A stretch of DNA of 64,000 nt, taken from the IMG/VR virus record IMGVR_UViG_3300047157_000186; one strand, written 5' to 3'. Of this stretch, positions 1 through 64,000 are shown in pieces. This DNA comes from a virus. Taxonomy: Duplodnaviria; Caudoviricetes. How positions within the stretch are numbered: the first letter of the stretch is position 1; the number at the start of each line of letters is the position of its first letter. Under the pieces are notes generated by a model, which was not told the DNA's origin, made no database searches, and saw only the letters and a list, made by a program, of their open reading frames with translations. Made by a program: the position numbers and the translations under genes.

Positions 1-53
1 AAATCTAAAAACACTAGAAAGAAGAGTAAATAATATAGGAATATTATAATATA

Positions 54-91
54 AAAAAAGGACATTATTAATTAAGATAATGTCCTTTTTT
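54..91 (+). terminator. Rho-independent terminator-like hairpin (possibly bidirectional)
   Basis: AAAAAAGGACATTAT-8 nt loop-ATAATGTCCTTTTTT perfect inverted repeat with A/T tracts. Confidence 0.75.
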
Positions 92-126
92 AGTTTTTAT
101 ACAATAGGCAATATGATAAATACAGT

Positions 127-834
127 ATGAGTATTAAAACTAAAATACCGAAATGGTTTAATGAAGGACCAAATGATATTGAGTATCGCACATATAAATT
201 AAAAAGTGCTGTTTCAAATATTAAGGCTACATTAGAATCAGGTGAATTAATTCCAGCATTGTTTGAAATAGACGATACGTTGGATTACTTATATAGATAT
301 GACGCTGTTAGAATAACACAAAATCCAAATCCAATAGATCAAATAGTAAGTGGATTTGAAATTCCAGGATTAGAGATATTTTTTCCGGAAGAAGATTTAG
401 AAACAGACGATGTATTAGATTCTATATTGGATGAAGCTATTGATGCGTTCGAAGAACTTCATTCAATGTGCAGAGAAAGATGGAGGCTGATTGAAGAAGG
501 AACTTCATGTGTATATGTACCAAGTAAAAAGTACTTCTTAAACGATGGTTTTGTGTTTATTAAAACACCTGATAATATGTTACATGTATATCATTTTGTA
601 AAACCAAATAAATATTTTACTAAAGATTGGAAAAAGTTTAATATGACACATATACAGTCTGAAAAATGGTCAGAAAATATTTATTTTAGTAGAATAGAAG
701 AATTAATATCTAAAGATCCAGATAAAATAATAATCAGAACCGATTGCAAAACAGAAACAATATTAGAAAATAACGCAATAGGTGTAATTAATCAAATGAT
801 ATTTTCTATGCTACATAGAGACTACTCATTTTAA
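127..834 (+). CDS. hypothetical protein (235 aa)
   Basis: Open ORF with GATAAATA at 115-122 just upstream; no recognised motif. Confidence 0.75.
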   Translation: MSIKTKIPKWFNEGPNDIEYRTYKLKSAVSNIKATLESGELIPALFEIDDTLDYLYRYDAVRITQNPNPIDQIVSGFEIPGLEIFFPEEDLETDDVLDSILDEAIDAFEELHSMCRERWRLIEEGTSCVYVPSKKYFLNDGFVFIKTPDNMLHVYHFVKPNKYFTKDWKKFNMTHIQSEKWSENIYFSRIEELISKDPDKIIIRTDCKTETILENNAIGVINQMIFSMLHRDYSF

Positions 835-873
835 CACTGATATATAAACCAAAGAAAAAAACATAATAACAAC

Positions 874-3800
874 ATGCCAACTGTTTCAAATCAAAACTTA
901 ATCGTAGTATTACCAGAATTAGCTAGGATAGTTAGAGGACAATCATCAAGTATTGGAATCACACTACACCAAGACCACGTAGGTAATCAACTAAACATCG
1001 GGGTAACCGATAACGTAATCGTAGATGTTTATAACGCTGAAAATCAATTAATATATTCAGTAAGTAAATCTAATGGTACCTTATTATTTGGTGCTGCAAA
1101 TACTGATTTACGAGGTGCTATATCACTTGAATTTAGTGCAGAACAAACTGCTGCATTACCATTTGGAGATTTAAATTTCCATGGTGCTATTAAATGTAAA
1201 ATCACAGTAGTTAGAGGAATTACACAAACACAACTACCAACATTAAAACTTGCCAACATCTATGATGCTGGTGATAAAATAGGTGATATAGTTGCAAGTA
1301 GATTCACATTACCAGGTGCTGTATATAAAGTTAAGTCTTTAAGTTCTACAGACAAACCTGCAGGAGGAGAATTAGTTGTAAATGATGAAGATCCTAATGG
1401 TGTTACTAAAATTAGAATTGCTTTAACAGACGATAAAGGATATAGAAATAATTATTTAGAGTCTATATTATTAAATAGAATCAATGTTGACGGAGTTAAA
1501 GTTTCTTTATTCTTAACTAACGTAAATAACAATAGTGAATATTCTGTATTTGAAATCAAAAGCTGGTCATATGTAGATGTATTAAATGTTAATCCTAGTA
1601 ATCCAATAAACAACGATTCAAGTGATGCTATTGAATTACAAGTACAATCAGAAGGAAATTCATTTATCCCTGGATCTGATTACAAGATCGGAGTAGGTGA
1701 TGAACTTGGTATATTTAGTGAATCTTATTCTTCACCTTCAGGTATTTCAATTATACCACAAGGCGCTGTAGCTATTGACGATGTTAATAGTCTTACGTTT
1801 TCAGGAGGTGCAGTTATTAATAATTTAAATGACGGAAAAGTTGAAGTTGTTTTCCCTTCAGTAACAGTTACAACTTCTGGAACATCTGGTTCTTCAGGAA
1901 TTGATGGTTCTTCAGGAATTGATGGTGCTAAAGGTGATCAAGGTGATGCTGGTGTTCAAGGTGAACAAGGTATAAGAGGATTAGATGGAACTTCAGGTAA
2001 AGATGGTGAAACTGGTGGAACTGGAGCACAAGGTCAAGACGGAACTTCAGGCACTGATGGAACAAGCGGAGTTGATGGAGCGCAAGGTCTAAGAGGATTA
2101 GATGGAACTTCAGGTAAAGACGGTTTAGCTGGAACATCTGGTATTAATGGAATTAACGGTCAAGCTGGAACTTCAGGACTTGATGGTGCTAAAGGTGACG
2201 ATGGAACTTCAGGTATTAACGGAGTTAATGGAGTTAATGGAGTTGACGGTGCTAAAGGTGATCAAGGTGAACAAGGTAATCAAGGACCGCAAGGACCTAA
2301 AGGAGATAAAGGTGACGCTGGAGCTAAAGGTGATATAGGTAATGCTGGAACATCTGGTATTAGTGGAACATCAGGAATTAATGGAACATCAGGAATTGAT
2401 GGAACAAGCGGAGTTAATGGAGTTGACGGTGTACAAGGTCTTAAAGGTGATCAAGGTGCAAGAGGTAATGACGGAACATCAGGTAAAGATGGAGCCAATG
2501 GAGTTGATGGAAACCATGGAACTTCAGGAGTTTCAGGTTCTTCAGGAGTTGATGGAACATCAGGTAAAGATGGAATAAACGGAAACGATGGAGCTAAAGG
2601 TGACAGAGGTGATCAAGGACTTCCAGGAAATAATGGTAACGATGGAACTTCAGGAGTTAACGGAACTTCAGGAGTTAACGGAACAAGTGGAGTTGACGGT
2701 GCTAAAGGTGATCAAGGTAATATTGGTAACAATGGTGTAGACGGAACTTCAGGAATTAGTGGAACATCTGGTATTGACGGAACTTCAGGAGTTAATGGAG
2801 TTGACGGAAACGACGGAACTTCAGGTGTTGATGGAACATCAGGAATTAATGGAGCTAAAGGTGATCAAGGTGATCAAGGACCTAAAGGTGATCAAGGCGA
2901 CGCTGGAGCTAATGGAGTTGACGGAAACAATGGAACTTCAGGAGTTAGTGGAACATCTGGTATTGACGGAACTTCAGGAGTTAATGGAGTTGACGGAAAC
3001 GACGGAACTTCAGGACTTTCTGGAACATCAGGAATTAATGGAACATCAGGAATTGATGGAGTTAAAGGTGATCAAGGTGACGCTGGAACTTCTGGAATTA
3101 ATGGAGTTAAAGGTGATCAAGGTGACGCTGGAACTTCAGGAGTTGATGGAACTTCAGGTGTTGATGGTGGCACTGGAACTTCAGGAGTTGATGGAACATC
3201 AGGAATTAATGGAGCTAAAGGTGATCAAGGTGACGCTGGAACTTCAGGAGTTGATGGAACTTCAGGTGTCGATGGAACTTCAGGTGCCGATGGTGGCGCT
3301 GGAACTTCAGGAGTTGATGGAACATCAGGAATTAATGGAGCTAAAGGTGATCAAGGTGACGCTGGAACTTCAGGAGTTAATGGAACATCTGGAACAAATG
3401 GAACTTCAGGAGTTAATGGAACATCAGGAATTAATGGAGTTAAAGGTGATCAAGGTGACGCTGGAACTTCAGGTATTGATGGTGTTGACGGAGCTAATGG
3501 ATCCACTGGACCACAAGGACCGGAAGGGCCGCAAGGGCCGACAGGAGCATCAGGTGCAAATGGATCTGGAATTGCAGGTGGAGGAACAACAGGACAAGCA
3601 CTTGTTAAATCTTCAAATGTTGATTACGAAGTTGAATGGTCAGACGTTGCAACTGGATCAGGTGGAACTTATTACTGTGTAAGAGCAGAATATACTTCAA
3701 CGCAAGCTTTAGGTGGATGTGAATTTATCGATCCAAGTGGATCAGGTGTATTTGAAACATCTAACGCAACTATAGGAACACGTGCTGGTGATAATCAAGA

Positions 3801-4119
3801 ATTTTCATTCAGTGGTCAAAATCAACCACCAAGAGCAATTCTTGTATATGCATATCAAGCCAACAATTCAAGATACGTTATAACGCATTTAGATGGTGGT
3901 GGTAACAACGCATCATTCTATGCACAAGGTATTACAGAATCTGCACACACATCTAACTTTAGTATTGGTAATCAAGTTACAACTGATTTATTCACTAACT
4001 TCAGTGCAGCTAAAATTAAATTAGATTTAAGTATGGGTAATATTGATGCCATAAGAAATGCTGGTGGATTTGGTCAAACAACTAAAGAAGCTCACGCATT
4101 TATAATATTCAAATTTTAA
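874..4119 (+). CDS. collagen-like (Gly-X-Y) fibre protein with globular N- and C-terminal domains
   Basis: About 570 aa of near-continuous Gly-X-Y (GTS/GVD/GAK/GDQ) flanked by non-repetitive domains; GATATATA at 839-846 upstream. Confidence 0.85.
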   Translation: MPTVSNQNLIVVLPELARIVRGQSSSIGITLHQDHVGNQLNIGVTDNVIVDVYNAENQLIYSVSKSNGTLLFGAANTDLRGAISLEFSAEQTAALPFGDLNFHGAIKCKITVVRGITQTQLPTLKLANIYDAGDKIGDIVASRFTLPGAVYKVKSLSSTDKPAGGELVVNDEDPNGVTKIRIALTDDKGYRNNYLESILLNRINVDGVKVSLFLTNVNNNSEYSVFEIKSWSYVDVLNVNPSNPINNDSSDAIELQVQSEGNSFIPGSDYKIGVGDELGIFSESYSSPSGISIIPQGAVAIDDVNSLTFSGGAVINNLNDGKVEVVFPSVTVTTSGTSGSSGIDGSSGIDGAKGDQGDAGVQGEQGIRGLDGTSGKDGETGGTGAQGQDGTSGTDGTSGVDGAQGLRGLDGTSGKDGLAGTSGINGINGQAGTSGLDGAKGDDGTSGINGVNGVNGVDGAKGDQGEQGNQGPQGPKGDKGDAGAKGDIGNAGTSGISGTSGINGTSGIDGTSGVNGVDGVQGLKGDQGARGNDGTSGKDGANGVDGNHGTSGVSGSSGVDGTSGKDGINGNDGAKGDRGDQGLPGNNGNDGTSGVNGTSGVNGTSGVDGAKGDQGNIGNNGVDGTSGISGTSGIDGTSGVNGVDGNDGTSGVDGTSGINGAKGDQGDQGPKGDQGDAGANGVDGNNGTSGVSGTSGIDGTSGVNGVDGNDGTSGLSGTSGINGTSGIDGVKGDQGDAGTSGINGVKGDQGDAGTSGVDGTSGVDGGTGTSGVDGTSGINGAKGDQGDAGTSGVDGTSGVDGTSGADGGAGTSGVDGTSGINGAKGDQGDAGTSGVNGTSGTNGTSGVNGTSGINGVKGDQGDAGTSGIDGVDGANGSTGPQGPEGPQGPTGASGANGSGIAGGGTTGQALVKSSNVDYEVEWSDVATGSGGTYYCVRAEYTSTQALGGCEFIDPSGSGVFETSNATIGTRAGDNQEFSFSGQNQPPRAILVYAYQANNSRYVITHLDGGGNNASFYAQGITESAHTSNFSIGNQVTTDLFTNFSAAKIKLDLSMGNIDAIRNAGGFGQTTKEAHAFIIFKF
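1879..3585 (+). repeat. 9-bp-unit degenerate tandem repeat encoding Gly-X-Y, with longer near-identical blocks
   Basis: Recurring GGAACTTCAGGA, GGTGATCAAGGT and GGAGTTGATGGA units; a long block near 2740-2820 recurs near 2930-3010. Confidence 0.9.
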
Positions 4120-4132
4120 TAAACTAAACTAA

Positions 4133-4150
4133 GGGCGACTTCGGTCGCCC
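4133..4150 (+). other. GC-rich hairpin with C(UUCG)G tetraloop and no downstream U-tract
   Basis: GGGCGAC-TTCG-GTCGCCC between the 874 and 4175 genes. Confidence 0.7.
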
Positions 4151-4174
4151 AAATAATAATATAGAAAGCAAACT

Positions 4175-6055
4175 ATGTCAACATTTACACCAATAACCTT
4201 AAACGGAACTGTATCCTCAATTAGTGGCCAATTGGCTTATGGAGAAAACGATGGAACAGGAATGTCTTTACAGAATCAAACTTATAACATAACGATTTCT
4301 GTAAATGCACAATCAACTGGAGATGGTTCCTCTAGAAAAGCAAATGAATATAATGGTATCGATGTTTCTGAAGGAATGTGGATGTCAGATGCTCAAGGTC
4401 AAACAATCTTAAGAATTAAATCAATCTCAGCTAAAACTGAAGGTATTGTAGAATTAATTGCAGAAGATGTAGATATGTTATCTTTTAGATTAAATAACAT
4501 TAATTCTTTTGCACAAGGTGGAGGTATTATTGTATTTAGTAATAATTCTGAAGGAGAAGCAATCATTACTGATACTAGTGCATTTGCTGCAGGAGGTTTA
4601 GATAAAGTACAAAGTAGATTTGTTGTAAACGAAGCTGACGATAGAGTTAAATTTTCACATACTTCTGCACCTGCTGTTGACAAAGGTGATGTAGTAACAA
4701 TTAATGCAAGTGGAGATTTAGTAAAATTTGGAGCAGTTGGTGCTATAAATCAAAAATTAGGTACGGTATTAGATAGTATCAGAAGTGGTAAAGATGTATT
4801 CGTAAAACCATTTAACGATATTATTAGAAATTATAAAAATCCAGAAGCATTAACAGGTTCACCAGGTTCTATTTATTATACAGACTTAAATAATCCAGGT
4901 GAAATCACAACAGTTACTGGAGGTAAAGCAAGTTATTTACAATTAAATAATAAAATAGCTTCTTCTAAAATAGTAGGAACTGCACTTCCAGGATCTAATG
5001 ATGTTGTTATTATTAATGGTAATACTGTACACAACGGTCCTAATGGAGATAGTGTAGCTTCTATTAATGATTTTAAAACAAATATCAATAATCTTGGATT
5101 AGATGTTACTGCGACTGCATCAGCAACTCCAGTAAGTATTCAAGGTGGTGATTTTGAACCTAACTATGCAAGTAATGATTATTATGCTGTAAGTGATTCT
5201 TATATTGTAACAGGTATACAAGGACAGACTCCTGCAATTGGTGAAATTACAATAGGTGATGGTGTAAATCCACCACAGACTATCTTATTTGATAATCCAG
5301 ATGATACATTAAACTTAGGGGATACTTACGATGTAATTTCTCCAACTGCAATATTAGCTAAATTTCAAGCGGCTATTAATGCAGGTGGTTTAGATCTTGT
5401 AGCTGGATTAGTAACTATGTCTGCATATGATGGACAAACTGTAAAAATCTCAACAACGGGATCAGCTACTCAAGTTATTTTAACTAATGTAAATCCAGCA
5501 GCATTTGGTAATAATGTTGTAGGTGCTAACTCATGGACAGGAATTGGAATGTCAGCTACTGTTGGTTCTCCAGTTTTAACTTTGAACAGAGCAGCTGGTG
5601 GTCCAATTGAAATTACTGGTTCACCTATTACTGGTGGATGGATTAATTCTAATGGAGCGGTTTCTTCAAATTCAGGTAGAGTTCCTTATTTATTATTAAT
5701 CGAATCAAGCGGAGGTTCAACAGGATCAACTGCACGTGGTGTTAATACATCTACAGATTTAAATAAAACATCTAATGTTACAGCTAATGATGGAGATTCA
5801 ACAGGAATTAATATAACATATACTCCATTTGATGATTCAGTAGTAACTATTAAAGTAAATGGTATGGAAATTAATTTAGGTGACGGAGTTAAAACAGAAG
5901 CATCTTATTTTTCAAATGACGGTGGAACATCTGCAAGATTAATTGCAGATATTGAAGCTGGAGATACTCTTTACTGGAACGGCTCGATAGCGGGATATGA
6001 GTTAGATGCAACCGATGATATTGACGTTGGATATGAAAAATCTAGCTTAGATTAA
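4175..6055 (+). CDS. putative virion structural / fibre-associated protein (626 aa)
   Basis: Gly/Ser/Thr/Asn-rich composition typical of beta-rich virion proteins; lies among fibre genes. Confidence 0.6.
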   Translation: MSTFTPITLNGTVSSISGQLAYGENDGTGMSLQNQTYNITISVNAQSTGDGSSRKANEYNGIDVSEGMWMSDAQGQTILRIKSISAKTEGIVELIAEDVDMLSFRLNNINSFAQGGGIIVFSNNSEGEAIITDTSAFAAGGLDKVQSRFVVNEADDRVKFSHTSAPAVDKGDVVTINASGDLVKFGAVGAINQKLGTVLDSIRSGKDVFVKPFNDIIRNYKNPEALTGSPGSIYYTDLNNPGEITTVTGGKASYLQLNNKIASSKIVGTALPGSNDVVIINGNTVHNGPNGDSVASINDFKTNINNLGLDVTATASATPVSIQGGDFEPNYASNDYYAVSDSYIVTGIQGQTPAIGEITIGDGVNPPQTILFDNPDDTLNLGDTYDVISPTAILAKFQAAINAGGLDLVAGLVTMSAYDGQTVKISTTGSATQVILTNVNPAAFGNNVVGANSWTGIGMSATVGSPVLTLNRAAGGPIEITGSPITGGWINSNGAVSSNSGRVPYLLLIESSGGSTGSTARGVNTSTDLNKTSNVTANDGDSTGINITYTPFDDSVVTIKVNGMEINLGDGVKTEASYFSNDGGTSARLIADIEAGDTLYWNGSIAGYELDATDDIDVGYEKSSLD

Positions 6056-6090
6056 CATATTATAAAATAGTATAAATAAAATTAAAAATT

Positions 6091-6125
6091 GCGCCGGACA
6101 TAACTAAAAATGTTCGGCGTTTTTT
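6091..6125 (+). terminator. Rho-independent terminator
   Basis: GCGCCGGACAT...ATGTTCGGCGT followed by a T-tract. Confidence 0.7.
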
Positions 6126-6183
6126 ATATATAATATCAAGAGGACAATAATGTCCTTAGGCCTAAAAATAACACATATAAAAC

Positions 6184-7452
6184 ATGGCACAATTAAAAGT
6201 AAAACAAATTTCTGATTTCGTATCTGCAGTTGCGGCTGTACATAACGGAGCAATCGGAACGGATACCGTAACGGGTATTTCAGTTGCAAAATCTGAAGCA
6301 ATTTCATCTGCAGTTTCTGCGGATGTTGTAATTCTTTCTTCTGCAAAGTCTTACGCTGACGTTGCTGAAGCTGACGCAATTTCTACTGCTGCTGGTGATG
6401 CAACAACAAAAGCTGACGCTGCATTAGCATCTGCTAAAACTTACGCTGATCAAGCTGAACTAGATGCTGAAGCTGAAGCTGGAAGATTGGATGCAATCGT
6501 TCTTTCTTCTGCAAAGTCTTACGCTGATGTTGCTGAAGCTGATGCAATTACTGAAGCTGGAAGATTAGATGCTGTAGTTCTTTCTTCTGCAAAGTCTCAC
6601 TCTAACTTACAAAAAGATAGAATTGATGCATTATTATTGGATTCTGACTCTACGTTAGATACATTTGCTGAGATTAAGTCTTTCGTAGATGGATTAGACA
6701 CTAGTGATGTTGACGGATTATCTGCTGCAATTTCAACAGGTGATTCTACAGCAATTTCAACTGCAGTTTCTGCGGATGCTGTTGTTCTTTCTTCTGCTAA
6801 GTCTTACGCTGACGTTGCTGAAGCTGACGCAATTTCTGCTGCTGGAACAGCTGCTGTAAATTACGCTGATGGTTTAGCTGGAAACTATGATGCTGCTGGC
6901 TCTGCCGCTGCTGCATTAGCTTCTGCTAAAACTTATGCTGACACTGCTGAATCAGATGCAATCGCTTCTGCTAATACTGAAGCTGCAAGATTAGATGTAA
7001 TCGTTCTTTCTTCTGCTAAGTCTTACGCTGACGTTGCTGAAGCTGACGCTGTATCTACTGCTGCTGCTGATGCAACATCAAAAGCTAACGCTGCACAATC
7101 TGCTGCTGAAACAAATGCTGCTGCTGATGCAACATCAAAAGCAAACAGTGCATTAGTTGATGGAAAGTCTTACACTGATGGTAGAGAAACTAGTATTTTA
7201 TCTACATTAAGAGGTGAAATTTCTGGACTTGCTGGAACTGATAAGCTTGAGCAAACTGGAACATTTGGTAGTACAACTACGTTTAGTGTTGCAACTGAAA
7301 TCGACTTAGACAATGACGATATCTTAGTATTCGTTAACGGTTTACAGATTACAGATTACACAACTACAGATGGTGAAAACTTCACTGTTTCTGGTTTAGG
7401 TTATGACTTAGAAAACTCTGATGACATTATCGTTATCGGTGTTGCTGAGTAA
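6184..7452 (+). CDS. Ala-rich repetitive coiled-coil fibre protein
   Basis: Repeated LSSAKSYADVAEADA blocks (DNA copies at 6334, 6502, 6787, 7006; partial at 6580) and a small C-terminal beta domain (ILVFVNGLQ). Confidence 0.7.
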   Translation: MAQLKVKQISDFVSAVAAVHNGAIGTDTVTGISVAKSEAISSAVSADVVILSSAKSYADVAEADAISTAAGDATTKADAALASAKTYADQAELDAEAEAGRLDAIVLSSAKSYADVAEADAITEAGRLDAVVLSSAKSHSNLQKDRIDALLLDSDSTLDTFAEIKSFVDGLDTSDVDGLSAAISTGDSTAISTAVSADAVVLSSAKSYADVAEADAISAAGTAAVNYADGLAGNYDAAGSAAAALASAKTYADTAESDAIASANTEAARLDVIVLSSAKSYADVAEADAVSTAAADATSKANAAQSAAETNAAADATSKANSALVDGKSYTDGRETSILSTLRGEISGLAGTDKLEQTGTFGSTTTFSVATEIDLDNDDILVFVNGLQITDYTTTDGENFTVSGLGYDLENSDDIIVIGVAE

Positions 7453-7493
7453 TAACTCAATCTACAATACTTAATTTAAGTATTAATTATTTT

Positions 7494-7523
7494 AAAGGCT
7501 CGCCCAATCGGGCGGGCCTTTTT
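7494..7523 (+). terminator. Rho-independent terminator
   Basis: AAAGGCTCGCCC-AATC-GGGCGGGCCTTTTT. Confidence 0.85.
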
Positions 7524-7560
7524 AATTAAATCTAATATATAATAAAAACCAAATATCGAT

Positions 7561-8772
7561 ATGAACATAGGAATTACTATAAGCTTAGGGTCAGAGAATG
7601 AAAGTCTTTGGATAAATGGTATAAAGTTAAACGCACTTTATTTATTAAAAGCCCTGAAAGAAATAGGATATAATGCATATTTATTAAATGCAAGTGAGGT
7701 CAAAGCTCCTTATGAAAACAAAGTAACATGGGACATTGAACAATTTCCAATATATGATTATTATGACAAGTATGCAGATACAGATCTTATGATTTGGTTG
7801 GGTGCAACTTATGGAGATAAAACTATAGAAGAGTTCAAGAAAACTGGTTATGGTAAAAAGGTAGTCAAGTATATTTGTGGTAATAATTATATGAATGATT
7901 TAGAAGGTTCTATGTTTAATAGTGGGCCAAATGCTACAGGATATAATCAATTATTAGATGAAGCGTGGTATGTTCCACAGCAAGGAGAATTAAACATTGA
8001 ATATTATAGAGTAATGCACAATTTACCAGCAAATAAAGTAAGGCCAGTTCCTTTTATATGGGATCCTATATTTTTAGATGATACTTGTCAAGTCTATAAT
8101 AACCCAAAAACAGTAATTGAAAATAGACCAATTCCAGTGTATGTTCCTGGAAAAGAAAATAAAGACAAACAAATTGCATGTTTTGAACCTAATATTGGCA
8201 CACAAAAATGGCACTTTATAAATTTATTAATAGCAGAAGAGTATCATAATAATGGAGGTAAATTTAAAAAATTAAATATCATGTGCGGCGAAGACATGTT
8301 AAAAAACAAATATTATCAATCTTTATTAACTCACCTTTCATTGTATAAATTATCAGGAACAAAAGATCATAAGCTATCATATCTTCCTAGATTAAGGGCT
8401 ATTGATGCCATGGCACAATTAACAGATATAGTTATTGCACATCAATATGACAATCCATTAAATTATTCATATTTAGATGCACTCTATTTACAGTTTCCAT
8501 TAGTACATAACGCAACTATGATTAAAGACGCCGGATATTATTATGATGGTAATTTAATTGGACAGGGTTCTCGACAACTTAAACAGGCTATCGAAAATCA
8601 TGACAATAACATAGAATCATATAATGAAAATAGTGAAAGAGTTTTAACTAGATATACTGTGTTTAATGATGGTTTAATAGAAACTTATAAACAATTAATT
8701 GAAACTACAATGGGAATTAAAGATCATAAATTAAGTGCTATGTATGATTGGAAAACAAATCTATATAAGTAA
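7561..8772 (+). CDS. DUF2827-like protein, probable GT-B glycosyltransferase fold
   Basis: N-terminal MNIGITI...SLWINGIKLN and C-terminal VIAHQYDNPLNYSYLDALYLQFPLVHN resemble DUF2827 proteins as I recall them. Confidence 0.55.
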   Translation: MNIGITISLGSENESLWINGIKLNALYLLKALKEIGYNAYLLNASEVKAPYENKVTWDIEQFPIYDYYDKYADTDLMIWLGATYGDKTIEEFKKTGYGKKVVKYICGNNYMNDLEGSMFNSGPNATGYNQLLDEAWYVPQQGELNIEYYRVMHNLPANKVRPVPFIWDPIFLDDTCQVYNNPKTVIENRPIPVYVPGKENKDKQIACFEPNIGTQKWHFINLLIAEEYHNNGGKFKKLNIMCGEDMLKNKYYQSLLTHLSLYKLSGTKDHKLSYLPRLRAIDAMAQLTDIVIAHQYDNPLNYSYLDALYLQFPLVHNATMIKDAGYYYDGNLIGQGSRQLKQAIENHDNNIESYNENSERVLTRYTVFNDGLIETYKQLIETTMGIKDHKLSAMYDWKTNLYK

Positions 8773-8775
8773 CAT

Positions 8776-9381
8776 ATGTCTATTGATCCTAACAAAATAA
8801 TTTTTAAAAGATTAATTAGAGAGTATGAATTTTTATTAGAAGATTTAGAAGATATAAAAACTGCTAATTCTGAAATAAAAAATAAATTTATGCAAGAACT
8901 TTCAGAGATTGATAATGATGGTATATTAGAATCTGAAGAAATGGAAACAGCTGCAGATTCATGGGCAAGTAGCAAGAAAGAAGAAGAGTCTTTAGAAAAA
9001 GAAACTAATAAACACCCAGATTTTAAAAAATTATTTAGAAAGGCGGTTGTAAAATGCCACCCTGATAAATTAACACAAGATATTACTCAAGATAAAAAAG
9101 ATAAATACAAAAAGATATATGAGGATTTGGTAGATGCCAATGAAACTGAAGATTGGGCAAGTTTAATAACATGTGCAGTTAAATTAGAAATAGAATTACC
9201 TTCTTCGGCATATGATCAAATTAAATCTATAGAAAAAAGTATATTAAAACTAAAAAATAAACAAGAAAATATATTAAACTCAACACCATGGAACTGGTAT
9301 AAAACGATAAACAATGATTCAAAATTAGATATATTAAAACAGCATCTTAATTTTATGTCATTATTAACACGAAAAAAATAA
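8776..9381 (+). CDS. J-domain-containing co-chaperone
   Basis: FKKLFRKAVVKCHPDKL (HPD motif) within a helical protein. Confidence 0.7.
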   Translation: MSIDPNKIIFKRLIREYEFLLEDLEDIKTANSEIKNKFMQELSEIDNDGILESEEMETAADSWASSKKEEESLEKETNKHPDFKKLFRKAVVKCHPDKLTQDITQDKKDKYKKIYEDLVDANETEDWASLITCAVKLEIELPSSAYDQIKSIEKSILKLKNKQENILNSTPWNWYKTINNDSKLDILKQHLNFMSLLTRKK

Positions 9382-9466
9382 TTTTTTTTGTTAGTTTTTC
9401 CCAGGGACTAATAAGTTGGTACATTAACAAGATATATAATATAACGTAAAAAAGAATAAATCATTC

Positions 9467-12190
9467 ATGTCTCAATTGAAACTAAAACAAATACTTGACT
9501 TTTTATCTTCTTCACCAACAACAGGTGAGGTATTGTCATATAATTCAAGTACCGGAAAGTATGAAAACCAACAATTACCAAACACGTTTGGTCTTCCTTA
9601 TGTTTATAATAGCGCAACAAATCCCACGACAGTTTCTTCTGGTGATTTAGCGTTTGATAATCCTAGTAATCCTAGTAAAATAATTATAAGTGAAACTAAT
9701 GCTAGAGGTGGTTCTGCAACTGTAACATTAAATGCTGCAGTCGCTTCATCGAATAATTATAAATCTATTATTGTATTAGCAAAATCAACTGACGGTAATG
9801 CAAATAAATCATTCTATGTAACAGGAAACACAACTGCTTCTGGACAAAGAACATTTAGCTTACAACCTATTTCAAGTTCTAATTGGAACAATGTTAGTGA
9901 TAATGATTCTTTGTTTATGTTTATCCAACCTATCGGTGATGTTGGAACATCAGGAACTTCAGGATCAAATGGTTCAAGTGGAAGTTCAGGAACTAATGGA
10001 ACGAGCGGTGTAAGTGGAACTTCAGGTTCTTCAGGAACTAATGGATCAAGTGGATCTTCAGGAACTAATGGAACTTCAGGAACTGATGGAACTAGCGGAT
10101 CTTCAGGTTCAAGTGGAAGTTCAGGAACAGATGGAACTTCAGGAACGAATGGAACTTCAGGTACTAATGGATCAAGTGGATCTTCAGGAACTGATGGAAC
10201 AAGTGGAGTTAAAGGTGATCAAGGTGATAATTATAGTGGAGCAACTTTATCTGGGAATAATTTAATATTGACGCATTCTGTCAATGGAGCTGAAAATGTA
10301 GGTAGAGTAGTATATGTTGGAACTTCAGGAACTGATGGTTCAAGCGGAAGTTCAGGTTCAAGCGGATCTTCAGGAATTACAGGTACAATTGCAGTAGGAA
10401 CAGTATCTACTGGTTTAGAAAATACTCCAGTAAGTGTTACTAATACTGGAACATCAACTGCAGCAGAATTTGATTTTACTATTCCTGTTGGTGCAACTGG
10501 AGCAAAAGGTGCTCCTGGAACTCCAGCTATTAATGGAACTAGTGGATCTTCTGGATCTAGTGGTGTTAAAGGAGACAAAGGAGCTCCAGGTACAAGTGGT
10601 ACTGATGGAACTTCAGGAACTAACGGAAGTTCAGGAACTGACGGTTCAAGTGGAAGTTCAGGTTCAAGTGGAAGTTCAGGAACTGATGGAACTTCAGGAA
10701 CGAATGGAACTTCAGGAACGAATGGAACTTCAGGAACTGATGGATCAAGTGGTTCTTCTGGAACTGATGGAAGTTCAGGAACTGACGGAACTTCAGGAAC
10801 GAATGGAACTTCAGGAACGAATGGAACTAGCGGATCTTCAGGTTCAAGTGGAAGTTCAGGTACTGATGGAACTTCAGGAACTAATGGAACTTCAGGAACG
10901 AATGGAACTAGTGGAACTAATGGAAGTTCAGGTTCTTCAGGAACTGACGGAACTAGTGGAACTAACGGAAGTTCAGGAACTGATGGAACTTCTGGTACAA
11001 ATGGTACAAGTGGAACGAATGGAACAAACGGAAGTTCAGGTTCTTCAGGAACAAATGGAACAAACGGATCTTCAGGATCAAGTGGATCTTCAGGTGCACA
11101 AGGTAATCCAGGTTGGGGTGTTTCAATGCAAGGACAAGTAGCTACATCATCAAATTTACCAACATCTGGTAATTCAGATGGTGATGCATATATAGTACAA
11201 TCAGACGATTCTCTTTGGGTATTTACACAAGCAGACGGTTGGATTGGCGGTGGTTCTATTCAAGGACCAGCTGGTTCTTCAGGAACTAATGGAACAAATG
11301 GAAGTTCAGGTTCTTCAGGAACTGATGGAACTTCAGGATCAAGTGGAAGTTCAGGTACTGATGGAACTTCAGGAACGAATGGAACAAGTGGAACTGATGG
11401 AACTTCAGGATCAAGTGGATCAAGTGGAAGTTCAGGTACTGATGGAACTTCAGGAACGAATGGAACAAGTGGTACTGATGGAACTTCAGGATCAAGTGGA
11501 TCAAGTGGAAGTTCAGGTACTGACGGAACCTCAGGAACGAATGGAACTTCAGGTTCTTCAGGAACTGATGGAACAAGTGGAACTAATGGAACTTCAGGAT
11601 CAAGTGGATCAAGCGGAACTTCAGGAACGAATGGAACTAGTGGAACGAATGGAACTTCAGGAACGAATGGAACTTCAGGAACGAATGGAACTTCAGGTTC
11701 TTCAGGAACGAATGGAACAAACGGATCTTCTGGATCGAGTGGTTCTTCAGGTTCTTCAGGTCTAAAAGGTAATACTGGTACTTCTAATACCTATGCAACT
11801 GCGATGAATCAACATACAAAAACAGATTCAAATGTTGAGCATCATGATTTATATTTAACAGGTGCTTTAAAAAGAGATTTTATATCTGTTAACGGTGTTG
11901 GCGGTGTTTATGACATCAAACCTGATCAAGGTGACGCATTCGTATTTACAGCAACTGGTTTAATTGATATCACAATGTCTAATATAGGTTCTGACAACGT
12001 AGGTCAATCTGGAACTATAGTAATCATAAACGGTGCAGGTGCAGGATACAATGCATTACCATCTTATATGAAAACACCTTCAGGTGCTGACATTCAATGG
12101 GTAACTACTCAAGGTGCAGTATCTATTATATCGTATATTATAATAGATGTTGACGCTGTATTAGTTAACTACATTGGAAATTTTGCGTAA
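9467..12190 (+). CDS. Gly-X-Y repeat (collagen/polyglycine-like) fibre protein
   Basis: Four Gly-X-Y segments dominated by GTS/GTN/GTD/GSS, separated by short globular inserts; GATATATA at 9431-9438 upstream. Confidence 0.85.
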   Translation: MSQLKLKQILDFLSSSPTTGEVLSYNSSTGKYENQQLPNTFGLPYVYNSATNPTTVSSGDLAFDNPSNPSKIIISETNARGGSATVTLNAAVASSNNYKSIIVLAKSTDGNANKSFYVTGNTTASGQRTFSLQPISSSNWNNVSDNDSLFMFIQPIGDVGTSGTSGSNGSSGSSGTNGTSGVSGTSGSSGTNGSSGSSGTNGTSGTDGTSGSSGSSGSSGTDGTSGTNGTSGTNGSSGSSGTDGTSGVKGDQGDNYSGATLSGNNLILTHSVNGAENVGRVVYVGTSGTDGSSGSSGSSGSSGITGTIAVGTVSTGLENTPVSVTNTGTSTAAEFDFTIPVGATGAKGAPGTPAINGTSGSSGSSGVKGDKGAPGTSGTDGTSGTNGSSGTDGSSGSSGSSGSSGTDGTSGTNGTSGTNGTSGTDGSSGSSGTDGSSGTDGTSGTNGTSGTNGTSGSSGSSGSSGTDGTSGTNGTSGTNGTSGTNGSSGSSGTDGTSGTNGSSGTDGTSGTNGTSGTNGTNGSSGSSGTNGTNGSSGSSGSSGAQGNPGWGVSMQGQVATSSNLPTSGNSDGDAYIVQSDDSLWVFTQADGWIGGGSIQGPAGSSGTNGTNGSSGSSGTDGTSGSSGSSGTDGTSGTNGTSGTDGTSGSSGSSGSSGTDGTSGTNGTSGTDGTSGSSGSSGSSGTDGTSGTNGTSGSSGTDGTSGTNGTSGSSGSSGTSGTNGTSGTNGTSGTNGTSGTNGTSGSSGTNGTNGSSGSSGSSGSSGLKGNTGTSNTYATAMNQHTKTDSNVEHHDLYLTGALKRDFISVNGVGGVYDIKPDQGDAFVFTATGLIDITMSNIGSDNVGQSGTIVIINGAGAGYNALPSYMKTPSGADIQWVTTQGAVSIISYIIIDVDAVLVNYIGNFA

Positions 12191-12215
12191 TAATAGAATA
12201 AATTAGAGGAACAAT

Positions 12216-15200
12216 ATGAAGAATATAGGATTTTCAAGAATCGACTTTTGGAGTACCGGAAGTGCACAGAATACATCTAAGGGTACACTTGTAGCTAAGA
12301 ATACTACTTGGGCTACTTCTAAAACTACATCTGAAAATAGAAATACTTCGAGAACTACTGAAAAGGTACGTAATACTAGTCAATCTACAACAACAACGTG
12401 GATAACTACATGGTCAACTAGTAAATCAACTACAACAACTTTCAATACATCTCGTAGTACTAGTACTGTATATGCAACTTCAAGATCAACGACAACATCA
12501 TGGACAACATCATGGAACACATCTAGAGAAACATCTTTAGAAACTGATAGAACTACAACAACAACATGGTCGACTTCTAAAAACACGTCGCAATCAACTG
12601 AGAGAACTACAACTACTACATGGACAACTAGTTGGACAACTAGTCAATCTACATTGTACCCTGTTGAAACTACTTGGAACACAAGTCAATCCACATCTAG
12701 AACGACAACTACAGTATACACTACATATTGGACCACTTCTTGGAATACAAGTAAATCAACGATTACTTCTTATATTACTACATATACAACAACGTGGTCA
12801 ACTACTAGAGCTACGACAACGTCATATAATACAACTTGGACAACTAGTAAATCGACAACTAGATCTACTAGTCGTGACACTACAACAACTTTTAATACAA
12901 ATCAGTCAACGTCTAGAAGCACAACGACTGTATATAATACAACTTGGATTACAAGTCAGACAACGTCTAGAAGTACTGAACATTCAACAATAACTAAATT
13001 TAGTACAAGTCAGTCAACGTCTCATTCGACAACGACCGTATATAATACAACTTGGATTACAAGTCAGACAACAAGTAGAGGAACAGAACATTCGACAACG
13101 ACTACGTTTAATACAAGTCAGTCAACTACTAAATCTACGACGACTACATTTACAACAACATGGTCAACTAGCAAATCAACTTCTAGATCTACTACTAAAT
13201 CGACAACGACAACGTTTAATACAAACCAATCGACAAGTAGATCCACTAAAACAACATGGACTACTACTTGGTCGACTAGTAAATCAACATCTAAAGGAAC
13301 TACAAGAAATACCACAACAACATGGGTAACAAGTAGACCAACTGAACATACAACGACAACTACATTTAATACGACGTGGTCAACTAGTAAATCGACAACT
13401 ACTACTTTTAACACTACATGGAAAACTTCATGGAACACAACTAGAAGTACTAATCGTTCTACAACAACTACATTCAATACTAGTCAATCAACTTCGCATT
13501 CTACAACAACTGCGTGGACAACTACTTGGGTGACAAGTCAAGGAACTAGTAGAGAAACAAGTAAGAATACAACAACTAGATTTATTACTAGTAGAAGTAC
13601 AGAACATGTCACTACTACGACGTTTAATACAACATGGGCAACTAGTAAATCTACTACAACTTCATGGACTACAACTTTTGGTACAACTTTCAATACAACT
13701 AGATCTACTAATAAAAGTACAACGACTACGTTTAATACAACATGGTCAACTAGTAGAGCAACAACAACTTCATGGACAACTTCATGGAACACAACTGTAC
13801 TGACTTCCAGATCTACTTATAAAAACACAACGACTACGTTTAATACAACATGGTCAACTAGCAGATCGACAACGACAACGTTTAATACGACTAGATCAAC
13901 TACGACTACATTTAATACAAGTCAATCAACTAATAAGAATACAACAACTAGTTGGAATACGACTAGATCAACGACAACGACTTGGAACACAACTAGGGCT
14001 ACGACGACTGTATATAATACATCATGGAATACAACTAAGTCAACGACGACTACGTTCAATACAACTAGGTCAACAACAACGACGTTTAATACAAATAAGT
14101 CAACGACAACTGTATTTAATACATCTTGGAATACAACTAGATCTACTACAACTACATTTGCAACCAGTAAATCGACAACAACAACATTTGTAACTAGTAG
14201 AGGTACAGAACATTCGACAACAACAACTTATAATACAACTAGATCTACATCAACTAGTTGGAATACAACTAAGTCAACAACGACTGTGTATAATACTTCA
14301 TGGAATACAACTAAGTCAACGACAACAACGTTTTCAACTAGTAAATCGACGACAACAACGTTTTCAACTAGCCAATCAACTAATAAGAATACGACAACAA
14401 CGTTTAATACGACTAGATCTACATTAACTACATGGATTACAAGTAGATCAACTGAACGTGTGACAACAACAACATGGAATACAACGCGTTCAACAACGAC
14501 TACGTTTAATACAACGCGTTCAACAACGACTACGTTTGCAACTAGTAAATCTACAACGACTACGTTTAATACATCTTGGAATACAAGTAAGAATACAACA
14601 ACAACGTTTGCAACGAGTAAATCCACTAGAACTACTTGGACAACTTCATGGAACACTGCGCGAAATACAACGACAACATGGAATACAACTAAGTCAACGA
14701 CAACTACGTTTGCAACAAGTAGAGGTACATCACGTGCTACGACAACAACATGGATAACTAGTAAGAATACAACGACAACGTTTGCAACTAGTAAATCTAC
14801 AACGACAACGTTTGCAACTAGTAAATCTACGACAACAACATATAAAACAAGTTGGAATACTGCAATATCAACGACAACAACATTTGCCACGTCTAGAGTA
14901 ACTGATAGAAATACTAGTAAATCGACAACAACAACGTTTAATACTGGATACTCTAGATCAACAACTAAATCAACATCATGGAGTACATTAGTTCCTGCAG
15001 ATAATAGTTCAGGTGGAGGTGCAGGTGTTTTGACTTATTGGAACACAACAGTTACATATAACACATCTTTTTCAACCGCGTTATACGTCAATACATCTAG
15101 AGGAACTTCTAGAAACACTGTTGAAGAATGTATAGTTGAAGGAACACTAGTTCATATTGCCGAAGGTGAACAAAGACTAGTTGAAACTTTAGTACATGGT

Positions 15201-15665
15201 CAAAGTATTTTAACTATGGATGGATCGTTTAATGTAGATAACGTTAGTGATTTAAGTCTTATCAGAGAAGAAGAAGTATACACGAATTCATTATCTAATG
15301 AACATACTGCTGTAAATATTTGGAGAGCAGATGTTATAGGAACGGTTAATATAAATGACGGACAATTAAGAACTACCATGGGACACATACACATCATAAA
15401 AAGAGATGGTGAGTGGCAAGCAAGGACAGCGGATCAGTTAGAAATTGGTGATGTTATGTTTAAGCTTGACTATGGAGAATTTTTGATAGAGTCTTTAGAA
15501 ATGGATGAAGTTAATCAATATACAGTTTATAAATTAGACGTAGAACCTAACGATACATTCTTTGCAAATGGAATTTTAACACATAATAAAAAAGATGCAT
15601 TATGTTCACACGAGGATAAATGTACGCGAGGGCATCCATGTGAGGATAGATTTTACCCTTGTTAA
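12216..15665 (+). CDS. giant Thr-rich repeat protein with C-terminal Hint (intein-like) domain
   Basis: About 900 aa of STTTT(F/W)NT(T/S)(R/K)-type repeats, then CIVEGTLV...TTMGH...VYKLDVEPNDTFFANGILTHN and a 25-aa Cys-rich tail. Confidence 0.85.
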   Translation: MKNIGFSRIDFWSTGSAQNTSKGTLVAKNTTWATSKTTSENRNTSRTTEKVRNTSQSTTTTWITTWSTSKSTTTTFNTSRSTSTVYATSRSTTTSWTTSWNTSRETSLETDRTTTTTWSTSKNTSQSTERTTTTTWTTSWTTSQSTLYPVETTWNTSQSTSRTTTTVYTTYWTTSWNTSKSTITSYITTYTTTWSTTRATTTSYNTTWTTSKSTTRSTSRDTTTTFNTNQSTSRSTTTVYNTTWITSQTTSRSTEHSTITKFSTSQSTSHSTTTVYNTTWITSQTTSRGTEHSTTTTFNTSQSTTKSTTTTFTTTWSTSKSTSRSTTKSTTTTFNTNQSTSRSTKTTWTTTWSTSKSTSKGTTRNTTTTWVTSRPTEHTTTTTFNTTWSTSKSTTTTFNTTWKTSWNTTRSTNRSTTTTFNTSQSTSHSTTTAWTTTWVTSQGTSRETSKNTTTRFITSRSTEHVTTTTFNTTWATSKSTTTSWTTTFGTTFNTTRSTNKSTTTTFNTTWSTSRATTTSWTTSWNTTVLTSRSTYKNTTTTFNTTWSTSRSTTTTFNTTRSTTTTFNTSQSTNKNTTTSWNTTRSTTTTWNTTRATTTVYNTSWNTTKSTTTTFNTTRSTTTTFNTNKSTTTVFNTSWNTTRSTTTTFATSKSTTTTFVTSRGTEHSTTTTYNTTRSTSTSWNTTKSTTTVYNTSWNTTKSTTTTFSTSKSTTTTFSTSQSTNKNTTTTFNTTRSTLTTWITSRSTERVTTTTWNTTRSTTTTFNTTRSTTTTFATSKSTTTTFNTSWNTSKNTTTTFATSKSTRTTWTTSWNTARNTTTTWNTTKSTTTTFATSRGTSRATTTTWITSKNTTTTFATSKSTTTTFATSKSTTTTYKTSWNTAISTTTTFATSRVTDRNTSKSTTTTFNTGYSRSTTKSTSWSTLVPADNSSGGGAGVLTYWNTTVTYNTSFSTALYVNTSRGTSRNTVEECIVEGTLVHIAEGEQRLVETLVHGQSILTMDGSFNVDNVSDLSLIREEEVYTNSLSNEHTAVNIWRADVIGTVNINDGQLRTTMGHIHIIKRDGEWQARTADQLEIGDVMFKLDYGEFLIESLEMDEVNQYTVYKLDVEPNDTFFANGILTHNKKDALCSHEDKCTRGHPCEDRFYPC
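15129..15587 (+). other. Hint / bacterial intein-like domain, no homing endonuclease
   Basis: Cys1, block B TxxH (TMGH), block F (VYKLDVEPNDTFFANGI) and terminal His-Asn; about 153 aa. Confidence 0.85.
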
Positions 15666-15724
15666 TAGAGAATAATCTAGAAGATAAAGAAATGAAATAT
15701 ATAAAAAAATAACAGAGATAGAAA

Positions 15725-18649
15725 ATGCCTACTACTTATTTTAATACAACATGGTTAACTGCTGGCTCTAGAAATACGTACGTATCTACTACAAAGACTA
15801 GGTCTACTTCCAGATACACGTCATATAATAGGGTAACTTCGAGAAATACGGCGAAGACTACATATTGGAACGTAAGTACAAGTAAGGCAACGACAACATC
15901 ATGGACTACTAAAGTTACTACTTCATGGAACACAACTAGGGGAACAACGACATCGAGAAGCACAAACCAACAAACATCTCATGCAACAACAACTACATGG
16001 AATACAACTAGAGCTACAACGACTACATGGAATACAACTAGAACAACCGAAACAAAATGGAACACAACTAAGTCAACGACTACATCATTTAATACATCTT
16101 GGAATACAACTCGAGCTACAACTACAACGTTTGCAACTAGTAAGGCAACGGCAACAACATTTAGTACAAGTCAGTCAACTGCTAAAGACACAACGACAAC
16201 ATGGAATACAACTAGAGCAACATTAACAACATGGGTCACAAGTAGATCAACTGAACGTGCTACGACAACAACATGGAATACAACTCGAGCTACGACAACA
16301 ACGTTCAATACAACTCGTGCAACGACAACTACATTTGCAACTAGTAAATCGACAACGACTGTATTTAATACATCTTGGAATACAAGTAAGAATACGACTA
16401 CTACATTTGCAACTAGTAAATCCACTAGAACTACTTGGACAACTTCATGGAATACAACTCGAGCTACAACTACAACGTTTAATACAACTCGAGCTACAAC
16501 TACCACGTGGTCTACAAGTCAGTCAACGTCTCATTCGACAACGACTACGTTTGTAACTAGTAAAAATACAACGACTACGTTTAAAACTAGTAAATCAACG
16601 ACTACATCGTATAACACATCTTGGAATACAACTAGGTCAACGACAACAACGTTTAATACTTCCAAGTCAACAACGACTACGTTTATAACTAGTAGGTCAA
16701 CAGAGCGTGTTACTACAACTACATGGGCAACTAGTAAATCTACGACTACTACATTTGCAACAAGTAAATCTACTACAACAACATTTGTAACTAGTAGAGG
16801 AACAGAACATTCCACGACTACTACATTTGCAACTAGTAAATCGACAACAACTACGTTTATAACTAGCCAGTCAACTAGAACTACTTGGACTACAACATGG
16901 TCAACTAATAGATCAACGACAACAACGTTCAATACAACTCGTGCAACGACAACTACATTTAACACAAGTCAATCGACAAGTAAATCCACTAAAACAACAT
17001 GGACAACTTCTTGGAATACTGTCAGAGGAACTAGTAAAGTAACTAGTAAATCGACAACGACTACGTTTAACACAAGTCAATCGACGAGTAGAGCAACTAC
17101 AACAACATGGACTACTACTTGGGCAACATCAAGAAATACAACTAGAGGAACTAGTAAAACGACAACGACTACGTTTAACACAAGTCAATCGACTGAAAGA
17201 GAAACGACTACTGTTTATAACACGTCATGGAACACAACGAGAACTACGATAACTTCATACACTACTTCATGGACTACTTCATGGAATACAAGTAGAGGCA
17301 CATCGAAAACTACAACAACAGTTTATAATACATCATGGTCAACTAGTAAATCAACTGTAACTACATTCAATACTACTTGGATAACAAATCAGAATACAAC
17401 GAGATCTACTTCTAGAACAACAACTACTACTTTTAATACAAGTCAGTCAACTTCTAGAACAACGACTACGTCGTATAACACATCTTGGAACACTACAAGA
17501 TCCACTGAAACTGCATGGACTACTTCATGGGTGACAACGTTTAATACAAACAGGTCAACGTATAAAAATACAACGACTACGTTTACAACAACATGGTCAA
17601 CTAGTAAATCTACAACGACTACGTTTACAACTACGTTCACAACAACGTTTAATACTAATCAGTCAACAAGTAAATCTACAACGACTACATTTAATACAAC
17701 GTGGTCAACTAGTAGAGCAACGACTACGAGTTATACAACTTCATGGACTACTTCATGGAACACAACTAGAGGAACAGAACATGTGACTACTACTGTTTAT
17801 AACACGTCATGGAACACAACTAGATCGACAACTACAGTTTACAATACTTCATGGACAACTTCATGGAACACAACTAGAGGAACAGAACATTCGACTACGA
17901 CTACGTTTACAACAACATGGTCAACTAGTAAATCAACTGTAACTACGTTCAACACTACTTGGACTACGTCATGGAACACAACTTATGGAACGTCTCATTC
18001 AACTACGACAACGTTTAATACGTCTCAGTCTACAAATCATGGAACGTCTCATTCGACAGTAACTATATGGAGTACATCTAGAGGAACTAACAAAGGAACA
18101 GAACACGCAACGACAACTGCATGGACAACGACTTGGGAAACTAGTAGAATTACGAACTATTCACGTACGACATCATGGACTACGCAATATCAAACTAGTC
18201 AGTCAACGGTAACTACATTTAACACAACGTGGTTAACAACATTTAATACCAATCAGTCAACAACAACTGCATGGGTGACATCGTGGGTGACAACATTTAG
18301 TACGTCTCAAACAACGTCTAAAACGACAACGACTACATTTAACACAAGTCACTCGACAACGACAACGTTTAATACGACTAGATCAACTACGACTACATTC
18401 AATACGAATGCAGCTACATCTAAATCGACAACGACAACGTGGTCAACTATTTATAGTGTTACTACTTCGTGGAATACTGCATGGAACACAACAACAACGT
18501 GGAACACGACGAGATCTACAACAAGTGCTATTACTACAACGTGGAGTACAGATTACGAAGTGCAAGAAACTTGGTATTCAACTAACGCACCATTAGATGT
18601 TTATAATACAAATAGACAATGGAGAGTAAACAGTTATAACGGTAACTAG
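15725..18649 (+). CDS. giant Thr-rich repeat protein, paralogue of 12216..15665
   Basis: Same 10-residue-type Thr/aromatic/basic repeat over nearly the whole 974 aa; AATATATA at 15696-15703 upstream. Confidence 0.85.
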   Translation: MPTTYFNTTWLTAGSRNTYVSTTKTRSTSRYTSYNRVTSRNTAKTTYWNVSTSKATTTSWTTKVTTSWNTTRGTTTSRSTNQQTSHATTTTWNTTRATTTTWNTTRTTETKWNTTKSTTTSFNTSWNTTRATTTTFATSKATATTFSTSQSTAKDTTTTWNTTRATLTTWVTSRSTERATTTTWNTTRATTTTFNTTRATTTTFATSKSTTTVFNTSWNTSKNTTTTFATSKSTRTTWTTSWNTTRATTTTFNTTRATTTTWSTSQSTSHSTTTTFVTSKNTTTTFKTSKSTTTSYNTSWNTTRSTTTTFNTSKSTTTTFITSRSTERVTTTTWATSKSTTTTFATSKSTTTTFVTSRGTEHSTTTTFATSKSTTTTFITSQSTRTTWTTTWSTNRSTTTTFNTTRATTTTFNTSQSTSKSTKTTWTTSWNTVRGTSKVTSKSTTTTFNTSQSTSRATTTTWTTTWATSRNTTRGTSKTTTTTFNTSQSTERETTTVYNTSWNTTRTTITSYTTSWTTSWNTSRGTSKTTTTVYNTSWSTSKSTVTTFNTTWITNQNTTRSTSRTTTTTFNTSQSTSRTTTTSYNTSWNTTRSTETAWTTSWVTTFNTNRSTYKNTTTTFTTTWSTSKSTTTTFTTTFTTTFNTNQSTSKSTTTTFNTTWSTSRATTTSYTTSWTTSWNTTRGTEHVTTTVYNTSWNTTRSTTTVYNTSWTTSWNTTRGTEHSTTTTFTTTWSTSKSTVTTFNTTWTTSWNTTYGTSHSTTTTFNTSQSTNHGTSHSTVTIWSTSRGTNKGTEHATTTAWTTTWETSRITNYSRTTSWTTQYQTSQSTVTTFNTTWLTTFNTNQSTTTAWVTSWVTTFSTSQTTSKTTTTTFNTSHSTTTTFNTTRSTTTTFNTNAATSKSTTTTWSTIYSVTTSWNTAWNTTTTWNTTRSTTSAITTTWSTDYEVQETWYSTNAPLDVYNTNRQWRVNSYNGN

Positions 18650-18667
18650 AAATAACTCAATTAATTT

Positions 18668-18697
18668 AAAAAGCATACTTCGGTATGCTTTTTTTTT
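18668..18697 (+). terminator. Rho-independent terminator with UUCG loop
   Basis: AAAAAGCATAC-TTCG-GTATGCTTTTTTTTT. Confidence 0.9.
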
Positions 18698-18771
18698 GCT
18701 CTAAAATAAATGAGATAAATAATTAAACAAACACAGATTATTGTGTATAACTATTAAATTACTTTTTATAT

Positions 18772-19683
18772 ATGGAAATGTTTAACAAAAAGGTTCTAGA
18801 TGAAAGAATTGGGCCTCTAAAGAAAAACACAAAATTAGAACCGCTTGAACAAGTAGAGCGATACGTTTTAAGAAAATGTAGAGAACTTGGATTAGAACAC
18901 AGTTATGATGTTATAGCAGAAGAAATGCCATACTTCAAAACAATGGGATATACAGAATATGCCACTTGTTTTTTACTGCAACCACTAAACCTTAAAATGA
19001 GAAGAGAACAAGTAGCCGACGCTTTAGCACATGATGTCGAACACGTTTCTGATTGGGTATCTTATTTTAGAGAAAACATAGAAAAAGACCAAGCTAATAA
19101 ATATCAAAAGCGCAACAAAGACTTCGACAGATATGAAGATAAAAGCACTTTGGTTATTTTACCAGGTTCAAATAAGCTTAAAGAAAACTGTTGTTTAAAT
19201 AAATTAATTGAAGTTGCTGATAAACACAAAGGTGATGTTTATTTTAAACCACATCCTATTACTACACATGCAGTCATAGGCGAAATTAAAGATTTATTTG
19301 GTGAAGAATCTATTTTACCTAGAGACATAGATCTTTATTACTTTTTACAAAAAGCTAAAACAGTATATAGCACACATATTAGTGAAAGCGCATTATATTC
19401 TGTTGTCCTTGAAAAAGAAGTTTATCCAATGGATGTGTGGAATAATATAAGTAGAGGATCTTTTTATACTATAAACTCCAGTCTTTATGATAATAAAGAA
19501 AGAGGCGCAGAATGGATTAATCAAGTATTTTCTAGTTACAAATCTGGAATTATAAATCCAGCTATTGATGAAGATTGGAAAGGTAAAGTAGATGATTACA
19601 TGAATTATATGTATGAAAAAAGAGAATATTACAAAGGTTGGTTTATAGACGCTCCACCTAAAGTTAAAAGAAATAAGAACTAA
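18772..19683 (+). CDS. capsule polysaccharide biosynthesis (KpsS/KpsC-like) GT-B protein
   Basis: VYFKPHP motif followed by LYYFLQKAKTVYSTHISESALYSVVLEKEV, the pattern of a GT-B C-terminal Rossmann domain. Confidence 0.5.
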   Translation: MEMFNKKVLDERIGPLKKNTKLEPLEQVERYVLRKCRELGLEHSYDVIAEEMPYFKTMGYTEYATCFLLQPLNLKMRREQVADALAHDVEHVSDWVSYFRENIEKDQANKYQKRNKDFDRYEDKSTLVILPGSNKLKENCCLNKLIEVADKHKGDVYFKPHPITTHAVIGEIKDLFGEESILPRDIDLYYFLQKAKTVYSTHISESALYSVVLEKEVYPMDVWNNISRGSFYTINSSLYDNKERGAEWINQVFSSYKSGIINPAIDEDWKGKVDDYMNYMYEKREYYKGWFIDAPPKVKRNKN

Positions 19684-19693
19684 ATTATAAATT

Positions 19694-19720
19694 AAACCTA
19701 CACTCGTGTGGGTTTTTTTT
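19694..19720 (+). terminator. Rho-independent terminator
   Basis: AAACCTACAC...GTGTGGGTTT plus a T-tract. Confidence 0.7.
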
Positions 19721-19732
19721 GCTACATTAATA

Positions 19733-20752
19733 ATGAGAATATTATTTTATGCGGGCTATCAAAAGAATAAATTTGATGGTGATACAAATGAAGGATTAGC
19801 AGGAACTGAAATTGCTATAATTAATATAGCCGAAGAGATGGTTAAATTTGGTTATAAGGTTGTGGTTTCTGGTGAAGTAAAAGATTCTGGTTTAATTAAT
19901 GGAGTAGAATGGATATCAACACATGAATTACATGAAAAATATTTTGATCAGTTTGATTATATTATATCTGCAAGTTATATTCATTTTTTAAAAGAGTTTG
20001 AAAAATATTCAGCAAAGAAAGTATTTTGGGCACATAATACACATCATCACCCATGGTGGAATCACGAAGTGTTAGAAGACGCAAACCTTTTAACACAACA
20101 AGTTGATCATACAATTTGTTTGACTAATTGGCATAAGAATCACTGGGCACATACATATAATATACCTTTAAATAAAATCTCGGTGATTGGTAATGCCATT
20201 GATCCTTCAACATTTAGTGGTACTCCTGAAAAAGTTAAAGGTAAATTCATATATAGTTCTGCACCCGAACGTGGCTTATTGGAATTATTAAAAAACTGGC
20301 CAAAGATAAAAACTATAATGCCACATGCAACACTAGACATTTATTCTCCTGGATATTCTATAGCAAATCATACTGACTATTCATTTAATAAGTTTAAAGA
20401 AGTAACATGTCACGGTAGTGTAGATCAAAAAACATTACATAATGCCATGCTACGTGCAGAATATTGGTGTTATATAACTGATTATGAAGAAACATATTGT
20501 ATAACTGCACTTGAAATGCAATATGCCAAAGTATTACCTATTGTTACTAAAGTTGCTGCATTAAAAGAAACTGTAAATAGTGGAGTTATCTTAGAAAGAA
20601 ATGAAACAAATTGGAATCAGGCTATACAAATACTAGGTACACTAAGTAGTGGACTTAAGGATAAATCAATTAATGATGCATATAAATGGTCTAAACAACA
20701 AACATGGAATGTTAGATCATATGATTGGAAAAACATATTAGAATCTATATGA
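19733..20752 (+). CDS. GT-B glycosyltransferase (GT4-like)
   Basis: FIYSSAPERGL and EETYCITALEMQ (E-x7-E); ATG 19733 preferred over GTG 19706, which lies inside the terminator. Confidence 0.85.
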   Translation: MRILFYAGYQKNKFDGDTNEGLAGTEIAIINIAEEMVKFGYKVVVSGEVKDSGLINGVEWISTHELHEKYFDQFDYIISASYIHFLKEFEKYSAKKVFWAHNTHHHPWWNHEVLEDANLLTQQVDHTICLTNWHKNHWAHTYNIPLNKISVIGNAIDPSTFSGTPEKVKGKFIYSSAPERGLLELLKNWPKIKTIMPHATLDIYSPGYSIANHTDYSFNKFKEVTCHGSVDQKTLHNAMLRAEYWCYITDYEETYCITALEMQYAKVLPIVTKVAALKETVNSGVILERNETNWNQAIQILGTLSSGLKDKSINDAYKWSKQQTWNVRSYDWKNILESI

Positions 20753-22083
20753 AAATAGATAAAATTTATATTATAAGCTTGAACGCTGGAGATCCAAGCA
20801 TTCAAAGAAGTATTGCCGAGAGGGTAGATCAACTTGGTATGCCATATTCTGTAGCGTGGGAAATAGTTCAAGGTTTTGATGGAACTTCAGGCAATTTATT
20901 AGATGGACACAGTGTATATAATTTATGGAATTTAGGATCTGATTCATGGAATGATTGGTGGAAAAGAGATGTTACTGGCGGAGAAGCAGGTTGTGCAATT
21001 AGTCACTTAAATATATGGAAAAATATAATAGAAGACAATATCAATTGTGCATTAATACTAGAAGATGATTTTGTTTCAGTAGCTCCACTTACAAATCCAG
21101 TTATTCCAAACACAGAATGGGATATTGCATTTTTAGGTAGAAATGCTATATGTCCTAAGGATGAAAAAAGAATTGATGTAAGTAATAAATGGGTAACAGC
21201 ACTTAGTAGTTATAATACACATGCATATGTAATTAAAAGAGACGCTGCGAAAACGCTAGTCAATGATTACAACTTTCAACAAAATCTAATTGCGCCCGAT
21301 GAATTCTTAACGGCAACATATACAGATCATAGAAGACAAGATATTAATATACTGTTTCCACCAAAACTTAAAGCGATAGCTCCAGTTAATAATTGGATAG
21401 AACAAAATAGACCACACGAAAAATCCACGACAGAACCAAATGATGCCAATATTAATTTATTGAAAAAACAACCTTATTTCGAAATACTAGATGACAGTGA
21501 TTGGGATTCATGGAAATCAAAGTATGTAAACGAAACAGTGGCTAAGGGTGAATATGATTTAATGATAGATGATATAGGAAATAATATATATGAATTTCCA
21601 TTATTTACCGAAAAGTTCTGTAAAGAAGCAGTTGCTTTAGCAGAGGTTATGAATAAGTGGACAAAAGATAGACATGAATTTTATCCAACAAATGATGTCT
21701 TATTACCAGAAATAGGATTAGATAATATTTATAATAGAGTTATAAAAGAAATAGTTTCCCCACTTTGTATACATTTATGGGAATTAGAAGGTGCAGGTTG
21801 GGATAATATGAATACCGAAAACTTTATGGTAAGATATACTACTGATAGACAATCTCATTTAAGTTTACATCATGACTTTAGTCATATTACAATGGTAGTA
21901 AAATTAAATGATGAGTTTGATGGTGGCGGCACGTGGTTTCCAAAATATAAAATATTAGCAAATCCAAAATTAGTAGGTACTGCAACTATTCACCCTGGAA
22001 TGATCACACATAAACATGGTGCCAGACCAATACATAGTGGGAAAAGATACATCAACGTATCATTTATGAGAAAGAATAATTAA
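20749..22083 (+). CDS. GT25-family glycosyltransferase fused to a PLOD-type 2OG-Fe(II) lysyl hydroxylase domain
   Basis: N-terminal IYIISLN, GEAGCAISHLNIWKNI, ALILEDD; C-terminal FMVRY...LHHDFS...GGGTWF...HPGMITHKHG...RYINVSF; ATGA overlap with the upstream gene. Confidence 0.85.
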   Translation: MKIDKIYIISLNAGDPSIQRSIAERVDQLGMPYSVAWEIVQGFDGTSGNLLDGHSVYNLWNLGSDSWNDWWKRDVTGGEAGCAISHLNIWKNIIEDNINCALILEDDFVSVAPLTNPVIPNTEWDIAFLGRNAICPKDEKRIDVSNKWVTALSSYNTHAYVIKRDAAKTLVNDYNFQQNLIAPDEFLTATYTDHRRQDINILFPPKLKAIAPVNNWIEQNRPHEKSTTEPNDANINLLKKQPYFEILDDSDWDSWKSKYVNETVAKGEYDLMIDDIGNNIYEFPLFTEKFCKEAVALAEVMNKWTKDRHEFYPTNDVLLPEIGLDNIYNRVIKEIVSPLCIHLWELEGAGWDNMNTENFMVRYTTDRQSHLSLHHDFSHITMVVKLNDEFDGGGTWFPKYKILANPKLVGTATIHPGMITHKHGARPIHSGKRYINVSFMRKNN

Positions 22084-22097
22084 CAAAACAAAACAAT

Positions 22098-22526
22098 ATG
22101 AAAAAAGAGATTACGTTTAACGAGATCATTGGAGATGACGGGCATTTAGTGTCACCTGTCTTAAAAAATGGCGCTAAGAATTATTTAATTGATATTGACG
22201 GTACAATTACTGATGATGTACCAAATGAAGAACCAGAAAGAATGTCAGTAGTTTTACCATATACTGGTGCTGTAGAAACACTTAACAGATGGTTTGACGA
22301 AGGACATGTAGTTACATTCTTTACATCAAGAACCGAAGAAGTTAGAGATATCACAGAAACTTGGCTAAATAAACATGGTTTTAAATATCATGGTCTATTA
22401 ATGGGTAAACCAAGAGGTGGAAATTATCATTGGGTTGATAACCACATTGTCAAGGGTACAAGATATGAAGGTAAGTGGGCAGATTTAGTTAGAGAAGAAA
22501 GAACGATAGAAGTGTTTCCTTCGTAG
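22098..22526 (+). CDS. HAD-superfamily phosphatase (capless)
   Basis: LIDIDGT motif I, FFTSR motif II, MGKP and DN motifs. Confidence 0.8.
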   Translation: MKKEITFNEIIGDDGHLVSPVLKNGAKNYLIDIDGTITDDVPNEEPERMSVVLPYTGAVETLNRWFDEGHVVTFFTSRTEEVRDITETWLNKHGFKYHGLLMGKPRGGNYHWVDNHIVKGTRYEGKWADLVREERTIEVFPS

Positions 22527-22537
22527 ATATATATTAA

Positions 22538-23470
22538 ATGAGAAGCATATACACATTTGAAGATTTTCTTTTAGAAGCTGATGAAACTGATCAGCTTAAA
22601 AAAATCTGTATCGCAGTTTCTGTAGAAATGCCAGATAATAAGTATGTATATGATTCTAAATATAACGTCTCTAAGGTATTTGAATTATTAGATAAAAATA
22701 AAAAAGCAGAACCTTCTGAAACACCAGTTCTTAATTATGCCAATTGGAAAATTGAGAAAATGATAAAAGACGGATGGGATTCTAAATTTATTTATAATTC
22801 AATTGAAGCTAAACAAAGAGTTTCTTCCAAAGTAAAATGGTGCAAAACTCATGAAGAATCTGAGCATACACCTAAAGTAGTTTTTGATAAATCAAATTTA
22901 AAAGAACTTAAATATCCTATCATAGCTAAACCAGATAATAGATATAGTGGACAGGGTATTATGGTTTTTAAAGAAGAAAAGGATTTAGAAGGTGTTGATT
23001 TAGATCAGTTTTCAGTTTTCTCAGAAAAGATAAATATCGTAGATGAACTTAGAATTTATTGTTGGAAAGGAAAACCTTTGATGCTAGTACATAGAGTGCC
23101 TGCAAATGAAGAAACAAAAAATCTATCTAAAAAAGCAGATGATAAACTGGTATTTAATTACGAATTATCAAAGTCACCTATAACAGAAAATTTAGTTAGT
23201 GTTGTTGAAGAATTTTCAAAAGAACATAATGATTTAGATTTTTATTCGGTAGATATTGTTATAGATGATAAAGATCATCCTTATGTTATTGAAATGTCAT
23301 CAGAACCTGGACCAGTTTTCGGTGTTATGGGACATGTATATAAAGAAATGTATAAGGACTATTATGGAGAAGATGTTTCGGATAAAACTAATAAAATAAT
23401 TGACGCTTATATAGAAGAGGACATTAATACAACGATTGCTTCAGATGAATCTAGATTCAAAAGAAGATAA
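22538..23470 (+). CDS. ATP-grasp (RimK-like) ligase with N-terminal leader motif
   Basis: YPIIAKPDNRYSGQGIMV, ELRIY, FYSVDIV...PYVIEMSSEPG; N-terminus MRSIYTFEDFLLE. Confidence 0.75.
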   Translation: MRSIYTFEDFLLEADETDQLKKICIAVSVEMPDNKYVYDSKYNVSKVFELLDKNKKAEPSETPVLNYANWKIEKMIKDGWDSKFIYNSIEAKQRVSSKVKWCKTHEESEHTPKVVFDKSNLKELKYPIIAKPDNRYSGQGIMVFKEEKDLEGVDLDQFSVFSEKINIVDELRIYCWKGKPLMLVHRVPANEETKNLSKKADDKLVFNYELSKSPITENLVSVVEEFSKEHNDLDFYSVDIVIDDKDHPYVIEMSSEPGPVFGVMGHVYKEMYKDYYGEDVSDKTNKIIDAYIEEDINTTIASDESRFKRR

Positions 23471-23515
23471 ATCGAATAAATAAAAAGATAAATAGAAAGA
23501 ATTAAAAATAGAATT

Positions 23516-23758
23516 ATGGCAGAACCTAATATGAACTGTATGATTATTAATGTGTGGATACATCACATGCAAATAGATGAACTATTCGATTTCTTGAATA
23601 TGAGAATAGATCGTGCACCATTTTATTGGTTAAATGAAGCATCAGTGCCTACATCAATCACGGGTGGTTATGTTATGATTTCGTTAACTTATGATTCTTA
23701 TTCTCATTTATCTTCTAACAGAAACTGGGACGAAGCTCCTGGTTGGATAAAACAATAA
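23516..23758 (+). CDS. hypothetical protein
   Basis: Open ORF with GATAAATA at 23487-23494 upstream. Confidence 0.65.
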   Translation: MAEPNMNCMIINVWIHHMQIDELFDFLNMRIDRAPFYWLNEASVPTSITGGYVMISLTYDSYSHLSSNRNWDEAPGWIKQ

Positions 23759-23759
23759 T

Positions 23760-23870
23760 ATGAAAAAACAAACAAACATGAAAGCGTTTCTTTTAAATTA
23801 TAAAGGAACGAAGTACAAAGCGAACACCCTTATTGGTGTTATTTGGAAGTTTATTACTAAGAAGAAATAA
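23760..23870 (+). CDS. small basic hypothetical protein (36 aa; not in the ORF track)
   Basis: ATG 1 nt after the previous stop; MKKQTNMKAFLLNYKGTKYKANTLIGVIWKFITKKK; ends just before a terminator. Confidence 0.4.
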   Translation: MKKQTNMKAFLLNYKGTKYKANTLIGVIWKFITKKK

Positions 23871-23896
23871 ACAAATCCTAAAAAGAGAGTATAAAG

Positions 23897-23924
23897 AACG
23901 TCTAGATTAATCTAGGCGTTTTTT
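23897..23924 (+). terminator. Rho-independent terminator
   Basis: AACGTCTAGAT-TA-ATCTAGGCGTT plus a T-tract. Confidence 0.7.
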
Positions 23925-23941
23925 AGGATTAAAACAAATAT

Positions 23942-24685
23942 ATGTATACACTAAGCGAACTTCAACAGATGATCTTCATTGACATCGAAACTAGTACACA
24001 AAAAGAAACATTCCAGGAGATCATAGATGATAACCCTGCTCTTGAAGAGTATTGGAATATAAAATCTACGCAACTTATTGAAAGTCAGCCAGAAACTCTT
24101 AAAGACTTTACTGATCCACATAAAATGTGGTCTCGTATGGCAGGACTTTATCCAGAATGGGGTAAAATAGTTTGTATTTCTGTAGGTCAATTAAAGTTTG
24201 ATGAGACTGGATTTCCTAATGACTTTAAAGCAATGTCATTTAGTGGAACAGATGAGGCTCAGGTTCTTAAAGACTTTTCACAAACTGCTGCCAAGATTAT
24301 GCAGAAATATCCTAAAATGAAATGGGTCGGCCATAATATTAAAGGATTTGATTTACCTTATATTATTAAGAGATCATTAATCAATGAGATACAGGTTCCT
24401 TCTGCATTTCATTTACACAAACAAAAACCATGGGAAAACTGTTTACTAGACACACAAGATGTTTGGAAATTTGGCGGATGGAACTCTGCTAAATTAGGTT
24501 TAATTTCAGAACTCTTAGGTATTCCATCTCCTAAAGATGCAATGTCAGGTCCAGAAGTAAATGAATATTATTGGAACGATAGGTTAGAAGAAATAAAAAC
24601 ATATTGTGAAAAAGATATTCAAGCGACCGCTAACATTATGTTAAAAATGAGTGGTATGCCAATTATAGAAGCTCTTCCATTTTAA
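23942..24685 (+). CDS. PolB-type 3'-5' exonuclease (DEDD), standalone
   Basis: IFIDIET (ExoI), VGHNIKGFDLPYI (ExoII), YCEKDI (ExoIII). Confidence 0.85.
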   Translation: MYTLSELQQMIFIDIETSTQKETFQEIIDDNPALEEYWNIKSTQLIESQPETLKDFTDPHKMWSRMAGLYPEWGKIVCISVGQLKFDETGFPNDFKAMSFSGTDEAQVLKDFSQTAAKIMQKYPKMKWVGHNIKGFDLPYIIKRSLINEIQVPSAFHLHKQKPWENCLLDTQDVWKFGGWNSAKLGLISELLGIPSPKDAMSGPEVNEYYWNDRLEEIKTYCEKDIQATANIMLKMSGMPIIEALPF

Positions 24686-24808
24686 AATGACAACATGTCA
24701 TTTAATTTGTAAAATATATGACACTAAGTCTTAATGCTTAGTTTGGTATAATATTTTCAGTATACTATACGAGCACGTTGCTCAAATAATTATAAAAAAA
24801 ATTAAACT

Positions 24809-25168
24809 ATGTTTTACACAACAAACGACCACATTGACAACATTTTCAGGGGAATACAAGAACCTCTATGGAAAACTGGAAAATTAATAAGCGATCATCT
24901 TACTGATTTTCATTACGAAGACGGAGTATTTACTATGGCACTTCCTGGATTTTCTAAAAAAGATTTAGACATTGAAATGGAAGGATCTACATTAAAGATC
25001 TCTGCAGACATTAAAGAAAAAGATGAAACGCTATATAAGAAATCATTTGAAAAGAAATTTAGAGCATCTAATATTGATGTTGAAAGTGTTACAGCAAACA
25101 TGTCAGACGGTATCCTAACTATTATGTTAGATAAGAAAGTTAATCCAAAGAAGATTAAAGTAATATAA
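24809..25168 (+). CDS. small heat shock protein (Hsp20 / alpha-crystallin domain)
   Basis: MALPGFSKKDLDIE...SFEKKF...VTANMSDGILTI. Confidence 0.9.
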   Translation: MFYTTNDHIDNIFRGIQEPLWKTGKLISDHLTDFHYEDGVFTMALPGFSKKDLDIEMEGSTLKISADIKEKDETLYKKSFEKKFRASNIDVESVTANMSDGILTIMLDKKVNPKKIKVI

Positions 25169-25170
25169 TT

Positions 25171-25195
25171 AAAGCGGCTTATGCCGCTTTTTTTT
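25171..25195 (+). terminator. Rho-independent terminator
   Basis: AAAGCGGC-TTAT-GCCGCTTT-TTTTT. Confidence 0.9.
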
Positions 25196-25210
25196 GAAAA
25201 TAAATCACCC

Positions 25211-25258
25211 AGATTTTTTTATGTCATTTATTTGTGGTATATTAGCAGTATAATTAAA
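25211..25258 (+). promoter_or_regulatory. 48-bp conserved early-promoter-like element, copy 1
   Basis: AGATTTTTTTATGTCATTTATTTGTGGTATATTAGCAGTATAATTAAA, 10 nt before an ATG; near-identical copies at 30116, 31151 and 31830. Confidence 0.8.
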
Positions 25259-25268
25259 CACATAAGAT

Positions 25269-25463
25269 ATGATAAATTTAGATTACGCTAAGATTAGCGA
25301 CGTAGAAGTAGACGGAATAGACACCGCAGATTATCCAGATTTTTGTGATGCATTTATTGCATACGCAGAATATGATGGTAAAGAAATGACAGATGAACAA
25401 TTAGATGCGTTAAACGAAGACGGCGATTTTGTTTATGAAGCTGTACAAAATTATTTATTTTAA
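25269..25463 (+). CDS. acidic hypothetical phage protein
   Basis: Open ORF directly behind promoter copy 1; DGIDTADYPDFCDAFI. Confidence 0.75.
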   Translation: MINLDYAKISDVEVDGIDTADYPDFCDAFIAYAEYDGKEMTDEQLDALNEDGDFVYEAVQNYLF

Positions 25464-25473
25464 TATATAATAC

Positions 25474-25785
25474 ATGAAAGAAGACGATTTCAATTTTGAT
25501 GAATTTATGGAAAATAGCAATAGTGATTTCGAAATGAAACTTGAAGAATACAAGGATCGTATGATTCGATTAGCTATTGAAACTAATTATGCACAAATAG
25601 AAAAGAACGGTATTAATGATTGGCATCTTAGGCATATGGATCCTGCAGAATTAATTTCATTAAACGGAACTTTTAAAATGATGCTTGATTATTTTGAAGA
25701 AAATGAAGAGTACGAGAAGTGTGCTAATATCATGAAACAATTAAATACTATAGATTCTATTATGTCTCCAAAGCGAGATATATAA
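25474..25785 (+). CDS. hypothetical protein with C-terminal UVR-like helical motif
   Basis: MLDYFEENEEYEKCANIMK; paralogous motif in 27049 and 27605. Confidence 0.7.
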   Translation: MKEDDFNFDEFMENSNSDFEMKLEEYKDRMIRLAIETNYAQIEKNGINDWHLRHMDPAELISLNGTFKMMLDYFEENEEYEKCANIMKQLNTIDSIMSPKRDI

Positions 25786-25788
25786 AGT

Positions 25789-26046
25789 ATGAAGTATATA
25801 AAATTATTTGAAGAGGATAGGGTAGATCTTAAAAACGAAAATCCTCTTTTAATTAAAATAAGGCATTTTGGTGGAAGTGTTAAAAGCCTAGATGATTGGT
25901 TACGATCAAAGATAGGTGAAACAAATCCGTACAAAGACACTATAATGGTAAACGGTCCACATATGGGAAAGAAAGATAAATCTTTGCCATATCAAGATTT
26001 CCAAAATGGAGAATCGGATTTAGTAAAGAATAATCATGGAAGATAA
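25789..26046 (+). CDS. hypothetical protein with MKYIKLFEE leader
   Basis: Shared N-terminal motif; GATATATA at 25777-25784 upstream. Confidence 0.7.
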   Translation: MKYIKLFEEDRVDLKNENPLLIKIRHFGGSVKSLDDWLRSKIGETNPYKDTIMVNGPHMGKKDKSLPYQDFQNGESDLVKNNHGR

Positions 26047-26266
26047 AATAGCAAAAGAAATAGCGGTTCAATTAAAAAGAATAGCAGACGCATTAGAAAA
26101 ATCTAATAAAAATTCAGAAACATCTGAAAAAAGAAATGCTGTTATTGGTAAACTTCAAGAAAAAAATCTAAAAGCAGATCTAAGAGAAAAACTTAATTTA
26201 GATCAAGCAGATTACACGCCACATCCTAATTCTCCTAGATTTAAAACAGATGATGGATCCTTATAG
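26036..26266 (+). CDS. hypothetical protein
   Basis: Open ORF overlapping both neighbours in operon fashion. Confidence 0.65.
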   Translation: MEDKIAKEIAVQLKRIADALEKSNKNSETSEKRNAVIGKLQEKNLKADLREKLNLDQADYTPHPNSPRFKTDDGSL

Positions 26267-27056
26267 TGTATTAGGTGTCGATAAAACATCTTCACAAGAT
26301 GACATTAAAAAAGCATATAGGAAACTAGCCAAAGAATATCATCCTGATAAAAACGATGGCAATGACGAAAGATTTAAAGAGATTGCTGACGCTTATGAAA
26401 AAATAGGCGATGATTCTTCGAGGCAAAAATATGACTCAGCTTCTAACTTTCAAAATTTTAACGGATTTGGTGATGGAAATATTAACATGTCAGATCTTTT
26501 TGATCAAGTATTTGGTAATGCATTTGGATCCAGACAATCATCTAAGGGCCAAGATTTAAGATTAGATTTACATTTAAGTTTTGATGAAGCTTACGCTGGA
26601 ACTTCTAAAAAGTTTGCAGTTAATGGTCAAGATATTAAAGTTGATTTTAAAGCTGGACTTAAAACAGGAATGAAACTAAGAGTCGCAGGAAAGGGACAAC
26701 CTCATCAATATAATTCTACACTACCAAACGGCGATCTAATTATTCACATACATGTGATGCATAATAGTAATTGGATTTTACAAGACAATGATATTTGGTT
26801 AGATTTAAATTTATCATGGGAAGATATATTTTTAGGAACTAAAATAAATGTAAATACACCTGAAGGTCCACTTTATATTAATGTACCTAAGAATAGTTAT
26901 CCTGGAAAAGTTCTTAGAATCAGAGATCGAGGATATCCAATATATGGCACCGAAAAAAAAGGTGCACTTTTATGTAAATTAAATGCTTCTTATTTTGAAC
27001 TTAATTCCGAACAACTGGAATATATAAAGAAAGTAAAGAGCATAAAAGATGAATGA
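26250..27056 (+). CDS. dnaJ: DnaJ-class chaperone lacking the zinc finger (CbpA-like)
   Basis: DPYSVLGV...IKKAYRKLAKEYHPDKN J-domain, G/F-rich linker and C-terminal substrate-binding domain (GDLIIHI, LRIRDRGYP). Confidence 0.9.
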   Translation: MMDPYSVLGVDKTSSQDDIKKAYRKLAKEYHPDKNDGNDERFKEIADAYEKIGDDSSRQKYDSASNFQNFNGFGDGNINMSDLFDQVFGNAFGSRQSSKGQDLRLDLHLSFDEAYAGTSKKFAVNGQDIKVDFKAGLKTGMKLRVAGKGQPHQYNSTLPNGDLIIHIHVMHNSNWILQDNDIWLDLNLSWEDIFLGTKINVNTPEGPLYINVPKNSYPGKVLRIRDRGYPIYGTEKKGALLCKLNASYFELNSEQLEYIKKVKSIKDE

Positions 27057-27312
27057 TTACACATTTAGCGACGATAGTAAAAAATGGTTTAGAATATTCG
27101 ATGGACTCATAGTTAATAATGAGGACATGTTTTTCAATGCATTGTATATGGCCATCACACATCATCCAACTTATGTAATTGCTTCAGATTTAGAAGACGA
27201 GCGCAAGATCACTATTTTAGGTGCAATGTTAAAGCACTTTGAAGAAAAAGAAGAATTCGAAAAATGCGCCAGTATTTATAACATTAAAAAACAGATTAAA
27301 ACAATATGCTAA
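27049..27312 (+). CDS. hypothetical protein with C-terminal UVR-like motif
   Basis: MLKHFEEKEEFEKCASIYNIK. Confidence 0.7.
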   Translation: MNDYTFSDDSKKWFRIFDGLIVNNEDMFFNALYMAITHHPTYVIASDLEDERKITILGAMLKHFEEKEEFEKCASIYNIKKQIKTIC

Positions 27313-27491
27313 TAATAGAAGTAGATAAGGGAAATATAGAGAAGGCACTGAAACAATATAAAAGAAAGGTTAGAAATACTAAACAAATAAATCACTTAAG
27401 AGATCAACAAGATTTCACCAAGCCATCAGCAAAGAAACGTCTTAAGATGCAAAAAGCCAAGTACTTACAATCTAAAAATCAACCGGAATGA
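27306..27491 (+). CDS. rpsU: ribosomal protein bS21 (phage-encoded)
   Basis: MLII.V..GNIEKALKQYKRK...LR....FTKPSAKKR...QKAKYLQ matches the Bacteroidia-type bS21 pattern. Confidence 0.9.
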   Translation: MLIIEVDKGNIEKALKQYKRKVRNTKQINHLRDQQDFTKPSAKKRLKMQKAKYLQSKNQPE

Positions 27492-27604
27492 TATATTAAT
27501 AAATTATCCTAATATATTGATTCAATTTCTATATTAGGTAAATCGTATATTAATATATACAAAGGAGCAACTAAGTTGCAACTAAAAACAAAAGGTAATT
27601 TAAG

Positions 27605-27865
27605 ATGGCAGGCTTTATTTCAAGTTCAGATAAAGATAGTTTGATGAGAGCTAGTTATTACCAGATAACTAGAAATTTTACTAAGACAGTAAATAGATTC
27701 ATCGCATTCAAGGATACAGATCGTATCGTTGAAATTCCTCATGGAATAAAACAGCGTTCTAAATTTATTGACCTAATGATCAAATACTTCGAATCATTAG
27801 AAGAGTACGAAAAATGTACTAAGCTGGTAAAACTAAAAGAACTTGTCATAATGGCAGGGGATTAA
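27605..27865 (+). CDS. hypothetical protein with C-terminal UVR-like motif
   Basis: MIKYFESLEEYEKCTKLVKLK. Confidence 0.7.
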   Translation: MAGFISSSDKDSLMRASYYQITRNFTKTVNRFIAFKDTDRIVEIPHGIKQRSKFIDLMIKYFESLEEYEKCTKLVKLKELVIMAGD

Positions 27866-27884
27866 TTATAAAAACAATTATTAA

Positions 27885-28592
27885 ATGAGTAGAGGAACAG
27901 AAAAGCAAACAAGACAATCTAAAAACGGAACAATAGATTCCGGATTAAAACGAGTTACACTTAGACAATCCCAACATAAATACGTAAAACAAATAGAAGA
28001 AAACGAAATAACATTTTGCTACGGTCCAGCAGGAACATCAAAAACATTTACGGCATGTTTCGTAGCACTTAAATTACTACAAGAAAAGAAAATAAAAGAA
28101 ATTATCCTTTGTAAACCAATACAAGAAGCAGGTGAAAAGTTAGGATTTTTACCAGGAACAAAAGAAGAAAAGATCGACCCTTATATGAATTCGTATATTT
28201 CGAATATCACTAAAATAGTAGGAGGTCAACAAGCAAAATATTTATTTGATAGCAAAACAATTAGATTTGAGCCACTTGCATACATGAGAGGTGATACGTT
28301 TGATGATGCTCTTATGGTTTTAGATGAAGCACAAAATGCAACATTTAAACAATTAATGTTATTTGTAACTAGAATGGGTAAATCAAGTAAAGTTGTAGTT
28401 ACAGGTGATGTCAGCCAACATGATATTGCTAAACAACATGTAGGTTTACCAGGATTCATAGAGATTATGCAGGGTGTAAAAGGAATTGGTGTACATATAT
28501 TTAGTAATAAAGATATTGTAAGAGCTAAGATCTTACAGGAAGTTGTACAGAGATACGATGAATGGAAATCAAAAAACGAAAACAAATTTTAG
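27885..28592 (+). CDS. phoH: PhoH-family ATPase
   Basis: GPAGTSKT Walker A, GEKLGFLPG, PLAYMRG, LDEAQN, GDVSQHD. Confidence 0.95.
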   Translation: MSRGTEKQTRQSKNGTIDSGLKRVTLRQSQHKYVKQIEENEITFCYGPAGTSKTFTACFVALKLLQEKKIKEIILCKPIQEAGEKLGFLPGTKEEKIDPYMNSYISNITKIVGGQQAKYLFDSKTIRFEPLAYMRGDTFDDALMVLDEAQNATFKQLMLFVTRMGKSSKVVVTGDVSQHDIAKQHVGLPGFIEIMQGVKGIGVHIFSNKDIVRAKILQEVVQRYDEWKSKNENKF

Positions 28593-28636
28593 AAACATTT
28601 TAATGATTCCGTATATAAGTACTAAACATACTATAT

Positions 28637-29272
28637 ATGGAATCATATCAAATCTTATTAAAGCACAGCCACTCAGGAAATCCAGACATAACTGAAATCG
28701 GATTAGACGAAGCTGGAAGAGGTGCTTTATCAGGGCCAGTAACCGTAGCAGCATGTATCATGCCATATGGATTTCAACACGAACTTGTTAAAGACTCAAA
28801 ATTATTAAGTGAGCCCCAAAGAGTAGCTGCAAGACAATTGGTTTTAGATAACTGTATTGCATACTCTATTAAACACGTCAGTGTTGAAGACATTGAAAAT
28901 ACTAATATTTTAAAAGCAACATTAGAAGGTATGCGCAGGTGCCTAGAAGATGTAAAGGATAATTTAATTGATTTTGATTTTATTCTTGTAGACGGAGATC
29001 AATTCCATGGATTTGATGGAATTCCATTTGAAACAGTAGTAGGTGGAGATAATACATATGTATCAATTGCTGCGGCTTCTATTCTGGCCAAAACAGAAAG
29101 AGACTTGCTTATGAAAGAATTAAGCACTGATTTTCCAGCATATGGTTGGGGGTCAAACAAAGGATATGGTACTAAACAACATAGAGATGCTATATTAAGT
29201 GAAGGTGCTACACCTCATCATAGAAATTCCTTTATAAGCCATATGTTAACTAAAACCAACACATTATTTTGA
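28637..29272 (+). CDS. rnhB: ribonuclease HII
   Basis: GLDEAGRGALSGPV, VKDSKLL, LVDG, SIAAASILAK, NKGYGT..H. Confidence 0.95.
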   Translation: MESYQILLKHSHSGNPDITEIGLDEAGRGALSGPVTVAACIMPYGFQHELVKDSKLLSEPQRVAARQLVLDNCIAYSIKHVSVEDIENTNILKATLEGMRRCLEDVKDNLIDFDFILVDGDQFHGFDGIPFETVVGGDNTYVSIAAASILAKTERDLLMKELSTDFPAYGWGSNKGYGTKQHRDAILSEGATPHHRNSFISHMLTKTNTLF

Positions 29273-29613
29273 GAGGATTATTAATAGGAATGTTATTGTT
29301 CCTTGGTGGACAAACATTAATTTGGTTTCAAACAAACGGTCAATTTATAAATCCTTGGATGAAGAAAAATCCACTAGCGATCAGTATCTTGGGAGGTACA
29401 ATTATTAGTTATATGTTTATTAAAGCAACTGCACTAATTGCGGGTTATTATGACGGAGCGTTATGGCCAGGAAGATTTATAGGATTTTCAATGGGCATAA
29501 CATCATTTGCGTTTTTAACATGGTACTTTTTAAATGAAGGTATTAATATTAAAACTGCAGTTTCTTTGTGTTTAGCATTCGCACTTATTTCAGTACAATT
29601 ATTCTGGAAATGA
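29269..29613 (+). CDS. small multi-pass membrane protein
   Basis: About four hydrophobic segments in 114 aa. Confidence 0.7.
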   Translation: MRGLLIGMLLFLGGQTLIWFQTNGQFINPWMKKNPLAISILGGTIISYMFIKATALIAGYYDGALWPGRFIGFSMGITSFAFLTWYFLNEGINIKTAVSLCLAFALISVQLFWK

Positions 29614-29864
29614 AGAAATTAAAATTACCTTGGTTAGAAAATGATAAACCTACAAATGTAGTAGTTTATAGAAAACAAAAGAATAGTAGCACATACTATA
29701 TGATTGTCACCAATATTCACGTTGACGTTATTAATAACGGAAGAGCAACGAAACCAATCGTAGATCATAAATATGAAATTGTAGAATTAGGAATAGGTTT
29801 TAATTTCATAGAGGAATGGGCTAGAAAATATAATATAAAAACCCCAAAGGTTTTAGTTAAATAA
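29610..29864 (+). CDS. hypothetical protein
   Basis: ATG 29610 overlapping the upstream TGA (ATGA) is preferred over the track start at 29568. Confidence 0.65.
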   Translation: MKKLKLPWLENDKPTNVVVYRKQKNSSTYYMIVTNIHVDVINNGRATKPIVDHKYEIVELGIGFNFIEEWARKYNIKTPKVLVK

Positions 29865-29869
29865 ATTTT

Positions 29870-30097
29870 ATGAAAAGATCAATTAATATTATTAGCACTT
29901 GGATAGGTGTATTGTTAGGATTAGTTATAATAGCAACTGTATTAACAATACCAACACAATATTTATGGAACACGTGTTTAGTTCCAGCAATAGATGGCAT
30001 AAATGCTATAGGATTTTGGCAGGCATTAGGACTTAATGTGTTATCTACTATCTTATTTAAGGGTTCGGGTACTCCTAAAACTAATCCTGAAAAATAA
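29870..30097 (+). CDS. small membrane protein
   Basis: Two hydrophobic segments; IGFWQALGL motif. Confidence 0.65.
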   Translation: MKRSINIISTWIGVLLGLVIIATVLTIPTQYLWNTCLVPAIDGINAIGFWQALGLNVLSTILFKGSGTPKTNPEK

Positions 30098-30115
30098 ATT
30101 AAAAAAAGTGCTCTC

Positions 30116-30163
30116 AGATTTTTTTATGTCATTTATTTGTGGTATATTAGTACTATAATTAAA
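30116..30163 (+). promoter_or_regulatory. 48-bp conserved early-promoter-like element, copy 2
   Basis: AGATTTTTTTATGTCATTTATTTGTGGTATATTAGTACTATAATTAAA. Confidence 0.8.
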
Positions 30164-30174
30164 AAGCGAAAGAT

Positions 30175-30435
30175 ATGAGTTACACAAGATTTGACAGACA
30201 TAGCTGTTTTACTTCAGAAATGAGAACTATGACAATGGACATTATCAATGCCACTGAAAACGACGAGTTTACAAACATGGCCTATGGGCTTTTTGATGGA
30301 TATTTATATGATGCTCTTTTACCTAAAGCTATAAAATTAGGTGTGAGTAAAGATATAGAAAACAAAATCAAAGGCTTGATCAAAGCCATTGAGATGTATT
30401 TACTTTTAACAAAACCAACAATAAAAACCACATAA
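30175..30435 (+). CDS. hypothetical protein
   Basis: Open ORF directly behind promoter copy 2. Confidence 0.7.
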   Translation: MSYTRFDRHSCFTSEMRTMTMDIINATENDEFTNMAYGLFDGYLYDALLPKAIKLGVSKDIENKIKGLIKAIEMYLLLTKPTIKTT

Positions 30436-30436
30436 T

Positions 30437-30892
30437 ATGGCAACAAAGAAAATAATGTACTTGGATATGGACGGAGTATTAGTCGATATATTTAAAGCGT
30501 GCGAAACAAAATATGGTAAAGACTTAGTTCCAAATATAGGTGAAATTCTAGATGCAGATCCTGAATTATTCTATGAAGCTGAGCCAATTCCTGGAGCTAT
30601 TGAAGCTTTTAATAAATTAGTAGAAGTATTCGACGTTTATTTATTGACGACTGCACCATGGGAAAGTTTAGGTTCTGTTAAAGCAAAAAGATTATGGGTT
30701 AGAAAATACTTAGGTAAACCTGCTTATAAGAGAATTATAACTAGTCATCATAAAAACTTAATGATTGGCGATTATTTAATCGATGATAGAACTGCAAATG
30801 GTGCAGGAGAATTCAAAGGAGAATTAATTCAATTTGGTACAGAAAAATTCCCGAACTGGGAAGTTGTATTAGATTATTTAAAAGTTAACTAA
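30437..30892 (+). CDS. 5'(3')-deoxyribonucleotidase (NT5C, HAD family)
   Basis: YLDMDGVL, LTTAPW, KRLWVRKYLG, GDYLIDDR. Confidence 0.9.
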   Translation: MATKKIMYLDMDGVLVDIFKACETKYGKDLVPNIGEILDADPELFYEAEPIPGAIEAFNKLVEVFDVYLLTTAPWESLGSVKAKRLWVRKYLGKPAYKRIITSHHKNLMIGDYLIDDRTANGAGEFKGELIQFGTEKFPNWEVVLDYLKVN

Positions 30893-30893
30893 A

Positions 30894-31136
30894 ATGATAT
30901 TTAAAGAAAACACAGACGTGTTGTTTGACACACACAAAAAAACAAATAAGATTACATTATCTTGTACTAACGAAGTACAAATTGAAGGTGCTAGGAATTT
31001 CATAGAAAATTTTAGAAGTTGGTTATCATGTTTCGAATGTGAAGATGAAGTACAAACAGATTTATTAAAACAAATAATAGATGATGTTGAAATTACTTTT
31101 AGAAAGAAGTACCAGGAAATTGTTCGTAACTTTTAA
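30894..31136 (+). CDS. hypothetical protein
   Basis: Open ORF tightly coupled to the upstream gene. Confidence 0.6.
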   Translation: MIFKENTDVLFDTHKKTNKITLSCTNEVQIEGARNFIENFRSWLSCFECEDEVQTDLLKQIIDDVEITFRKKYQEIVRNF

Positions 31137-31150
31137 AAATAAATCACACC

Positions 31151-31198
31151 AGATTTTTTTATGTCAAATATTTGTGGTATATTAGTAGTATAATTAAA
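31151..31198 (+). promoter_or_regulatory. 48-bp conserved early-promoter-like element, copy 3
   Basis: AGATTTTTTTATGTCAAATATTTGTGGTATATTAGTAGTATAATTAAA. Confidence 0.8.
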
Positions 31199-31208
31199 AG
31201 TTAAAAAT

Positions 31209-31607
31209 ATGAATAAATTTAATGTAAATGAAGTAAGGTGTAACGGAGTCGGTGGCTCAGGTTACCAAGCAGTTCTTAAACACAAAGACGCAATCCAAGG
31301 GATTTGTCAAGATGTTAGAGATCTTATAGGTATTGAAAAACTATGGGAACTAGCAACGGCAGAACCTAATGTTGATTATCATCAAGGAACAAGATTTAAT
31401 TCTGTAGAAGATAATGCGTATAGACTTATTACTGGAATTGCAAACCACGTCTCGGAATACATTCCAACAAGTGAATTGATCGAGATGCACGTAGGAGCTA
31501 TTTTACCGATGTTAACTATGGAAGAAAAGGTAACACTTGTTGCTGATGCATGTAGAGATTGCGCTAGCGCAGATCATTGGTACACTTTCGAAAAAGATTG
31601 GGGATAA
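31209..31607 (+). CDS. hypothetical protein
   Basis: Open ORF directly behind promoter copy 3. Confidence 0.7.
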   Translation: MNKFNVNEVRCNGVGGSGYQAVLKHKDAIQGICQDVRDLIGIEKLWELATAEPNVDYHQGTRFNSVEDNAYRLITGIANHVSEYIPTSELIEMHVGAILPMLTMEEKVTLVADACRDCASADHWYTFEKDWG

Positions 31608-31608
31608 G

Positions 31609-31821
31609 ATGACTATTGAAGAAAGATACGATCGTATAGACTCTGCACCATACGTTATATTTCAAGACGATAAAACAGTACACACTGTTGAAAGTATAGA
31701 AATATTTGAAGACATGGTTATTGTAGAAACAAATACAGGTTGGTTATTTAACGATATGGATTTATTTACCCTAGAGGAAATGGTAGATATCGAAGAAAAA
31801 ATAAAAGATTTATTAAAATAA
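31609..31821 (+). CDS. hypothetical acidic protein
   Basis: ATG 31609, 1 nt after the upstream stop, is preferred over the track start at 31537. Confidence 0.65.
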   Translation: MTIEERYDRIDSAPYVIFQDDKTVHTVESIEIFEDMVIVETNTGWLFNDMDLFTLEEMVDIEEKIKDLLK

Positions 31822-31829
31822 ACGCACAA

Positions 31830-31877
31830 ATACTTTTTTATGTCAAATATTTGTGGTATATTAGTAGTATAATTAAA
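31830..31877 (+). promoter_or_regulatory. 48-bp conserved early-promoter-like element, copy 4 (5' end diverged)
   Basis: TTTTTTATGTCAAATATTTGTGGTATATTAGTAGTATAATTAAA. Confidence 0.8.
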
Positions 31878-31887
31878 AGCAAAAGAA

Positions 31888-32355
31888 ATGAAAAAAGTAA
31901 TATTTGATTTAGACGGAACTTTGGCTCTCATCGATAAGCGAAGAGCTATTTCTACAAAAGACAATGGAAAAATAGATTGGGATACATTCTTTGATCCTAA
32001 GAACATTGATCTTGACCAACCACATGATGCTGTAATTAAGATGGCACAAATGTTAGATGCAGCTGGACACATGATTGTTATTTTTAGTGGAAGATCTAAA
32101 GCCACTAAAGATGCTACTACAGCTTGGTTAAAAAAGTTTGATGTACCATTTAATGTATTGAAAATGAGACCAACTGGTAAAGATTTTAAGTTTATGCCAG
32201 ACGATGATCTTAAAAAGAAATGGTTTAACGACTTATTTCCAACACAAGATCATGTTGACGATGTAGTTTGTGTATTTGACGATAGACAAAAAGTAGTTGA
32301 TATGTGGAGAGATATGGGTTTAACTTGTATGCAAGTTGCACCTGGTAATTTTTAA
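31888..32355 (+). CDS. HAD phosphatase resembling the 3'-phosphatase domain of T4 polynucleotide kinase (PseT)
   Basis: VIFDLDGTLA, IFSGR, LKMRP...DDDLKK, VFDDRQKVVDMWR. Confidence 0.85.
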   Translation: MKKVIFDLDGTLALIDKRRAISTKDNGKIDWDTFFDPKNIDLDQPHDAVIKMAQMLDAAGHMIVIFSGRSKATKDATTAWLKKFDVPFNVLKMRPTGKDFKFMPDDDLKKKWFNDLFPTQDHVDDVVCVFDDRQKVVDMWRDMGLTCMQVAPGNF

Positions 32356-32366
32356 AATAAAACAAT

Positions 32367-32651
32367 ATGAAATTCAAAGATTTAAAATTTAAGAAACAAC
32401 ATCACGGTGGCATCGGAGCTACTGCAAAATTTAAAGATGTTACAGTAAGTATTCAAGCTGGTAAGTTTGTTTACAGTACTCCACGCGAGGACTTAAGTAG
32501 TGCTAGTAAATTCAGTTCATTCGAAGTTGCTATATGGGAGAATTCTGAGGAAGGAAGTTTTGTCACTGATAAGTTTTTAGACACTAATGACGAAGTTGCT
32601 GGATGGACTGGTAAAGATGACATCGATAATCTTTTACAGAAACTAAGTTAA
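32367..32651 (+). CDS. hypothetical protein
   Basis: Open ORF; FEVAI...EVAGW pattern typical of small phage proteins. Confidence 0.7.
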   Translation: MKFKDLKFKKQHHGGIGATAKFKDVTVSIQAGKFVYSTPREDLSSASKFSSFEVAIWENSEEGSFVTDKFLDTNDEVAGWTGKDDIDNLLQKLS

Positions 32652-32881
32652 TGGGAATAGAAGGATTATTTTTAACAATTTTCTTAGGAGCATTTGCATT
32701 CGTAATGGGATGGATGAAAGGATGTGAAGACGAGCAATCGAGAATTAGAGAAGCTTTCAGATCTGAGGACTACACATATAGTGGGTTTTTAGATGTTCTA
32801 GAAAAATACGAACAAGAGAAAGAAGCTGCTAGATATTGGGCTAAACACGAAAAAAAGAAAAGAAAAAGAAAAAACAAATAA
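32651..32881 (+). CDS. hypothetical protein with N-terminal transmembrane segment
   Basis: Hydrophobic N-terminus, basic C-terminus. Confidence 0.65.
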   Translation: MGIEGLFLTIFLGAFAFVMGWMKGCEDEQSRIREAFRSEDYTYSGFLDVLEKYEQEKEAARYWAKHEKKKRKRKNK

Positions 32882-32882
32882 T

Positions 32883-33245
32883 ATGATTAAGGATATACAA
32901 CCTCAAATTCCCTTAACCAAAGACGAAAGGGGTAATTTACAAATTGACAACGAATTCGTAGATCTTTTTTATAAAGAAACCGAAAGAAATTGGAAACTAG
33001 TAAGAGAGCGAGATGGTATGACTAAGTATTCGAGAGATGTATTATGGGTGGAGTGGCAAGAAGATGGTACATTTAAGGAGCAGTTTAAGGAGATTGCAAT
33101 AGGAAGAAGTTTGATTATGTCACCATTCAATGAATATTATACGTGGATGACAACAGTGTTAACAGAGATTTTAGGATCTGATGAAACTTTTGTTAAATTT
33201 AGAACTAACAATTCAATATACACATTATACAAAACAAATGAGTAG
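32883..33245 (+). CDS. hypothetical protein
   Basis: Open ORF in operon context. Confidence 0.7.
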   Translation: MIKDIQPQIPLTKDERGNLQIDNEFVDLFYKETERNWKLVRERDGMTKYSRDVLWVEWQEDGTFKEQFKEIAIGRSLIMSPFNEYYTWMTTVLTEILGSDETFVKFRTNNSIYTLYKTNE

Positions 33246-33831
33246 ACAATTTACATGGTGGCGCAGATTTCACGGAGTTGTTAAATTGCCCAAGAAATAT
33301 TTATTTAAAGGTGCAAGTGAGCTTCAACAAAGAATAGAATTTGGTGAATATGAATTCAATCATTTGGGCAGAGAAGTATACTTAGAAGAAAGTATTTACG
33401 AAGCTAAAGTTGAGGCTATTAAAAAGGAAAGTCCTTGGTTAAATGGTGAAACTTTAATTGAAGCTATAGATTATGATAGAAAACAATATAATAAGCGTAA
33501 AGCTATTATGATGAAAAATCATTTAGAAACAGAGCAAAAACTTCTTTGGAAATTGGCTGAAGATTTAGCCAAGGAATTTGACATGACAAAAGAAGAAGTG
33601 TCAGATATAATGGAAATATTTGATGGCAGCACTAGAGATTTATATTTTAAATGTAAAAGTATTGCGTTAGGTAAAAAGTTTGATCCAGAAAAAATGCAAA
33701 GATTTGTCAACGAGCAACCTCGACACATTCTAAAACCTAAAGAAAGAAAATACATTAAGCTTTGGACTAAATTAATTAAAGAACATAATTGGAAAAGGTA
33801 TTTAAACTGGGAACAATTAAACAATTCATAA
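33238..33831 (+). CDS. hypothetical protein
   Basis: ATG 33238 overlapping the upstream gene end is preferred over 33181. Confidence 0.7.
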   Translation: MSRQFTWWRRFHGVVKLPKKYLFKGASELQQRIEFGEYEFNHLGREVYLEESIYEAKVEAIKKESPWLNGETLIEAIDYDRKQYNKRKAIMMKNHLETEQKLLWKLAEDLAKEFDMTKEEVSDIMEIFDGSTRDLYFKCKSIALGKKFDPEKMQRFVNEQPRHILKPKERKYIKLWTKLIKEHNWKRYLNWEQLNNS

Positions 33832-33849
33832 AAACCACATATAACTTAA

Positions 33850-34053
33850 GTGACTATTAACACACTTTCATATTATCTTTTATTTGGTGTCATTGTAAAT
33901 GCACTATATGATTTCTTAATTTCTACAATAGACAGAGAGGATTTAAGATTTAATATGCTAGAAAGAATTTTAGTGGGTCTCTTTTGGCCAGCATATTTGG
34001 TACTACTTACTATTAACTTTATAATAAACTATATAAATGGAAAAAACAAATAA
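33850..34053 (+). CDS. small membrane protein
   Basis: GTG start; two hydrophobic segments. Confidence 0.6.
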   Translation: MTINTLSYYLLFGVIVNALYDFLISTIDREDLRFNMLERILVGLFWPAYLVLLTINFIINYINGKNK

Positions 34054-34969
34054 TTACGGATATTGTTGTATCAATACTACTTTACAGAAATCTGAAAAAG
34101 TTACTACTAATCGTAGCATGATTAAACGTACGTTTGCAGCTAAAGGTATTGAGTATGCATCAGAGCTTGCATTATTAAATGTAAAAGATTTAGTTAAAGT
34201 AATTAATTGGAATAATCGTAATGGCATCAAACTCTTTCGTATTAGTTCTGACATGTTTCCATGGATGAGCGAGTATGAATTGTCTGATTTACCAGATTAC
34301 AATAAAATTGTGAATGTTCTTAAAGGTGCTGGTAAAATTGCAATGGATAATGGCCAACGTTTGACATTCCACCCTGGCCCATTCGATGTATTGGCATCGC
34401 TTACACAACGAGTAGTTGACAAATGTATTATTGATCTCAACAAACATGGTGAAATTATGGATTTACTTGGTTTACCAAGAGATCACTCTGCACCAATCAA
34501 TATACATGTCAATACCACACAAGGTGGTAAAGAAGAAGCAATGCAAAGATTTGTGGATAATTTCAAATTACTTGACGATTCTGTACGTACTCGATTAGTT
34601 GTAGAAAACGATGACAAAGAAAGTCAGTACACGACTGAAGATCTATACGAAGGCGTATTCAGTAAAGTTGGTGTTCCTATCACATTTGATTATCATCACC
34701 ATTGGTGCCATCCAGGTGTATTATCGCAAGAAGAAGCACTTAAACTTGCAGCTAAATCATGGCCAAAAGGTATCAAACAATTAGTACATTATTCTTCATG
34801 TCAACAATTACATGAAGACGAGACTCAAACGAATAAGCGTGCGCATGCAGATTATATTTATGAGTATATAGAAACATATGGCCTGTATCTGGATATTGAG
34901 TTAGAAGTAAAAGCAAAAGAATTGGCTCTACAAAAATATTTGAAACAATATCAATTAGAGTTAGTATAA
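34037..34969 (+). CDS. uvsE: UV damage endonuclease UvsE/UVDE
   Basis: GYCCIN, LFRISSD.FPW, RLTFHPGPFDVLAS, INIH, RLVVENDD, FDYHHH, HYS, HAD, ELEVKAKE. Confidence 0.95.
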   Translation: MEKTNNYGYCCINTTLQKSEKVTTNRSMIKRTFAAKGIEYASELALLNVKDLVKVINWNNRNGIKLFRISSDMFPWMSEYELSDLPDYNKIVNVLKGAGKIAMDNGQRLTFHPGPFDVLASLTQRVVDKCIIDLNKHGEIMDLLGLPRDHSAPINIHVNTTQGGKEEAMQRFVDNFKLLDDSVRTRLVVENDDKESQYTTEDLYEGVFSKVGVPITFDYHHHWCHPGVLSQEEALKLAAKSWPKGIKQLVHYSSCQQLHEDETQTNKRAHADYIYEYIETYGLYLDIELEVKAKELALQKYLKQYQLELV

Positions 34970-34988
34970 CCATTATAAAAATTAGTAT

Positions 34989-35195
34989 ATGAAAAAAATT
35001 AAAAATGTATTGAGAAAATTGTCTAACAGAGCAGTTGGTGTACAAGGAACATTATTCTTGGTATTTGCCATTGTATCATTAATTGCGGGCCAAGAATCTA
35101 CTAGATTTTGGATGTTTATGATAGCATCAATCGTATTTAGTGCATTACAGACAATCATTGATCAATTAAAAGAATTAAATAACAACAAATTATGA
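34989..35195 (+). CDS. small membrane protein
   Basis: Two hydrophobic segments. Confidence 0.6.
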   Translation: MKKIKNVLRKLSNRAVGVQGTLFLVFAIVSLIAGQESTRFWMFMIASIVFSALQTIIDQLKELNNNKL

Positions 35196-35437
35196 GTTTA
35201 AAAGTAGACGCTCTTAGAGCTAAGTATGTCGCTATGAGATTAGAGGCAATTGCAACATTAGAAGTGTATTCTAAAAATGCAGTGGGAATTGGTGAACACC
35301 CACAAGTCATTGAAGAAATGGATAAATTAGTAAGAACAGTAGCCGATGCAAATGGGTATATAGAAGTTCTAGATCAAATTTTCGTTGATAGCGATGAAGG
35401 TACACAAGTAGGCAAAACCGGTCAAGTAAACGGTTAA
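35192..35437 (+). CDS. hypothetical protein
   Basis: Helical protein with VGIGEHPQVIEEMDK. Confidence 0.7.
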   Translation: MSLKVDALRAKYVAMRLEAIATLEVYSKNAVGIGEHPQVIEEMDKLVRTVADANGYIEVLDQIFVDSDEGTQVGKTGQVNG

Positions 35438-35456
35438 CAAAGTCTCAACTAACCAT

Positions 35457-35489
35457 GAAAATGAGGTTCTAACGAACCTCATTTTTTTT
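35457..35489 (+). terminator. Rho-independent terminator
   Basis: AAAATGAGGTTC-TAAC-GAACCTCATTTT-TTTT. Confidence 0.9.
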
Positions 35490-35527
35490 GCTTTAAAGTG
35501 CAGTTAAATTTAAATGATATATAATAC

Positions 35528-36226
35528 ATGAAACATATTAGAACATATGAAAGTTTTATTGGTGAAGGAAGATCTGCATATGACGGATTAGCTTCTAAAT
35601 TAACTAAAGCTATATTCAATAAATGGGTTAAATCATATAAAGGCGGGAACGCTACAATAAATTATGGAGACCAAATTGAAGAGAGAGGTTTAGAGTTTGA
35701 TATTGAAGCTACTATTGATATTGATAAAAAATATGAAGGATTTCAAGTATTAGATTCAACAGGTGCCGATGGCAGAGACGATGATGATCACGGTGACTTT
35801 CAAACACCTTATATTATTATAGACTTTGCTTTAAATCCTGAGTGGATTCCAGGAGAATGGTCAACAGTATATTTTCATTTAGCGGATGTTGTTCGCCATG
35901 AAATGGAACATATTACACAAGATGGGATTGACACTGGAAATTACAGAAACGGCAAACCTAATGAAGACGATAGTGAACTAAGAGCCTATATAAAAATGGG
36001 ACTTTTACCAAAATCTCAATATCTAATGTTACCTAAAGAGGTAGATGCTAATTTACAAGGATTAAGATATGAGGCTAAGAAGAGAAAAGAAAACATGAGT
36101 GATACTGTTCGTAGATATTTAGATACGCAACAGGAACAGGGTGTTATTAACGACGAAGAAAGAGAACAAGTATTAGATCTTTGGAGACGAAGAGCAGCAA
36201 AAATAGGAGGTATACCTAAATTTTAA
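35528..36226 (+). CDS. zincin-like (HExxH) protein with N-terminal leader
   Basis: VVRHEMEHITQ and a downstream E (PKEVDA); N-terminus MKHIRTYESFIGE; GATATATA at 35516-35523. Confidence 0.65.
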   Translation: MKHIRTYESFIGEGRSAYDGLASKLTKAIFNKWVKSYKGGNATINYGDQIEERGLEFDIEATIDIDKKYEGFQVLDSTGADGRDDDDHGDFQTPYIIIDFALNPEWIPGEWSTVYFHLADVVRHEMEHITQDGIDTGNYRNGKPNEDDSELRAYIKMGLLPKSQYLMLPKEVDANLQGLRYEAKKRKENMSDTVRRYLDTQQEQGVINDEEREQVLDLWRRRAAKIGGIPKF

Positions 36227-36227
36227 T

Positions 36228-36683
36228 ATGAAATACATAAAACTATTCGAAGAGTTTACAGCAAACAAGGTATCTTGTGATAACTGTGGTTGGTCTTGGG
36301 AAATAGAAGACGGTGGACACGATGTGTTTATTTGTCATAAATGTAATCATGATAATACACCTATTTTAGGAGAACAATTTATCTTACAGGAATTAGAAGA
36401 TCAATTCAATATAGAATTAGATTTATATGATAACGGTAAATACTTACAACTTAGTAAAATAAAAATACAAAAAGAGGACCGAAATAAAGGAATCGGTTCT
36501 AAGGTTATGTCAAGAATTACTGACTATGCCGACACACAAAATTTAAAAATATATCTAACACCTTCTAAAGATTTTGGAGCAACTTCTATTTCTAGATTAA
36601 ATAAGTTTTATAAAAACTTTGATTTTGTCAAGAATACAGATAAAAGCCAAACTAAAGATACTATGGTTAGATTACCAAAATAA
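36228..36683 (+). CDS. Zn-ribbon plus GNAT acetyltransferase with N-terminal leader
   Basis: MKYIKLFEEF; CDNC...CHKC; IKIQKEDRNKGIGSKVM (acetyl-CoA motif A) and LNKFYKNFDF. Confidence 0.75.
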   Translation: MKYIKLFEEFTANKVSCDNCGWSWEIEDGGHDVFICHKCNHDNTPILGEQFILQELEDQFNIELDLYDNGKYLQLSKIKIQKEDRNKGIGSKVMSRITDYADTQNLKIYLTPSKDFGATSISRLNKFYKNFDFVKNTDKSQTKDTMVRLPK

Positions 36684-36693
36684 TAAAAACAAC

Positions 36694-39654
36694 ATGAGCA
36701 ATTTTAACGATTTCCTAGGAATGCAAGCCGCAAAACTAAACATGACAAGAGAAGAGTATACTGCATACTATTTGTCAGAAGCAAAACCTGGTCCAAAACC
36801 ATATCACAGAGGATTAGATGACGATGAGATTGAAGATAAAAAAGATCAGATAAAAAAACAATCAGACATGGATGACGATGATTCTAGTGCATATAAAGAA
36901 ATGCCAGGTGATAAAGAAGCTAGAGAAAAAGGTGAAGTTAAAACATCTAAGCATGTAAAGAAATATCATGAATTATATGGTGATAAAAAAGATGAGTCAG
37001 TGGATGAAGCAACATTCAGACCAAACTCAGGTACTATGAGTGGAGGTACATATACTTTAGATAATAGAAAATATAAATTAAAAAAAGATATTGAAGGTGT
37101 TCAAATTGGTAATTATACAAATATAGTGTTACCAAAGGGAACTATTATATACAACATTCCGGGCGGTGTGTTTGCAGATCACCCTTCATTAAAAAGATAC
37201 GAGAACGGAAACAACAAATATTTTAACAAACCAACATTTAAGGGAATTTCTATTATAAGAAAAGAGGAAACTATCTTTTCAATAGATAAAAATTCAAAGA
37301 TATTAGAATCAGTAGTTACTGAAGCTAAAGCATATAAGTTAAAAGCTTCTGAATTCGGTGGAGATACACACTCAGCACCGTACAACGTAAAGGGCGAACC
37401 TACATGGAGAGTTCATAGTACTTATGCTATTGATCAAGTATCTGGAGAAAATGATGCAAGTGAAAGAGACGTAGTTTTCTTTGAAGCAATGCCTATTAAT
37501 AATGACATATACATTAAGATTGGTGGAATCAATAACCTTAAAAGAACTAATGGTTCTACATACGGTAATAACTTTGGCACTACTATTGAAGAATGGAAAA
37601 AGGATCCAAAGAGAATTGCAAAAGAAGCTTCCGAGTTTCTTACTGATGCAACGCATCTTAAATGGATAAACAAAAAAGCAAGAAGTCAGGGTCAAACAAT
37701 TAAATGGGCTTTGAAGGACGATTACTCTAGTGTGATTGTAGATCTAGTTAATAAATCATTAGGTCTTACTGAATCTCAAGTTAATGAGTTTTATTTTGAG
37801 AAAGATGAAGAAGAAAGATTACAAAAATTTGTAGATCAACTTTCTTTTGGAGATGAACTAGAATACAGAGATGGTTTTTCTACAGGTCGTGGAAGCTTTC
37901 CAAATACAAGACAACTTAAAAATGAATTAGATTCTAATTTTCAATTATTACTAACTCAAAAATCAGGTAGAAATTGGGATCTTTATGTTGGTAGTGATGA
38001 TTTAGTTTTTCTTATACAGCCAGATTTAGGTGCAAAGAATTATATGCAAGTTTCAATAAGTAGTACTAAAGAACAATGGAACGATGAGTCTAGTGTTTTT
38101 GCTAGATCCAATGGATATTCAGTATATGAATCAGTAGTTAACGAAAGAGCTAAACACACATCAACTGATTTTTCTAAACCAGGTAATGATGGTGATATTT
38201 ACTTTTCAAAAAGAGAAGGTGATGCCGTCGGCGTTAGATTAGGAGATAAATTACAAATGATTTATGTTTTTCAAGAAGAACCTAAATTAGGAAGAATTCA
38301 AAAAACTGATAAACGTTGGGAAAACATGGGTCCAGCTTCTGAAGAACTTTTAATTGATTTAAGAGGTAGAGAAGAAGGTAAAATATTATTTGACTTTGTT
38401 TCAACTCTTGAAGAATCAGTAGTTAATGAAGAAAAGATTAAATATGCTAAAGGAAAAACATATCAATCTTCTGGTCATTGGACTGTACAAGTTGATAGTA
38501 ATTCAAGTATGTGTGATATTAGAGTAAATCATTCAGCTGGTTGGAGATTAGATCCACATGATGATAGAGAAGAAACTTGGGAATTATTAGATAATGGAAG
38601 ACAAAGAGCTACAATATATTTTAAATCTGGTAATATTGATAAGTTTGCTAAACAGATGTTTGATCTTAATGATAGAACAACTTGGGGTAATAAAACAAAA
38701 TTAACTGCTAAAGATTATGCAGATATTATTAGAGTTTGGATCGATATGAAAATGGCTAATGAAGGTAATTATAACTTAGAAGATATTTATGATTTAATAG
38801 CACATCACAGATTTGATAAAGATTATAAAAAACTTTCTTCTAAAGACAGAGAGTGGATAGAGAATGATGCTGAAGAAAGAGGATTCGTAGAATCTTTATC
38901 ACCCAGATTTTTTAATTCTTTATTAGTAAAGTTAAACGAAGATTTAATTACAGAAAGTAAAGTGCCTAATTTTAAATTCGGTATGAAAAAACAATATGAC
39001 GCTGATGATATTAATCAAATGTATGGTTTTTGGGGAACTCTAGATGTTCATATGGACACTTATGAAATTGAAGAAATATGGAACGATGTATGGGGAATAT
39101 TGACAAGGGGTTGGAAGTTCTCAGATGCTGGAGCGCTATATTATCTAAACGCAAAAGCTGGTAGATGGTTAGCAGATAAAGTATGGAACGATATTAATTC
39201 TCAGATTTCTCAACCAGATGCCATTGATATGATTTTATCTGATTATGCTAGACCATCTAAATGGAAGGCATGGTCAAAAGAATATAATACATTTGCTCAG
39301 GAAGAATTGGCAGAATGTGTTATTCTAGAAAAGGCTGAAGGCGATAGAGGTCCAATCAGTGATCCTAAAATTGAAAAAGCACTTAAGACAAAATCAGAAG
39401 AAACTGGTGTGCCAATTGGTATCATTAGAATTATTATGAGAAGAGGAATGGCAGCATGGAAAACTGGTCATAGACCTGGTGCAACTGAACAACAATGGGG
39501 ATATGCTCGAGTAAATGCATTTTTAACAAAAGGTAAAGGAACTTGGGGAGATGCTGATAAAGATGTCGCTAAAGAAGTTAGAGATGAAGGTCATGATGAC
39601 GGGTTAAAGGAACAGAATTACTTTGATCAATCACACAGAAAACAAAATATATAA
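36694..39654 (+). CDS. modular ~990-aa putative head-cargo polyprotein
   Basis: Unrelated-looking modules joined by ESVDEA/ESVVTEA/ESQVNE/ESVVNE/LNE-type linkers; ATG 36694 preferred over 36619. Confidence 0.7.
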   Translation: MSNFNDFLGMQAAKLNMTREEYTAYYLSEAKPGPKPYHRGLDDDEIEDKKDQIKKQSDMDDDDSSAYKEMPGDKEAREKGEVKTSKHVKKYHELYGDKKDESVDEATFRPNSGTMSGGTYTLDNRKYKLKKDIEGVQIGNYTNIVLPKGTIIYNIPGGVFADHPSLKRYENGNNKYFNKPTFKGISIIRKEETIFSIDKNSKILESVVTEAKAYKLKASEFGGDTHSAPYNVKGEPTWRVHSTYAIDQVSGENDASERDVVFFEAMPINNDIYIKIGGINNLKRTNGSTYGNNFGTTIEEWKKDPKRIAKEASEFLTDATHLKWINKKARSQGQTIKWALKDDYSSVIVDLVNKSLGLTESQVNEFYFEKDEEERLQKFVDQLSFGDELEYRDGFSTGRGSFPNTRQLKNELDSNFQLLLTQKSGRNWDLYVGSDDLVFLIQPDLGAKNYMQVSISSTKEQWNDESSVFARSNGYSVYESVVNERAKHTSTDFSKPGNDGDIYFSKREGDAVGVRLGDKLQMIYVFQEEPKLGRIQKTDKRWENMGPASEELLIDLRGREEGKILFDFVSTLEESVVNEEKIKYAKGKTYQSSGHWTVQVDSNSSMCDIRVNHSAGWRLDPHDDREETWELLDNGRQRATIYFKSGNIDKFAKQMFDLNDRTTWGNKTKLTAKDYADIIRVWIDMKMANEGNYNLEDIYDLIAHHRFDKDYKKLSSKDREWIENDAEERGFVESLSPRFFNSLLVKLNEDLITESKVPNFKFGMKKQYDADDINQMYGFWGTLDVHMDTYEIEEIWNDVWGILTRGWKFSDAGALYYLNAKAGRWLADKVWNDINSQISQPDAIDMILSDYARPSKWKAWSKEYNTFAQEELAECVILEKAEGDRGPISDPKIEKALKTKSEETGVPIGIIRIIMRRGMAAWKTGHRPGATEQQWGYARVNAFLTKGKGTWGDADKDVAKEVRDEGHDDGLKEQNYFDQSHRKQNI

Positions 39655-39657
39655 TAC

Positions 39658-40344
39658 ATGAAGTATATTAAATTGTTTTTAGAATCTGAAGTCAGAGATG
39701 ACGATACTTACAGCGATTATCCAGAAGCGGCAAAGAAAAATGCTCAAATGGCAATCGATTGGAAAGAAAAGTATGGTCGCGAAGAAGTGGACGCTGGAAC
39801 TGCAGTTGGTTGGGCAAGAGCACATCAATTAGCTAAAGGTGAAAACATATCTGGAGATACAGTAAAACGTATGGCTTCATTTAATAGACATAGAAAAAAT
39901 TCATCTATTAAACCTGAATTAAAAGAAACTCCATGGAAAGATAAAGGTTATGTTTCTTGGTTAATATGGGGTGGAGATGAAGGAGTTGATTGGGCAATGG
40001 AACTATCTAAAAAGATGAGTAAAGTTGAAGAAATGGTTAGTGTTTTATCTTTAGATCAATTTATTCTAGAGAAAAAGAAAAGTAAACCAAAAACAGATAA
40101 AGAAAAAATAAAAGATCTTTCTAAAAAACAAAAGAGTTTATCTAAGAAAAACAAAGATTTTATTGAGAAAATAAATAAGATGTCTAAAGATAAATCAAAA
40201 GAACCAGCTGATAAAATAGAAACGGCATTGTTAAAATCACAAATGCAACAAACTTCTGTTGATGGCATGAAAATAGCTGTTCAAAAAAACCAATTAGCTT
40301 TGAAAGCAAAGCTAAAGACGATTAAAAAAAGATCAAAGGCATAA
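39658..40344 (+). CDS. putative virion head-associated protein, two modules
   Basis: MKYIKLFLESE leader; YSDYPEAAKKNA...GWARAHQLA...WLIWGG domain; internal SLDQFILEK before a Lys-rich helical part. Confidence 0.6.
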   Translation: MKYIKLFLESEVRDDDTYSDYPEAAKKNAQMAIDWKEKYGREEVDAGTAVGWARAHQLAKGENISGDTVKRMASFNRHRKNSSIKPELKETPWKDKGYVSWLIWGGDEGVDWAMELSKKMSKVEEMVSVLSLDQFILEKKKSKPKTDKEKIKDLSKKQKSLSKKNKDFIEKINKMSKDKSKEPADKIETALLKSQMQQTSVDGMKIAVQKNQLALKAKLKTIKKRSKA

Positions 40345-40348
40345 TAAT

Positions 40349-40831
40349 ATGAAATATATTAAATTATTTGAATCATTTGTAAATGATAAAGAGATCAAGG
40401 ACTGGGAAAAAGATAACGGTAAACTACCGATTCCCAAGAAGATCATAGAGATATCTAAGGATATGGCAAAGGAAGGTTTTATTAGAAAAGATACTAAGGC
40501 GGTTCAAGCTAAATTATGGATTGGATTAGAAGGAATTTCATGGATAGAAATGAAGCAAAAGTTTGGAGATATAGTAGGTAAATTTTATGGTGGAGAATTC
40601 TATAATGCTATGACAAACCCTATGGCAGAAAAATCAGCCTATTATGCATATGAAGTTTCGAAGCATGTTAGTGATATGGTTGCTAATGAAGAATCAGTAG
40701 AACCTGCTTACTATCTAATGAAAAATTATTTTAATTCATTTGGATTAAATATTAACAGAAATAAACTTTTCGACAGAGCAGAAAGAGAACTAGATGCATG
40801 GATGAAAAACAACAAAATAGAAACGTTATAA
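40349..40831 (+). CDS. hypothetical protein with MKYIKLFESF leader
   Basis: Shared N-terminal motif. Confidence 0.7.
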   Translation: MKYIKLFESFVNDKEIKDWEKDNGKLPIPKKIIEISKDMAKEGFIRKDTKAVQAKLWIGLEGISWIEMKQKFGDIVGKFYGGEFYNAMTNPMAEKSAYYAYEVSKHVSDMVANEESVEPAYYLMKNYFNSFGLNINRNKLFDRAERELDAWMKNNKIETL

Positions 40832-40867
40832 TATATTAAGATATATAATAAAAATCAACAACACAAC

Positions 40868-41563
40868 ATGGACAAAAAAATATTATCATTCGAAGAGTAT
40901 GCTGCTAATAAAAATCTAGCAAATACTGACAAATTGGCTGAAGACGAAATCGAAATCAAAGTAGACGGAGAGTATGAAATCGAAGTAGAAAAAGAAGACG
41001 AAGACGAAAAAGAAGCGGAAACTGAAGAAACTGAAGAAAAAGTTGAAGAGGCTGAAGAGGTTGATGAAGATTTTGAAAAAAAATTCAATTCGGCAATGGA
41101 TTCTGTGGATGATGTTCGTACAGAAATTGAAATGACATTAGAAGACACACCTCAGTTAAAATCATTCTATACAGTAGATGCCCAATTAGATAAAGCACTA
41201 GGAAGTTATAGAAAAAAAATTAAGCGTATATTAAGTGCAGTTTCGGAATCAACTAATGAAGCAGAAGAAACTGAAGAGGTTGCAAAAGCGGTTTCAGAAA
41301 TGATGACAGAGGCATATGAATCTGCCGTCAAAGAAGCATGTGAATATGACAAAGATGACTATCCTGACCACACTGTAGAATCATACCTTAAAGAAAACGC
41401 AACATTAGCTGCAACATTAGTTGCTCAATCAGCAGAAGATGCGAACGCTGAGATACATGGAGAAGGACTTACTAAAGAAATGTACGAAGCATGTCTAAAC
41501 GGTATTAAAGAAGCTTATAATAAAAAGATTGATGAGCTTAAAGAAATGTACGAAGCAAAATAA
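40868..41563 (+). CDS. very acidic helical protein, possible scaffold/core component
   Basis: Glu/Asp-rich; MDKKILSFEEY leader; internal ESTNEA; GATATATA at 40840-40847. Confidence 0.55.
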   Translation: MDKKILSFEEYAANKNLANTDKLAEDEIEIKVDGEYEIEVEKEDEDEKEAETEETEEKVEEAEEVDEDFEKKFNSAMDSVDDVRTEIEMTLEDTPQLKSFYTVDAQLDKALGSYRKKIKRILSAVSESTNEAEETEEVAKAVSEMMTEAYESAVKEACEYDKDDYPDHTVESYLKENATLAATLVAQSAEDANAEIHGEGLTKEMYEACLNGIKEAYNKKIDELKEMYEAK

Positions 41564-41610
41564 TCCAAGTATCATCGGATTAAACTTTTTAAAGGGTTCA
41601 TGTATAATAC

Positions 41611-42144
41611 ATGGACCCTTTTTATTTAAGAGACAATATGCCTAGAATTCCAGTAGAATTAATATACATGCAAATGGCTTACCAAATAGCCAAATTATCT
41701 TACGCTAAACGTAGACGCGTTGGATGTATTATTGTAAAAGATACTCAGATTATATCAACGGGTTACAATGGTACGCCATATGACTTTGATAATGACTGTG
41801 AAGAGGAACAAATCAGATATGTAGACAATCCTGATCATATGCAAATTCTAATAGAGAAGGGATATGAATGTGAAGGTGTTTGTTGTTCTAAAGAGGTAAC
41901 TAAACGAGAAGTATTGCATGCAGAATCAAATGCGTTGGCAAAAATCAGTAAATCTACACTTTCTTCTGAGGGTGCAGATATGTACGTGACCACATGTCCA
42001 TGCTTTGACTGCGCAAAATTAATTATTCAATCAGGTATTAAGCGAGTATTTTATTCAGAAGACTATAGAGATATGGGCGGAGTAGAATTATTAAAGAAAG
42101 CTGGTATCGAAGTAAATGAAGTTATATGTTGGAACGATCTATAG
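41611..42144 (+). CDS. dCMP deaminase
   Basis: VGCIIVKD, GYNGTP, LHAESNAL, TTCPCFDCAK. Confidence 0.95.
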   Translation: MDPFYLRDNMPRIPVELIYMQMAYQIAKLSYAKRRRVGCIIVKDTQIISTGYNGTPYDFDNDCEEEQIRYVDNPDHMQILIEKGYECEGVCCSKEVTKREVLHAESNALAKISKSTLSSEGADMYVTTCPCFDCAKLIIQSGIKRVFYSEDYRDMGGVELLKKAGIEVNEVICWNDL

Positions 42145-43856
42145 ATCAAATTATTCAAAAAACATTAGACGAAAATGTATTTGGAGAATCTTTTACATTT
42201 AGAAAAGGACAAAGAGAAATTGTTACTAAGATATGTGAAACATATTTAGAGGATCCAAAATCAACATTAGTCATTGATGCACCCACTGGTGCTGGTAAAT
42301 CACTTATAGCTATGTGGTCAGCACATGTATTAAAAGAACTTGGTAATAGAGGCTATATGGTAACTAGTGACCTGAGTCTCCAGGATCAATATGAGTCTGA
42401 CTTTTATAAATATGGATTACGATGGCCATCAATTAAGGGAGTTGATAATTATGAATGTTCTGTTAATGGTCTGCCATTTTCCCTCGGAGATTGTAAACTA
42501 AAAGGAATGGGATATGAACAAGCAGAATCTTTATCATGTTATGGATCATGTGAATATCTTCAAAATAGACGAAGAGCGATAGATCAACCTATCTCTTTAT
42601 TAAATTATTCTTTTTGGTTAATTCAAAGAAATTATGTTGAGGCCAAAATGGAACAAGAAGAAAGAACAGTGCCATTTGAACAACGTGATTTTGTTTTCTT
42701 TGACGAAGCACATAGAGTTGACGATATAGTTCAAAGTCATTTTAGCCCTAGAATAGATCAAACTATTGTAGACAAAATGGTAACTTTAAATAGATTTGCA
42801 AGTAAGCAAGGATTTCAAGAAGCCACATATACAAAAAATAAAATACAACATCTTGTAAATGAAATGATGTCAGGTGACAAACATGATGTGTTTTCGGCTA
42901 TGAGTGAATTTGAAAGAATATTGCACGGTTTTGGTAAAGTCAGAAAGATTGCTAATAAATTAGCTAAAAGAAGATACGGAAATACTGGAGTACCAAAAGA
43001 TTGGCAAACTTCATTTGGACATTTTGATAGACTTAAGGACGTTCATTGTAAAGTTGAAGATTATTTAAGTTTGATCAAAGAAGTTGGAATTGATAAAATG
43101 GTTTTAGATCAAAACGAACATGAAGCAAAATTCATGTGTGTAGAAGAAAGTTTAATGATTAATAAATATCTACATGAGAAGGCTGACTTTAAAGTTTTTA
43201 TGAGTGCAACTATTGGAGATCCTAAGGCATTTGTTAAGATAATGGGAATTAAGAACGCTAAGTTTATCAGAATGGACAATGTGTTTAATTATGATAAATC
43301 TCCTATTGTATTTGTTAATAGACATAAGCTTTCGTTTAGAGAAAGAGAAAAAAGTTTACCTAAAGTTGTAGAAATCTTAGATCAGATTATATCTAAACAT
43401 AAAGGTCAGCGTGGTGTTATACATACTGGATCTTATGCATTTACTAATTTTATAAAACAAAATTCTAAACATACATTTAGACTTATGGATTATGAAAACT
43501 CCAAAGAGAAATCGGTAATGTTAGATTTGTTTAAAAAGAAAGAAGGTGCTGTATTGATGGGACCTTCGTTATTAGAAGGTTTAGATTTAAAGGATGATAT
43601 AAGTAGATTTCAAATATTCTTTAAAGTTCCATACCCATCATTAGGTGATCCTTTAATTAAAGCTAAAATGCAAACGTCAAATGAGTGGTACGATTGGAAA
43701 ACTGGAATTAGCATTATGCAAGGTGTTGGAAGATCTGTAAGAAATGAAAATGATTGGGCAGTGACTTATGTTTTAGATGCATGCTTCAGAAGTTTGATAT
43801 ATAAACCAGGATTCTTCCCTCCAAGTTTCACAGAGAGGGTTAAGACTATAAAATAA
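42126..43856 (+). CDS. DinG/YoaA-like SF2 helicase
   Basis: APTGAGKS, Cys cluster, LLNYS, FDEAH, FMSATI, KVPYP, QGVGRSVR...D.A...LD.CF. Confidence 0.9.
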   Translation: MLERSIDQIIQKTLDENVFGESFTFRKGQREIVTKICETYLEDPKSTLVIDAPTGAGKSLIAMWSAHVLKELGNRGYMVTSDLSLQDQYESDFYKYGLRWPSIKGVDNYECSVNGLPFSLGDCKLKGMGYEQAESLSCYGSCEYLQNRRRAIDQPISLLNYSFWLIQRNYVEAKMEQEERTVPFEQRDFVFFDEAHRVDDIVQSHFSPRIDQTIVDKMVTLNRFASKQGFQEATYTKNKIQHLVNEMMSGDKHDVFSAMSEFERILHGFGKVRKIANKLAKRRYGNTGVPKDWQTSFGHFDRLKDVHCKVEDYLSLIKEVGIDKMVLDQNEHEAKFMCVEESLMINKYLHEKADFKVFMSATIGDPKAFVKIMGIKNAKFIRMDNVFNYDKSPIVFVNRHKLSFREREKSLPKVVEILDQIISKHKGQRGVIHTGSYAFTNFIKQNSKHTFRLMDYENSKEKSVMLDLFKKKEGAVLMGPSLLEGLDLKDDISRFQIFFKVPYPSLGDPLIKAKMQTSNEWYDWKTGISIMQGVGRSVRNENDWAVTYVLDACFRSLIYKPGFFPPSFTERVKTIK

Positions 43857-43867
43857 AATCTATTATT

Positions 43868-44788
43868 ATGAAAAAACTACTTGCAATTATCTCGTTAATT
43901 ATGTTATCATCATGCGGAGCCAGTTGGCAATTGTCTACGCTTAACCATGATCCAATATATGAAGACGAAAATTATATAGTGGTTTCAGATGATGTTAAGA
44001 TAGACACATTAAGTGAATTTCAGTTTAGAAATAAATTAAGAACAGATATAGGTTTTAGATTGGACTTTGCACGATATGCTTTGAGTCAACCGAGATCGTT
44101 TGATTGGAATAATAGATTACTAGGAAGGCGATATGATTCTAGATGGAATAACTATTATTGGAGTTGGAATAGAGATCAGATGTGGAATGATTGGGCTTGG
44201 GGTTATACAGGCTGGAATTCTTGGGGCTCTCCTCATAGATGGTCACCATTTGGATATGATAGATGGGGCTATGGAGTCTACTATGGTTGGAATAATCACG
44301 GTTGGGGATATAACAACTGGATGGGCAATGTTCATTATGGAAATGGTTACTATAATAACTGGGGCTGGAACAATGGGTTCTATAGTAGATATAGAGGTAC
44401 TAACGTGCCATACTATAGAAATAGATCAAATACGGTACGTGTTAATGGTCGAAGAGGTTCAATTAGTAATGAAGTAGTTAATAATAGAAGAGTTAGAACT
44501 AATACCAGAGTCAATACTAACACTAATACTAGGACTAATACAAAACCTAGAGTATATCTAAATCAAAACACACCAGTTAATAACAATACAAAACCTAGGG
44601 TTATTAGAGAGAAGCCGAGAGTACCAGTTATTAGAAACAATAATACAAGACCTAGGAATAATACAAGGCCAGTAATTAGAAACAATAACACAAGACCTAC
44701 ATATAACAATAACACAAGACCCACGAATAATTCTAGACCAACTACGACAACTAGAAAAAGTGGATCTAATACTAGAAGAGGTAACTAA
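43868..44788 (+). CDS. predicted lipoprotein with Trp/Gly/Tyr/Asn-rich and Arg/Asn/Pro-rich low-complexity regions
   Basis: Signal peptide MKKLLAIISLIMLSS-C (lipobox), WG/YG-rich middle and repeated RNNNTRP tail. Confidence 0.75.
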   Translation: MKKLLAIISLIMLSSCGASWQLSTLNHDPIYEDENYIVVSDDVKIDTLSEFQFRNKLRTDIGFRLDFARYALSQPRSFDWNNRLLGRRYDSRWNNYYWSWNRDQMWNDWAWGYTGWNSWGSPHRWSPFGYDRWGYGVYYGWNNHGWGYNNWMGNVHYGNGYYNNWGWNNGFYSRYRGTNVPYYRNRSNTVRVNGRRGSISNEVVNNRRVRTNTRVNTNTNTRTNTKPRVYLNQNTPVNNNTKPRVIREKPRVPVIRNNNTRPRNNTRPVIRNNNTRPTYNNNTRPTNNSRPTTTTRKSGSNTRRGN

Positions 44789-44798
44789 AATAAAATAA

Positions 44799-45029
44799 AT
44801 GGGATTTAACAAATTATGGCTTCCTGAAGTAGAAAGCCTACAAGAACAACTAGAAAAATTAGGTGAAATAGAATTTGGTAAACATTGGCTGAGACGATTT
44901 CAAAAGTCTGATGCCACTATTGGATCAAACGAATCACATATATTTATTAAACCTTTTACAGATTTCGCATATAATGAATACAAACAAATATTTGTAAAAA
45001 ATGAAATGGATACAGATATTAATAAATAA
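44799..45029 (+). CDS. hypothetical protein
   Basis: Open ORF. Confidence 0.6.
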   Translation: MGFNKLWLPEVESLQEQLEKLGEIEFGKHWLRRFQKSDATIGSNESHIFIKPFTDFAYNEYKQIFVKNEMDTDINK

Positions 45030-45033
45030 AATC

Positions 45034-45633
45034 ATGAGTAAAAAAGAGACGAATCAATTTTATGTTTGGGTTAAATCAGAAAGATCAGGTGAAGTTGTAG
45101 AGATATCTGAAATTCAAACAGATAAACAGTGGTTAGAATTTACAGATGGTACTAGATGTAACATAAATGTTGTTACAGAATTTCTACTCCCGGCTTCTGA
45201 TATAGATCAAGCACATCAAATAGCAAAAGATTTTGGTGGAATTGTATCTGAAAACACAGAATCTGCAAGACCAGTAAGACCAAAAAGAGATGCAGAACCT
45301 GAAGCTGCAAGACCAGTAAGACCAAAAAGAGATGCAGAACCAGCAGCTGAGGTTAATGTAATGCAAGAGATGCTCAAAAAAATGAGTGCAAAAAACAAAG
45401 CTTCTATGCCTGTTAAAATTAATATTCCTTCTAAAGAAATATATGCATTGCTTAAAGATCAGATGGACATCACTAAAAAAGACTTGAATGGCCAAATTGG
45501 AGCGCTCGTAGAAGATCAGATAGATAACCTAAGAGAGCAGTTAAAAGAACAAATCGAATCATTTATTAATAATTATTATAATGGAAGAACAAACAACACA
45601 AGCACAAAAGACAGAGACGCAAGCGATTCCTAA
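45034..45633 (+). CDS. hypothetical protein with internal duplication
   Basis: ATG 45034 preferred; ARPVRPKRDAEP occurs twice. Confidence 0.7.
   Translation: MSKKETNQFYVWVKSERSGEVVEISEIQTDKQWLEFTDGTRCNINVVTEFLLPASDIDQAHQIAKDFGGIVSENTESARPVRPKRDAEPEAARPVRPKRDAEPAAEVNVMQEMLKKMSAKNKASMPVKINIPSKEIYALLKDQMDITKKDLNGQIGALVEDQIDNLREQLKEQIESFINNYYNGRTNNTSTKDRDASDS
45263..45341 (+). repeat. 37-bp direct repeat with 42-bp period
   Basis: CTGCAAGACCAGTAAGACCAAAAAGAGATGCAGAACC at 45263 and 45305. Confidence 0.9.
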
Positions 45634-45994
45634 TCGTAGAGAGCGTAGATACAGATTAAAACAACAAGGTGTATTAAAATATCTTAGTAAAAAGAATTTC
45701 TTAGATCCTATTCGTGCAAACTTCAGAGCTGAAAATATGAAAACTGGAGAAAAGATTCAATCTATAAGAAGGGAAGCTATAGATAAACAACTAGAAGCTG
45801 ACTTCATGATTAAATTAGAAAGCATGAAAGAAACATGGTATGAAATTGGATATAACTCTAAAGAAATTGAATTATTAGAAGAGGCTGCAGCTATTCACTT
45901 TGCAAAAGATAAATCTACTTGGAAAGATGATAAAAAAGAAGCAAAAGAATTAAGAAAAAAAGCTAAAGATTCTTTAGCATCTAGAAAACAATAA
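45581..45994 (+). CDS. hypothetical basic helical protein
   Basis: Open ORF; PNRRERRYRLKQ. Confidence 0.7.
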   Translation: MEEQTTQAQKTETQAIPNRRERRYRLKQQGVLKYLSKKNFLDPIRANFRAENMKTGEKIQSIRREAIDKQLEADFMIKLESMKETWYEIGYNSKEIELLEEAAAIHFAKDKSTWKDDKKEAKELRKKAKDSLASRKQ

Positions 45995-45997
45995 TAT

Positions 45998-46321
45998 ATG
46001 TTAAGTATTGGTATTGAGCCCGCAGATAATGGTGTAATAAAAACACTAGTAGATGATAACATCAATGGAGGTGGAGAAGACTTTGAGGCTCGTCAAGTTT
46101 ATGAATTTGAAGGGCCAATGAAAAGATCAAATCAAGTTAAGTTTTTAAAAGATTTAATATTTGATTTAGGAATGGACGTAGGAACTGAATTAGACAATGA
46201 TCTTCTTCAGATATATGTCGGATGGGGTGCACAACACATAAGTACGTCTGACAACGAAATTAAAAATAAAATCCAAATCTTAGAGAAAGAAATCAAAAGA
46301 CTTGGATCCATGTTAAAATAA
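45998..46321 (+). CDS. hypothetical protein
   Basis: Open ORF in operon context. Confidence 0.7.
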   Translation: MLSIGIEPADNGVIKTLVDDNINGGGEDFEARQVYEFEGPMKRSNQVKFLKDLIFDLGMDVGTELDNDLLQIYVGWGAQHISTSDNEIKNKIQILEKEIKRLGSMLK

Positions 46322-46734
46322 TGAATGTAAAAATAGAAGGAGTTTGGTGTAAAACAAGGACAGAGTTTGATAAGTTGTCTAAAAAAGGTGACTATGATTT
46401 GTCAGTGTCTTATTATGATATATTTAATCGTTTGATTAAAAGTGATCCTAATAATGCCGAGCCTTCTAATATTATTATTTCTATATACATTAGAAAAAGT
46501 ATTCAAAAGGTTTTATGGGATTTAGATGAAAAAGAAGAACGCGATGATGTTAAAATTCTTTACATGTTTAAATCCTTAAGTGCAGATACCGTTAATGGTT
46601 TCAGAGACTTTATTAACTCTATGGTTGAAGAAGATTGTGAATTAGATTTACTTGTGGTTAATAGATGCGACTTTCCAAAAACAGGCGTCTTAAGTAAATT
46701 TGACAATGTTCGATTCATAGATAACAATGATTAA
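46321..46734 (+). CDS. hypothetical protein
   Basis: TAATG overlap with the upstream gene. Confidence 0.7.
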   Translation: MNVKIEGVWCKTRTEFDKLSKKGDYDLSVSYYDIFNRLIKSDPNNAEPSNIIISIYIRKSIQKVLWDLDEKEERDDVKILYMFKSLSADTVNGFRDFINSMVEEDCELDLLVVNRCDFPKTGVLSKFDNVRFIDNND

Positions 46735-47326
46735 ACACAAACTCTTTTCTAAGGGTGATCAGATTCATGCCCTTATTTCTACTACACAGCAACCTAACTT
46801 ATTAATTCCTGTTAGGGCTACAATTTATGATGTTAAGTTTGATGACGTAAATCCTCAATATCAACTTAGAATTAAAAAGTTCTATGATCCAGTATATTTC
46901 TTAAAAAAGAATCTTTTTGGTGGACGATTTATTAAAAACTTTGAGGGAAAGGACACTAAAATAAATTTAAAAAGAGGTTTATATTCTACAGTTGCAGATA
47001 TTGAGAACAATATATTCAATGGTGCCAAATGGAAACAATATATGATTGTAGTAGACTCTGTGTTCTGTACGAGAACTCGGGTTGAACAAGAAAATCTTTT
47101 TAATAGAATACAAACCTTCCATGTTGAGATGAAACTGAAAGAGTTATATGAGCTAGTAAATAGATCTTCATATAGAAACGGTGAATTTTATTGGCACACA
47201 AAGGGTGAATACGTAAAATCTTTACAAAAATTTTTAGGAGATAAATATCCTAAAGATGACAAATGGTCTGATAATCTACTATATAGACCTGATACCGATG
47301 AGATGGACAACGTTGAATGGGTATAA
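46727..47326 (+). CDS. hypothetical protein
   Basis: Open ORF overlapping the upstream gene. Confidence 0.7.
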   Translation: MIKHKLFSKGDQIHALISTTQQPNLLIPVRATIYDVKFDDVNPQYQLRIKKFYDPVYFLKKNLFGGRFIKNFEGKDTKINLKRGLYSTVADIENNIFNGAKWKQYMIVVDSVFCTRTRVEQENLFNRIQTFHVEMKLKELYELVNRSSYRNGEFYWHTKGEYVKSLQKFLGDKYPKDDKWSDNLLYRPDTDEMDNVEWV

Positions 47327-47380
47327 ATATATTATCCTACTATAATACGTAGATATATATAAAAAAAGAAATTCATATTT

Positions 47381-49225
47381 ATGTCTGGAATTGGTAATGA
47401 TGCAAATTTTATTTTTAAGAAGGTTTTAAACGTTGTTGATAAAACCACAGGTTTAGAAGTATCTGAATATTTTTATGATGATACTGTAAATGGAAGAGAA
47501 GTTATAACTAGAACACCAAAATCCGGTGCTCTTGATTCTCCTAAACCATCGGCAGCAGACCAGAAAGGAACTGGAAAAACAACTTTAAGTCAAGAAAGTG
47601 TTTTTGGAGAAGCACAAAGCGGAAGTTCAATGTATCCTGAAAAAGGTGTAGATTCCAGAGCATATCCTATAAAATCCGTAGTGAGCGGTGAAAAAGGAGA
47701 CACATATGAAGACAAAGGTGAAACAGTTACTTTTGGAAAAGCTCCTCGAAGTTTATTTAATAATTGGACATTACATAGATATCAAAACAGGGTAGGTACA
47801 GTTTCAGAAGACTCTGGTACAGAATACAATGGTAAAACATATAATAAACCAGTAACTGCTGCATTAGCACAAAACTTACAAAAAAATCCAACAGCAAGAA
47901 ATATTGTAGAGTATTCACAGTCTGTTGGAGGTGCATGCTTCTCTTATAGTTATAGTGATTTTATTCAAATGGAACACTATGGTCAAATATCTAATGATTA
48001 TTTAGTTACACTTAGAAGATTTGCATATCCTGTAGGTGATGACTTATTAAGTCCTAAAACTGCAGGAACCAAAGGTAAAAAGGTAGATTCTTCTGCACCT
48101 GATTTGGCAAGAGCAGTGACGTGGTTATCTCCAGGTTTAGGTAATGATTTAAAAGAAATATTAAAATTCACAACAGGATATCAATGGAAAGAAGCTAAAT
48201 CAGAAATACAAGATGCACAATCAAGACAATCTGATAGAGGTGCAGCTGGAGCCGCAATTGATAATAGTAAATATGGAGCTGCGATTGAATCAGGATTAAA
48301 TGGTTTTACATCGGTTCAAGCTAAAAAACTTAGAAATGCAGGTAACGTAGATCACACTAAAGAAACTTACCCAAATAAAGTATTTGGACCTCTTAATATT
48401 ATAGATAAAGTTCTAGCTAGAGAAAAAGGACTTAAATTTGAACAAGAATTTAAATTATCATTTCATTATGACTTAAAGGCATATCCAGGTACTAGTCCAA
48501 AGGTTGCATTTATGGATACACTAGCCAACGTATTGGCACTTACATATAGTAACGCACCATTTTGGGGAGGAGCTACTAGATTTTCTGGATCTGGTGCAAC
48601 TGGAAAGCCATTCGGTGATACGGCTTTATTAGAGAAAGGTGATTATGCTGGTTATTTAGGTTCTATTGCTGACACTCTTGCAGGTATGGGTGGTAATTTT
48701 ATGGATCAACTTAAGAAAACTGCAAGTAATATTAAAAACGGTGAAGGTATTAATAAAATTCTAGGTGATTCTTCTATTCTTGAAAATATCGTAGGTGGAG
48801 GTTTAATGAAAATGATGGGAGGACCTAGTGGTGGTGATGTAATTAAAGCTTTTTTAACAGGTGATCCTACTGGAAACTGGCATGTGACTATAGGTAATCC
48901 AATGAATCCTATAATGGTATGCGGAAACTTATGTTTAGAAGATACTAATTTTTCATTTGAAGGACCACTCGGTTTTGAAGGATTTCCTACTAAACTGAAA
49001 GTTGAAACTACTTTAAAACCTGGAAGACCAAGAGATAAAACAGATATTGAATCTATGTTTAATGCTGGTCGAGGTAGAATGTATTTACAACCAGAATGGG
49101 GTGAAGGTGAAGGAATAGACATAGATGCAATGTTAAATGTGGATGCATATGGAGATAAATCTGGAAAAGGAAATCTTGCTAATAAACCATATATGAGTAG
49201 ATTATCTGATATGTCTGCTGGTTAA
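47381..49225 (+). CDS. putative baseplate/tail-tube junction structural protein
   Basis: First gene of the baseplate block; GNWHVTIGNPMNPI...P...KVETTLKPGRPRD resembles T4 gp48/gp54-type folds; GATATATA at 47352-47359. Confidence 0.5.
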   Translation: MSGIGNDANFIFKKVLNVVDKTTGLEVSEYFYDDTVNGREVITRTPKSGALDSPKPSAADQKGTGKTTLSQESVFGEAQSGSSMYPEKGVDSRAYPIKSVVSGEKGDTYEDKGETVTFGKAPRSLFNNWTLHRYQNRVGTVSEDSGTEYNGKTYNKPVTAALAQNLQKNPTARNIVEYSQSVGGACFSYSYSDFIQMEHYGQISNDYLVTLRRFAYPVGDDLLSPKTAGTKGKKVDSSAPDLARAVTWLSPGLGNDLKEILKFTTGYQWKEAKSEIQDAQSRQSDRGAAGAAIDNSKYGAAIESGLNGFTSVQAKKLRNAGNVDHTKETYPNKVFGPLNIIDKVLAREKGLKFEQEFKLSFHYDLKAYPGTSPKVAFMDTLANVLALTYSNAPFWGGATRFSGSGATGKPFGDTALLEKGDYAGYLGSIADTLAGMGGNFMDQLKKTASNIKNGEGINKILGDSSILENIVGGGLMKMMGGPSGGDVIKAFLTGDPTGNWHVTIGNPMNPIMVCGNLCLEDTNFSFEGPLGFEGFPTKLKVETTLKPGRPRDKTDIESMFNAGRGRMYLQPEWGEGEGIDIDAMLNVDAYGDKSGKGNLANKPYMSRLSDMSAG

Positions 49226-49239
49226 AATAAACTAATAGG

Positions 49240-50130
49240 ATGGAATTTAAAATATTTGTAAATAAAAAAATAGGAGACGGTAAATTATTTTTAGCTCAAC
49301 CTACTATGCTGTTCGGAAGTTTAAATCCCGAAGATTATGTAATGGTTGCTAAACATATCGTTAAAGATGATGATTTAGTAAGACCTGATAGAATTGCTAC
49401 TGAACACTATGGTACTACTTCAGGATTAGACATTATATTAAAATTCAATGGTATTTCTGATCCTTTTTCTATTAACGTAGGTGAAGAACTTTGGATTCCT
49501 ATGGACACTATTCCTTATTTTAGATTAGAATCTCCACAAATGTATGAGGATAATCCTATTAAGAATCAGTTTATAAAAACTAAACGATTAAGTAAAACTG
49601 ATCAAAGAAGATTAAAGGCACTTAAAAAGAAATATAACAAAGAAAACTTATTGCCACCTAATGTTATTCCAGTTGGTAGAAAAAATTACGAGTTTGATGG
49701 TTCTAACATTAGATTTGGTATGGGACCACAAACGGATGCCGTAGTTGATTCTATATTATCTGATATTAGAAATCAAGATAAATTTGATAATTCTTCAGAT
49801 GAAGAAGCAACTGTAGCTGAGCTTATAATAGATGCAAATGACAATTCACAATTAACAAACAGTAGTGGAAACGGAAGCGGAAGTGGAAACGGAGGCGGAA
49901 GTGGAAAATTATATGAAGATCTTTTATCTGAAAATAGTGGAGTAGTTCAAACTGAACGTGGTAGTGGAACGGGTAGTGGAACAGCTAATGGAACAGGTAG
50001 TGGAAACGGAGGCGGAAGTGGAAGAACAGACACTGCTGATAATGTAGGTGGAGATGAACCCGATGGAACTGCACCTGGAAATGCTGACAACAATCCAACA
50101 AATAACCCAGACGCACCTTGCTCTAAATAA
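49240..50130 (+). CDS. LysM-like baseplate wedge protein (T4 gp53-like) with Gly/Ser/Asn-rich tail
   Basis: HIVKDDDLVRPDRIATEHYG...IILKFNGISDPFSINVGEELWIP. Confidence 0.7.
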   Translation: MEFKIFVNKKIGDGKLFLAQPTMLFGSLNPEDYVMVAKHIVKDDDLVRPDRIATEHYGTTSGLDIILKFNGISDPFSINVGEELWIPMDTIPYFRLESPQMYEDNPIKNQFIKTKRLSKTDQRRLKALKKKYNKENLLPPNVIPVGRKNYEFDGSNIRFGMGPQTDAVVDSILSDIRNQDKFDNSSDEEATVAELIIDANDNSQLTNSSGNGSGSGNGGGSGKLYEDLLSENSGVVQTERGSGTGSGTANGTGSGNGGGSGRTDTADNVGGDEPDGTAPGNADNNPTNNPDAPCSK

Positions 50131-50138
50131 CATACTAT

Positions 50139-52046
50139 ATGGAATTATCTAACAATATATTAGCAGTTGTAGAACCAGCGATTAGGCCAACTGAGATCAA
50201 GATGGATGCACTTGCTGAAGAAAAGAAAGACGAGGCAGAGTACAAGCAATCTACTATGGTTGCAACTCTTAAACCATTTATACTTATTAATGGTTATCAA
50301 TTTGCACCGACTGACGTTATACGTTTTGAGTTAAATTTAATGGGTGATTTACCAGAATGTGAAATTGAATTGAGCGACGAAGCTGGAAAATTTGCAGTTG
50401 GTAGTTATCCAAGAGATGGTGATTTCTTCACAATACTTATAAATTCTAAAAATCAAGAAACATTTAAATCTATTCATATGGATTTTGATATTATAAGCTG
50501 TGAATCCCCAAAAGATGGAAATGTTGGAACTGCTGTATTTGAAATATTTGGAGTTTGTAAAATTCCTAGAATGCAGGCCGAAGATTGTAGAAATTTTGAA
50601 AGTGCAGATTCTTTAACTCATATGGAAGAAGTAGCCCGAGACTTAGAATTGGGTTTAGCAACTAATATTGATGCGGCTGACGATGCACAGTCTAGAATTA
50701 TGGCGTTTGAACCATATCTTAGTTTTATAAAAAAGATAATCAAAGAAAGTTATATAGGTGAAGAATCTTTTCAAAAGTTTTGGATCGATCCATACTACTA
50801 TATGAATTACGTAGATGTAAATGCATTGTTTAATTCACCTAATCCACCGATAGAAGAATTTGCTGAATCATTGGCTTCAGCTGCTGAATCAATGGTGGCT
50901 ACAACTGATGCTGAAAAAAATGCTAAAACAGGAAACGACATTGAGGTACCATTACTATTGACAAATCATGTTGCTTTTATGGGAAATAGTTCATTTATAG
51001 AGAAATCTAATATATTAAATAATTCTGCAAATGTTAGTGCAAAAAACGGATATGCCAGAGAAGTAACTATTTATAATAACAACGGTGATGCTGGTGAGAG
51101 AAAACAAGAATTTAGAATAGAGTCTTTAGGTGGAAATGATTTAAAAGAATTAGAAGAGCCACTAAAGGGTAATAGAAATGATAAAAGACATATTGATCAA
51201 ATCAAATATAAGTATATTGGAAGACAAGAGGCCGGTGATGATGGATTGGGTAACGTACACCCCAATGCTGCATTTTCACAATTGCACAATGCACAAAATG
51301 AGGCTGAAACACAAAAAATGAAATTAGAAGTTACTTTAAATTCATTTAATCCATCTTTATATAAATATCAAAAGATTCCTGTTTTAATGTATATTACTAA
51401 CCCTAAAGCCATACAACAAAACGAAAGAATTAAAGGTGATAAAAAAGAATTAGGCATGGATAAAGATGAGCCTTTTGGATTGGAAGAAGCTAGTGAAGAT
51501 TTAGCAGATGTTGGTAAAAATAGTCCAAGTCAATCTTTAGATTCATTTTTGTCAGGTTATTATATAATTGAAAGTATTATATATGAAGTAGAAGAAGATG
51601 TCACAAAACAAACAATGATACTTCTTAGAAGAGAATGGCCAACAAGAACAGAAAATCTAATTAATCCACCTGGACTTGAAGATGCTACTGATGAAGAAAA
51701 AGCAGATAATGTGGCTGAAAATAGCCCGGAACCAGCACCTGAACCAACTCCAGAACCAACACCAGAACCAACCCCAGAACCAACACCAGAGCCTACACCA
51801 GAGCCTACACCAGAGCCTACACCGGAACCTACACCAGAGTCAACGCCACATGTATATGAAATATTAATAACTGGTAATATGTTGAGAATAGTTGTATTTG
51901 ATGCAAGTGGTGCTGAAGTATATAGAGGTGACCCTAGAATTAGAACAAATACAATATTAGATGAGGGCGGAGTTGTAAATGAAGCTAAAGCATTTTTAGA
52001 TCCATCGAAACAAGACCCTAACGTCCAAAATATGCAAAAAAAATAA
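50139..52046 (+). CDS. putative baseplate hub protein (gp27-like) with Pro-Glu-Pro-Thr linker
   Basis: Lies between the LysM and spike genes; FLSGYYIIESIIY C-terminal barrel motif; (PEPT)n linker. Confidence 0.55.
   Translation: MELSNNILAVVEPAIRPTEIKMDALAEEKKDEAEYKQSTMVATLKPFILINGYQFAPTDVIRFELNLMGDLPECEIELSDEAGKFAVGSYPRDGDFFTILINSKNQETFKSIHMDFDIISCESPKDGNVGTAVFEIFGVCKIPRMQAEDCRNFESADSLTHMEEVARDLELGLATNIDAADDAQSRIMAFEPYLSFIKKIIKESYIGEESFQKFWIDPYYYMNYVDVNALFNSPNPPIEEFAESLASAAESMVATTDAEKNAKTGNDIEVPLLLTNHVAFMGNSSFIEKSNILNNSANVSAKNGYAREVTIYNNNGDAGERKQEFRIESLGGNDLKELEEPLKGNRNDKRHIDQIKYKYIGRQEAGDDGLGNVHPNAAFSQLHNAQNEAETQKMKLEVTLNSFNPSLYKYQKIPVLMYITNPKAIQQNERIKGDKKELGMDKDEPFGLEEASEDLADVGKNSPSQSLDSFLSGYYIIESIIYEVEEDVTKQTMILLRREWPTRTENLINPPGLEDATDEEKADNVAENSPEPAPEPTPEPTPEPTPEPTPEPTPEPTPEPTPEPTPESTPHVYEILITGNMLRIVVFDASGAEVYRGDPRIRTNTILDEGGVVNEAKAFLDPSKQDPNVQNMQKK
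51726..51849 (+). repeat. 12-bp tandem repeat encoding (PEPT)n
   Basis: About ten CCAGA(A/G)CC(A/T)AC(A/T/C) units. Confidence 0.9.
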
Positions 52047-52059
52047 AGATAAATAATAT

Positions 52060-53487
52060 ATGTCAGACTTTAAACATATTAACGAGTTTAGAAAAGGTTC
52101 TGTTTTAAGTAAGATCAGTGAAGATCCAACTTATCTCAGTTTTTTCTTTATGTTTGACGGTGTAGATAGGGAACATTCTCCTTTATTGGCAGGTCCAGCA
52201 GAAGAGTATCTAGAAAAAATGGTAGATGCTAATATGGGTACAACGTATGCCAAAAAATTAGCTAATTTTAGAAAGGTTCTTTTTAAAATCAATAAAGAAA
52301 TGCCATGGTTTTGGCAAAGTGTTACAGGTTTAGAGTTAGTTGAGACTTATGGTAAAATGGATGAGCCATTTAGAGGACAAGAAACTCCTAAGATAGAAAT
52401 AGAATGTTTAGAAGAAAACGTAGAGTTAACTGCAGTTGCATTGATGACACTATATAAGAATGCATGTTATGATTTTAGAAGATATGTAGAAATCTTACCT
52501 AAAAATTTAAGACACTTTAGAGTTTGGACTGTACTTTCAGAAGTTAGGACATTTCAACAAAGTACGGTCGCTAGGGATTTGAACTTATATGGCGCTGAAA
52601 TGCCAGGTAATGAAGCAGGTACTTCTGTTAATCTTATTCCTAGAGCTAAGGGTTATGAAACTGCAGCTGGTAGAAATGCTGGTAAGTTTGATGCTCCATT
52701 AGTTAAACAATATACTGCTGATGCCAAACCACATATTATGTTTGAATTAGGTTTTTGTGAATGGCAAATAGACACAATTGCTGGCATATTTGCAGATCAA
52801 TCTAAAAACCCTGAAAAGAAAAAACCAAAAGTATCATTTACTTGGAATACTGGCTTTATGTCAGGTTCTAAGTTTGGAGAAAACATATCAGAAGAAGAAA
52901 AAAGTCCATTATTTCCGGATGCAAAACCAGATGATGGTTTATATCCTAATCAGCCTTTTAATCCATTAGCGATTGCACAAAATGCAATAAGCGATAAAGT
53001 TAATGGACTTGCAGGTGGTTTAGTAAATAGATTTAATAATTTAAAAAATGGTTTACCAGGATTTGGTAATAATCCTTTAGGTAGAGTTTATCCAGAAGGT
53101 TTAACAGGAGCTGCAGCCTCTTTAGCAAATAGAGGCATGGATGCTGTAAAAGGATTGTTATTAGATAACGTACATGGAAGTACAGGTTTCTTAGGAAGTT
53201 TAAGTGATATTAATAGTGCGCTAGAAGCAGGAAGTGTAAATGCTATTTTAAATTTAGCTGGACAATTAAATCCAAATAATACTAATGTTCCAAGTAATGG
53301 GAATATTACACCGGTTGGTGTATATGATCCAGGAATAGATAGTTCCCCTGATTTTCCAATTAATCAAAAGGTATATGATCCTGTTGCACAAGAACCAGAA
53401 AGTCAAAACATTACACCTGGAAGAATTCATGAACCTGGTGTTGATAGTAGTCCAGATGATAACATTAACGAGAACGTACACTCATAA
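52060..53487 (+). CDS. putative tail/baseplate structural protein
   Basis: Position in the baseplate block; GATAAATA at 52048-52055; no diagnostic motif recognised. Confidence 0.5.
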   Translation: MSDFKHINEFRKGSVLSKISEDPTYLSFFFMFDGVDREHSPLLAGPAEEYLEKMVDANMGTTYAKKLANFRKVLFKINKEMPWFWQSVTGLELVETYGKMDEPFRGQETPKIEIECLEENVELTAVALMTLYKNACYDFRRYVEILPKNLRHFRVWTVLSEVRTFQQSTVARDLNLYGAEMPGNEAGTSVNLIPRAKGYETAAGRNAGKFDAPLVKQYTADAKPHIMFELGFCEWQIDTIAGIFADQSKNPEKKKPKVSFTWNTGFMSGSKFGENISEEEKSPLFPDAKPDDGLYPNQPFNPLAIAQNAISDKVNGLAGGLVNRFNNLKNGLPGFGNNPLGRVYPEGLTGAAASLANRGMDAVKGLLLDNVHGSTGFLGSLSDINSALEAGSVNAILNLAGQLNPNNTNVPSNGNITPVGVYDPGIDSSPDFPINQKVYDPVAQEPESQNITPGRIHEPGVDSSPDDNINENVHS

Positions 53488-53489
53488 GC

Positions 53490-54206
53490 ATGAATGATAA
53501 AGAATTAGTTGAAGATAATCTAAGAGAAACTCATTGGTTAGGAGAAGTTGTAGTAAACGAAGATCCTTTACTTAATGGTAGATGTCGCGTAAAAGTTTAT
53601 GGTAAATTTGATAAACTGACAGATGATGCTATTCCATGGGCAACTCCTATGAATAGAGATCAAATTGGATCACATGCTGTTCCAAGAGTTGGCGATATTG
53701 TTGCAGTTAGATTTGATAACGGAAACATATACCACCCAGAATATTGGTTTCAGATTGATCAAAATCCAGATTTAAAGACAGATATATTGGAAGCATCTGA
53801 TGCACCACATGATGTAATTAGTTTAGTATATGATGCAGAAAGAAATGTTAGAATATATCATTCACCTGAAGATGGCTTAGTTATTACTCGAGGGAGTGGA
53901 GCCAAGGAAAGACCGATGATACAGATAGACGAAGAAGGATTCATTAAAATAAGCACAGATGCGAAGATGTTCTTAGACTGTGGTGATATATTCGTTTCAA
54001 ATGAAGGTGAACCAGGTGCTGATGAAACAGAGCCAGCAGTGAGAGGTCAATCTTTACAAGATTGGTTACAAACATGGTTAGATGATTATAATGCACATAT
54101 TCACCCAACTGGAGTTGGACCATCTGGTCCTCCCATGCCACCTACACCAGCAACCGTAGGTAAATTATCAAGTTCTCATATTAAGTATCAACAAAAGAAT
54201 AAGTAG
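53490..54206 (+). CDS. baseplate central spike (gp5/gpV-like)
   Basis: WLGEVVVNEDPLLNGRCRVKV OB-fold start, VPRVGDIVAVRFDNG...P, and C-terminal HIHPTGVGPSGPP metal-binding apex. Confidence 0.85.
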   Translation: MNDKELVEDNLRETHWLGEVVVNEDPLLNGRCRVKVYGKFDKLTDDAIPWATPMNRDQIGSHAVPRVGDIVAVRFDNGNIYHPEYWFQIDQNPDLKTDILEASDAPHDVISLVYDAERNVRIYHSPEDGLVITRGSGAKERPMIQIDEEGFIKISTDAKMFLDCGDIFVSNEGEPGADETEPAVRGQSLQDWLQTWLDDYNAHIHPTGVGPSGPPMPPTPATVGKLSSSHIKYQQKNK

Positions 54207-54208
54207 TT

Positions 54209-56005
54209 ATGCCTGCACTGTGGCCAACATTCATACCAAATTTAGCAGCTGATATTGCTGGGCGAGAATTTACAAAACCAGGTGGTGCTATAGTTTCATA
54301 TGCTCTTCCAAAGGTTGGTGTTAATCAAGTTCCTATTTTTCCTCCATCTTTAGATCTAATAAAATCTATTAAACCTGGAAATCCACTAAACGTATCATTA
54401 ACAACAGATCCTACTGCAATGATAAATGCTATTAATCTTGCACCTCTAAGTGGAAGATATGATTTTGGTGTAAGAGTTGCTGAAAGATATTTAGAAGCTG
54501 TAAAAGGTTTAGCAATGACACCGTTTGGTGCAACGCATACTAATAATCCTGCTGCTGAATTTCTTTTAAAACAAGGTTATGGCTTAGTATTTGAACGATT
54601 ATTAAAAGAGGGTGATATTCCATTGCAAGATCAATATGATGAAGATGGTAATTTAACTGAAATGGGTAAAGAGTCACATCCTGATTATGCTGATTTTTGT
54701 CCAGATCCAGTTGAGGAACCAGATCCAATTGAGGAACAAAAGAAATTAGATAAGAAATTTAGTAAGTTTATAGACGAGTATAAGAATGATTCTGCTATGG
54801 ATTTAAAAAAGTTTAGATTTTTTGAATTTCCATGTTTAACTGGAGATGAATCGCAAGAGGATTTAGAAAAACTTTTTGCTTCTAGATTATTACAACAATT
54901 TAGCGGTATTACAAACGTAAACACTAAATGGGAATTCTATATTTGGTTAGCATGTCTTGGTTCAGAAAACTATAGTAATTCGAGTGGATTTGGAGGAAAC
55001 TGGTCGGGTTTACCATATCCTAATATTAGTAACGAAACTAGAAGTGATATTGAAGATGCAGGTTATAGTTGGACACAGCTTGCTAATAATGTAAGTAGCA
55101 TATGTGTTGAAGCAATTCATGATGCACATCCAGGTGAAGAATCTGAAAGTGCATTTTTTAACACAAACGCACTAAGACAGAGAATTCAAAAAGATGCCAC
55201 TAATGAAATTGTTTTGCCTATAGAATTAGAATGTCCACTAAATAGGTATAAAATACAGGTTGCATATGATTACGAAACTGATAGTAAAAGACCTAAAATT
55301 TTAACATCACATGTTATTGCGACATTTAGTTGGTATCCTGGTGTAAGAAGCGGATCGTTTAGTGCAAATGCAGAAGGTATTGTTACTAATGCTCCTAAAT
55401 TTACAAAAAATAATAATTGGGTTAAATCAAAGTATAGAGATCAAGAATTAAAAAATGGTTGGCGCAAAATTCCAAATGCAATGAGCAACGCTAGAACACC
55501 TGAACATGTGATTGATATAAACCCAACATCAGGTGGAACTATATTTAAATTTCAAAGACAACAAGTGATCGACGCTAAGGCCGCTGCAGAAGAATGTGAT
55601 GCTGCAGAAGAAGATAGTAATATAGATTATACTTGGCCAGGTGGTGATCCTTATGAAGAAATGGCAGAAATAACTATTGCATATTGGTATGCATGTTTAG
55701 TGAAACCATTTACACCATCTCCATCTGCTTTGCCAGCATTGATTCCTCCTCCACTTACTGGAATTTATATTCCAATTTATTATGGTGGTAAAAAAAGATT
55801 GGCTAAGAATTTAAGAAGAGCATGGAATACCGGGAAAACATTTTCAGTTATTCCTGCTCCAATGCCACCTGCATTAGCAGTTTCAACAGCTGTTGCGGCT
55901 GCGTATATGTTACACTTATTAGAATTTAAATTATTATATCTTGGTGGAATTCCTACACCTGCTGGACCAGTGCCAATGGTTGGAATTGTTCCTGTAGTAT
56001 TCTAA
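54209..56005 (+). CDS. putative baseplate-associated structural protein
   Basis: Follows the spike gene; Pro-rich hydrophobic C-terminus (GGIPTPAGPVPMVG). Confidence 0.5.
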   Translation: MPALWPTFIPNLAADIAGREFTKPGGAIVSYALPKVGVNQVPIFPPSLDLIKSIKPGNPLNVSLTTDPTAMINAINLAPLSGRYDFGVRVAERYLEAVKGLAMTPFGATHTNNPAAEFLLKQGYGLVFERLLKEGDIPLQDQYDEDGNLTEMGKESHPDYADFCPDPVEEPDPIEEQKKLDKKFSKFIDEYKNDSAMDLKKFRFFEFPCLTGDESQEDLEKLFASRLLQQFSGITNVNTKWEFYIWLACLGSENYSNSSGFGGNWSGLPYPNISNETRSDIEDAGYSWTQLANNVSSICVEAIHDAHPGEESESAFFNTNALRQRIQKDATNEIVLPIELECPLNRYKIQVAYDYETDSKRPKILTSHVIATFSWYPGVRSGSFSANAEGIVTNAPKFTKNNNWVKSKYRDQELKNGWRKIPNAMSNARTPEHVIDINPTSGGTIFKFQRQQVIDAKAAAEECDAAEEDSNIDYTWPGGDPYEEMAEITIAYWYACLVKPFTPSPSALPALIPPPLTGIYIPIYYGGKKRLAKNLRRAWNTGKTFSVIPAPMPPALAVSTAVAAAYMLHLLEFKLLYLGGIPTPAGPVPMVGIVPVVF

Positions 56006-56051
56006 AAAATAATAGGATATATATTATGTTACACCTTTAATATAAAAATAA

Positions 56052-57338
56052 ATGAACAACGAAAAAAACAAAAGGATCAGAATTGGGGAAAAGACACCAA
56101 AAGAGACCGTAGTTGAAGAACTAGATGTAAAAATCGAAAACACAGAAATTGAAGAAGATGCTAATCAAGCATTTTATGATGAGAACGGGGAATTCATGTG
56201 GGATGCATATGAGTCTACTTGCCCGTCAAGAACAAGAAAACCAAATCCACACATTAAAACCAAAGACGGCGATAAAGTCTACTCTAGGGAATCTTATGCC
56301 CAAGAAATGTATGACATGCTTACTGCACATGATGCTAGTATTGGACAATTACTGACTGTAATTAATCCTGGTGAAATTCATGAAGGTAAAATTTATGCAA
56401 TTAATTCTGAGTTTATTAGCGTTGATATTGGTTACAGGGAATTGATCTACGTCAAGTATGATAAAGAACCTGCTGAAATTCAATCGCTAAAACCAGGTGA
56501 TGACACCGCTGTACTAATTACACAATTGGGTAAAAACTCACATATTGTTGGTAGTATTAATGGTGGTGTTAAACACAAAGTGTTTATGGATCTTAGAGCT
56601 GCAGTTGAAGAAGGAAACACAGCGTGGGTCGGTACAGTTACAAATATGATTGAAAATGGAGGTTATATGGTAATGGTACAAGGCATAGAATGTTTTATGC
56701 CAGGATCTTTAGCTGGAATTAATAAACTACATGACTTTAGTTCTATTATTGGAACGGAAATGTATGTAGTTCCTGTTAGTTTCTCACCGGATAGAGGTAC
56801 GTTAGTAGTTTCTCATAGAAAATATTTACAAGCTTTAATACCTGGAGAAATTGAAAACTTAAAACAAACACAAGGTGAAACAGTGACTGGAAATGTTACG
56901 GGTACTGCAAAATACGGAGTATTTGTAGAATTTAATAAGTGTTTAACTGGTATGATTCATAATAATGATTTAGATGAAGATACATTAGCCAAGTTTAGAG
57001 CCAGAGAAATTAAACCAGGTGATGAAATTTCATTTATGGTTAAAGATATTATAAGTAATACTAAAATAACATTAACTCAAAAGGCAAATATAGTTGTTAA
57101 TCCATGGGTAGATATTATTTCTAGATATCAAATTCCTTCTGTGGTACAAGCTACTGTTAAAACTAAAAAGGATTACGGATTATTTATCACAATAGAAGAT
57201 GGAGTGACTGGTTTGCTACATGTTAGCGAATTAAGTGAAGAAGTAATGAGCGTATTTAAAGCTGGTGACCCAATCACGGTACAGATTACAAGAATCGATG
57301 TTGATTCGATGAAAGTCTTTTTAAAGATGCCGCAATAA
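56052..57338 (+). CDS. rpsA: ribosomal protein bS1-like protein with four S1 domains
   Basis: IECFMPGSLA, TLVVSHRK, KYGVFVEF...GMIH, DYGLFITIEDGVTGLLHVSELS; N-terminal EFMWDAYE resembles Bacteroidota bS1. Confidence 0.85.
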   Translation: MNNEKNKRIRIGEKTPKETVVEELDVKIENTEIEEDANQAFYDENGEFMWDAYESTCPSRTRKPNPHIKTKDGDKVYSRESYAQEMYDMLTAHDASIGQLLTVINPGEIHEGKIYAINSEFISVDIGYRELIYVKYDKEPAEIQSLKPGDDTAVLITQLGKNSHIVGSINGGVKHKVFMDLRAAVEEGNTAWVGTVTNMIENGGYMVMVQGIECFMPGSLAGINKLHDFSSIIGTEMYVVPVSFSPDRGTLVVSHRKYLQALIPGEIENLKQTQGETVTGNVTGTAKYGVFVEFNKCLTGMIHNNDLDEDTLAKFRAREIKPGDEISFMVKDIISNTKITLTQKANIVVNPWVDIISRYQIPSVVQATVKTKKDYGLFITIEDGVTGLLHVSELSEEVMSVFKAGDPITVQITRIDVDSMKVFLKMPQ

Positions 57339-57391
57339 CTATTGCAACGAGAGTGTGATATATAATCAAACGGTAATATCATAATCTTAGT

Positions 57392-58702
57392 ATGCAAAAA
57401 TTAACTATAGATTCTCCGAGAGAATCAATCCTAAACGCAGCACTCATGGGTGTTGAGTTTGAGTTCTATTCTAACCTCGATCTAGAAGTAACCAGAAAAG
57501 CTCTGGAAAAACTTCTAGATCGAAAGATTAGATTAGAAGATAAAGCCCATTCTGATTTTGTACCATCTGCTGAAGAATTTAAAATTGAGCCAGATATGTC
57601 TGGTGGTAAAGGATTAGCAGAGTTGGTTACGGGACCTATCTCGTATAGAAATGCCAGATTAGTGGTTATTAAGATGTTAAAATGGATATCTGAAAATGGA
57701 TATACTAATGACAGAGCATCAATTCATATAAATTTATCTTTCGATAAAAAGTATCTCGAAGATAAAGATCTTGTTTCTAAAATGAATGTTCTTAAATTTA
57801 TTTTAGAATTTGATGAAAAACAAATCTATAAGTTTTTCCCTGAACGTGAAAATTCTACATATGCAAAGAGTGTAAAATGGGTAATGCCAAAAATTGAAGC
57901 ATTTCATTTTGATGGTAATCATATAGCGTCAAACAATTTTAAATTTGCTGACACAAAATATTATGGAATTAATTTTTCCAAAAAAGAAAAGAATTACTTA
58001 GAATTTAGGTATATTGGTGGAGCTGATTATGAGAAAAAATCAGATGATATTCTTTATTTAACTGAAAGATTTTTAATGCAAATGTGGAATTCGTGTAATG
58101 ACTCCAGGTTTAATGATGAGAATAAAATAGAATTACAGAGAATTTTAAATAAAAATAAACCTATCTCAGATATACTAAAGGACTACTCTAAGGTATCTGA
58201 ACATTATCCCGACATAACTATATTGGTAGATTTAGTAGATAACCCAGTCATTATTAAATTGCAATGGGAAAGGTTTAAGAATAGAGTAGTAGATCTTATA
58301 GTAAATGGATCTATGACTGCCGGCTTAATTAATTATGATTCTAATTATGGAGCCACACAAATAAAAGATGGAAAGTTTCCAACTGTTTATCAATTAGAAG
58401 ATTTTGAATTTATAGATTGTGAAATAGCTGGGAATGTAACTAATTCTAGTTTTTATGGGTGTGAAATAACTGGGTCTGCTATCATGTATGGTAGTTTATA
58501 CAAAGGCACTAAGGTAAAAGAATCAAAAGTAGAATCTAGTTATACACATGGTAGTTGTGAATTAATAAACTGTTATGTTGCGGGTAGAGATACTATGTTT
58601 AAAGGTAAAATGATTGGAGGTATATTCAGAGAGGGTTTCAAAACAAAAGATGCCAGATTTGAAGATACTGAGATTGTTGTAAGTAAAAAAATAAGAGAAT
58701 AA
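57392..58702 (+). CDS. putative amidoligase (carboxylate-amine ligase fold) with beta-helix-like C-terminus
   Basis: GVEFEF, IEPDMSG...ELVT, SIHINLS, KYYGINF, YLEFR. Confidence 0.75.
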   Translation: MQKLTIDSPRESILNAALMGVEFEFYSNLDLEVTRKALEKLLDRKIRLEDKAHSDFVPSAEEFKIEPDMSGGKGLAELVTGPISYRNARLVVIKMLKWISENGYTNDRASIHINLSFDKKYLEDKDLVSKMNVLKFILEFDEKQIYKFFPERENSTYAKSVKWVMPKIEAFHFDGNHIASNNFKFADTKYYGINFSKKEKNYLEFRYIGGADYEKKSDDILYLTERFLMQMWNSCNDSRFNDENKIELQRILNKNKPISDILKDYSKVSEHYPDITILVDLVDNPVIIKLQWERFKNRVVDLIVNGSMTAGLINYDSNYGATQIKDGKFPTVYQLEDFEFIDCEIAGNVTNSSFYGCEITGSAIMYGSLYKGTKVKESKVESSYTHGSCELINCYVAGRDTMFKGKMIGGIFREGFKTKDARFEDTEIVVSKKIRE

Positions 58703-58703
58703 A

Positions 58704-59546
58704 ATGAGTGAAATTAGAAGCGGTTCAAACCAAGATTTAACTTCTGGTAGAAATTTCGATCCAAATTGTCTAAATACTTTTTTAGAAGAAATAGGTGATG
58801 ATATTACTGGGGCATGTATGGTACCTATTAATTTGCCACAAAAAGAGATTGTTAATATAATTAAAAGAGCCAAAAAATGGTTTTATAAAAAATATGAATA
58901 TTCTGTAAAAGAAAATTTATACCATATTCCAAATAGTGTATTTAGTACATCACACTTTAAAAGCCACAGAGCACTTACGTTGCCTGGGCCAAGTGCAGAC
59001 GGAGGTGGAGGTGTATATTCAGTATATGGTTTATATGACTTAGCTTCAGGTTGGAATGGAGGCGGAGGCGGAATGGATGTGAGATTCCAAGGTGGTTCTG
59101 ACTTTTCAATGGAGCGAATGTTATTTAGAGGAATGTATGAAGGTTCTGGTATGGCTGAAGCCGCAGAAGAACTACAGTATTATGTATTGAACGCTTCTAT
59201 GGCAGATTTGTCTAGACAAATACTTGAAAACCCTATTTCATTTCATTATTCTAGTTTAACTGGAGAATTAAAATTTATGGGTGATACACCAAAGGGTGAT
59301 GTTATTTTAGAGATATATGAAACTATCCCTGATTGTGCATTATATTCAGATGAAATATTCTTTAGATATGTGAGTGCAAAAATAAAACAATCTATTGGTT
59401 CTAAATTAGCAATTTTTAAATTTGCCCTTCCTGGTAATGTTGATTTTGATTATGATGCCATTAAAAGTATGGGTGATGATGAGCTATCAGAGATTAACGA
59501 AGAGATTCAAGGAGACGAAGGTGTTGATTGGATGATGCATTCATAA
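58704..59546 (+). CDS. putative neck / head-completion protein (T4 gp13-like)
   Basis: C-terminal YVSAKIKQSIGSKL.IF...LPGNV.FD...I...G..E..EI pattern. Confidence 0.65.
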   Translation: MSEIRSGSNQDLTSGRNFDPNCLNTFLEEIGDDITGACMVPINLPQKEIVNIIKRAKKWFYKKYEYSVKENLYHIPNSVFSTSHFKSHRALTLPGPSADGGGGVYSVYGLYDLASGWNGGGGGMDVRFQGGSDFSMERMLFRGMYEGSGMAEAAEELQYYVLNASMADLSRQILENPISFHYSSLTGELKFMGDTPKGDVILEIYETIPDCALYSDEIFFRYVSAKIKQSIGSKLAIFKFALPGNVDFDYDAIKSMGDDELSEINEEIQGDEGVDWMMHS

Positions 59547-59568
59547 ATAAAAGAAGATAAATAAATAA

Positions 59569-59925
59569 ATGGAATTATATATAAAATATCCTAGCGATCC
59601 TAATTACGACGAAGATCAAGTTCAGACTAATGGTGAAATAGAAATGTTGATCACACAGATTCAAACAATTTTATTCACTAATAGTGGTGAAGTTATGGGG
59701 GATCATAAGTTTGGATGTGATTTAGAAACACTTATATATGATTTCAATTCTAGTGAACATAATATTAAATCAGTGATAGTAGATCAGATTAATGCATATT
59801 GCCCATTAGCATCAAAATACAATGTTCAAGTGAACATTGACTTTGTTCGAGGTGAAGTTAGAGATATTGCGTTCATAGATATTACGATAGATAGTAGATA
59901 TGCTATAAAAATAAGCATGCTATAA
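59569..59925 (+). CDS. baseplate wedge protein (gp25/GPW-like)
   Basis: QIQTILFTNSGEVMGDHKFGCDLETLIY. Confidence 0.85.
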   Translation: MELYIKYPSDPNYDEDQVQTNGEIEMLITQIQTILFTNSGEVMGDHKFGCDLETLIYDFNSSEHNIKSVIVDQINAYCPLASKYNVQVNIDFVRGEVRDIAFIDITIDSRYAIKISML

Positions 59926-59942
59926 AAAAGTATACATAAATA

Positions 59943-61772
59943 ATGGCAGAATTAAAATTTTTAAGTACAATTAGAACGGGAGCAGAGTCTATTAAGGCTG
60001 ATGCTAGAACTTATATTTCTAGGGTATACAATAGAGCTAACACTTTGTTTACTTTAGCTTCACCGTTTGCACAAATAATAGCTGTACTATCAGAAATGAT
60101 GGATCTTATTATGTATTATATTGAGGATTCTGTAGTAGAACAAAACATATATACTGCACAGCAACCAGAATCAATATATGGTATGTCAAGATTGACAGGT
60201 CATGATGCGACAAGAGGATTTGCTTCTACTGGTGAAATTATATTTAGATGGAAACCTGGTGCTGATATGGCAAAAATAGCAGGAAGTTTATTAAATATTA
60301 ATGGTAGATCAGAAATTAAATTTGATGCTAACGGAATGACGTATACTTTATTAAATTCTGTTGAATTATTTAAATTAGAAAAAACAAATTATAATGCATT
60401 TAAAAGTGCAATAATTCAAGGTAAATTTGAATCACAAACTGTGACTTCTAATGGTGAAAAATTACAATCATTTAACATTAATACTGGTGGAATCACTGAT
60501 CATAGTAAAGTTACTGTAAGTGTTAATGGTGAGCAATGGACAAAGCATGAATCTCTTTATGATCTATTATCTGATGAGAAAGCATATTTAATTAAAACTG
60601 GTATTAGCGGAGGTTTAGATCTTTATTTTGGAAATGGAAGTTTTGGAATGGTGCCACCAAATGGTGCTAGTATTAAAGTGGAATATGTAAAACATTCTGG
60701 AATTGCTGGTAATTTAGATGATTCACCTGATCTAACTATTAAGTGGGATGCAACTGGTTATGATTCTAATGGAACAGAACATGATTTAAATGAATTCTTA
60801 GATGTAACTGTTACTTCATCTCCAAAAATGGGTAGTGATAGAGAGAATACTCAATTTACAAAAATAATGACACCACTTGCAAGTAAATCATTTGTATTAG
60901 CTACACCTGATAACTATGAATACTTTTTGTCAAGATATAATATGTTTTCTTACATAGATGCATATAACACTACTGACGATCAATATTTAGATGATGATAA
61001 TGTTATTTATATTTTTGCGGTGCCAGATGTTAATAAAAAATTAGCTAAAAATCAAGATTACTTTACTGTACCACAAGAAGAAATGTTCTTTGATCAAGGT
61101 GAGTATGATGCAATGCATAAGGTTTTAGAAGATAGCGGCCAACAAATGGTAACAACTGAAGTTGTTTTTGTTAAGCCACAGATAAGAAAATATAGTATTG
61201 ATATTAATATTAGATTCTTTGAAGGTTATACTAAGGATGAAATTTACACAGCTGTAAGAGAGAGAATGTCAACATACTTATTAAATATAACAAGAAGAGA
61301 TAAACTGCCTAAGTCTGATATTATTTATATCTTAGAAGAAGTAGCAGGTATTGACGCTGTAAATGTTAGGTTCATTTCAGAGACAGAAGAAACAGCAAGA
61401 AGACTTGGTTATTATGAATCAATTACTACTACCGTGGTTCCACAAGAACCAGTAACACTGGAAACTGTAGGAAATGGAAAACAAAAATATGTTTTCTTTA
61501 AGAAAATAGAGGATGTAAAGGTGGTTCCAGTTGATGAAAATACTGTTATTCCTCCTAAGGTAAAAGGATTAGATCAGTGGGGTGATATTATAATGGAAAA
61601 AGAAGAAGTTGCTGTTTTTAGAGGCGGATGGTTAGATAGAGATGGTGACGTTATGGAAGATGATGTGTTAATTAACGCTGAAGCTGCGGTAAGTATAAAC
61701 TTTGAAGCAGATCCTGTGCCTAGAACAATATACACTAGAGTACAAGCTGGAAATAGAAAGGCACTTAAATAA
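59943..61772 (+). CDS. baseplate wedge protein (T4 gp6 / baseplate J-like)
   Basis: LYFGNGSFGMVP..GASIKVEY, G.D.E, VLATPDNYEYF, RRDKLPKSDII. Confidence 0.85.
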   Translation: MAELKFLSTIRTGAESIKADARTYISRVYNRANTLFTLASPFAQIIAVLSEMMDLIMYYIEDSVVEQNIYTAQQPESIYGMSRLTGHDATRGFASTGEIIFRWKPGADMAKIAGSLLNINGRSEIKFDANGMTYTLLNSVELFKLEKTNYNAFKSAIIQGKFESQTVTSNGEKLQSFNINTGGITDHSKVTVSVNGEQWTKHESLYDLLSDEKAYLIKTGISGGLDLYFGNGSFGMVPPNGASIKVEYVKHSGIAGNLDDSPDLTIKWDATGYDSNGTEHDLNEFLDVTVTSSPKMGSDRENTQFTKIMTPLASKSFVLATPDNYEYFLSRYNMFSYIDAYNTTDDQYLDDDNVIYIFAVPDVNKKLAKNQDYFTVPQEEMFFDQGEYDAMHKVLEDSGQQMVTTEVVFVKPQIRKYSIDINIRFFEGYTKDEIYTAVRERMSTYLLNITRRDKLPKSDIIYILEEVAGIDAVNVRFISETEETARRLGYYESITTTVVPQEPVTLETVGNGKQKYVFFKKIEDVKVVPVDENTVIPPKVKGLDQWGDIIMEKEEVAVFRGGWLDRDGDVMEDDVLINAEAAVSINFEADPVPRTIYTRVQAGNRKALK

Positions 61773-62056
61773 TGGGTTTATTTACAAATTTATTTAACTA
61801 TAGACAACGTAGAAGATATGATTCTGCTAAATCTAGAAAGGATGATAGATTACACACGGGATTTAACTACGATGATGAGTTGGCTCCAGGAGAATTTATT
61901 AGTAAGTCTTTGTCTGGTCACATTCAAAGAAATCAAACTATGCAACATTTTTTAATATTCTTAGATGACGCATTAAAGAATTTATTAAAGGGTGCAAGAT
62001 ATTTAAATAATTTTAAAAATTACACCGTTGACGAAAACACAAAGAAAACTAAATAA
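61772..62056 (+). CDS. hypothetical baseplate-region protein
   Basis: TAATG overlaps with both neighbours. Confidence 0.65.
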   Translation: MGLFTNLFNYRQRRRYDSAKSRKDDRLHTGFNYDDELAPGEFISKSLSGHIQRNQTMQHFLIFLDDALKNLLKGARYLNNFKNYTVDENTKKTK

Positions 62057-64000
62057 TGTACGATAATTTAAGATTTTTTAAAGGATTAGAATATGATTTA
62101 AACTTCGTAAAGGATAACTCTGATGTTTATCAGGGAACTGTGCATTTATCTGAGGTTTCTGCTGGTTTATATGAAACTATTAATTTATTTATATTAGAAG
62201 AGTGTGAATTATTCGGAGACCCTATTATAAATTTCCCAGTATCTGAAACACCAGATAACGATAAATTTATATTTGAATGGAGTGAAGATACTAGATTTGG
62301 TAGTAAAGATATTACACTATATAATATAGATCATTCTGGAAATCTTCCAGTAATTAAAGAATTAAAATCTCAAACTATTGATCTAATAGATTTTAGTAAA
62401 GTTGCGGTATTTAATGATGGTACTAAGGCGTTGTGGGAACAAGATAGTACCGCTATTCAAATTAATATAGCGTTAAATTCATTAAAAGCTGGACCACATG
62501 TTAGAAACTTGCACATTTATCATAGCGCAGCGGGTGTAAAAACACTTATAGCAGATATTGAAGTTTATGGTGAAGTAGTTGCTGAAGATGAAAGAACCAA
62601 AATTCTTCTTCAAAACTTTGGAGCTACATTAGATGAATCTGATTTTATGTTATTTAAAGATCATGACATTAGTGAAATGTCACCTGATTATAAATTACTG
62701 AATAAGAAAAGAAAGGAATTACTTTTAGAATTACACAACATAAAACCATTTGTTGGTACATATAAAGCAATATTGAATGCAATAGATTTCTTTGGTTATG
62801 ACAAAATAACACTTAAGGAATATTGGTTAAATGTTAATAATTCTGTTAAGAACTTTGGTAAATTATTTGCAGTTCCAGTTCCTAACTCTTCTGTTAGGGG
62901 TGAAAACACTAGAAAGAAATTAGCGTTTAAACTGCCTTCTAGTACAATGAAAAAAACTAGTAAGTTTAGTCTTGTATATAGATTAAACGAGCCGAATGGA
63001 ACATTTGATCATTGGGATATTCCTAATGTTGATGAGGTTTTTGATTATACACCAGAAGAAGTACTTATTAAACTATATGGTTTAAAGGCAAAGTTACAAA
63101 AAGATTATTTACCGCTTCAAGCAAAAATTATAGATATTACTGCCGAAGGAGATTACTTCTCTCAAAGAAATATAAATGTATGGAATATTCAAAATGGCAT
63201 TGATTTCTTTAGTGAAGGACATGATATTAAGTTTAATGTATTTCCTAACGATAGACAGTTATTTATAGAAGATATGTCAATGGTTTTAAAACCATCGCTT
63301 AATCAAGATGATGATTCTAATAACTATAATTTATTCTTAAATACTAAAAGCGGACAAGAACATACATTAACCCCAAATAATAGAACAGAATTAAAGAGTA
63401 TATTTAGAGAGTTTTATGAAACATATCATAATCAAGAATTATATTCTTATAACCCTAACATTCCAATTGGATGTCCTGTATTATTAGACGGTACAGAATC
63501 ATTTGATGATATTTGGGATGAAGCTAAATTTACTTGGGAAGATGCTCACAATCCAAACGATACTTTGTTAATTACATGGAACGATTGGTGGAAAGCATGG
63601 GTTTATGAAATAGAATGGATTATTACAAGTAAAAATAAAGGGTATGATCAGACTTATAGGGGTGCGATAGATGATTATTTGATTCTTCCATTGATATTAC
63701 CACATGATGACATATATACTGTCGAGATGAGAACATATGATCTCTTTGGGCACAGATCTCATTATAGAATGAAAGATCTAATAGATGTAAAACTTAAAAA
63801 TCTAGAATTATACGGTATTTATAAGTGGTTAGAAGATGATTCATGGGATAATAAAAATCTACCGTGGCAAAAATCAGGTGGTTATTGGAATCAACCTCAA
63901 GATAATGTAACAACTATCGATGATGATATTGCTACTCTTTATTTAACATTAGATAGAGCAAATTACATTCACTTTGAAGAAGATCAAGGAGTTAGATTTT
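62056..64000 (+). CDS. large baseplate wedge-like protein, 3'-truncated by the window edge (absent from the ORF track)
   Basis: Read by hand from ATG 62056 (MYDNLRFFKGLEYDL...) with no stop to 64000; VGTYKAILNAIDFFGY resembles the gpI/gp7 wedge motif. Confidence 0.8.
   Translation, partial: MYDNLRFFKGLEYDLNFVKDNSDVYQGTVHLSEVSAGLYETINLFILEECELFGDPIINFPVSETPDNDKFIFEWSEDTRFGSKDITLYNIDHSGNLPVIKELKSQTIDLIDFSKVAVFNDGTKALWEQDSTAIQINIALNSLKAGPHVRNLHIYHSAAGVKTLIADIEVYGEVVAEDERTKILLQNFGATLDESDFMLFKDHDISEMSPDYKLLNKKRKELLLELHNIKPFVGTYKAILNAIDFFGYDKITLKEYWLNVNNSVKNFGKLFAVPVPNSSVRGENTRKKLAFKLPSSTMKKTSKFSLVYRLNEPNGTFDHWDIPNVDEVFDYTPEEVLIKLYGLKAKLQKDYLPLQAKIIDITAEGDYFSQRNINVWNIQNGIDFFSEGHDIKFNVFPNDRQLFIEDMSMVLKPSLNQDDDSNNYNLFLNTKSGQEHTLTPNNRTELKSIFREFYETYHNQELYSYNPNIPIGCPVLLDGTESFDDIWDEAKFTWEDAHNPNDTLLITWNDWWKAWVYEIEWIITSKNKGYDQTYRGAIDDYLILPLILPHDDIYTVEMRTYDLFGHRSHYRMKDLIDVKLKNLELYGIYKWLEDDSWDNKNLPWQKSGGYWNQPQDNVTTIDDDIATLYLTLDRANYIHFEEDQGVRF

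What the first reader, a model, noticed from the sequence alone, without database searches (positions are those of the whole stretch)
36694..39654. Beads-on-a-string polyprotein: modules separated by ES(V/Q)V(N/T)E linkers that are also conserved in DNA
Seen: linkers LSEA, ESVDEA (36994), ESVVTEA (37306), ESQVNE (37771), ESVVNE (38128), ESVVNE (38413), MANE (38752), LNEDLITES (38932) and ECVILEK (39313) divide the protein into ~40-155-aa segments with no similarity to each other. Three linkers share the identical 13-mer GAATCAGTAGTTA. Established: T4-type prohead proteases cleave after Glu in short hydrophobic-X-Glu contexts. Inference: a polyprotein that is packaged once and cut into roughly 8-9 small effectors, with linker micro-homology allowing cassettes to be gained, lost or shuffled by recombination. 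This would be a modular delivery array, possibly for anti-defence proteins.
Basis: partly seen in the sequence, partly recalled or inferred. Interest (0 to 1): 0.88.

Follow-up and report, generated by a model that had tools for sequence, protein, structure and literature searches.

The report
Shuffled, cleavable polyprotein of phage head cargo
A marine T4-like phage strings about nine unrelated small proteins into one 986-residue chain, joined by a standard six-residue connector that looks like a cutting site for the phage's head-maturation protease. The same connector is the DNA breakpoint where related phages swap, lose or gain whole modules.

Summary
The ORF at 36694-39654 (986 aa) carries E-S-V/Q-V-N/T-E connectors at the stated places. 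The 13-mer occurs three times in the window, only at connectors.

Shown here:
- About 1,900 protein clusters share single modules with this protein. 66% of 589 homology breakpoints lie within 8 residues of nine proposed junctions (16% by chance).
- Near-identical syntenic phages differ by deleting or replacing whole modules, with crossovers inside the 18-nt connector.
- Two cassettes are 86-94% identical in DNA to phages whose backbone proteins are only about 53% identical.
- In 101 different upstream contexts, the residue before a module start is always Glu and P3 is always hydrophobic. This is the rule for T4-type prohead proteases.
- The same modules also occur alone, directly behind an MKxIKxFExFIxE leader that resembles the T4 capsid-targeting sequence.
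- The conserved ends are the two halves of DUF5824.

Inferred, not shown: cutting by the prohead protease, packaging into the head, ejection into the host, and any anti-defence role.

I found no paper describing this. It is a new variant of T4 internal proteins and of polyvalent proteins. Other first-reader notes report similar arrays elsewhere in this genome; I did not check them.

The parts
35516..35527 (+). Late-promoter-like motif (TGATATATAATAC) in front of the three-gene run 35528 / 36228 / 36694. The polyprotein gene has no such motif of its own.
   Evidence: [GA]ATATATA occurs 17 times on the + strand, 15 of them just upstream of ORF starts, including tail-fibre and baseplate genes. 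Its function is inferred.
36694..39654 (+). Polyprotein gene, 986 aa plus stop
   Evidence: The identical protein is in the public collection as P0002 (33 member sequences). The exact DNA is present in metagenomes from at least 10 studies and in 6 RNA libraries.
36694..36780 (+). N-terminal leader, aa 1-29, ending YLSE|A. It is an alternative to the canonical MKxIKxFExFIxE leader.
   Evidence: In relatives the same next module (KPGPxPY...) follows either this leader or a canonical leader, e.g. MKHIKAFEAFVKE|AKQKPGP.
36781..37008 (+). Module 1, aa 30-105: the N-terminal half of DUF5824 (Lys-rich then Asp-rich), ending ESVDE|A
   Evidence: Aligns to residues 12-69 of P0212, where it is contiguous with the C-half. 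Homology breakpoints cluster at aa 27 and 101-108.
37009..37323 (+). Module 2, aa 106-210, ending in connector ESVVTE (37306-37323)
   Evidence: Found in 15 different upstream contexts, all with P1 Glu. Occurs on its own in small proteins.
37324..37788 (+). Module 3, aa 211-365, ending in connector ESQVNE (37771-37788). It is the most widespread cassette.
   Evidence: 39-42 upstream contexts. It follows a leader directly in P0051 and P0190. Replaced by an unrelated cassette in L020/L002. 93.6% nt identity to G003. The AF2 model is alpha/beta, pLDDT 65, with no PDB match.
37789..38145 (+). Module 4, aa 366-484, ending in connector ESVVNE (38128-38145)
   Evidence: Modules 4 and 5 together are replaced by two other cassettes in L001. 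Six upstream contexts, all with P1 Glu.
38146..38430 (+). Module 5, aa 485-579, ending in connector ESVVNE (38413-38430)
   Evidence: Precisely absent from the 97%-identical relative L018/L019; the two alignment blocks overlap by the 18-nt connector. Weak similarity to module 2.
38431..38763 (+). Module 6, aa 580-690, ending MANE|G (38752-38763)
   Evidence: 41-49 upstream contexts, all with P1 Glu. 22 homology ends fall at aa 690. 86-89% nt identity to L007, L009 and L011. Contigs diverge at 38763.
38764..38955 (+). Module 7 with spacer, aa 691-754, holding three hydrophobic-x-Glu sites (FVE 731-733, LNE 747-749, ITE 752-754). Boundaries are uncertain.
   Evidence: Homology boundaries are spread over aa 735, 745-752 and 760.
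38956..39330 (+). Module 8, aa 755-879, ending VILE|K (39319-39330)
   Evidence: 58 boundaries fall in the aa 870-879 bin. phrog_8020 (function unknown) matches aa 774-836.
39331..39651 (+). Module 9, aa 880-986: the C-terminal half of DUF5824, the conserved C-terminal end of the family
   Evidence: Pfam PF19141, 53.6 bits against a cut-off of 25. AF2 gives a five-helix domain, pLDDT 85. The only structural matches are other DUF5824 proteins, one in an entry named as having an XkdF domain.
35528..36226 (+). Leader-bearing neighbour (MKHIRTYESFIGE|G), 232 aa, with an HExxH motif. Same gene run as the polyprotein.
   Evidence: In L009/L011 it is the second module of a 337-aa protein, behind a connector.
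36228..36683 (+). Leader-bearing neighbour (MKYIKLFEEF), 151 aa, zinc ribbon plus a weak GNAT-like region
   Evidence: Its N-terminal part occurs inside polyproteins P0083, P0084 and P0087.
39658..40344 (+). Leader-bearing neighbour (MKYIKLFLESE), 228 aa. In relatives it is an internal module of polyproteins.
   Evidence: 33 hits inside polyproteins at 67-79% identity. It is part of the single 1247-aa ORF in L009.
40349..40831 (+). Leader-bearing neighbour (MKYIKLFESF), 160 aa. In relatives it is the C-terminal module of polyproteins, leader included.

Best explanation
The gene encodes a polyprotein of head-packaged 'internal' (ejection) proteins of the T4 kind. About nine unrelated modules of 60-155 aa sit between the two halves of a DUF5824 protein. 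Each junction is a short site, consensus E-S-V-V-N/T-E followed by A, E, G or K. Its invariant parts are a hydrophobic residue at P3 and Glu at P1.

Proposed mechanism:
1. The gene is transcribed late, together with two leader-tagged neighbours.
2. The chain is taken into the prohead core by its N-terminal leader and/or the DUF5824 ends.
3. The gp21-type (Peptidase_S77) prohead protease cuts after each junction Glu. This releases the modules in equal numbers, to be ejected with the DNA.
4. The 18-nt connector is also conserved as DNA. It serves as the homology at which general recombination deletes, inserts, replaces and horizontally exchanges whole cassettes without breaking the reading frame or the cutting sites.

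Shown: the modular architecture, the junction rule, cassette exchange inside the connectors, the interchange between single genes and polyprotein modules, and the presence of the protease family in relatives. Inferred: cleavage, packaging, ejection and what the modules do. An anti-defence or host-takeover role is a guess from T4 precedent.
For: 1. Junction rule. 101 distinct upstream contexts of four modules were found by the module's own start signature, not by the connector motif. P1 is Glu in 101/101 (background 8.7%) and P3 is hydrophobic in 101/101 (background 23.5%), while P2, P4, P5 and P6 vary. Logo from 472 connectors: P6 E, P5 S, P4 V 46%, P3 V/I/L 99%, P2 N/T 84%, P1 E, P1' A/E/G/K. 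Prohead proteases of T4, phiKZ and SPN3US cut C-terminal to Glu after a short motif (PMC9026906; PMC5694885).
2. Leader. More than 60 family members start M-K-x-[IVL]-K-x-F-[ED]-x-F-[ILV]-x-E. T4 ipII and ipIII start MKTYQEFIAE|A. That 10-residue CTS is sufficient for packaging and is cut off by gp21 (PMC9026906). Module 3 begins with the same residue after a leader (P0051, P0190) as after a connector (P0001 aa 211).
3. Fusion and fission. The window's separate genes 39658 and 40349 are internal or terminal modules of one 1016-1247-aa ORF at the syntenic locus of L009/L011.
4. Cassette exchange. 66% of 589 internal homology breakpoints lie within 8 aa of nine sites (16% random, maximum 24% in 2000 trials). 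Relatives 92-97% identical in DNA differ by one precise deletion and two replacements with crossovers inside connectors. Cassette DNA is 86-94% identical to phages whose baseplate wedge protein is 53% identical. Contigs in four runs diverge at 37330, 37771, 38130, 38408 and 38763.
5. DNA-level conservation in 59 distinct connectors: P4 Val is GTA in 28/28 (background 40%), P3 Val is GTT in 43/46 (51%), Ser is TCA in 69% (32%), and Thr is ACT in 22/24 (53%).
6. Protease and context. Relatives G002-G004 encode Peptidase_S77 fused to a scaffold, next to a gp23-type capsid gene. In G002 a leader-tagged ORF lies between them, and a connector-bearing ORF lies two genes downstream of the capsid gene.
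7. A late-promoter-like motif is shared with tail-fibre and baseplate genes.
Against: There is no direct evidence of cleavage, virion location or ejection; no proteome of a relative was available. The window's own genome is not held, so its protease and head genes could not be read; the protease evidence comes from relatives at about 53% protein identity. This protein's own N-terminus is not the canonical leader. Part of the P3-P1 conservation could be inherited together with each module's 5' end, because crossovers fall inside the connector. The capsid N-terminal sites in relatives (LINE|A in G002, GINE|A in G003) are not at the same position. Only one in about fifty family members scanned carries an enzyme domain (Zeta_toxin/AAA_33, CTP_transf_like), so the effector role is unsupported. 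The RNA libraries may contain DNA.
Confidence: 0.7

Rival explanations
1. The protein is an uncut multidomain 'polyvalent' protein. The connector is only a standard structural joint and recombination site, and the chain works, or is packaged, as one piece.
For: Polyvalent proteins with 2-15 unrelated domains and strong mosaicism are known, and some are packaged unprocessed, e.g. the N4 virion RNA polymerase (PMC5512222). DNA-level conservation of the connector would be explained by recombination alone.
Against: A pure recombination or structural joint does not need an invariant Glu exactly one residue before every module start, plus a hydrophobic P3, while the other positions vary. The connector equals the processing half of a T4-CTS-like leader. 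Modules also exist as separate leader-tagged genes, so they work without being joined. The connector is hydrophobic and acidic, not the Gly/Ser/Pro-rich type of a flexible tether.
Confidence: 0.13
2. The chain is cut at the connectors, but by another protease, for example the HExxH protein encoded two genes upstream (35528-36226) or a host enzyme. Cutting need not happen inside the prohead.
For: Polyvalent proteins are often released by embedded or associated peptidases (PMC5512222). The HExxH ORF shares the gene run and is kept at the syntenic locus in L009/L011.
Against: Specificity defined on the P side with P1 Glu is the hallmark of gp21-type proteases. G003 has two polyproteins with six connectors each, but no homologue of the HExxH ORF in its 124 kb; it is a fragment, so this is weak. 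The HExxH ORF carries the leader itself, and in L009 it sits behind a connector, so it looks like cargo. No Pfam peptidase family was detected for it.
Confidence: 0.08
3. The modules are cytoplasmic proteins that are never packaged. The leader and connector serve expression, folding or turnover, or are only conserved recombination handles, like the mobile regulatory cassettes of T4-type genomes.
For: The gene lies among nucleotide-metabolism and repair genes (UvdE, dCMP deaminase, helicase), not in the head module. No virion data exist.
Against: The T4 ip genes also lie outside the head module, next to the UV-repair gene denV. The leader is conserved as a peptide across divergent codons and resembles the T4 CTS. 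A late-type motif is shared with virion genes. In G002, leader-tagged and connector-bearing ORFs lie near the scaffold and capsid genes.
Confidence: 0.08
4. The pattern is an assembly or gene-calling artefact: chimeric metagenome contigs joined at repeated connectors.
For: All sequences are metagenomic, and assembly graphs do branch at the connectors.
Against: The 18-nt repeat is shorter than usual assembly words. Each variant recurs on many independent contigs and samples: P0003 on 12 contigs, P0008 on 11, and the window's form in at least 10 studies. The reading frames stay open. The cultured phage HTVC008M has the same layout in gp130.
Confidence: 0.01

Closest known systems
T4 internal proteins IPI, IPII, IPIII and Alt with the capsid targeting sequence (CTS)
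   Same: A short N-terminal MK...F..E leader ends in hydrophobic-x-Glu. The cargo behind a shared leader is diverse and unrelated, and varies between related phages. The genes lie outside the head module, beside a UV-repair gene in both cases. The phage has a gp21-family protease (PMC3012670).
   Different: T4 has one cargo per gene and one cut per leader. Here up to about 13 cargos are chained in one ORF, with the processing half of the leader repeated between them. This protein's own leader is non-canonical. Cleavage and packaging are untested here.
Polyvalent proteins of phages and conjugative elements (Iyer, Burroughs, Anand, de Souza, Aravind 2017; PMC5512222)
   Same: Many unrelated domains sit in one polypeptide, with strong combinatorial mosaicism. 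Both are proposed to be delivered with the DNA, and the paper draws the analogy to viral polyproteins.
   Different: That paper makes no mention of inter-domain linkers ('linker' occurs 0 times) and attributes release to embedded peptidases. None of its hallmark domains was found here; Pfam finds only DUF5824. The modules here are much smaller.
Multiply cleaved head and ejection proteins of giant phages (phiKZ, 201phi2-1, SPN3US)
   Same: A gp21-related protease cuts after Glu at short motifs (S/A-x-E, A-x-E), several times in one protein. Paralogous ejection proteins have conserved N-terminal propeptides.
   Different: In those phages the extra cuts remove long propeptides that are discarded. 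Here each piece between cuts is a conserved, independently occurring module. No cassette exchange at cut sites is reported there.
Pelagibacter phage HTVC008M gp130 ('cytidyltransferase') and the Methylophilales phage Melnitz homologues
   Same: Cultured T4-like marine phages whose proteins share the DUF5824 C-half at 42-49% identity. gp130 reads: cytidylyltransferase part, EDTVNE, DUF5824 N-half, a short insert, then the C-half.
   Different: They have few modules and a less regular connector, and are annotated only as an enzyme or as hypothetical.
Integron gene cassettes (analogy only)
   Same: Unrelated units with standard boundaries are exchanged as whole cassettes between genomes.
   Different: No dedicated recombinase or attC-type site is present. 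The boundary lies inside a coding frame and is probably used by general homologous recombination. This is an inference.

Membership tests
T4-type CTS-targeted internal (ejection) proteins | An N-terminal propeptide of 10-20 residues of the MK..F..E type that targets the protein to the prohead core | tested here: inconclusive
   The canonical leader is present on the neighbours 35528, 36228, 39658 and 40349, and on more than 60 family members. This ORF starts with a different 29-residue leader ending YLSE|A, which replaces the canonical one in front of the same module. The targeting function was not tested.
T4-type CTS-targeted internal (ejection) proteins | Cleavage after Glu in a hydrophobic-x-Glu context by the gp21-type prohead protease | not testable with these tools
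   The sequence rule is met at every junction: P1 Glu 101/101 and P3 hydrophobic 101/101. No proteomic or biochemical data exist. The complex prediction gave no answer.
T4-type CTS-targeted internal (ejection) proteins | The phage encodes a Peptidase_S77 (gp21) prohead protease | tested here: inconclusive
   Found above the Pfam cut-off in relatives G002, G003 and G004, fused to a scaffold and next to a gp23-type capsid gene. The window's own genome is not held, and its closest fragments lack that region.
T4-type CTS-targeted internal (ejection) proteins | Physical presence inside the capsid and ejection into the host | not testable with these tools
   Context only: the late-type promoter motif, and the position of related ORFs near the scaffold and capsid genes in G002.
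Polyvalent proteins (Iyer et al. 2017) | Two to 15 unrelated domains in one polypeptide of a phage or plasmid, with combinatorial architectures among relatives | tested here: met
   About 9-10 mutually dissimilar modules. A crude segmentation gives 171 module families in 121 relatives, in permuted orders.
Polyvalent proteins (Iyer et al. 2017) | Hallmark conflict domains (MuF, ART, ParB/DarB-type, zincin MPTase, lysozyme, PBECR and others) and/or an embedded peptidase | tested here: not met
   Pfam finds only DUF5824 in this protein, whole or module by module. Among 48 relatives there is one Zeta_toxin/AAA_33 and one CTP_transf_like hit.
Pfam DUF5824 (PF19141) | A match to the family model above its gathering score | tested here: met
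   53.6 bits against a cut-off of 25, but only profile positions 61-125 at aa 898-957. The N-terminal half of the model corresponds to aa 37-100, 800 residues away, as shown by alignment to P0212, where the two halves are contiguous.

The most novel reading that the evidence does not exclude
Marine T4-like phages run a standardised 'plug-and-play' system for ejected proteins. A single 18-nt, six-residue element would serve both as the prohead-protease cutting site and as the recombination handle. Any small protein gene flanked by it could then be inserted into a polyprotein, packaged in equal numbers under one targeting signal, released in the head, and traded between distantly related phages as a cassette. 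This would be an integron-like cassette market that works inside a reading frame. Its thousands of unknown modules would be a large untapped library of host-directed effectors, possibly anti-defence ones.
Probability: 0.45. Interest if true: 0.88.

Novelty: new variant of a known kind. Interest (0 to 1): 0.78.

Why it matters
T4's capsid-targeting leader and internal proteins are the textbook case of a phage delivering proteins with its DNA. One of them, IPI*, is a proven anti-restriction factor. This locus suggests that abundant ocean phages have scaled that idea up. Instead of one cargo per gene, they chain many cargos with a repeated cutting site, and the same element lets cassettes move between phages.

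If confirmed, three things follow:
- It gives a simple sequence rule (leader, or connector ending hydrophobic-x-Glu) for finding virion-delivered proteins in uncultured phage genomes.
- It yields a catalogue of at least hundreds of module families with no known fold or function. About 1,900 clusters at 50% identity match this one protein.
- It is a natural example of in-frame cassette exchange in which a protease site doubles as a recombination site.

It would also give a role to DUF5824, as the conserved ends of the array. Cultured relatives (HTVC008M, Melnitz) make the idea testable.

Tried and rejected
- Own-genome search: the assembly is not held, and the nearest record G001 (47 kb) has no protease match.
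- Megablast of 16 kb against isolated phages: no match.
- A stacked alignment of 119 module fragments, meant for a full-length AlphaFold model, was misaligned by MAFFT: fragment identities of 10-25% instead of 50-95%. I abandoned it, so the 'one integrated fold' test was replaced by the evidence that modules occur alone.
- An 84-protein alignment failed internally.
- Pfam module by module at E up to 1: nothing beyond DUF5824.
- ESM Atlas search for module 3: no usable hit.
- Fold searches of module 3 (pLDDT 65) and of the DUF5824 C-half (pLDDT 85) against PDB by Foldseek and by VIA-align wide: best E 0.05 and 0.7, best Z 5.2 and 5.0, all within noise. Several sigma-factor region-2 rows at Z 4.4-5.0 for the C-half are below the level that means anything for helical bundles.
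- Complex prediction of the G003 protease domain with a 40-residue connector segment: no answer (score 0.00). This is neither support nor evidence against.
- A 2A-like translational 'skipping' peptide was considered and dropped: the motif is unrelated, and bacteria are not known to support it (own knowledge).
- A site-specific recombinase site was considered. The connector is not palindromic and no recombinase is nearby, so general homologous recombination is the simpler reading.
- Literature searches for the motif strings, DUF5824/PF19141 and related terms found no description of this architecture.
Full report
**1. What is there**

The window is part of a low-GC (about 32%) marine myovirus. 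Collagen-like tail fibres lie at 874-12190 and baseplate genes at 53490-61772. The nearest isolates, Pelagibacter phage HTVC008M and Methylophilales phage Melnitz, match only the last ~100 residues of the ORF.

The ORF at 36694-39654 is open for 986 codons. The 13-mer GAATCAGTAGTTA occurs three times in the 64 kb, only at connectors. The modules between connectors are mutually dissimilar. The one exception is a weak M2/M5 match, E 0.02. Pfam recognises only the C-terminal ~60 residues, as DUF5824.

**2. The family is a mosaic that breaks at the connectors**

A word-indexed search gave 744 relatives of 572-1717 aa. These show high local identity (50-98%) but low coverage (11-62%). An exhaustive HMMER search of 1.84 billion representatives gave 1,938 clusters at E <= 0.001, nearly all matching single modules.

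BLAST alignment blocks start and stop at aa ~27, 103, 205, 360, 484, 574, 690, 750 and 875. The same modules occur in permuted order in other proteins; P0011, for example, has M6, M1, M4-M5, M3. Of 589 internal block boundaries, 66% lie within 8 residues of the nine proposed junctions. Random placement gives 16%, with a maximum of 24% in 2000 trials. Cutting 121 relatives at the motif gives 589 segments in 171 families. The motif E-[ST]-x-[VILM]-x-E is 29-fold enriched over shuffled sequence, 473 against 16.

**3. Cassette exchange is visible in DNA**

| Syntenic relative | DNA identity | Difference from the window |
|---|---|---|
| L018/L019 | 97% | Lacks 38146-38412 (module 5). The two alignment blocks overlap by the 18-nt connector, and the junction keeps the left connector's AAC codon. 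|
| L020/L002 | 92% | Replaces module 3 (37336-37769) with an unrelated cassette and also lacks module 5. The 5' half of each flanking connector goes with the upstream module and the 3' half with the downstream one. |
| L001 | 95% | Replaces modules 4 and 5 with two other cassettes. |

Cassettes also move between distant phages. Module 3 DNA is 93.6% identical to G003, and modules 3 and 6 are 86-89% identical to L007, L009 and L011. These alignments begin and end at connectors. Yet the baseplate wedge protein of G003 is only 53% identical, and the genes flanking the locus in L009/L011 are 51-67% identical. In four sequencing runs, contigs leave the window's sequence at 37330, 37771, 38130, 38408 and 38763, all connector positions. 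The exact gene occurs in metagenomes from at least 10 studies and in six RNA libraries, though DNA carry-over is not excluded.

**4. The connector is conserved as DNA beyond what the peptide needs**

In 59 connectors with distinct 78-nt contexts:

| Position | Codon used | In connectors | Background in the same ORFs |
|---|---|---|---|
| P4 Val | GTA | 28/28 | 40% |
| P3 Val | GTT | 43/46 | 51% |
| P5 Ser | TCA | 69% | 32% |
| P2 Thr | ACT | 22/24 | 53% |

Connectors are not independent, since they spread with cassettes. But that spread is the point: either homogenisation by recombination or selection for homology keeps them alike.

**5. The junction obeys the rule of a T4-type prohead protease**

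To avoid circularity, I located module starts by each module's own signature and read what lies upstream. This gave 101 distinct upstream contexts for modules 2, 3, 4 and 6. The residue before the module was always Glu (101/101, background 8.7%) and P3 was always V, I, L, M or F (101/101, background 23.5%). P2 varied (T, N, H, G, Y, V, A, K, D). The 'ES' at P6-P5 was absent in about a third of contexts.

Prohead proteases of the gp21 family cut C-terminal to Glu after a short motif. phiKZ uses S/A-x-E and SPN3US uses A-x-E; T4's own sites include LIE and the CTS end IAE (PMC9026906; PMC5694885).

Relatives G002-G004 encode Peptidase_S77 above the Pfam cut-off. It is fused to a coiled-coil scaffold and lies next to a gp23-type capsid gene. 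A conserved RVNE|S stands at the end of the protease domain. Connector-like sites (ESKVEE|K, ETVNE|A) lie about 25 residues from the scaffold C-terminus.

**6. The leader links the family to T4 internal proteins**

More than 60 relatives, and the window's ORFs 25789, 35528, 36228, 39658 and 40349, begin M-K-x-[IVL]-K-x-F-[ED]-x-F-[ILV]-x-E. T4 ipII and ipIII begin MKTYQEFIAE|A, and ipI begins MKTFKEF.... That 10-residue CTS suffices for packaging, and its residues 8 and 10 direct processing (PMC9026906). T-even internal proteins are a diverse set that share only the CTS (PMC3012670).

The last six residues of the leader (e.g. ESFISE, EEFIVE) have the form of the connector. Module 3 starts with the same Ala whether it follows a leader (P0051, P0190) or a connector (this ORF). 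The same holds for module 1.

Genes that are separate in the window are modules elsewhere. The modules of 39658 and 40349 lie inside one 1016-1247-aa ORF at the syntenic locus of L009/L011, and leader-like sequences survive inside polyproteins (LKYVKVLNE|G). In G002 a leader-tagged ORF sits between the scaffold and capsid genes, and a connector-bearing ORF lies two genes downstream of the capsid gene. G003 has two further polyproteins with six connectors each.

**7. The conserved ends**

DUF5824 is two modules in its own right.
- In P0212 (230 aa) a leader is followed by the N-half and C-half, contiguous with each other.
- P0164 has one cassette between the halves and P0160 has two.
- This ORF has seven or eight cassettes between the halves.
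- P0207 has the halves in reverse order, and P0226 has only the C-half.

HTVC008M gp130 has a cytidylyltransferase part, EDTVNE, the N-half, a short insert and the C-half.

AlphaFold2 gives the C-half as a confident five-helix domain (pLDDT 85). No solved structure resembles it. The AlphaFold DB matches are other DUF5824 proteins, one in an entry named as carrying an XkdF domain. I read the ends as possible packaging or anchoring parts, but that is a guess.

**8. Expression context**

The motif [GA]ATATATA lies 4-30 nt before 35528 (which heads the run 35528-36228-36694), before 39658 and 40868, and before tail-fibre and baseplate genes. In all, 15 of its 17 + strand copies sit just upstream of ORF starts. 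It resembles a late promoter; this is inference.

**9. Function of the modules**

Function is unknown. Of 48 relatives scanned, 27 hit DUF5824, one hit Zeta_toxin/AAA_33 and one hit CTP_transf_like. Module 3 models as a small alpha/beta domain (pLDDT 65) without a match. An anti-defence role rests only on the T4 precedent (IPI*), the rapid turnover and the horizontal spread.

**10. Verdict**

| Claim | My odds |
|---|---|
| The architecture and cassette exchange at the connectors are real | ~0.95 |
| The connectors are cut after Glu by the prohead protease | ~0.75 |
| The products are head cargo that is ejected | ~0.65 |
| The modules act against host defences | ~0.4 |

The kind of system is known: T4 CTS internal proteins, polyvalent proteins, and multiply cleaved giant-phage head proteins. 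I did not find described a chain of cargos joined by a repeated, nucleotide-conserved cutting site that doubles as the recombination breakpoint. Other first-reader notes report further such arrays and many leader-tagged genes elsewhere in this genome. I could not check them because the genome is not held.

Noticed in passing
window 35528-36226 and 36228-36683: Two leader-tagged genes head the run that contains the polyprotein. One is a 232-aa protein with an HExxH motif and no Pfam family. The other is a 151-aa zinc-ribbon protein with weak, sub-threshold GNAT matches, whose C-terminal part matches a 3925-position PHROG profile. In L009/L011 the HExxH protein is the second module of a 337-aa protein, behind a connector.
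   Followed up: partly
window, + strand: 839, 7534, 9431, 15696, 22526, 25462, 25777, 27019, 27552, 35516, 39646, 40840, 47352, 56016, 57357: The motif [GA]ATATATA sits just upstream of 15 ORF starts, including tail-fibre, baseplate and leader-tagged genes. It is a candidate late promoter, comparable to T4's TATAAATA.
   Followed up: partly
window 40868-41563: A 231-aa highly acidic protein (Glu-rich repeats) starting MDKKILSFEEY. Relatives differ by an indel at 41068-41251, and sequencing runs show small GAAACT-type repeat indels at 41017-41037. It is a length-variable acidic repeat protein next to the array.
   Followed up: partly
window 31136-31217 and 31815-31896: About 83-nt near-identical direct repeats in intergenic DNA, also matched twice in the relatives' loci. 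They probably belong to the repeated promoter elements that another first-reader note describes.
   Followed up: no
window 34037-34969, compared with T4 locus L022: The leader-tagged cluster follows a UvdE UV-endonuclease gene. In T4, ipII and ipIII lie directly beside denV, the UV-repair endonuclease V gene. This may be coincidence.
   Followed up: no
window 47381-49225 and 56052-57338: Two late-motif ORFs of unknown function carry a single connector-like site near the N-terminus: ESVFGE|A at about aa 72-77 and ETVVEE|L at about aa 18-23. They are possible protease-processed virion proteins.
   Followed up: no
L012 (G002) 1432-3279; L014 (G003), minus strand: In relatives, the Peptidase_S77 prohead protease is fused to a long coiled-coil, acidic scaffold (615-689 aa) with a conserved RVNE|S at the end of the protease domain. 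CheckV completeness of 42-49% for 117-149-kb records suggests genomes near 300 kb.
   Followed up: partly
window 37764 joined back to 37306 (runs X16, X17): Contigs in two RNA-library runs join the end of module 3, via six extra letters, to an ESVVTE connector identical to the one at 37306. This suggests a variant in which module 3 is followed by another ESVVTE-headed cassette, possibly a tandem copy.
   Followed up: no
AlphaFold DB entry A0A2D7ZP00: A 494-aa protein, named as carrying a PBSX XkdF domain, has a DUF5824 C-half-like domain at residues 384-468. From memory, XkdF is a putative prohead protease. If so, this is a hint that the DUF5824 C-half belongs to the head interior.
   Followed up: no
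window 20725-22083 and 874-12190: A glycosyltransferase / 2OG-Fe(II) oxygenase fusion protein lies next to collagen-like tail-fibre genes (PHROG matches). Another first-reader note reads it as a collagen-modification system.
   Followed up: no

What the first reader, a model, noticed from the sequence alone, without database searches (positions are those of the whole stretch)
56052..57338. Four-domain bS1 homologue inside the baseplate operon: a second ribosomal initiation component
Seen: four S1 repeats, an acidic N-terminal extension with EFMWDAYE, and its own GATATATA motif at 56016, between structural genes. Established: bS1 binds A/U-rich leaders, and host bS1 in Gram-negative bacteria typically has six S1 domains. 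Inference: together with bS21 this gives a two-protein kit that could replace host initiation determinants and favour late phage mRNAs.
Basis: partly seen in the sequence, partly recalled or inferred. Interest (0 to 1): 0.65.

Follow-up and report, generated by a model that had tools for sequence, protein, structure and literature searches.

The report
Phage copy of ribosomal protein S1
A large marine phage of Flavobacteria-type hosts carries a shortened copy of ribosomal protein S1 that keeps the host-specific pieces used to dock S1 on the ribosome. It probably helps late phage messages get translated, but phage S1 genes have been reported since 2020, so this is a well-documented member of a known kind.

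Summary
ORF 56052-57338 (428 aa) is a true bS1 homologue. Residues 105-425 align collinearly with E. coli bS1 domains 1-4, and an AlphaFold model shows four OB folds.

The EFMWDAYE segment is not a new extension. It is the N-terminal anchor helix typical of class Bacteroidia bS1 (for example GEFNWDAYES in one Bacteroidia genome; FLANFNWHNF in F. johnsoniae). A second helix follows (SRESYAQEMYDML) that matches the uS2-binding helix. Domains 5-6 are absent.

The gene belongs to a very large marine phage family (at least 582 IMG/VR contigs). It keeps its place in the baseplate/neck module down to 27% identity, has its own GATATATA box, and occurs in many seawater metatranscriptomes. Window genes lack Shine-Dalgarno sequences.

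bS21 co-occurs in 5 of 5 informative related contigs. However, complete huge phages LR756500 and Lak-C1 have S1 without bS21.

My best reading is that it replaces host bS1 on 30S subunits late in infection; no binding was shown. Phage rpS1 plus rpS21 hijacking was already proposed (Al-Shayeb 2020), and this scan found the same gene before on other DNA.

The downstream neighbour is not structural: it is a glutamine-synthetase-fold amidoligase fused to a beta-helix, paired with S1 across the family.

The parts
56016..56023 (+). GATATATA late-promoter-like box, 36 nt upstream of the S1 start codon
   Evidence: The box is kept upstream of S1 in 19 of 19 viral loci checked. RNA contigs from 4 metatranscriptomes begin at 56036-56097.
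56024..56051 (+). Conserved SD-less, A-rich leader containing ACCTTTAA (56033-56040)
   Evidence: The leader is nearly invariant in loci whose S1 protein is 62-99% identical. No SD is present.
56052..57338 (+). Phage bS1 homologue, 428 aa (P0001)
56052..56171 (+). N-terminal tail (aa 1-40): conserved basic head KNKRIRIG, then a variable acidic stretch. Predicted disordered.
   Evidence: The host bS1 of G002 has a comparable K/E/V-rich tail.
56172..56219 (+). Anchor helix A (aa 41-56, GEFMWDAYES), counterpart of the Bacteroidia bS1 N-terminal helix
   Evidence: L059 has GEFNWDAYES, L031 and L074 have FDWDAYE, and L078 has FLANFNWHNF. In F. johnsoniae this helix contacts uS8 (PMC13000457).
56220..56282 (+). 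Basic loop (aa 57-77, TCPSRTRKPNPHIKTKDGDKV). By my count it is about 12-14 residues longer than the linker of cellular Bacteroidia bS1.
   Evidence: Invariant C57, N65, P66, H67, K69, T70, G73 and D74 in the close clade. Basic loops of similar length occur in distant members.
56283..56342 (+). Anchor helix B (aa 78-97, SRESYAQEMYDML...), counterpart of the uS2-binding N-terminal helix of bS1
   Evidence: AF2 predicts a helix at 83-97. E. coli has ESFAQLFEESL, with Phe5, Gln7 and Phe9 contacting uS2 (PMC10123108). Bacteroidia have YSAEERTKYDKVYEDTL.
56364..56561 (+). OB1 (aa 105-170); Arg129 aligns with E. coli Lys43
56622..56819 (+). OB2 (aa 191-256), the most conserved domain. Tyr205 and Phe215 align with E. 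coli Phe120 and Phe130.
56868..57083 (+). OB3 (aa 273-344), canonical S1 RNA-binding domain
   Evidence: Pfam S1 at E 3e-10. The YGVFVEF...GMIH signature is present.
57132..57329 (+). OB4 (aa 361-426), canonical S1 RNA-binding domain
   Evidence: Pfam S1 at E 1.2e-11. The YGLFITIE...GLLHVSE signature is present.
27306..27488 (+). Phage bS21 (61 aa), Bacteroidia type (MLII..., KAKYLQ)
   Evidence: An ATATATAA box at 27020 lies upstream of the overlapping preceding ORF.
57357..57364 (+). GATATATA box of the downstream gene
57392..58702 (+). Conserved neighbour: Amidoligase_2 (glutamine-synthetase fold) fused to a C-terminal pentapeptide-like beta-helix. Not a recognisable structural protein.
53490..54206 (+). 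gp5-like baseplate OB protein (module context)
58704..59546 (+). gp13-like neck protein (module context)

Best explanation
The gene encodes a phage version of ribosomal protein bS1.

The protein is built from:
- a disordered tail;
- the two N-terminal anchor helices characteristic of class Bacteroidia bS1, separated by an enlarged basic loop;
- OB domains 1-4.

It is transcribed from its own late-type promoter together with baseplate and neck genes.

The proposed mechanism has three steps, all inferred:
1. The anchor helices and OB1 dock on uS2, uS8 and the platform of host 30S subunits, in competition with the loosely bound six-domain host bS1.
2. OB3 and OB4 capture the short, A-rich, SD-less leaders of phage late mRNAs.
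3. Phage bS21, where present, sits next to OB1 and helps to hold the protein in place.

Shown here: homology, domain order, motif retention, synteny, promoter placement and presence in RNA libraries. Inferred: ribosome binding, competition with host bS1, and preference for phage mRNAs.
For: Homology and fold:
- Collinear match to bS1 domains 1-4.
- Four OB folds in the AF2 model.
- The Foldseek top hits are ribosome-bound bS1; OB1-OB2 matches chains 9guq_B and 8peg_Z at TM 0.71-0.72.

Anchor motifs:
- GEFMWDAYES and SRESYAQEMYDML match Bacteroidia bS1 N-termini. Among 30 Bacteroidota bS1 loci drawn evenly across the phylum, only two carry the FDWDA motif, and one of these (L031) is a Bacteroidia genome.
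- In F. johnsoniae, residues 4-40 of bS1 are modelled on the 30S (PMC13000457).
- Equivalents of E. coli contact residues are kept: Tyr82, Gln84, Arg129, Tyr205 and Phe215.
- OB2 is the best-conserved domain.

Sufficiency: OB1-3 suffice for S1 function in E. coli (PMC3858243).

Host style: only 3 of 62 genes have an SD core, and leaders are A-rich.

Expression:
- The stretch is held in 17 RNA runs.
- In 4 runs, RNA contigs start just after the box and are deeper than over the upstream gene. This is only a weak hint.

Links to bS21:
- bS21 co-occurs in 5 of 5 informative contigs.
- bS21 bridges OB1 to 16S rRNA in E. coli (PMC10123108).
- bS1 is unstable on F. johnsoniae 30S that lacks bS21 (PMC13000457).

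Precedent: phage bS21 sits among structural genes and is expressed late (PMC9723584).
Against:
- The phage clade sits on a very long branch outside all cellular bS1, so OB1-OB4 have diverged strongly. NCBIfam rpsA scores are far below the curated cut-offs (167 against 524 bits).
- The helix-to-OB1 linker and the loop between the two helices are longer than in cellular bS1, which might change docking.
- The constant position inside a virion-assembly module and the constant pairing with an amidoligase are not explained by a translation role.
- S1 occurs without phage bS21 in LR756500 and Lak-C1.
Confidence: 0.6

Rival explanations
1. It is an off-ribosome RNA-binding factor. The four-domain S1 protein would act as a free RNA chaperone, an mRNA protector, or a cofactor of a phage enzyme. 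Host S1 serves Q-beta replicase in this way through OB1-OB2. It would not be a 30S component.
For: - S1 domains are common in non-ribosomal proteins (PMC6375957).
- Al-Shayeb et al. leave open a role 'on or off the ribosome'.
- In Q-beta replicase, OB1-OB2 bind a partner other than the ribosome; chains 4q7j and 4r71 appear.
- The clade lies on a long branch away from cellular bS1.
Against: Retention of both Bacteroidia-specific N-terminal anchor helices and of the Lys43-equivalent basic residue is hard to explain if the ribosome is not the partner. In Q-beta replicase and other extraribosomal roles it is the host protein that is borrowed.
Confidence: 0.17
2. It is a ribosome-blocking decoy. 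The protein docks on 30S in place of host bS1 mainly to shut down host translation. It would act as a dominant-negative truncated S1 and would not actively recruit phage mRNAs.
For: It has the same anchor evidence as the best explanation, and it lacks OB5-OB6.
Against: - OB3 and OB4 keep the canonical RNA-binding signature and are well conserved.
- OB1-3 is a fully active minimal S1 in E. coli (PMC3858243).
- Phage genes themselves lack SD sequences and should need S1-type recruitment.
Confidence: 0.13
3. It is a virion-associated protein. It would be made with baseplate and neck proteins and either packed or built into the particle. There it would have a structural role, or would be injected to act on host ribosomes at the start of the next infection.
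For: - The position between gp5-like and gp13-like genes is constant down to 27% identity.
- It has a late promoter.
- The N-terminal ETVVEE (aa 18-23) resembles the ES(V/Q)V(N/T)E linker of the head-cargo polyprotein at 36619-39654. My regex found this motif in no other window protein.
Against: - The N-terminus does not resemble the MKYIKLFE-type leaders of this phage's putative head cargo.
- The host bS1 tail of G002 has a similar EAVVExID stretch, so ETVVEE may simply be inherited.
- The motif is poorly kept in relatives.
- The S1 of P0190 lies among replication genes.
- Phage bS21 shows the same late, structural placement without being structural (PMC9723584).
Confidence: 0.07

Closest known systems
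Ribosomal protein bS1 (RpsA) of class Bacteroidia, e.g. Flavobacterium johnsoniae bS1 (PMC13000457) and the Bacteroidia loci L059, L031 and L078 fetched here
   Same: - N-terminal K/E-rich tail.
- FxWxxY/F anchor helix.
- Second helix ahead of OB1.
- Collinear OB1-OB4 with the same OB3/OB4 RNA-binding signature.
- Use in organisms without SD-led initiation.
   Different: - Only four OB domains (428 aa against about 570-740 aa).
- No OB5-OB6 and no C-terminal tail.
- By my count the basic loop between the two anchor helices is about 12-14 residues longer.
- A longer helix-to-OB1 linker.
- About 27% identity to the co-binned Flavobacteriaceae bS1.
- A separate long-branched clade.
rpS1 genes of huge phages (Al-Shayeb et al. 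2020, PMC7162821), including LR756500 and the Lak phages
   Same: - Phage-encoded multi-domain S1.
- Genomes that rarely use SD sequences.
- The same proposed role in hijacking initiation, together with rpS21.
- LR756500 shares 35% identity and the gp5-like ... S1 ... amidoligase ... gp13-like gene order.
   Different: This member comes from a very abundant marine clade whose contigs reach about 150-260 kb. In the text I read, the paper does not describe the Bacteroidia anchor motifs, the fixed structural-module position or the amidoligase pairing. It states that 'true' rpS1 proteins are hard to confirm.
Phage bS21 of Bacteroidota phages (Chen et al. 2022, PMC9723584; Mizuno et al. 2019, PMC6375957)
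   Same: - A loosely bound 30S platform protein encoded by phages of Bacteroidota.
- Placed among structural genes.
- Expressed late.
- Proposed to substitute for the host protein.
   Different: It is a different ribosomal protein. For one phage bS21, incorporation into E. coli ribosomes is reported (Mizuno et al. 2019, as cited in PMC9976891). I found nothing comparable for phage S1.
Naturally four-domain bS1 of Actinobacteria (M. smegmatis, PDB 8wi7_b)
   Same: A four-OB-domain S1 that is seen bound to the ribosome. It aligns with aa 95-427.
   Different: It is cellular, it lacks the Bacteroidia N-terminal anchor helix, and it has a different C-terminal region.

Membership tests
Ribosomal protein bS1 (RpsA) | Tandem S1/OB domains, collinear with bS1 domains 1-4 | tested here: met
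   phmmer aligns aa 105-425 with E. coli residues 19-345 at E 3e-43. NF004952 positions 22-374 match. The AF2 model has four OB folds. Foldseek top hits are bS1 chains.
Ribosomal protein bS1 (RpsA) | Score above the curated equivalog cut-off of the NCBIfam rpsA models | tested here: not met
   The best score is 167 bits against a cut-off of 524. The protein is too short and too diverged to be called an rpsA equivalog.
Ribosomal protein bS1 (RpsA) | N-terminal helix and OB1 loop that bind uS2 (E. coli Phe5, Gln7, Phe9, Lys43) | tested here: inconclusive
   Sequence counterparts are present and conserved: Tyr82, Gln84, Met86/Tyr87 and Arg129.
Ribosomal protein bS1 (RpsA) | Physical presence on the 30S subunit | not testable with these tools
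   This needs co-sedimentation, cross-linking or cryo-EM.
Ribosomal protein bS1 (RpsA) | Six OB domains, as in Gram-negative and Bacteroidia bS1 | tested here: not met
   There are only four domains; the protein ends at the end of OB4. All relatives in the close (65% identity or more) clade are 412-447 aa apart from one 366-aa fragment; more distant short relatives are mostly 344-449 aa.
Bacteroidia-type bS1 | N-terminal FxW-containing anchor helix (F. johnsoniae FLANFNWHNF, residues 11-20) | tested here: met
   GEFMWDAYES is at aa 46-55. The same motif appears in most Bacteroidia bS1 sampled, with 9 of 10 residues identical to L059. Among 30 bS1 loci drawn evenly across the phylum Bacteroidota, only L025 and L031 carry it, and L031 is a Bacteroidia genome.
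Bacteroidia-type bS1 | Phylogenetic placement of OB1-OB4 within Bacteroidia bS1 | tested here: inconclusive
   The phage clade is monophyletic (SH-aLRT 100) but lies outside all cellular bS1, on a long branch. The AU test does not reject phage+Bacteroidia (p 0.13) or phage+Bacteroidota (p 0.14).
Huge-phage rpS1 + rpS21 'initiation kit' (Al-Shayeb 2020) | Both genes in one phage genome that lacks SD sequences | tested here: met
   S1 is at 56052 and bS21 at 27306. Only 3 of 62 genes have an SD core. Five of 5 informative related contigs hold both genes.
Huge-phage rpS1 + rpS21 'initiation kit' (Al-Shayeb 2020) | Obligate pairing of the two genes | tested here: not met
   The complete genomes LR756500 and Lak-C1 have the S1 homologue but no bS21. 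In the window the genes are 28.5 kb apart.

The most novel reading that the evidence does not exclude
S1 and the amidoligase-beta-helix gene that follows it in the window and nine of the related loci examined (with one gene between in LR756500) form a late ribosome-remodelling pair. The ATP-dependent carboxylate-amine ligase would covalently modify a 30S platform component or the phage S1 itself. This would be analogous to RimK glutamylating bS6, whose C-terminal helix helps hide the anti-SD in Bacteroidia. Together with phage bS21, this would convert host ribosomes into phage-specialised ones.
Probability: 0.1. Interest if true: 0.8.

Novelty: new member of a known kind. Interest (0 to 1): 0.36.

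Why it matters
Bacteroidia start translation without Shine-Dalgarno pairing and appear to lean on bS1 and bS21. A very abundant group of marine phages carries both proteins. Its S1 keeps exactly the host-class docking elements.

This gives a concrete and testable case of a virus replacing exchangeable ribosomal proteins to bias initiation. F. johnsoniae in vitro systems and ribosome structures already exist for such a test. The precise mapping of anchor helices, the enlarged basic loop and the missing OB5-6 tells experimenters which pieces to swap.

The idea itself is not new, and function remains unproven.

Tried and rejected
There is no result.
2. SLBP-like RNA-binding domain in aa 44-86. 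A single-sequence hit to 4l8r_C (E 0.35) vanished when a family profile was used, and Pfam shows no SLBP family. It was chance.
3. The window's own assembly is not held. The nearest record, G001, is a 47-kb fragment with bS21 but without the S1 region.
4. The megablast of 50000-62000 against the phage collection found nothing.
5. The treekit AU test on 101 rows did not finish in three tries. I replaced it with a 45-row LG+F+G4 test.
6. The top cellular hits could not be named, apart from a Wallbacteria and a Deltaproteobacteria MAG. No donor lineage can be read from similarity ranks.
7. The ungapped identity figures for the leaders are distorted by 1-nt indels. I use only the visual conservation.
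8. No tRNA genes lie in the window.
9. Contig depth and gaps cannot rank expression. I treat the contig starts only as a weak hint.
10. The S1 C-terminus (MPQ, MPE or MP in relatives) was considered as a Pup-like ligase substrate. It is not conserved, so I dropped the idea.

Full report
**The gene and its domains**

ORF 56052-57338 (+) encodes 428 residues.
- Pfam finds two clear S1 domains, at aa 272-342 and 363-424. It gives only a weak trace at 105-132.
- That pattern is expected for bS1, whose first two domains are divergent.
- phmmer against PDB sequences aligns aa 105-425 in one piece with E. coli bS1 residues 19-345, which are domains 1-4 (E 3e-43).
- The NCBIfam rpsA model NF004952 matches aa 75-427 to profile positions 22-374 at E 4e-49. 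The score is far below the equivalog cut-off (167 against 524 bits).
- An AlphaFold2 model built on 38 relatives (pLDDT 82.7) shows four OB barrels at 109-168, 192-254, 277-342 and 363-425. Before them lie helices at 50-56 and 83-97 and a disordered tail.
- The best Foldseek matches are ribosome-bound bS1 chains. OB1-OB2 superposes at TM 0.71-0.72.

Domains 5-6 are missing.

**The N-terminus**

EFMWDAYE (aa 47-54) is not a phage invention.
- I fetched bS1 genes from 30 genomes of class Bacteroidia and from 30 genomes drawn evenly across the phylum Bacteroidota.
- Most Bacteroidia carry the motif (D/E/A)F(D/N)W about 10-90 residues from the start. Examples are GEFNWDAYES (L059, 9 of 10 identical to the phage), FDWDAYE (L031, L074) and FLANFNWHNF (L078).
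- The cellular bS1 of Flavobacteriaceae MAG G002 has AFLNxFxWHNY.
- Among the 30 phylum-wide loci only L025 and L031 carry the motif, and L031 is itself a Bacteroidia genome that also appears in the class sample.
- In F. johnsoniae this stretch (residues 11-20) forms a helix that contacts uS8. Residues 4-40 were modelled on the 30S subunit (PMC13000457).

A second conserved helix, SRESYAQEMYDML (aa 78-90), has two counterparts:
- Bacteroidia YS.EER....Y(E/D).TL;
- E. coli ESFAQLFEESL, whose Phe5, Gln7, Phe9 and Glu10 bind uS2 (PMC10123108).

From the alignment:
- E. coli Lys43, which enters the uS2 zinc pocket, corresponds to Arg129. Arg129 is invariant in the close clade.
- The OB2 pocket residues Phe120 and Phe130 correspond to Tyr205 and Phe215. 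Phe215 is invariant across the wide family.

The phage-specific features are these:
- a basic loop of about 21 residues between the two helices, strongly conserved, against about 8-10 residues in cells;
- a conserved basic head, KNKRIRIG;
- the lack of OB5-6.

OB2 is the most conserved domain. OB1-3 is the minimal fully active S1 in E. coli (PMC3858243), so a four-domain protein can in principle do the job.

**Family and context**

- The big protein collection holds more than 120 clusters at 65-99% identity. All but one 366-aa fragment are 412-447 aa long. Many come from Tara and other marine samples, on contigs of up to 256 kb.
- IMG/VR has at least 582 contigs with a relative.
- The exhaustive search shows a wider set of proteins, mostly 344-449 aa (plus shorter fragments), that match collinearly at 27-45% identity. 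Cellular bS1 follows at 26-32%.
- In a tree of OB1-OB4, the 33 short proteins form one clade (SH-aLRT 100). It sits on a long branch outside all cellular bS1.
- A smaller AU test does not reject a sister relation to Bacteroidia (p 0.13) or to Bacteroidota (p 0.14). The donor therefore cannot be read from the OB domains. The N-terminal motif is the only pointer to Bacteroidia.

Gene order is remarkably stable: gp5-like OB protein, one or more unknowns, S1, a 420-466-aa protein, gp13-like, gp25-like, gp6-like.
- This order is seen at 79% identity (L002, L003), 45% (L005), 37-39% (L007, L008) and 27% (L160).
- It is also seen in the 462-kb phage LR756500.
- It is not seen in Lak-C1, in LR756501, or in one contig where S1 lies among replication genes.

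**Promoter, leader and expression**

- All ten GATATATA copies in the window are on the + strand, 12-72 nt upstream of a start codon. The related ATATATAA behaves in the same way.
- The raw count is not above chance. It is the placement that is informative.
- The 45 nt before the S1 start, GATATATA(A/T)TATGTTACACCTTTAATATAAAAATAAATG, are nearly invariant in 19 viral loci whose proteins are only 62-99% identical.
- The next gene's leader is equally conserved, so this is a property of late leaders here and not special to S1.
- The stretch is held in 17 runs filed as RNA; the 20 holding runs come from 19 studies.
- In four of them the RNA contigs begin at 56036-56097, just after the box, and are deeper than over the upstream gene. 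Contigs cannot prove a start, so this is a weak hint.
- Only 3 of 62 genes have an SD core. Leaders are A-rich and G-poor, as in Bacteroidia and their phages.

**bS21**

- The window's bS21 (27306-27488) is of Bacteroidia type.
- Among ten long related viral contigs, the five that reach 25 kb or more upstream of S1 all hold bS21. It lies 25-34 kb upstream on the same strand. By my reckoning from the contig coordinates, the other five do not reach that far.
- MAG G002 holds phage-type S1 and phage-type bS21 beside the host copies.
- The complete genomes LR756500 and Lak-C1 have S1 but no bS21. LR756501 has both.
- The pairing is therefore a clade habit, not a requirement.
- Published structures make a functional link plausible. 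bS21 bridges bS1 OB1 to 16S rRNA in E. coli (PMC10123108). bS1 density is lost, and bS1 no longer stimulates initiation, on F. johnsoniae 30S lacking bS21 (PMC13000457).

**Interpretation**

The best-supported reading is a late-expressed replacement for host bS1 on 30S subunits that favours SD-less phage leaders.
- The rivals are an off-ribosome RNA factor, a blocking decoy and a virion protein.
- The ETVVEE motif at aa 18-23 resembles the linker of this phage's head-cargo polyprotein. It also resembles the host bS1 tail and is poorly conserved.
- No binding test was possible.

**Prior knowledge**

- Al-Shayeb et al. 2020 already reported rpS1 and rpS21 in huge phages. They linked rpS1 with the lack of SD sequences and proposed hijacking of initiation.
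- Mizuno et al. 2019 note earlier virome reports of bS1 and set S1 aside as ambiguous.
- This scan has met the same gene on other DNA several times. Two follow-ups reached the same verdict.
- I therefore file it as a new member of a known kind.

**The neighbour**

The gene at 57392-58702 is not a recognisable structural gene.
- Homologues pass the Pfam threshold for Amidoligase_2 (27-38 bits against a cut-off of 22).
- A confident model (pLDDT 90.6) matches glutamine synthetase, GshF and YbdK in its first ~300 residues. It matches pentapeptide-repeat beta-helices (AlbG, Qnr, MfpA) in its last ~120 residues.
- Conserved ExE, DxSGG, E, HxN, R and ExR positions suggest an active ligase.
- It follows S1 directly in the window and in L002-L008 and L160, and with one gene between in LR756500. 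It is itself followed at once by gp13.
- Whether it acts on S1, on a ribosomal protein or on the neck is unknown.

Noticed in passing
window 57392-58702 (+): The conserved gene right after S1 is an Amidoligase_2 (glutamine-synthetase fold) fused to a pentapeptide-like beta-helix. It has its own GATATATA box (57357), and gp13 follows 1 nt later. The S1-amidoligase adjacency is kept from 99% down to 27% S1 identity. Its substrate is unknown.
   Followed up: partly
window 56033-56040 and the leaders of L002-L008 and L081-L159: The S1 leader carries a conserved (A)CCTTTAA box about 12-19 nt before the ATG. Promoter plus leader is nearly invariant across loci whose proteins are 62-99% identical. 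A possible operator for autoregulation, as in E. coli rpsA, was not tested.
   Followed up: partly
window 30150-30175, 31185-31209, 31864-31888: A second repeated upstream box, ATATTAGTAGTATAATTAAAAG, precedes three small genes. It is probably another promoter class (early or middle).
   Followed up: no
window 25789, 36228, 39658, 40349 (and 35528): Several ORFs start with MKYIKLFE-like leaders (MKHIRTYE at 35528), each right behind a TATATAA box. They resemble T4 capsid-targeting sequences, as earlier notes of this scan also say.
   Followed up: no
window 12931, 13039, 14011 (inside ORF 12216-15665): There are near-identical DNA repeats, ...acgac(t/c)gTATATAATacaacttggattacaagtca, inside the Thr-rich fibre gene. 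They are repeated protein modules rather than promoters.
   Followed up: no
window 56103-56120 (aa 18-23 of S1) and ORF 36619-39654: ETVVEE in the S1 tail matches the ES(V/Q)V(N/T)E linker consensus of the polyprotein. My regex found the motif in no other protein of the window. The host bS1 tail of G002 has EAVVExID, so this may be inheritance or chance.
   Followed up: partly
L010 (Lak-C1) 11656-12498; L011 (LR756501) 11103-11585: In these huge phages the S1 homologue sits next to RNA-handling genes (a Thg1-like tRNA-His guanylyltransferase; an RNaseH-like protein). It does not sit next to structural genes or an amidoligase.
   Followed up: no
G002 (Flavobacteriaceae MAG SAT1509): contigs C26, C33: Phage contigs with S1 (66% identity) and phage-type bS21 are binned with a Flavobacteriaceae genome that has its own bS1, uS2 and bS21. 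This is a weak pointer to the host family.
   Followed up: partly
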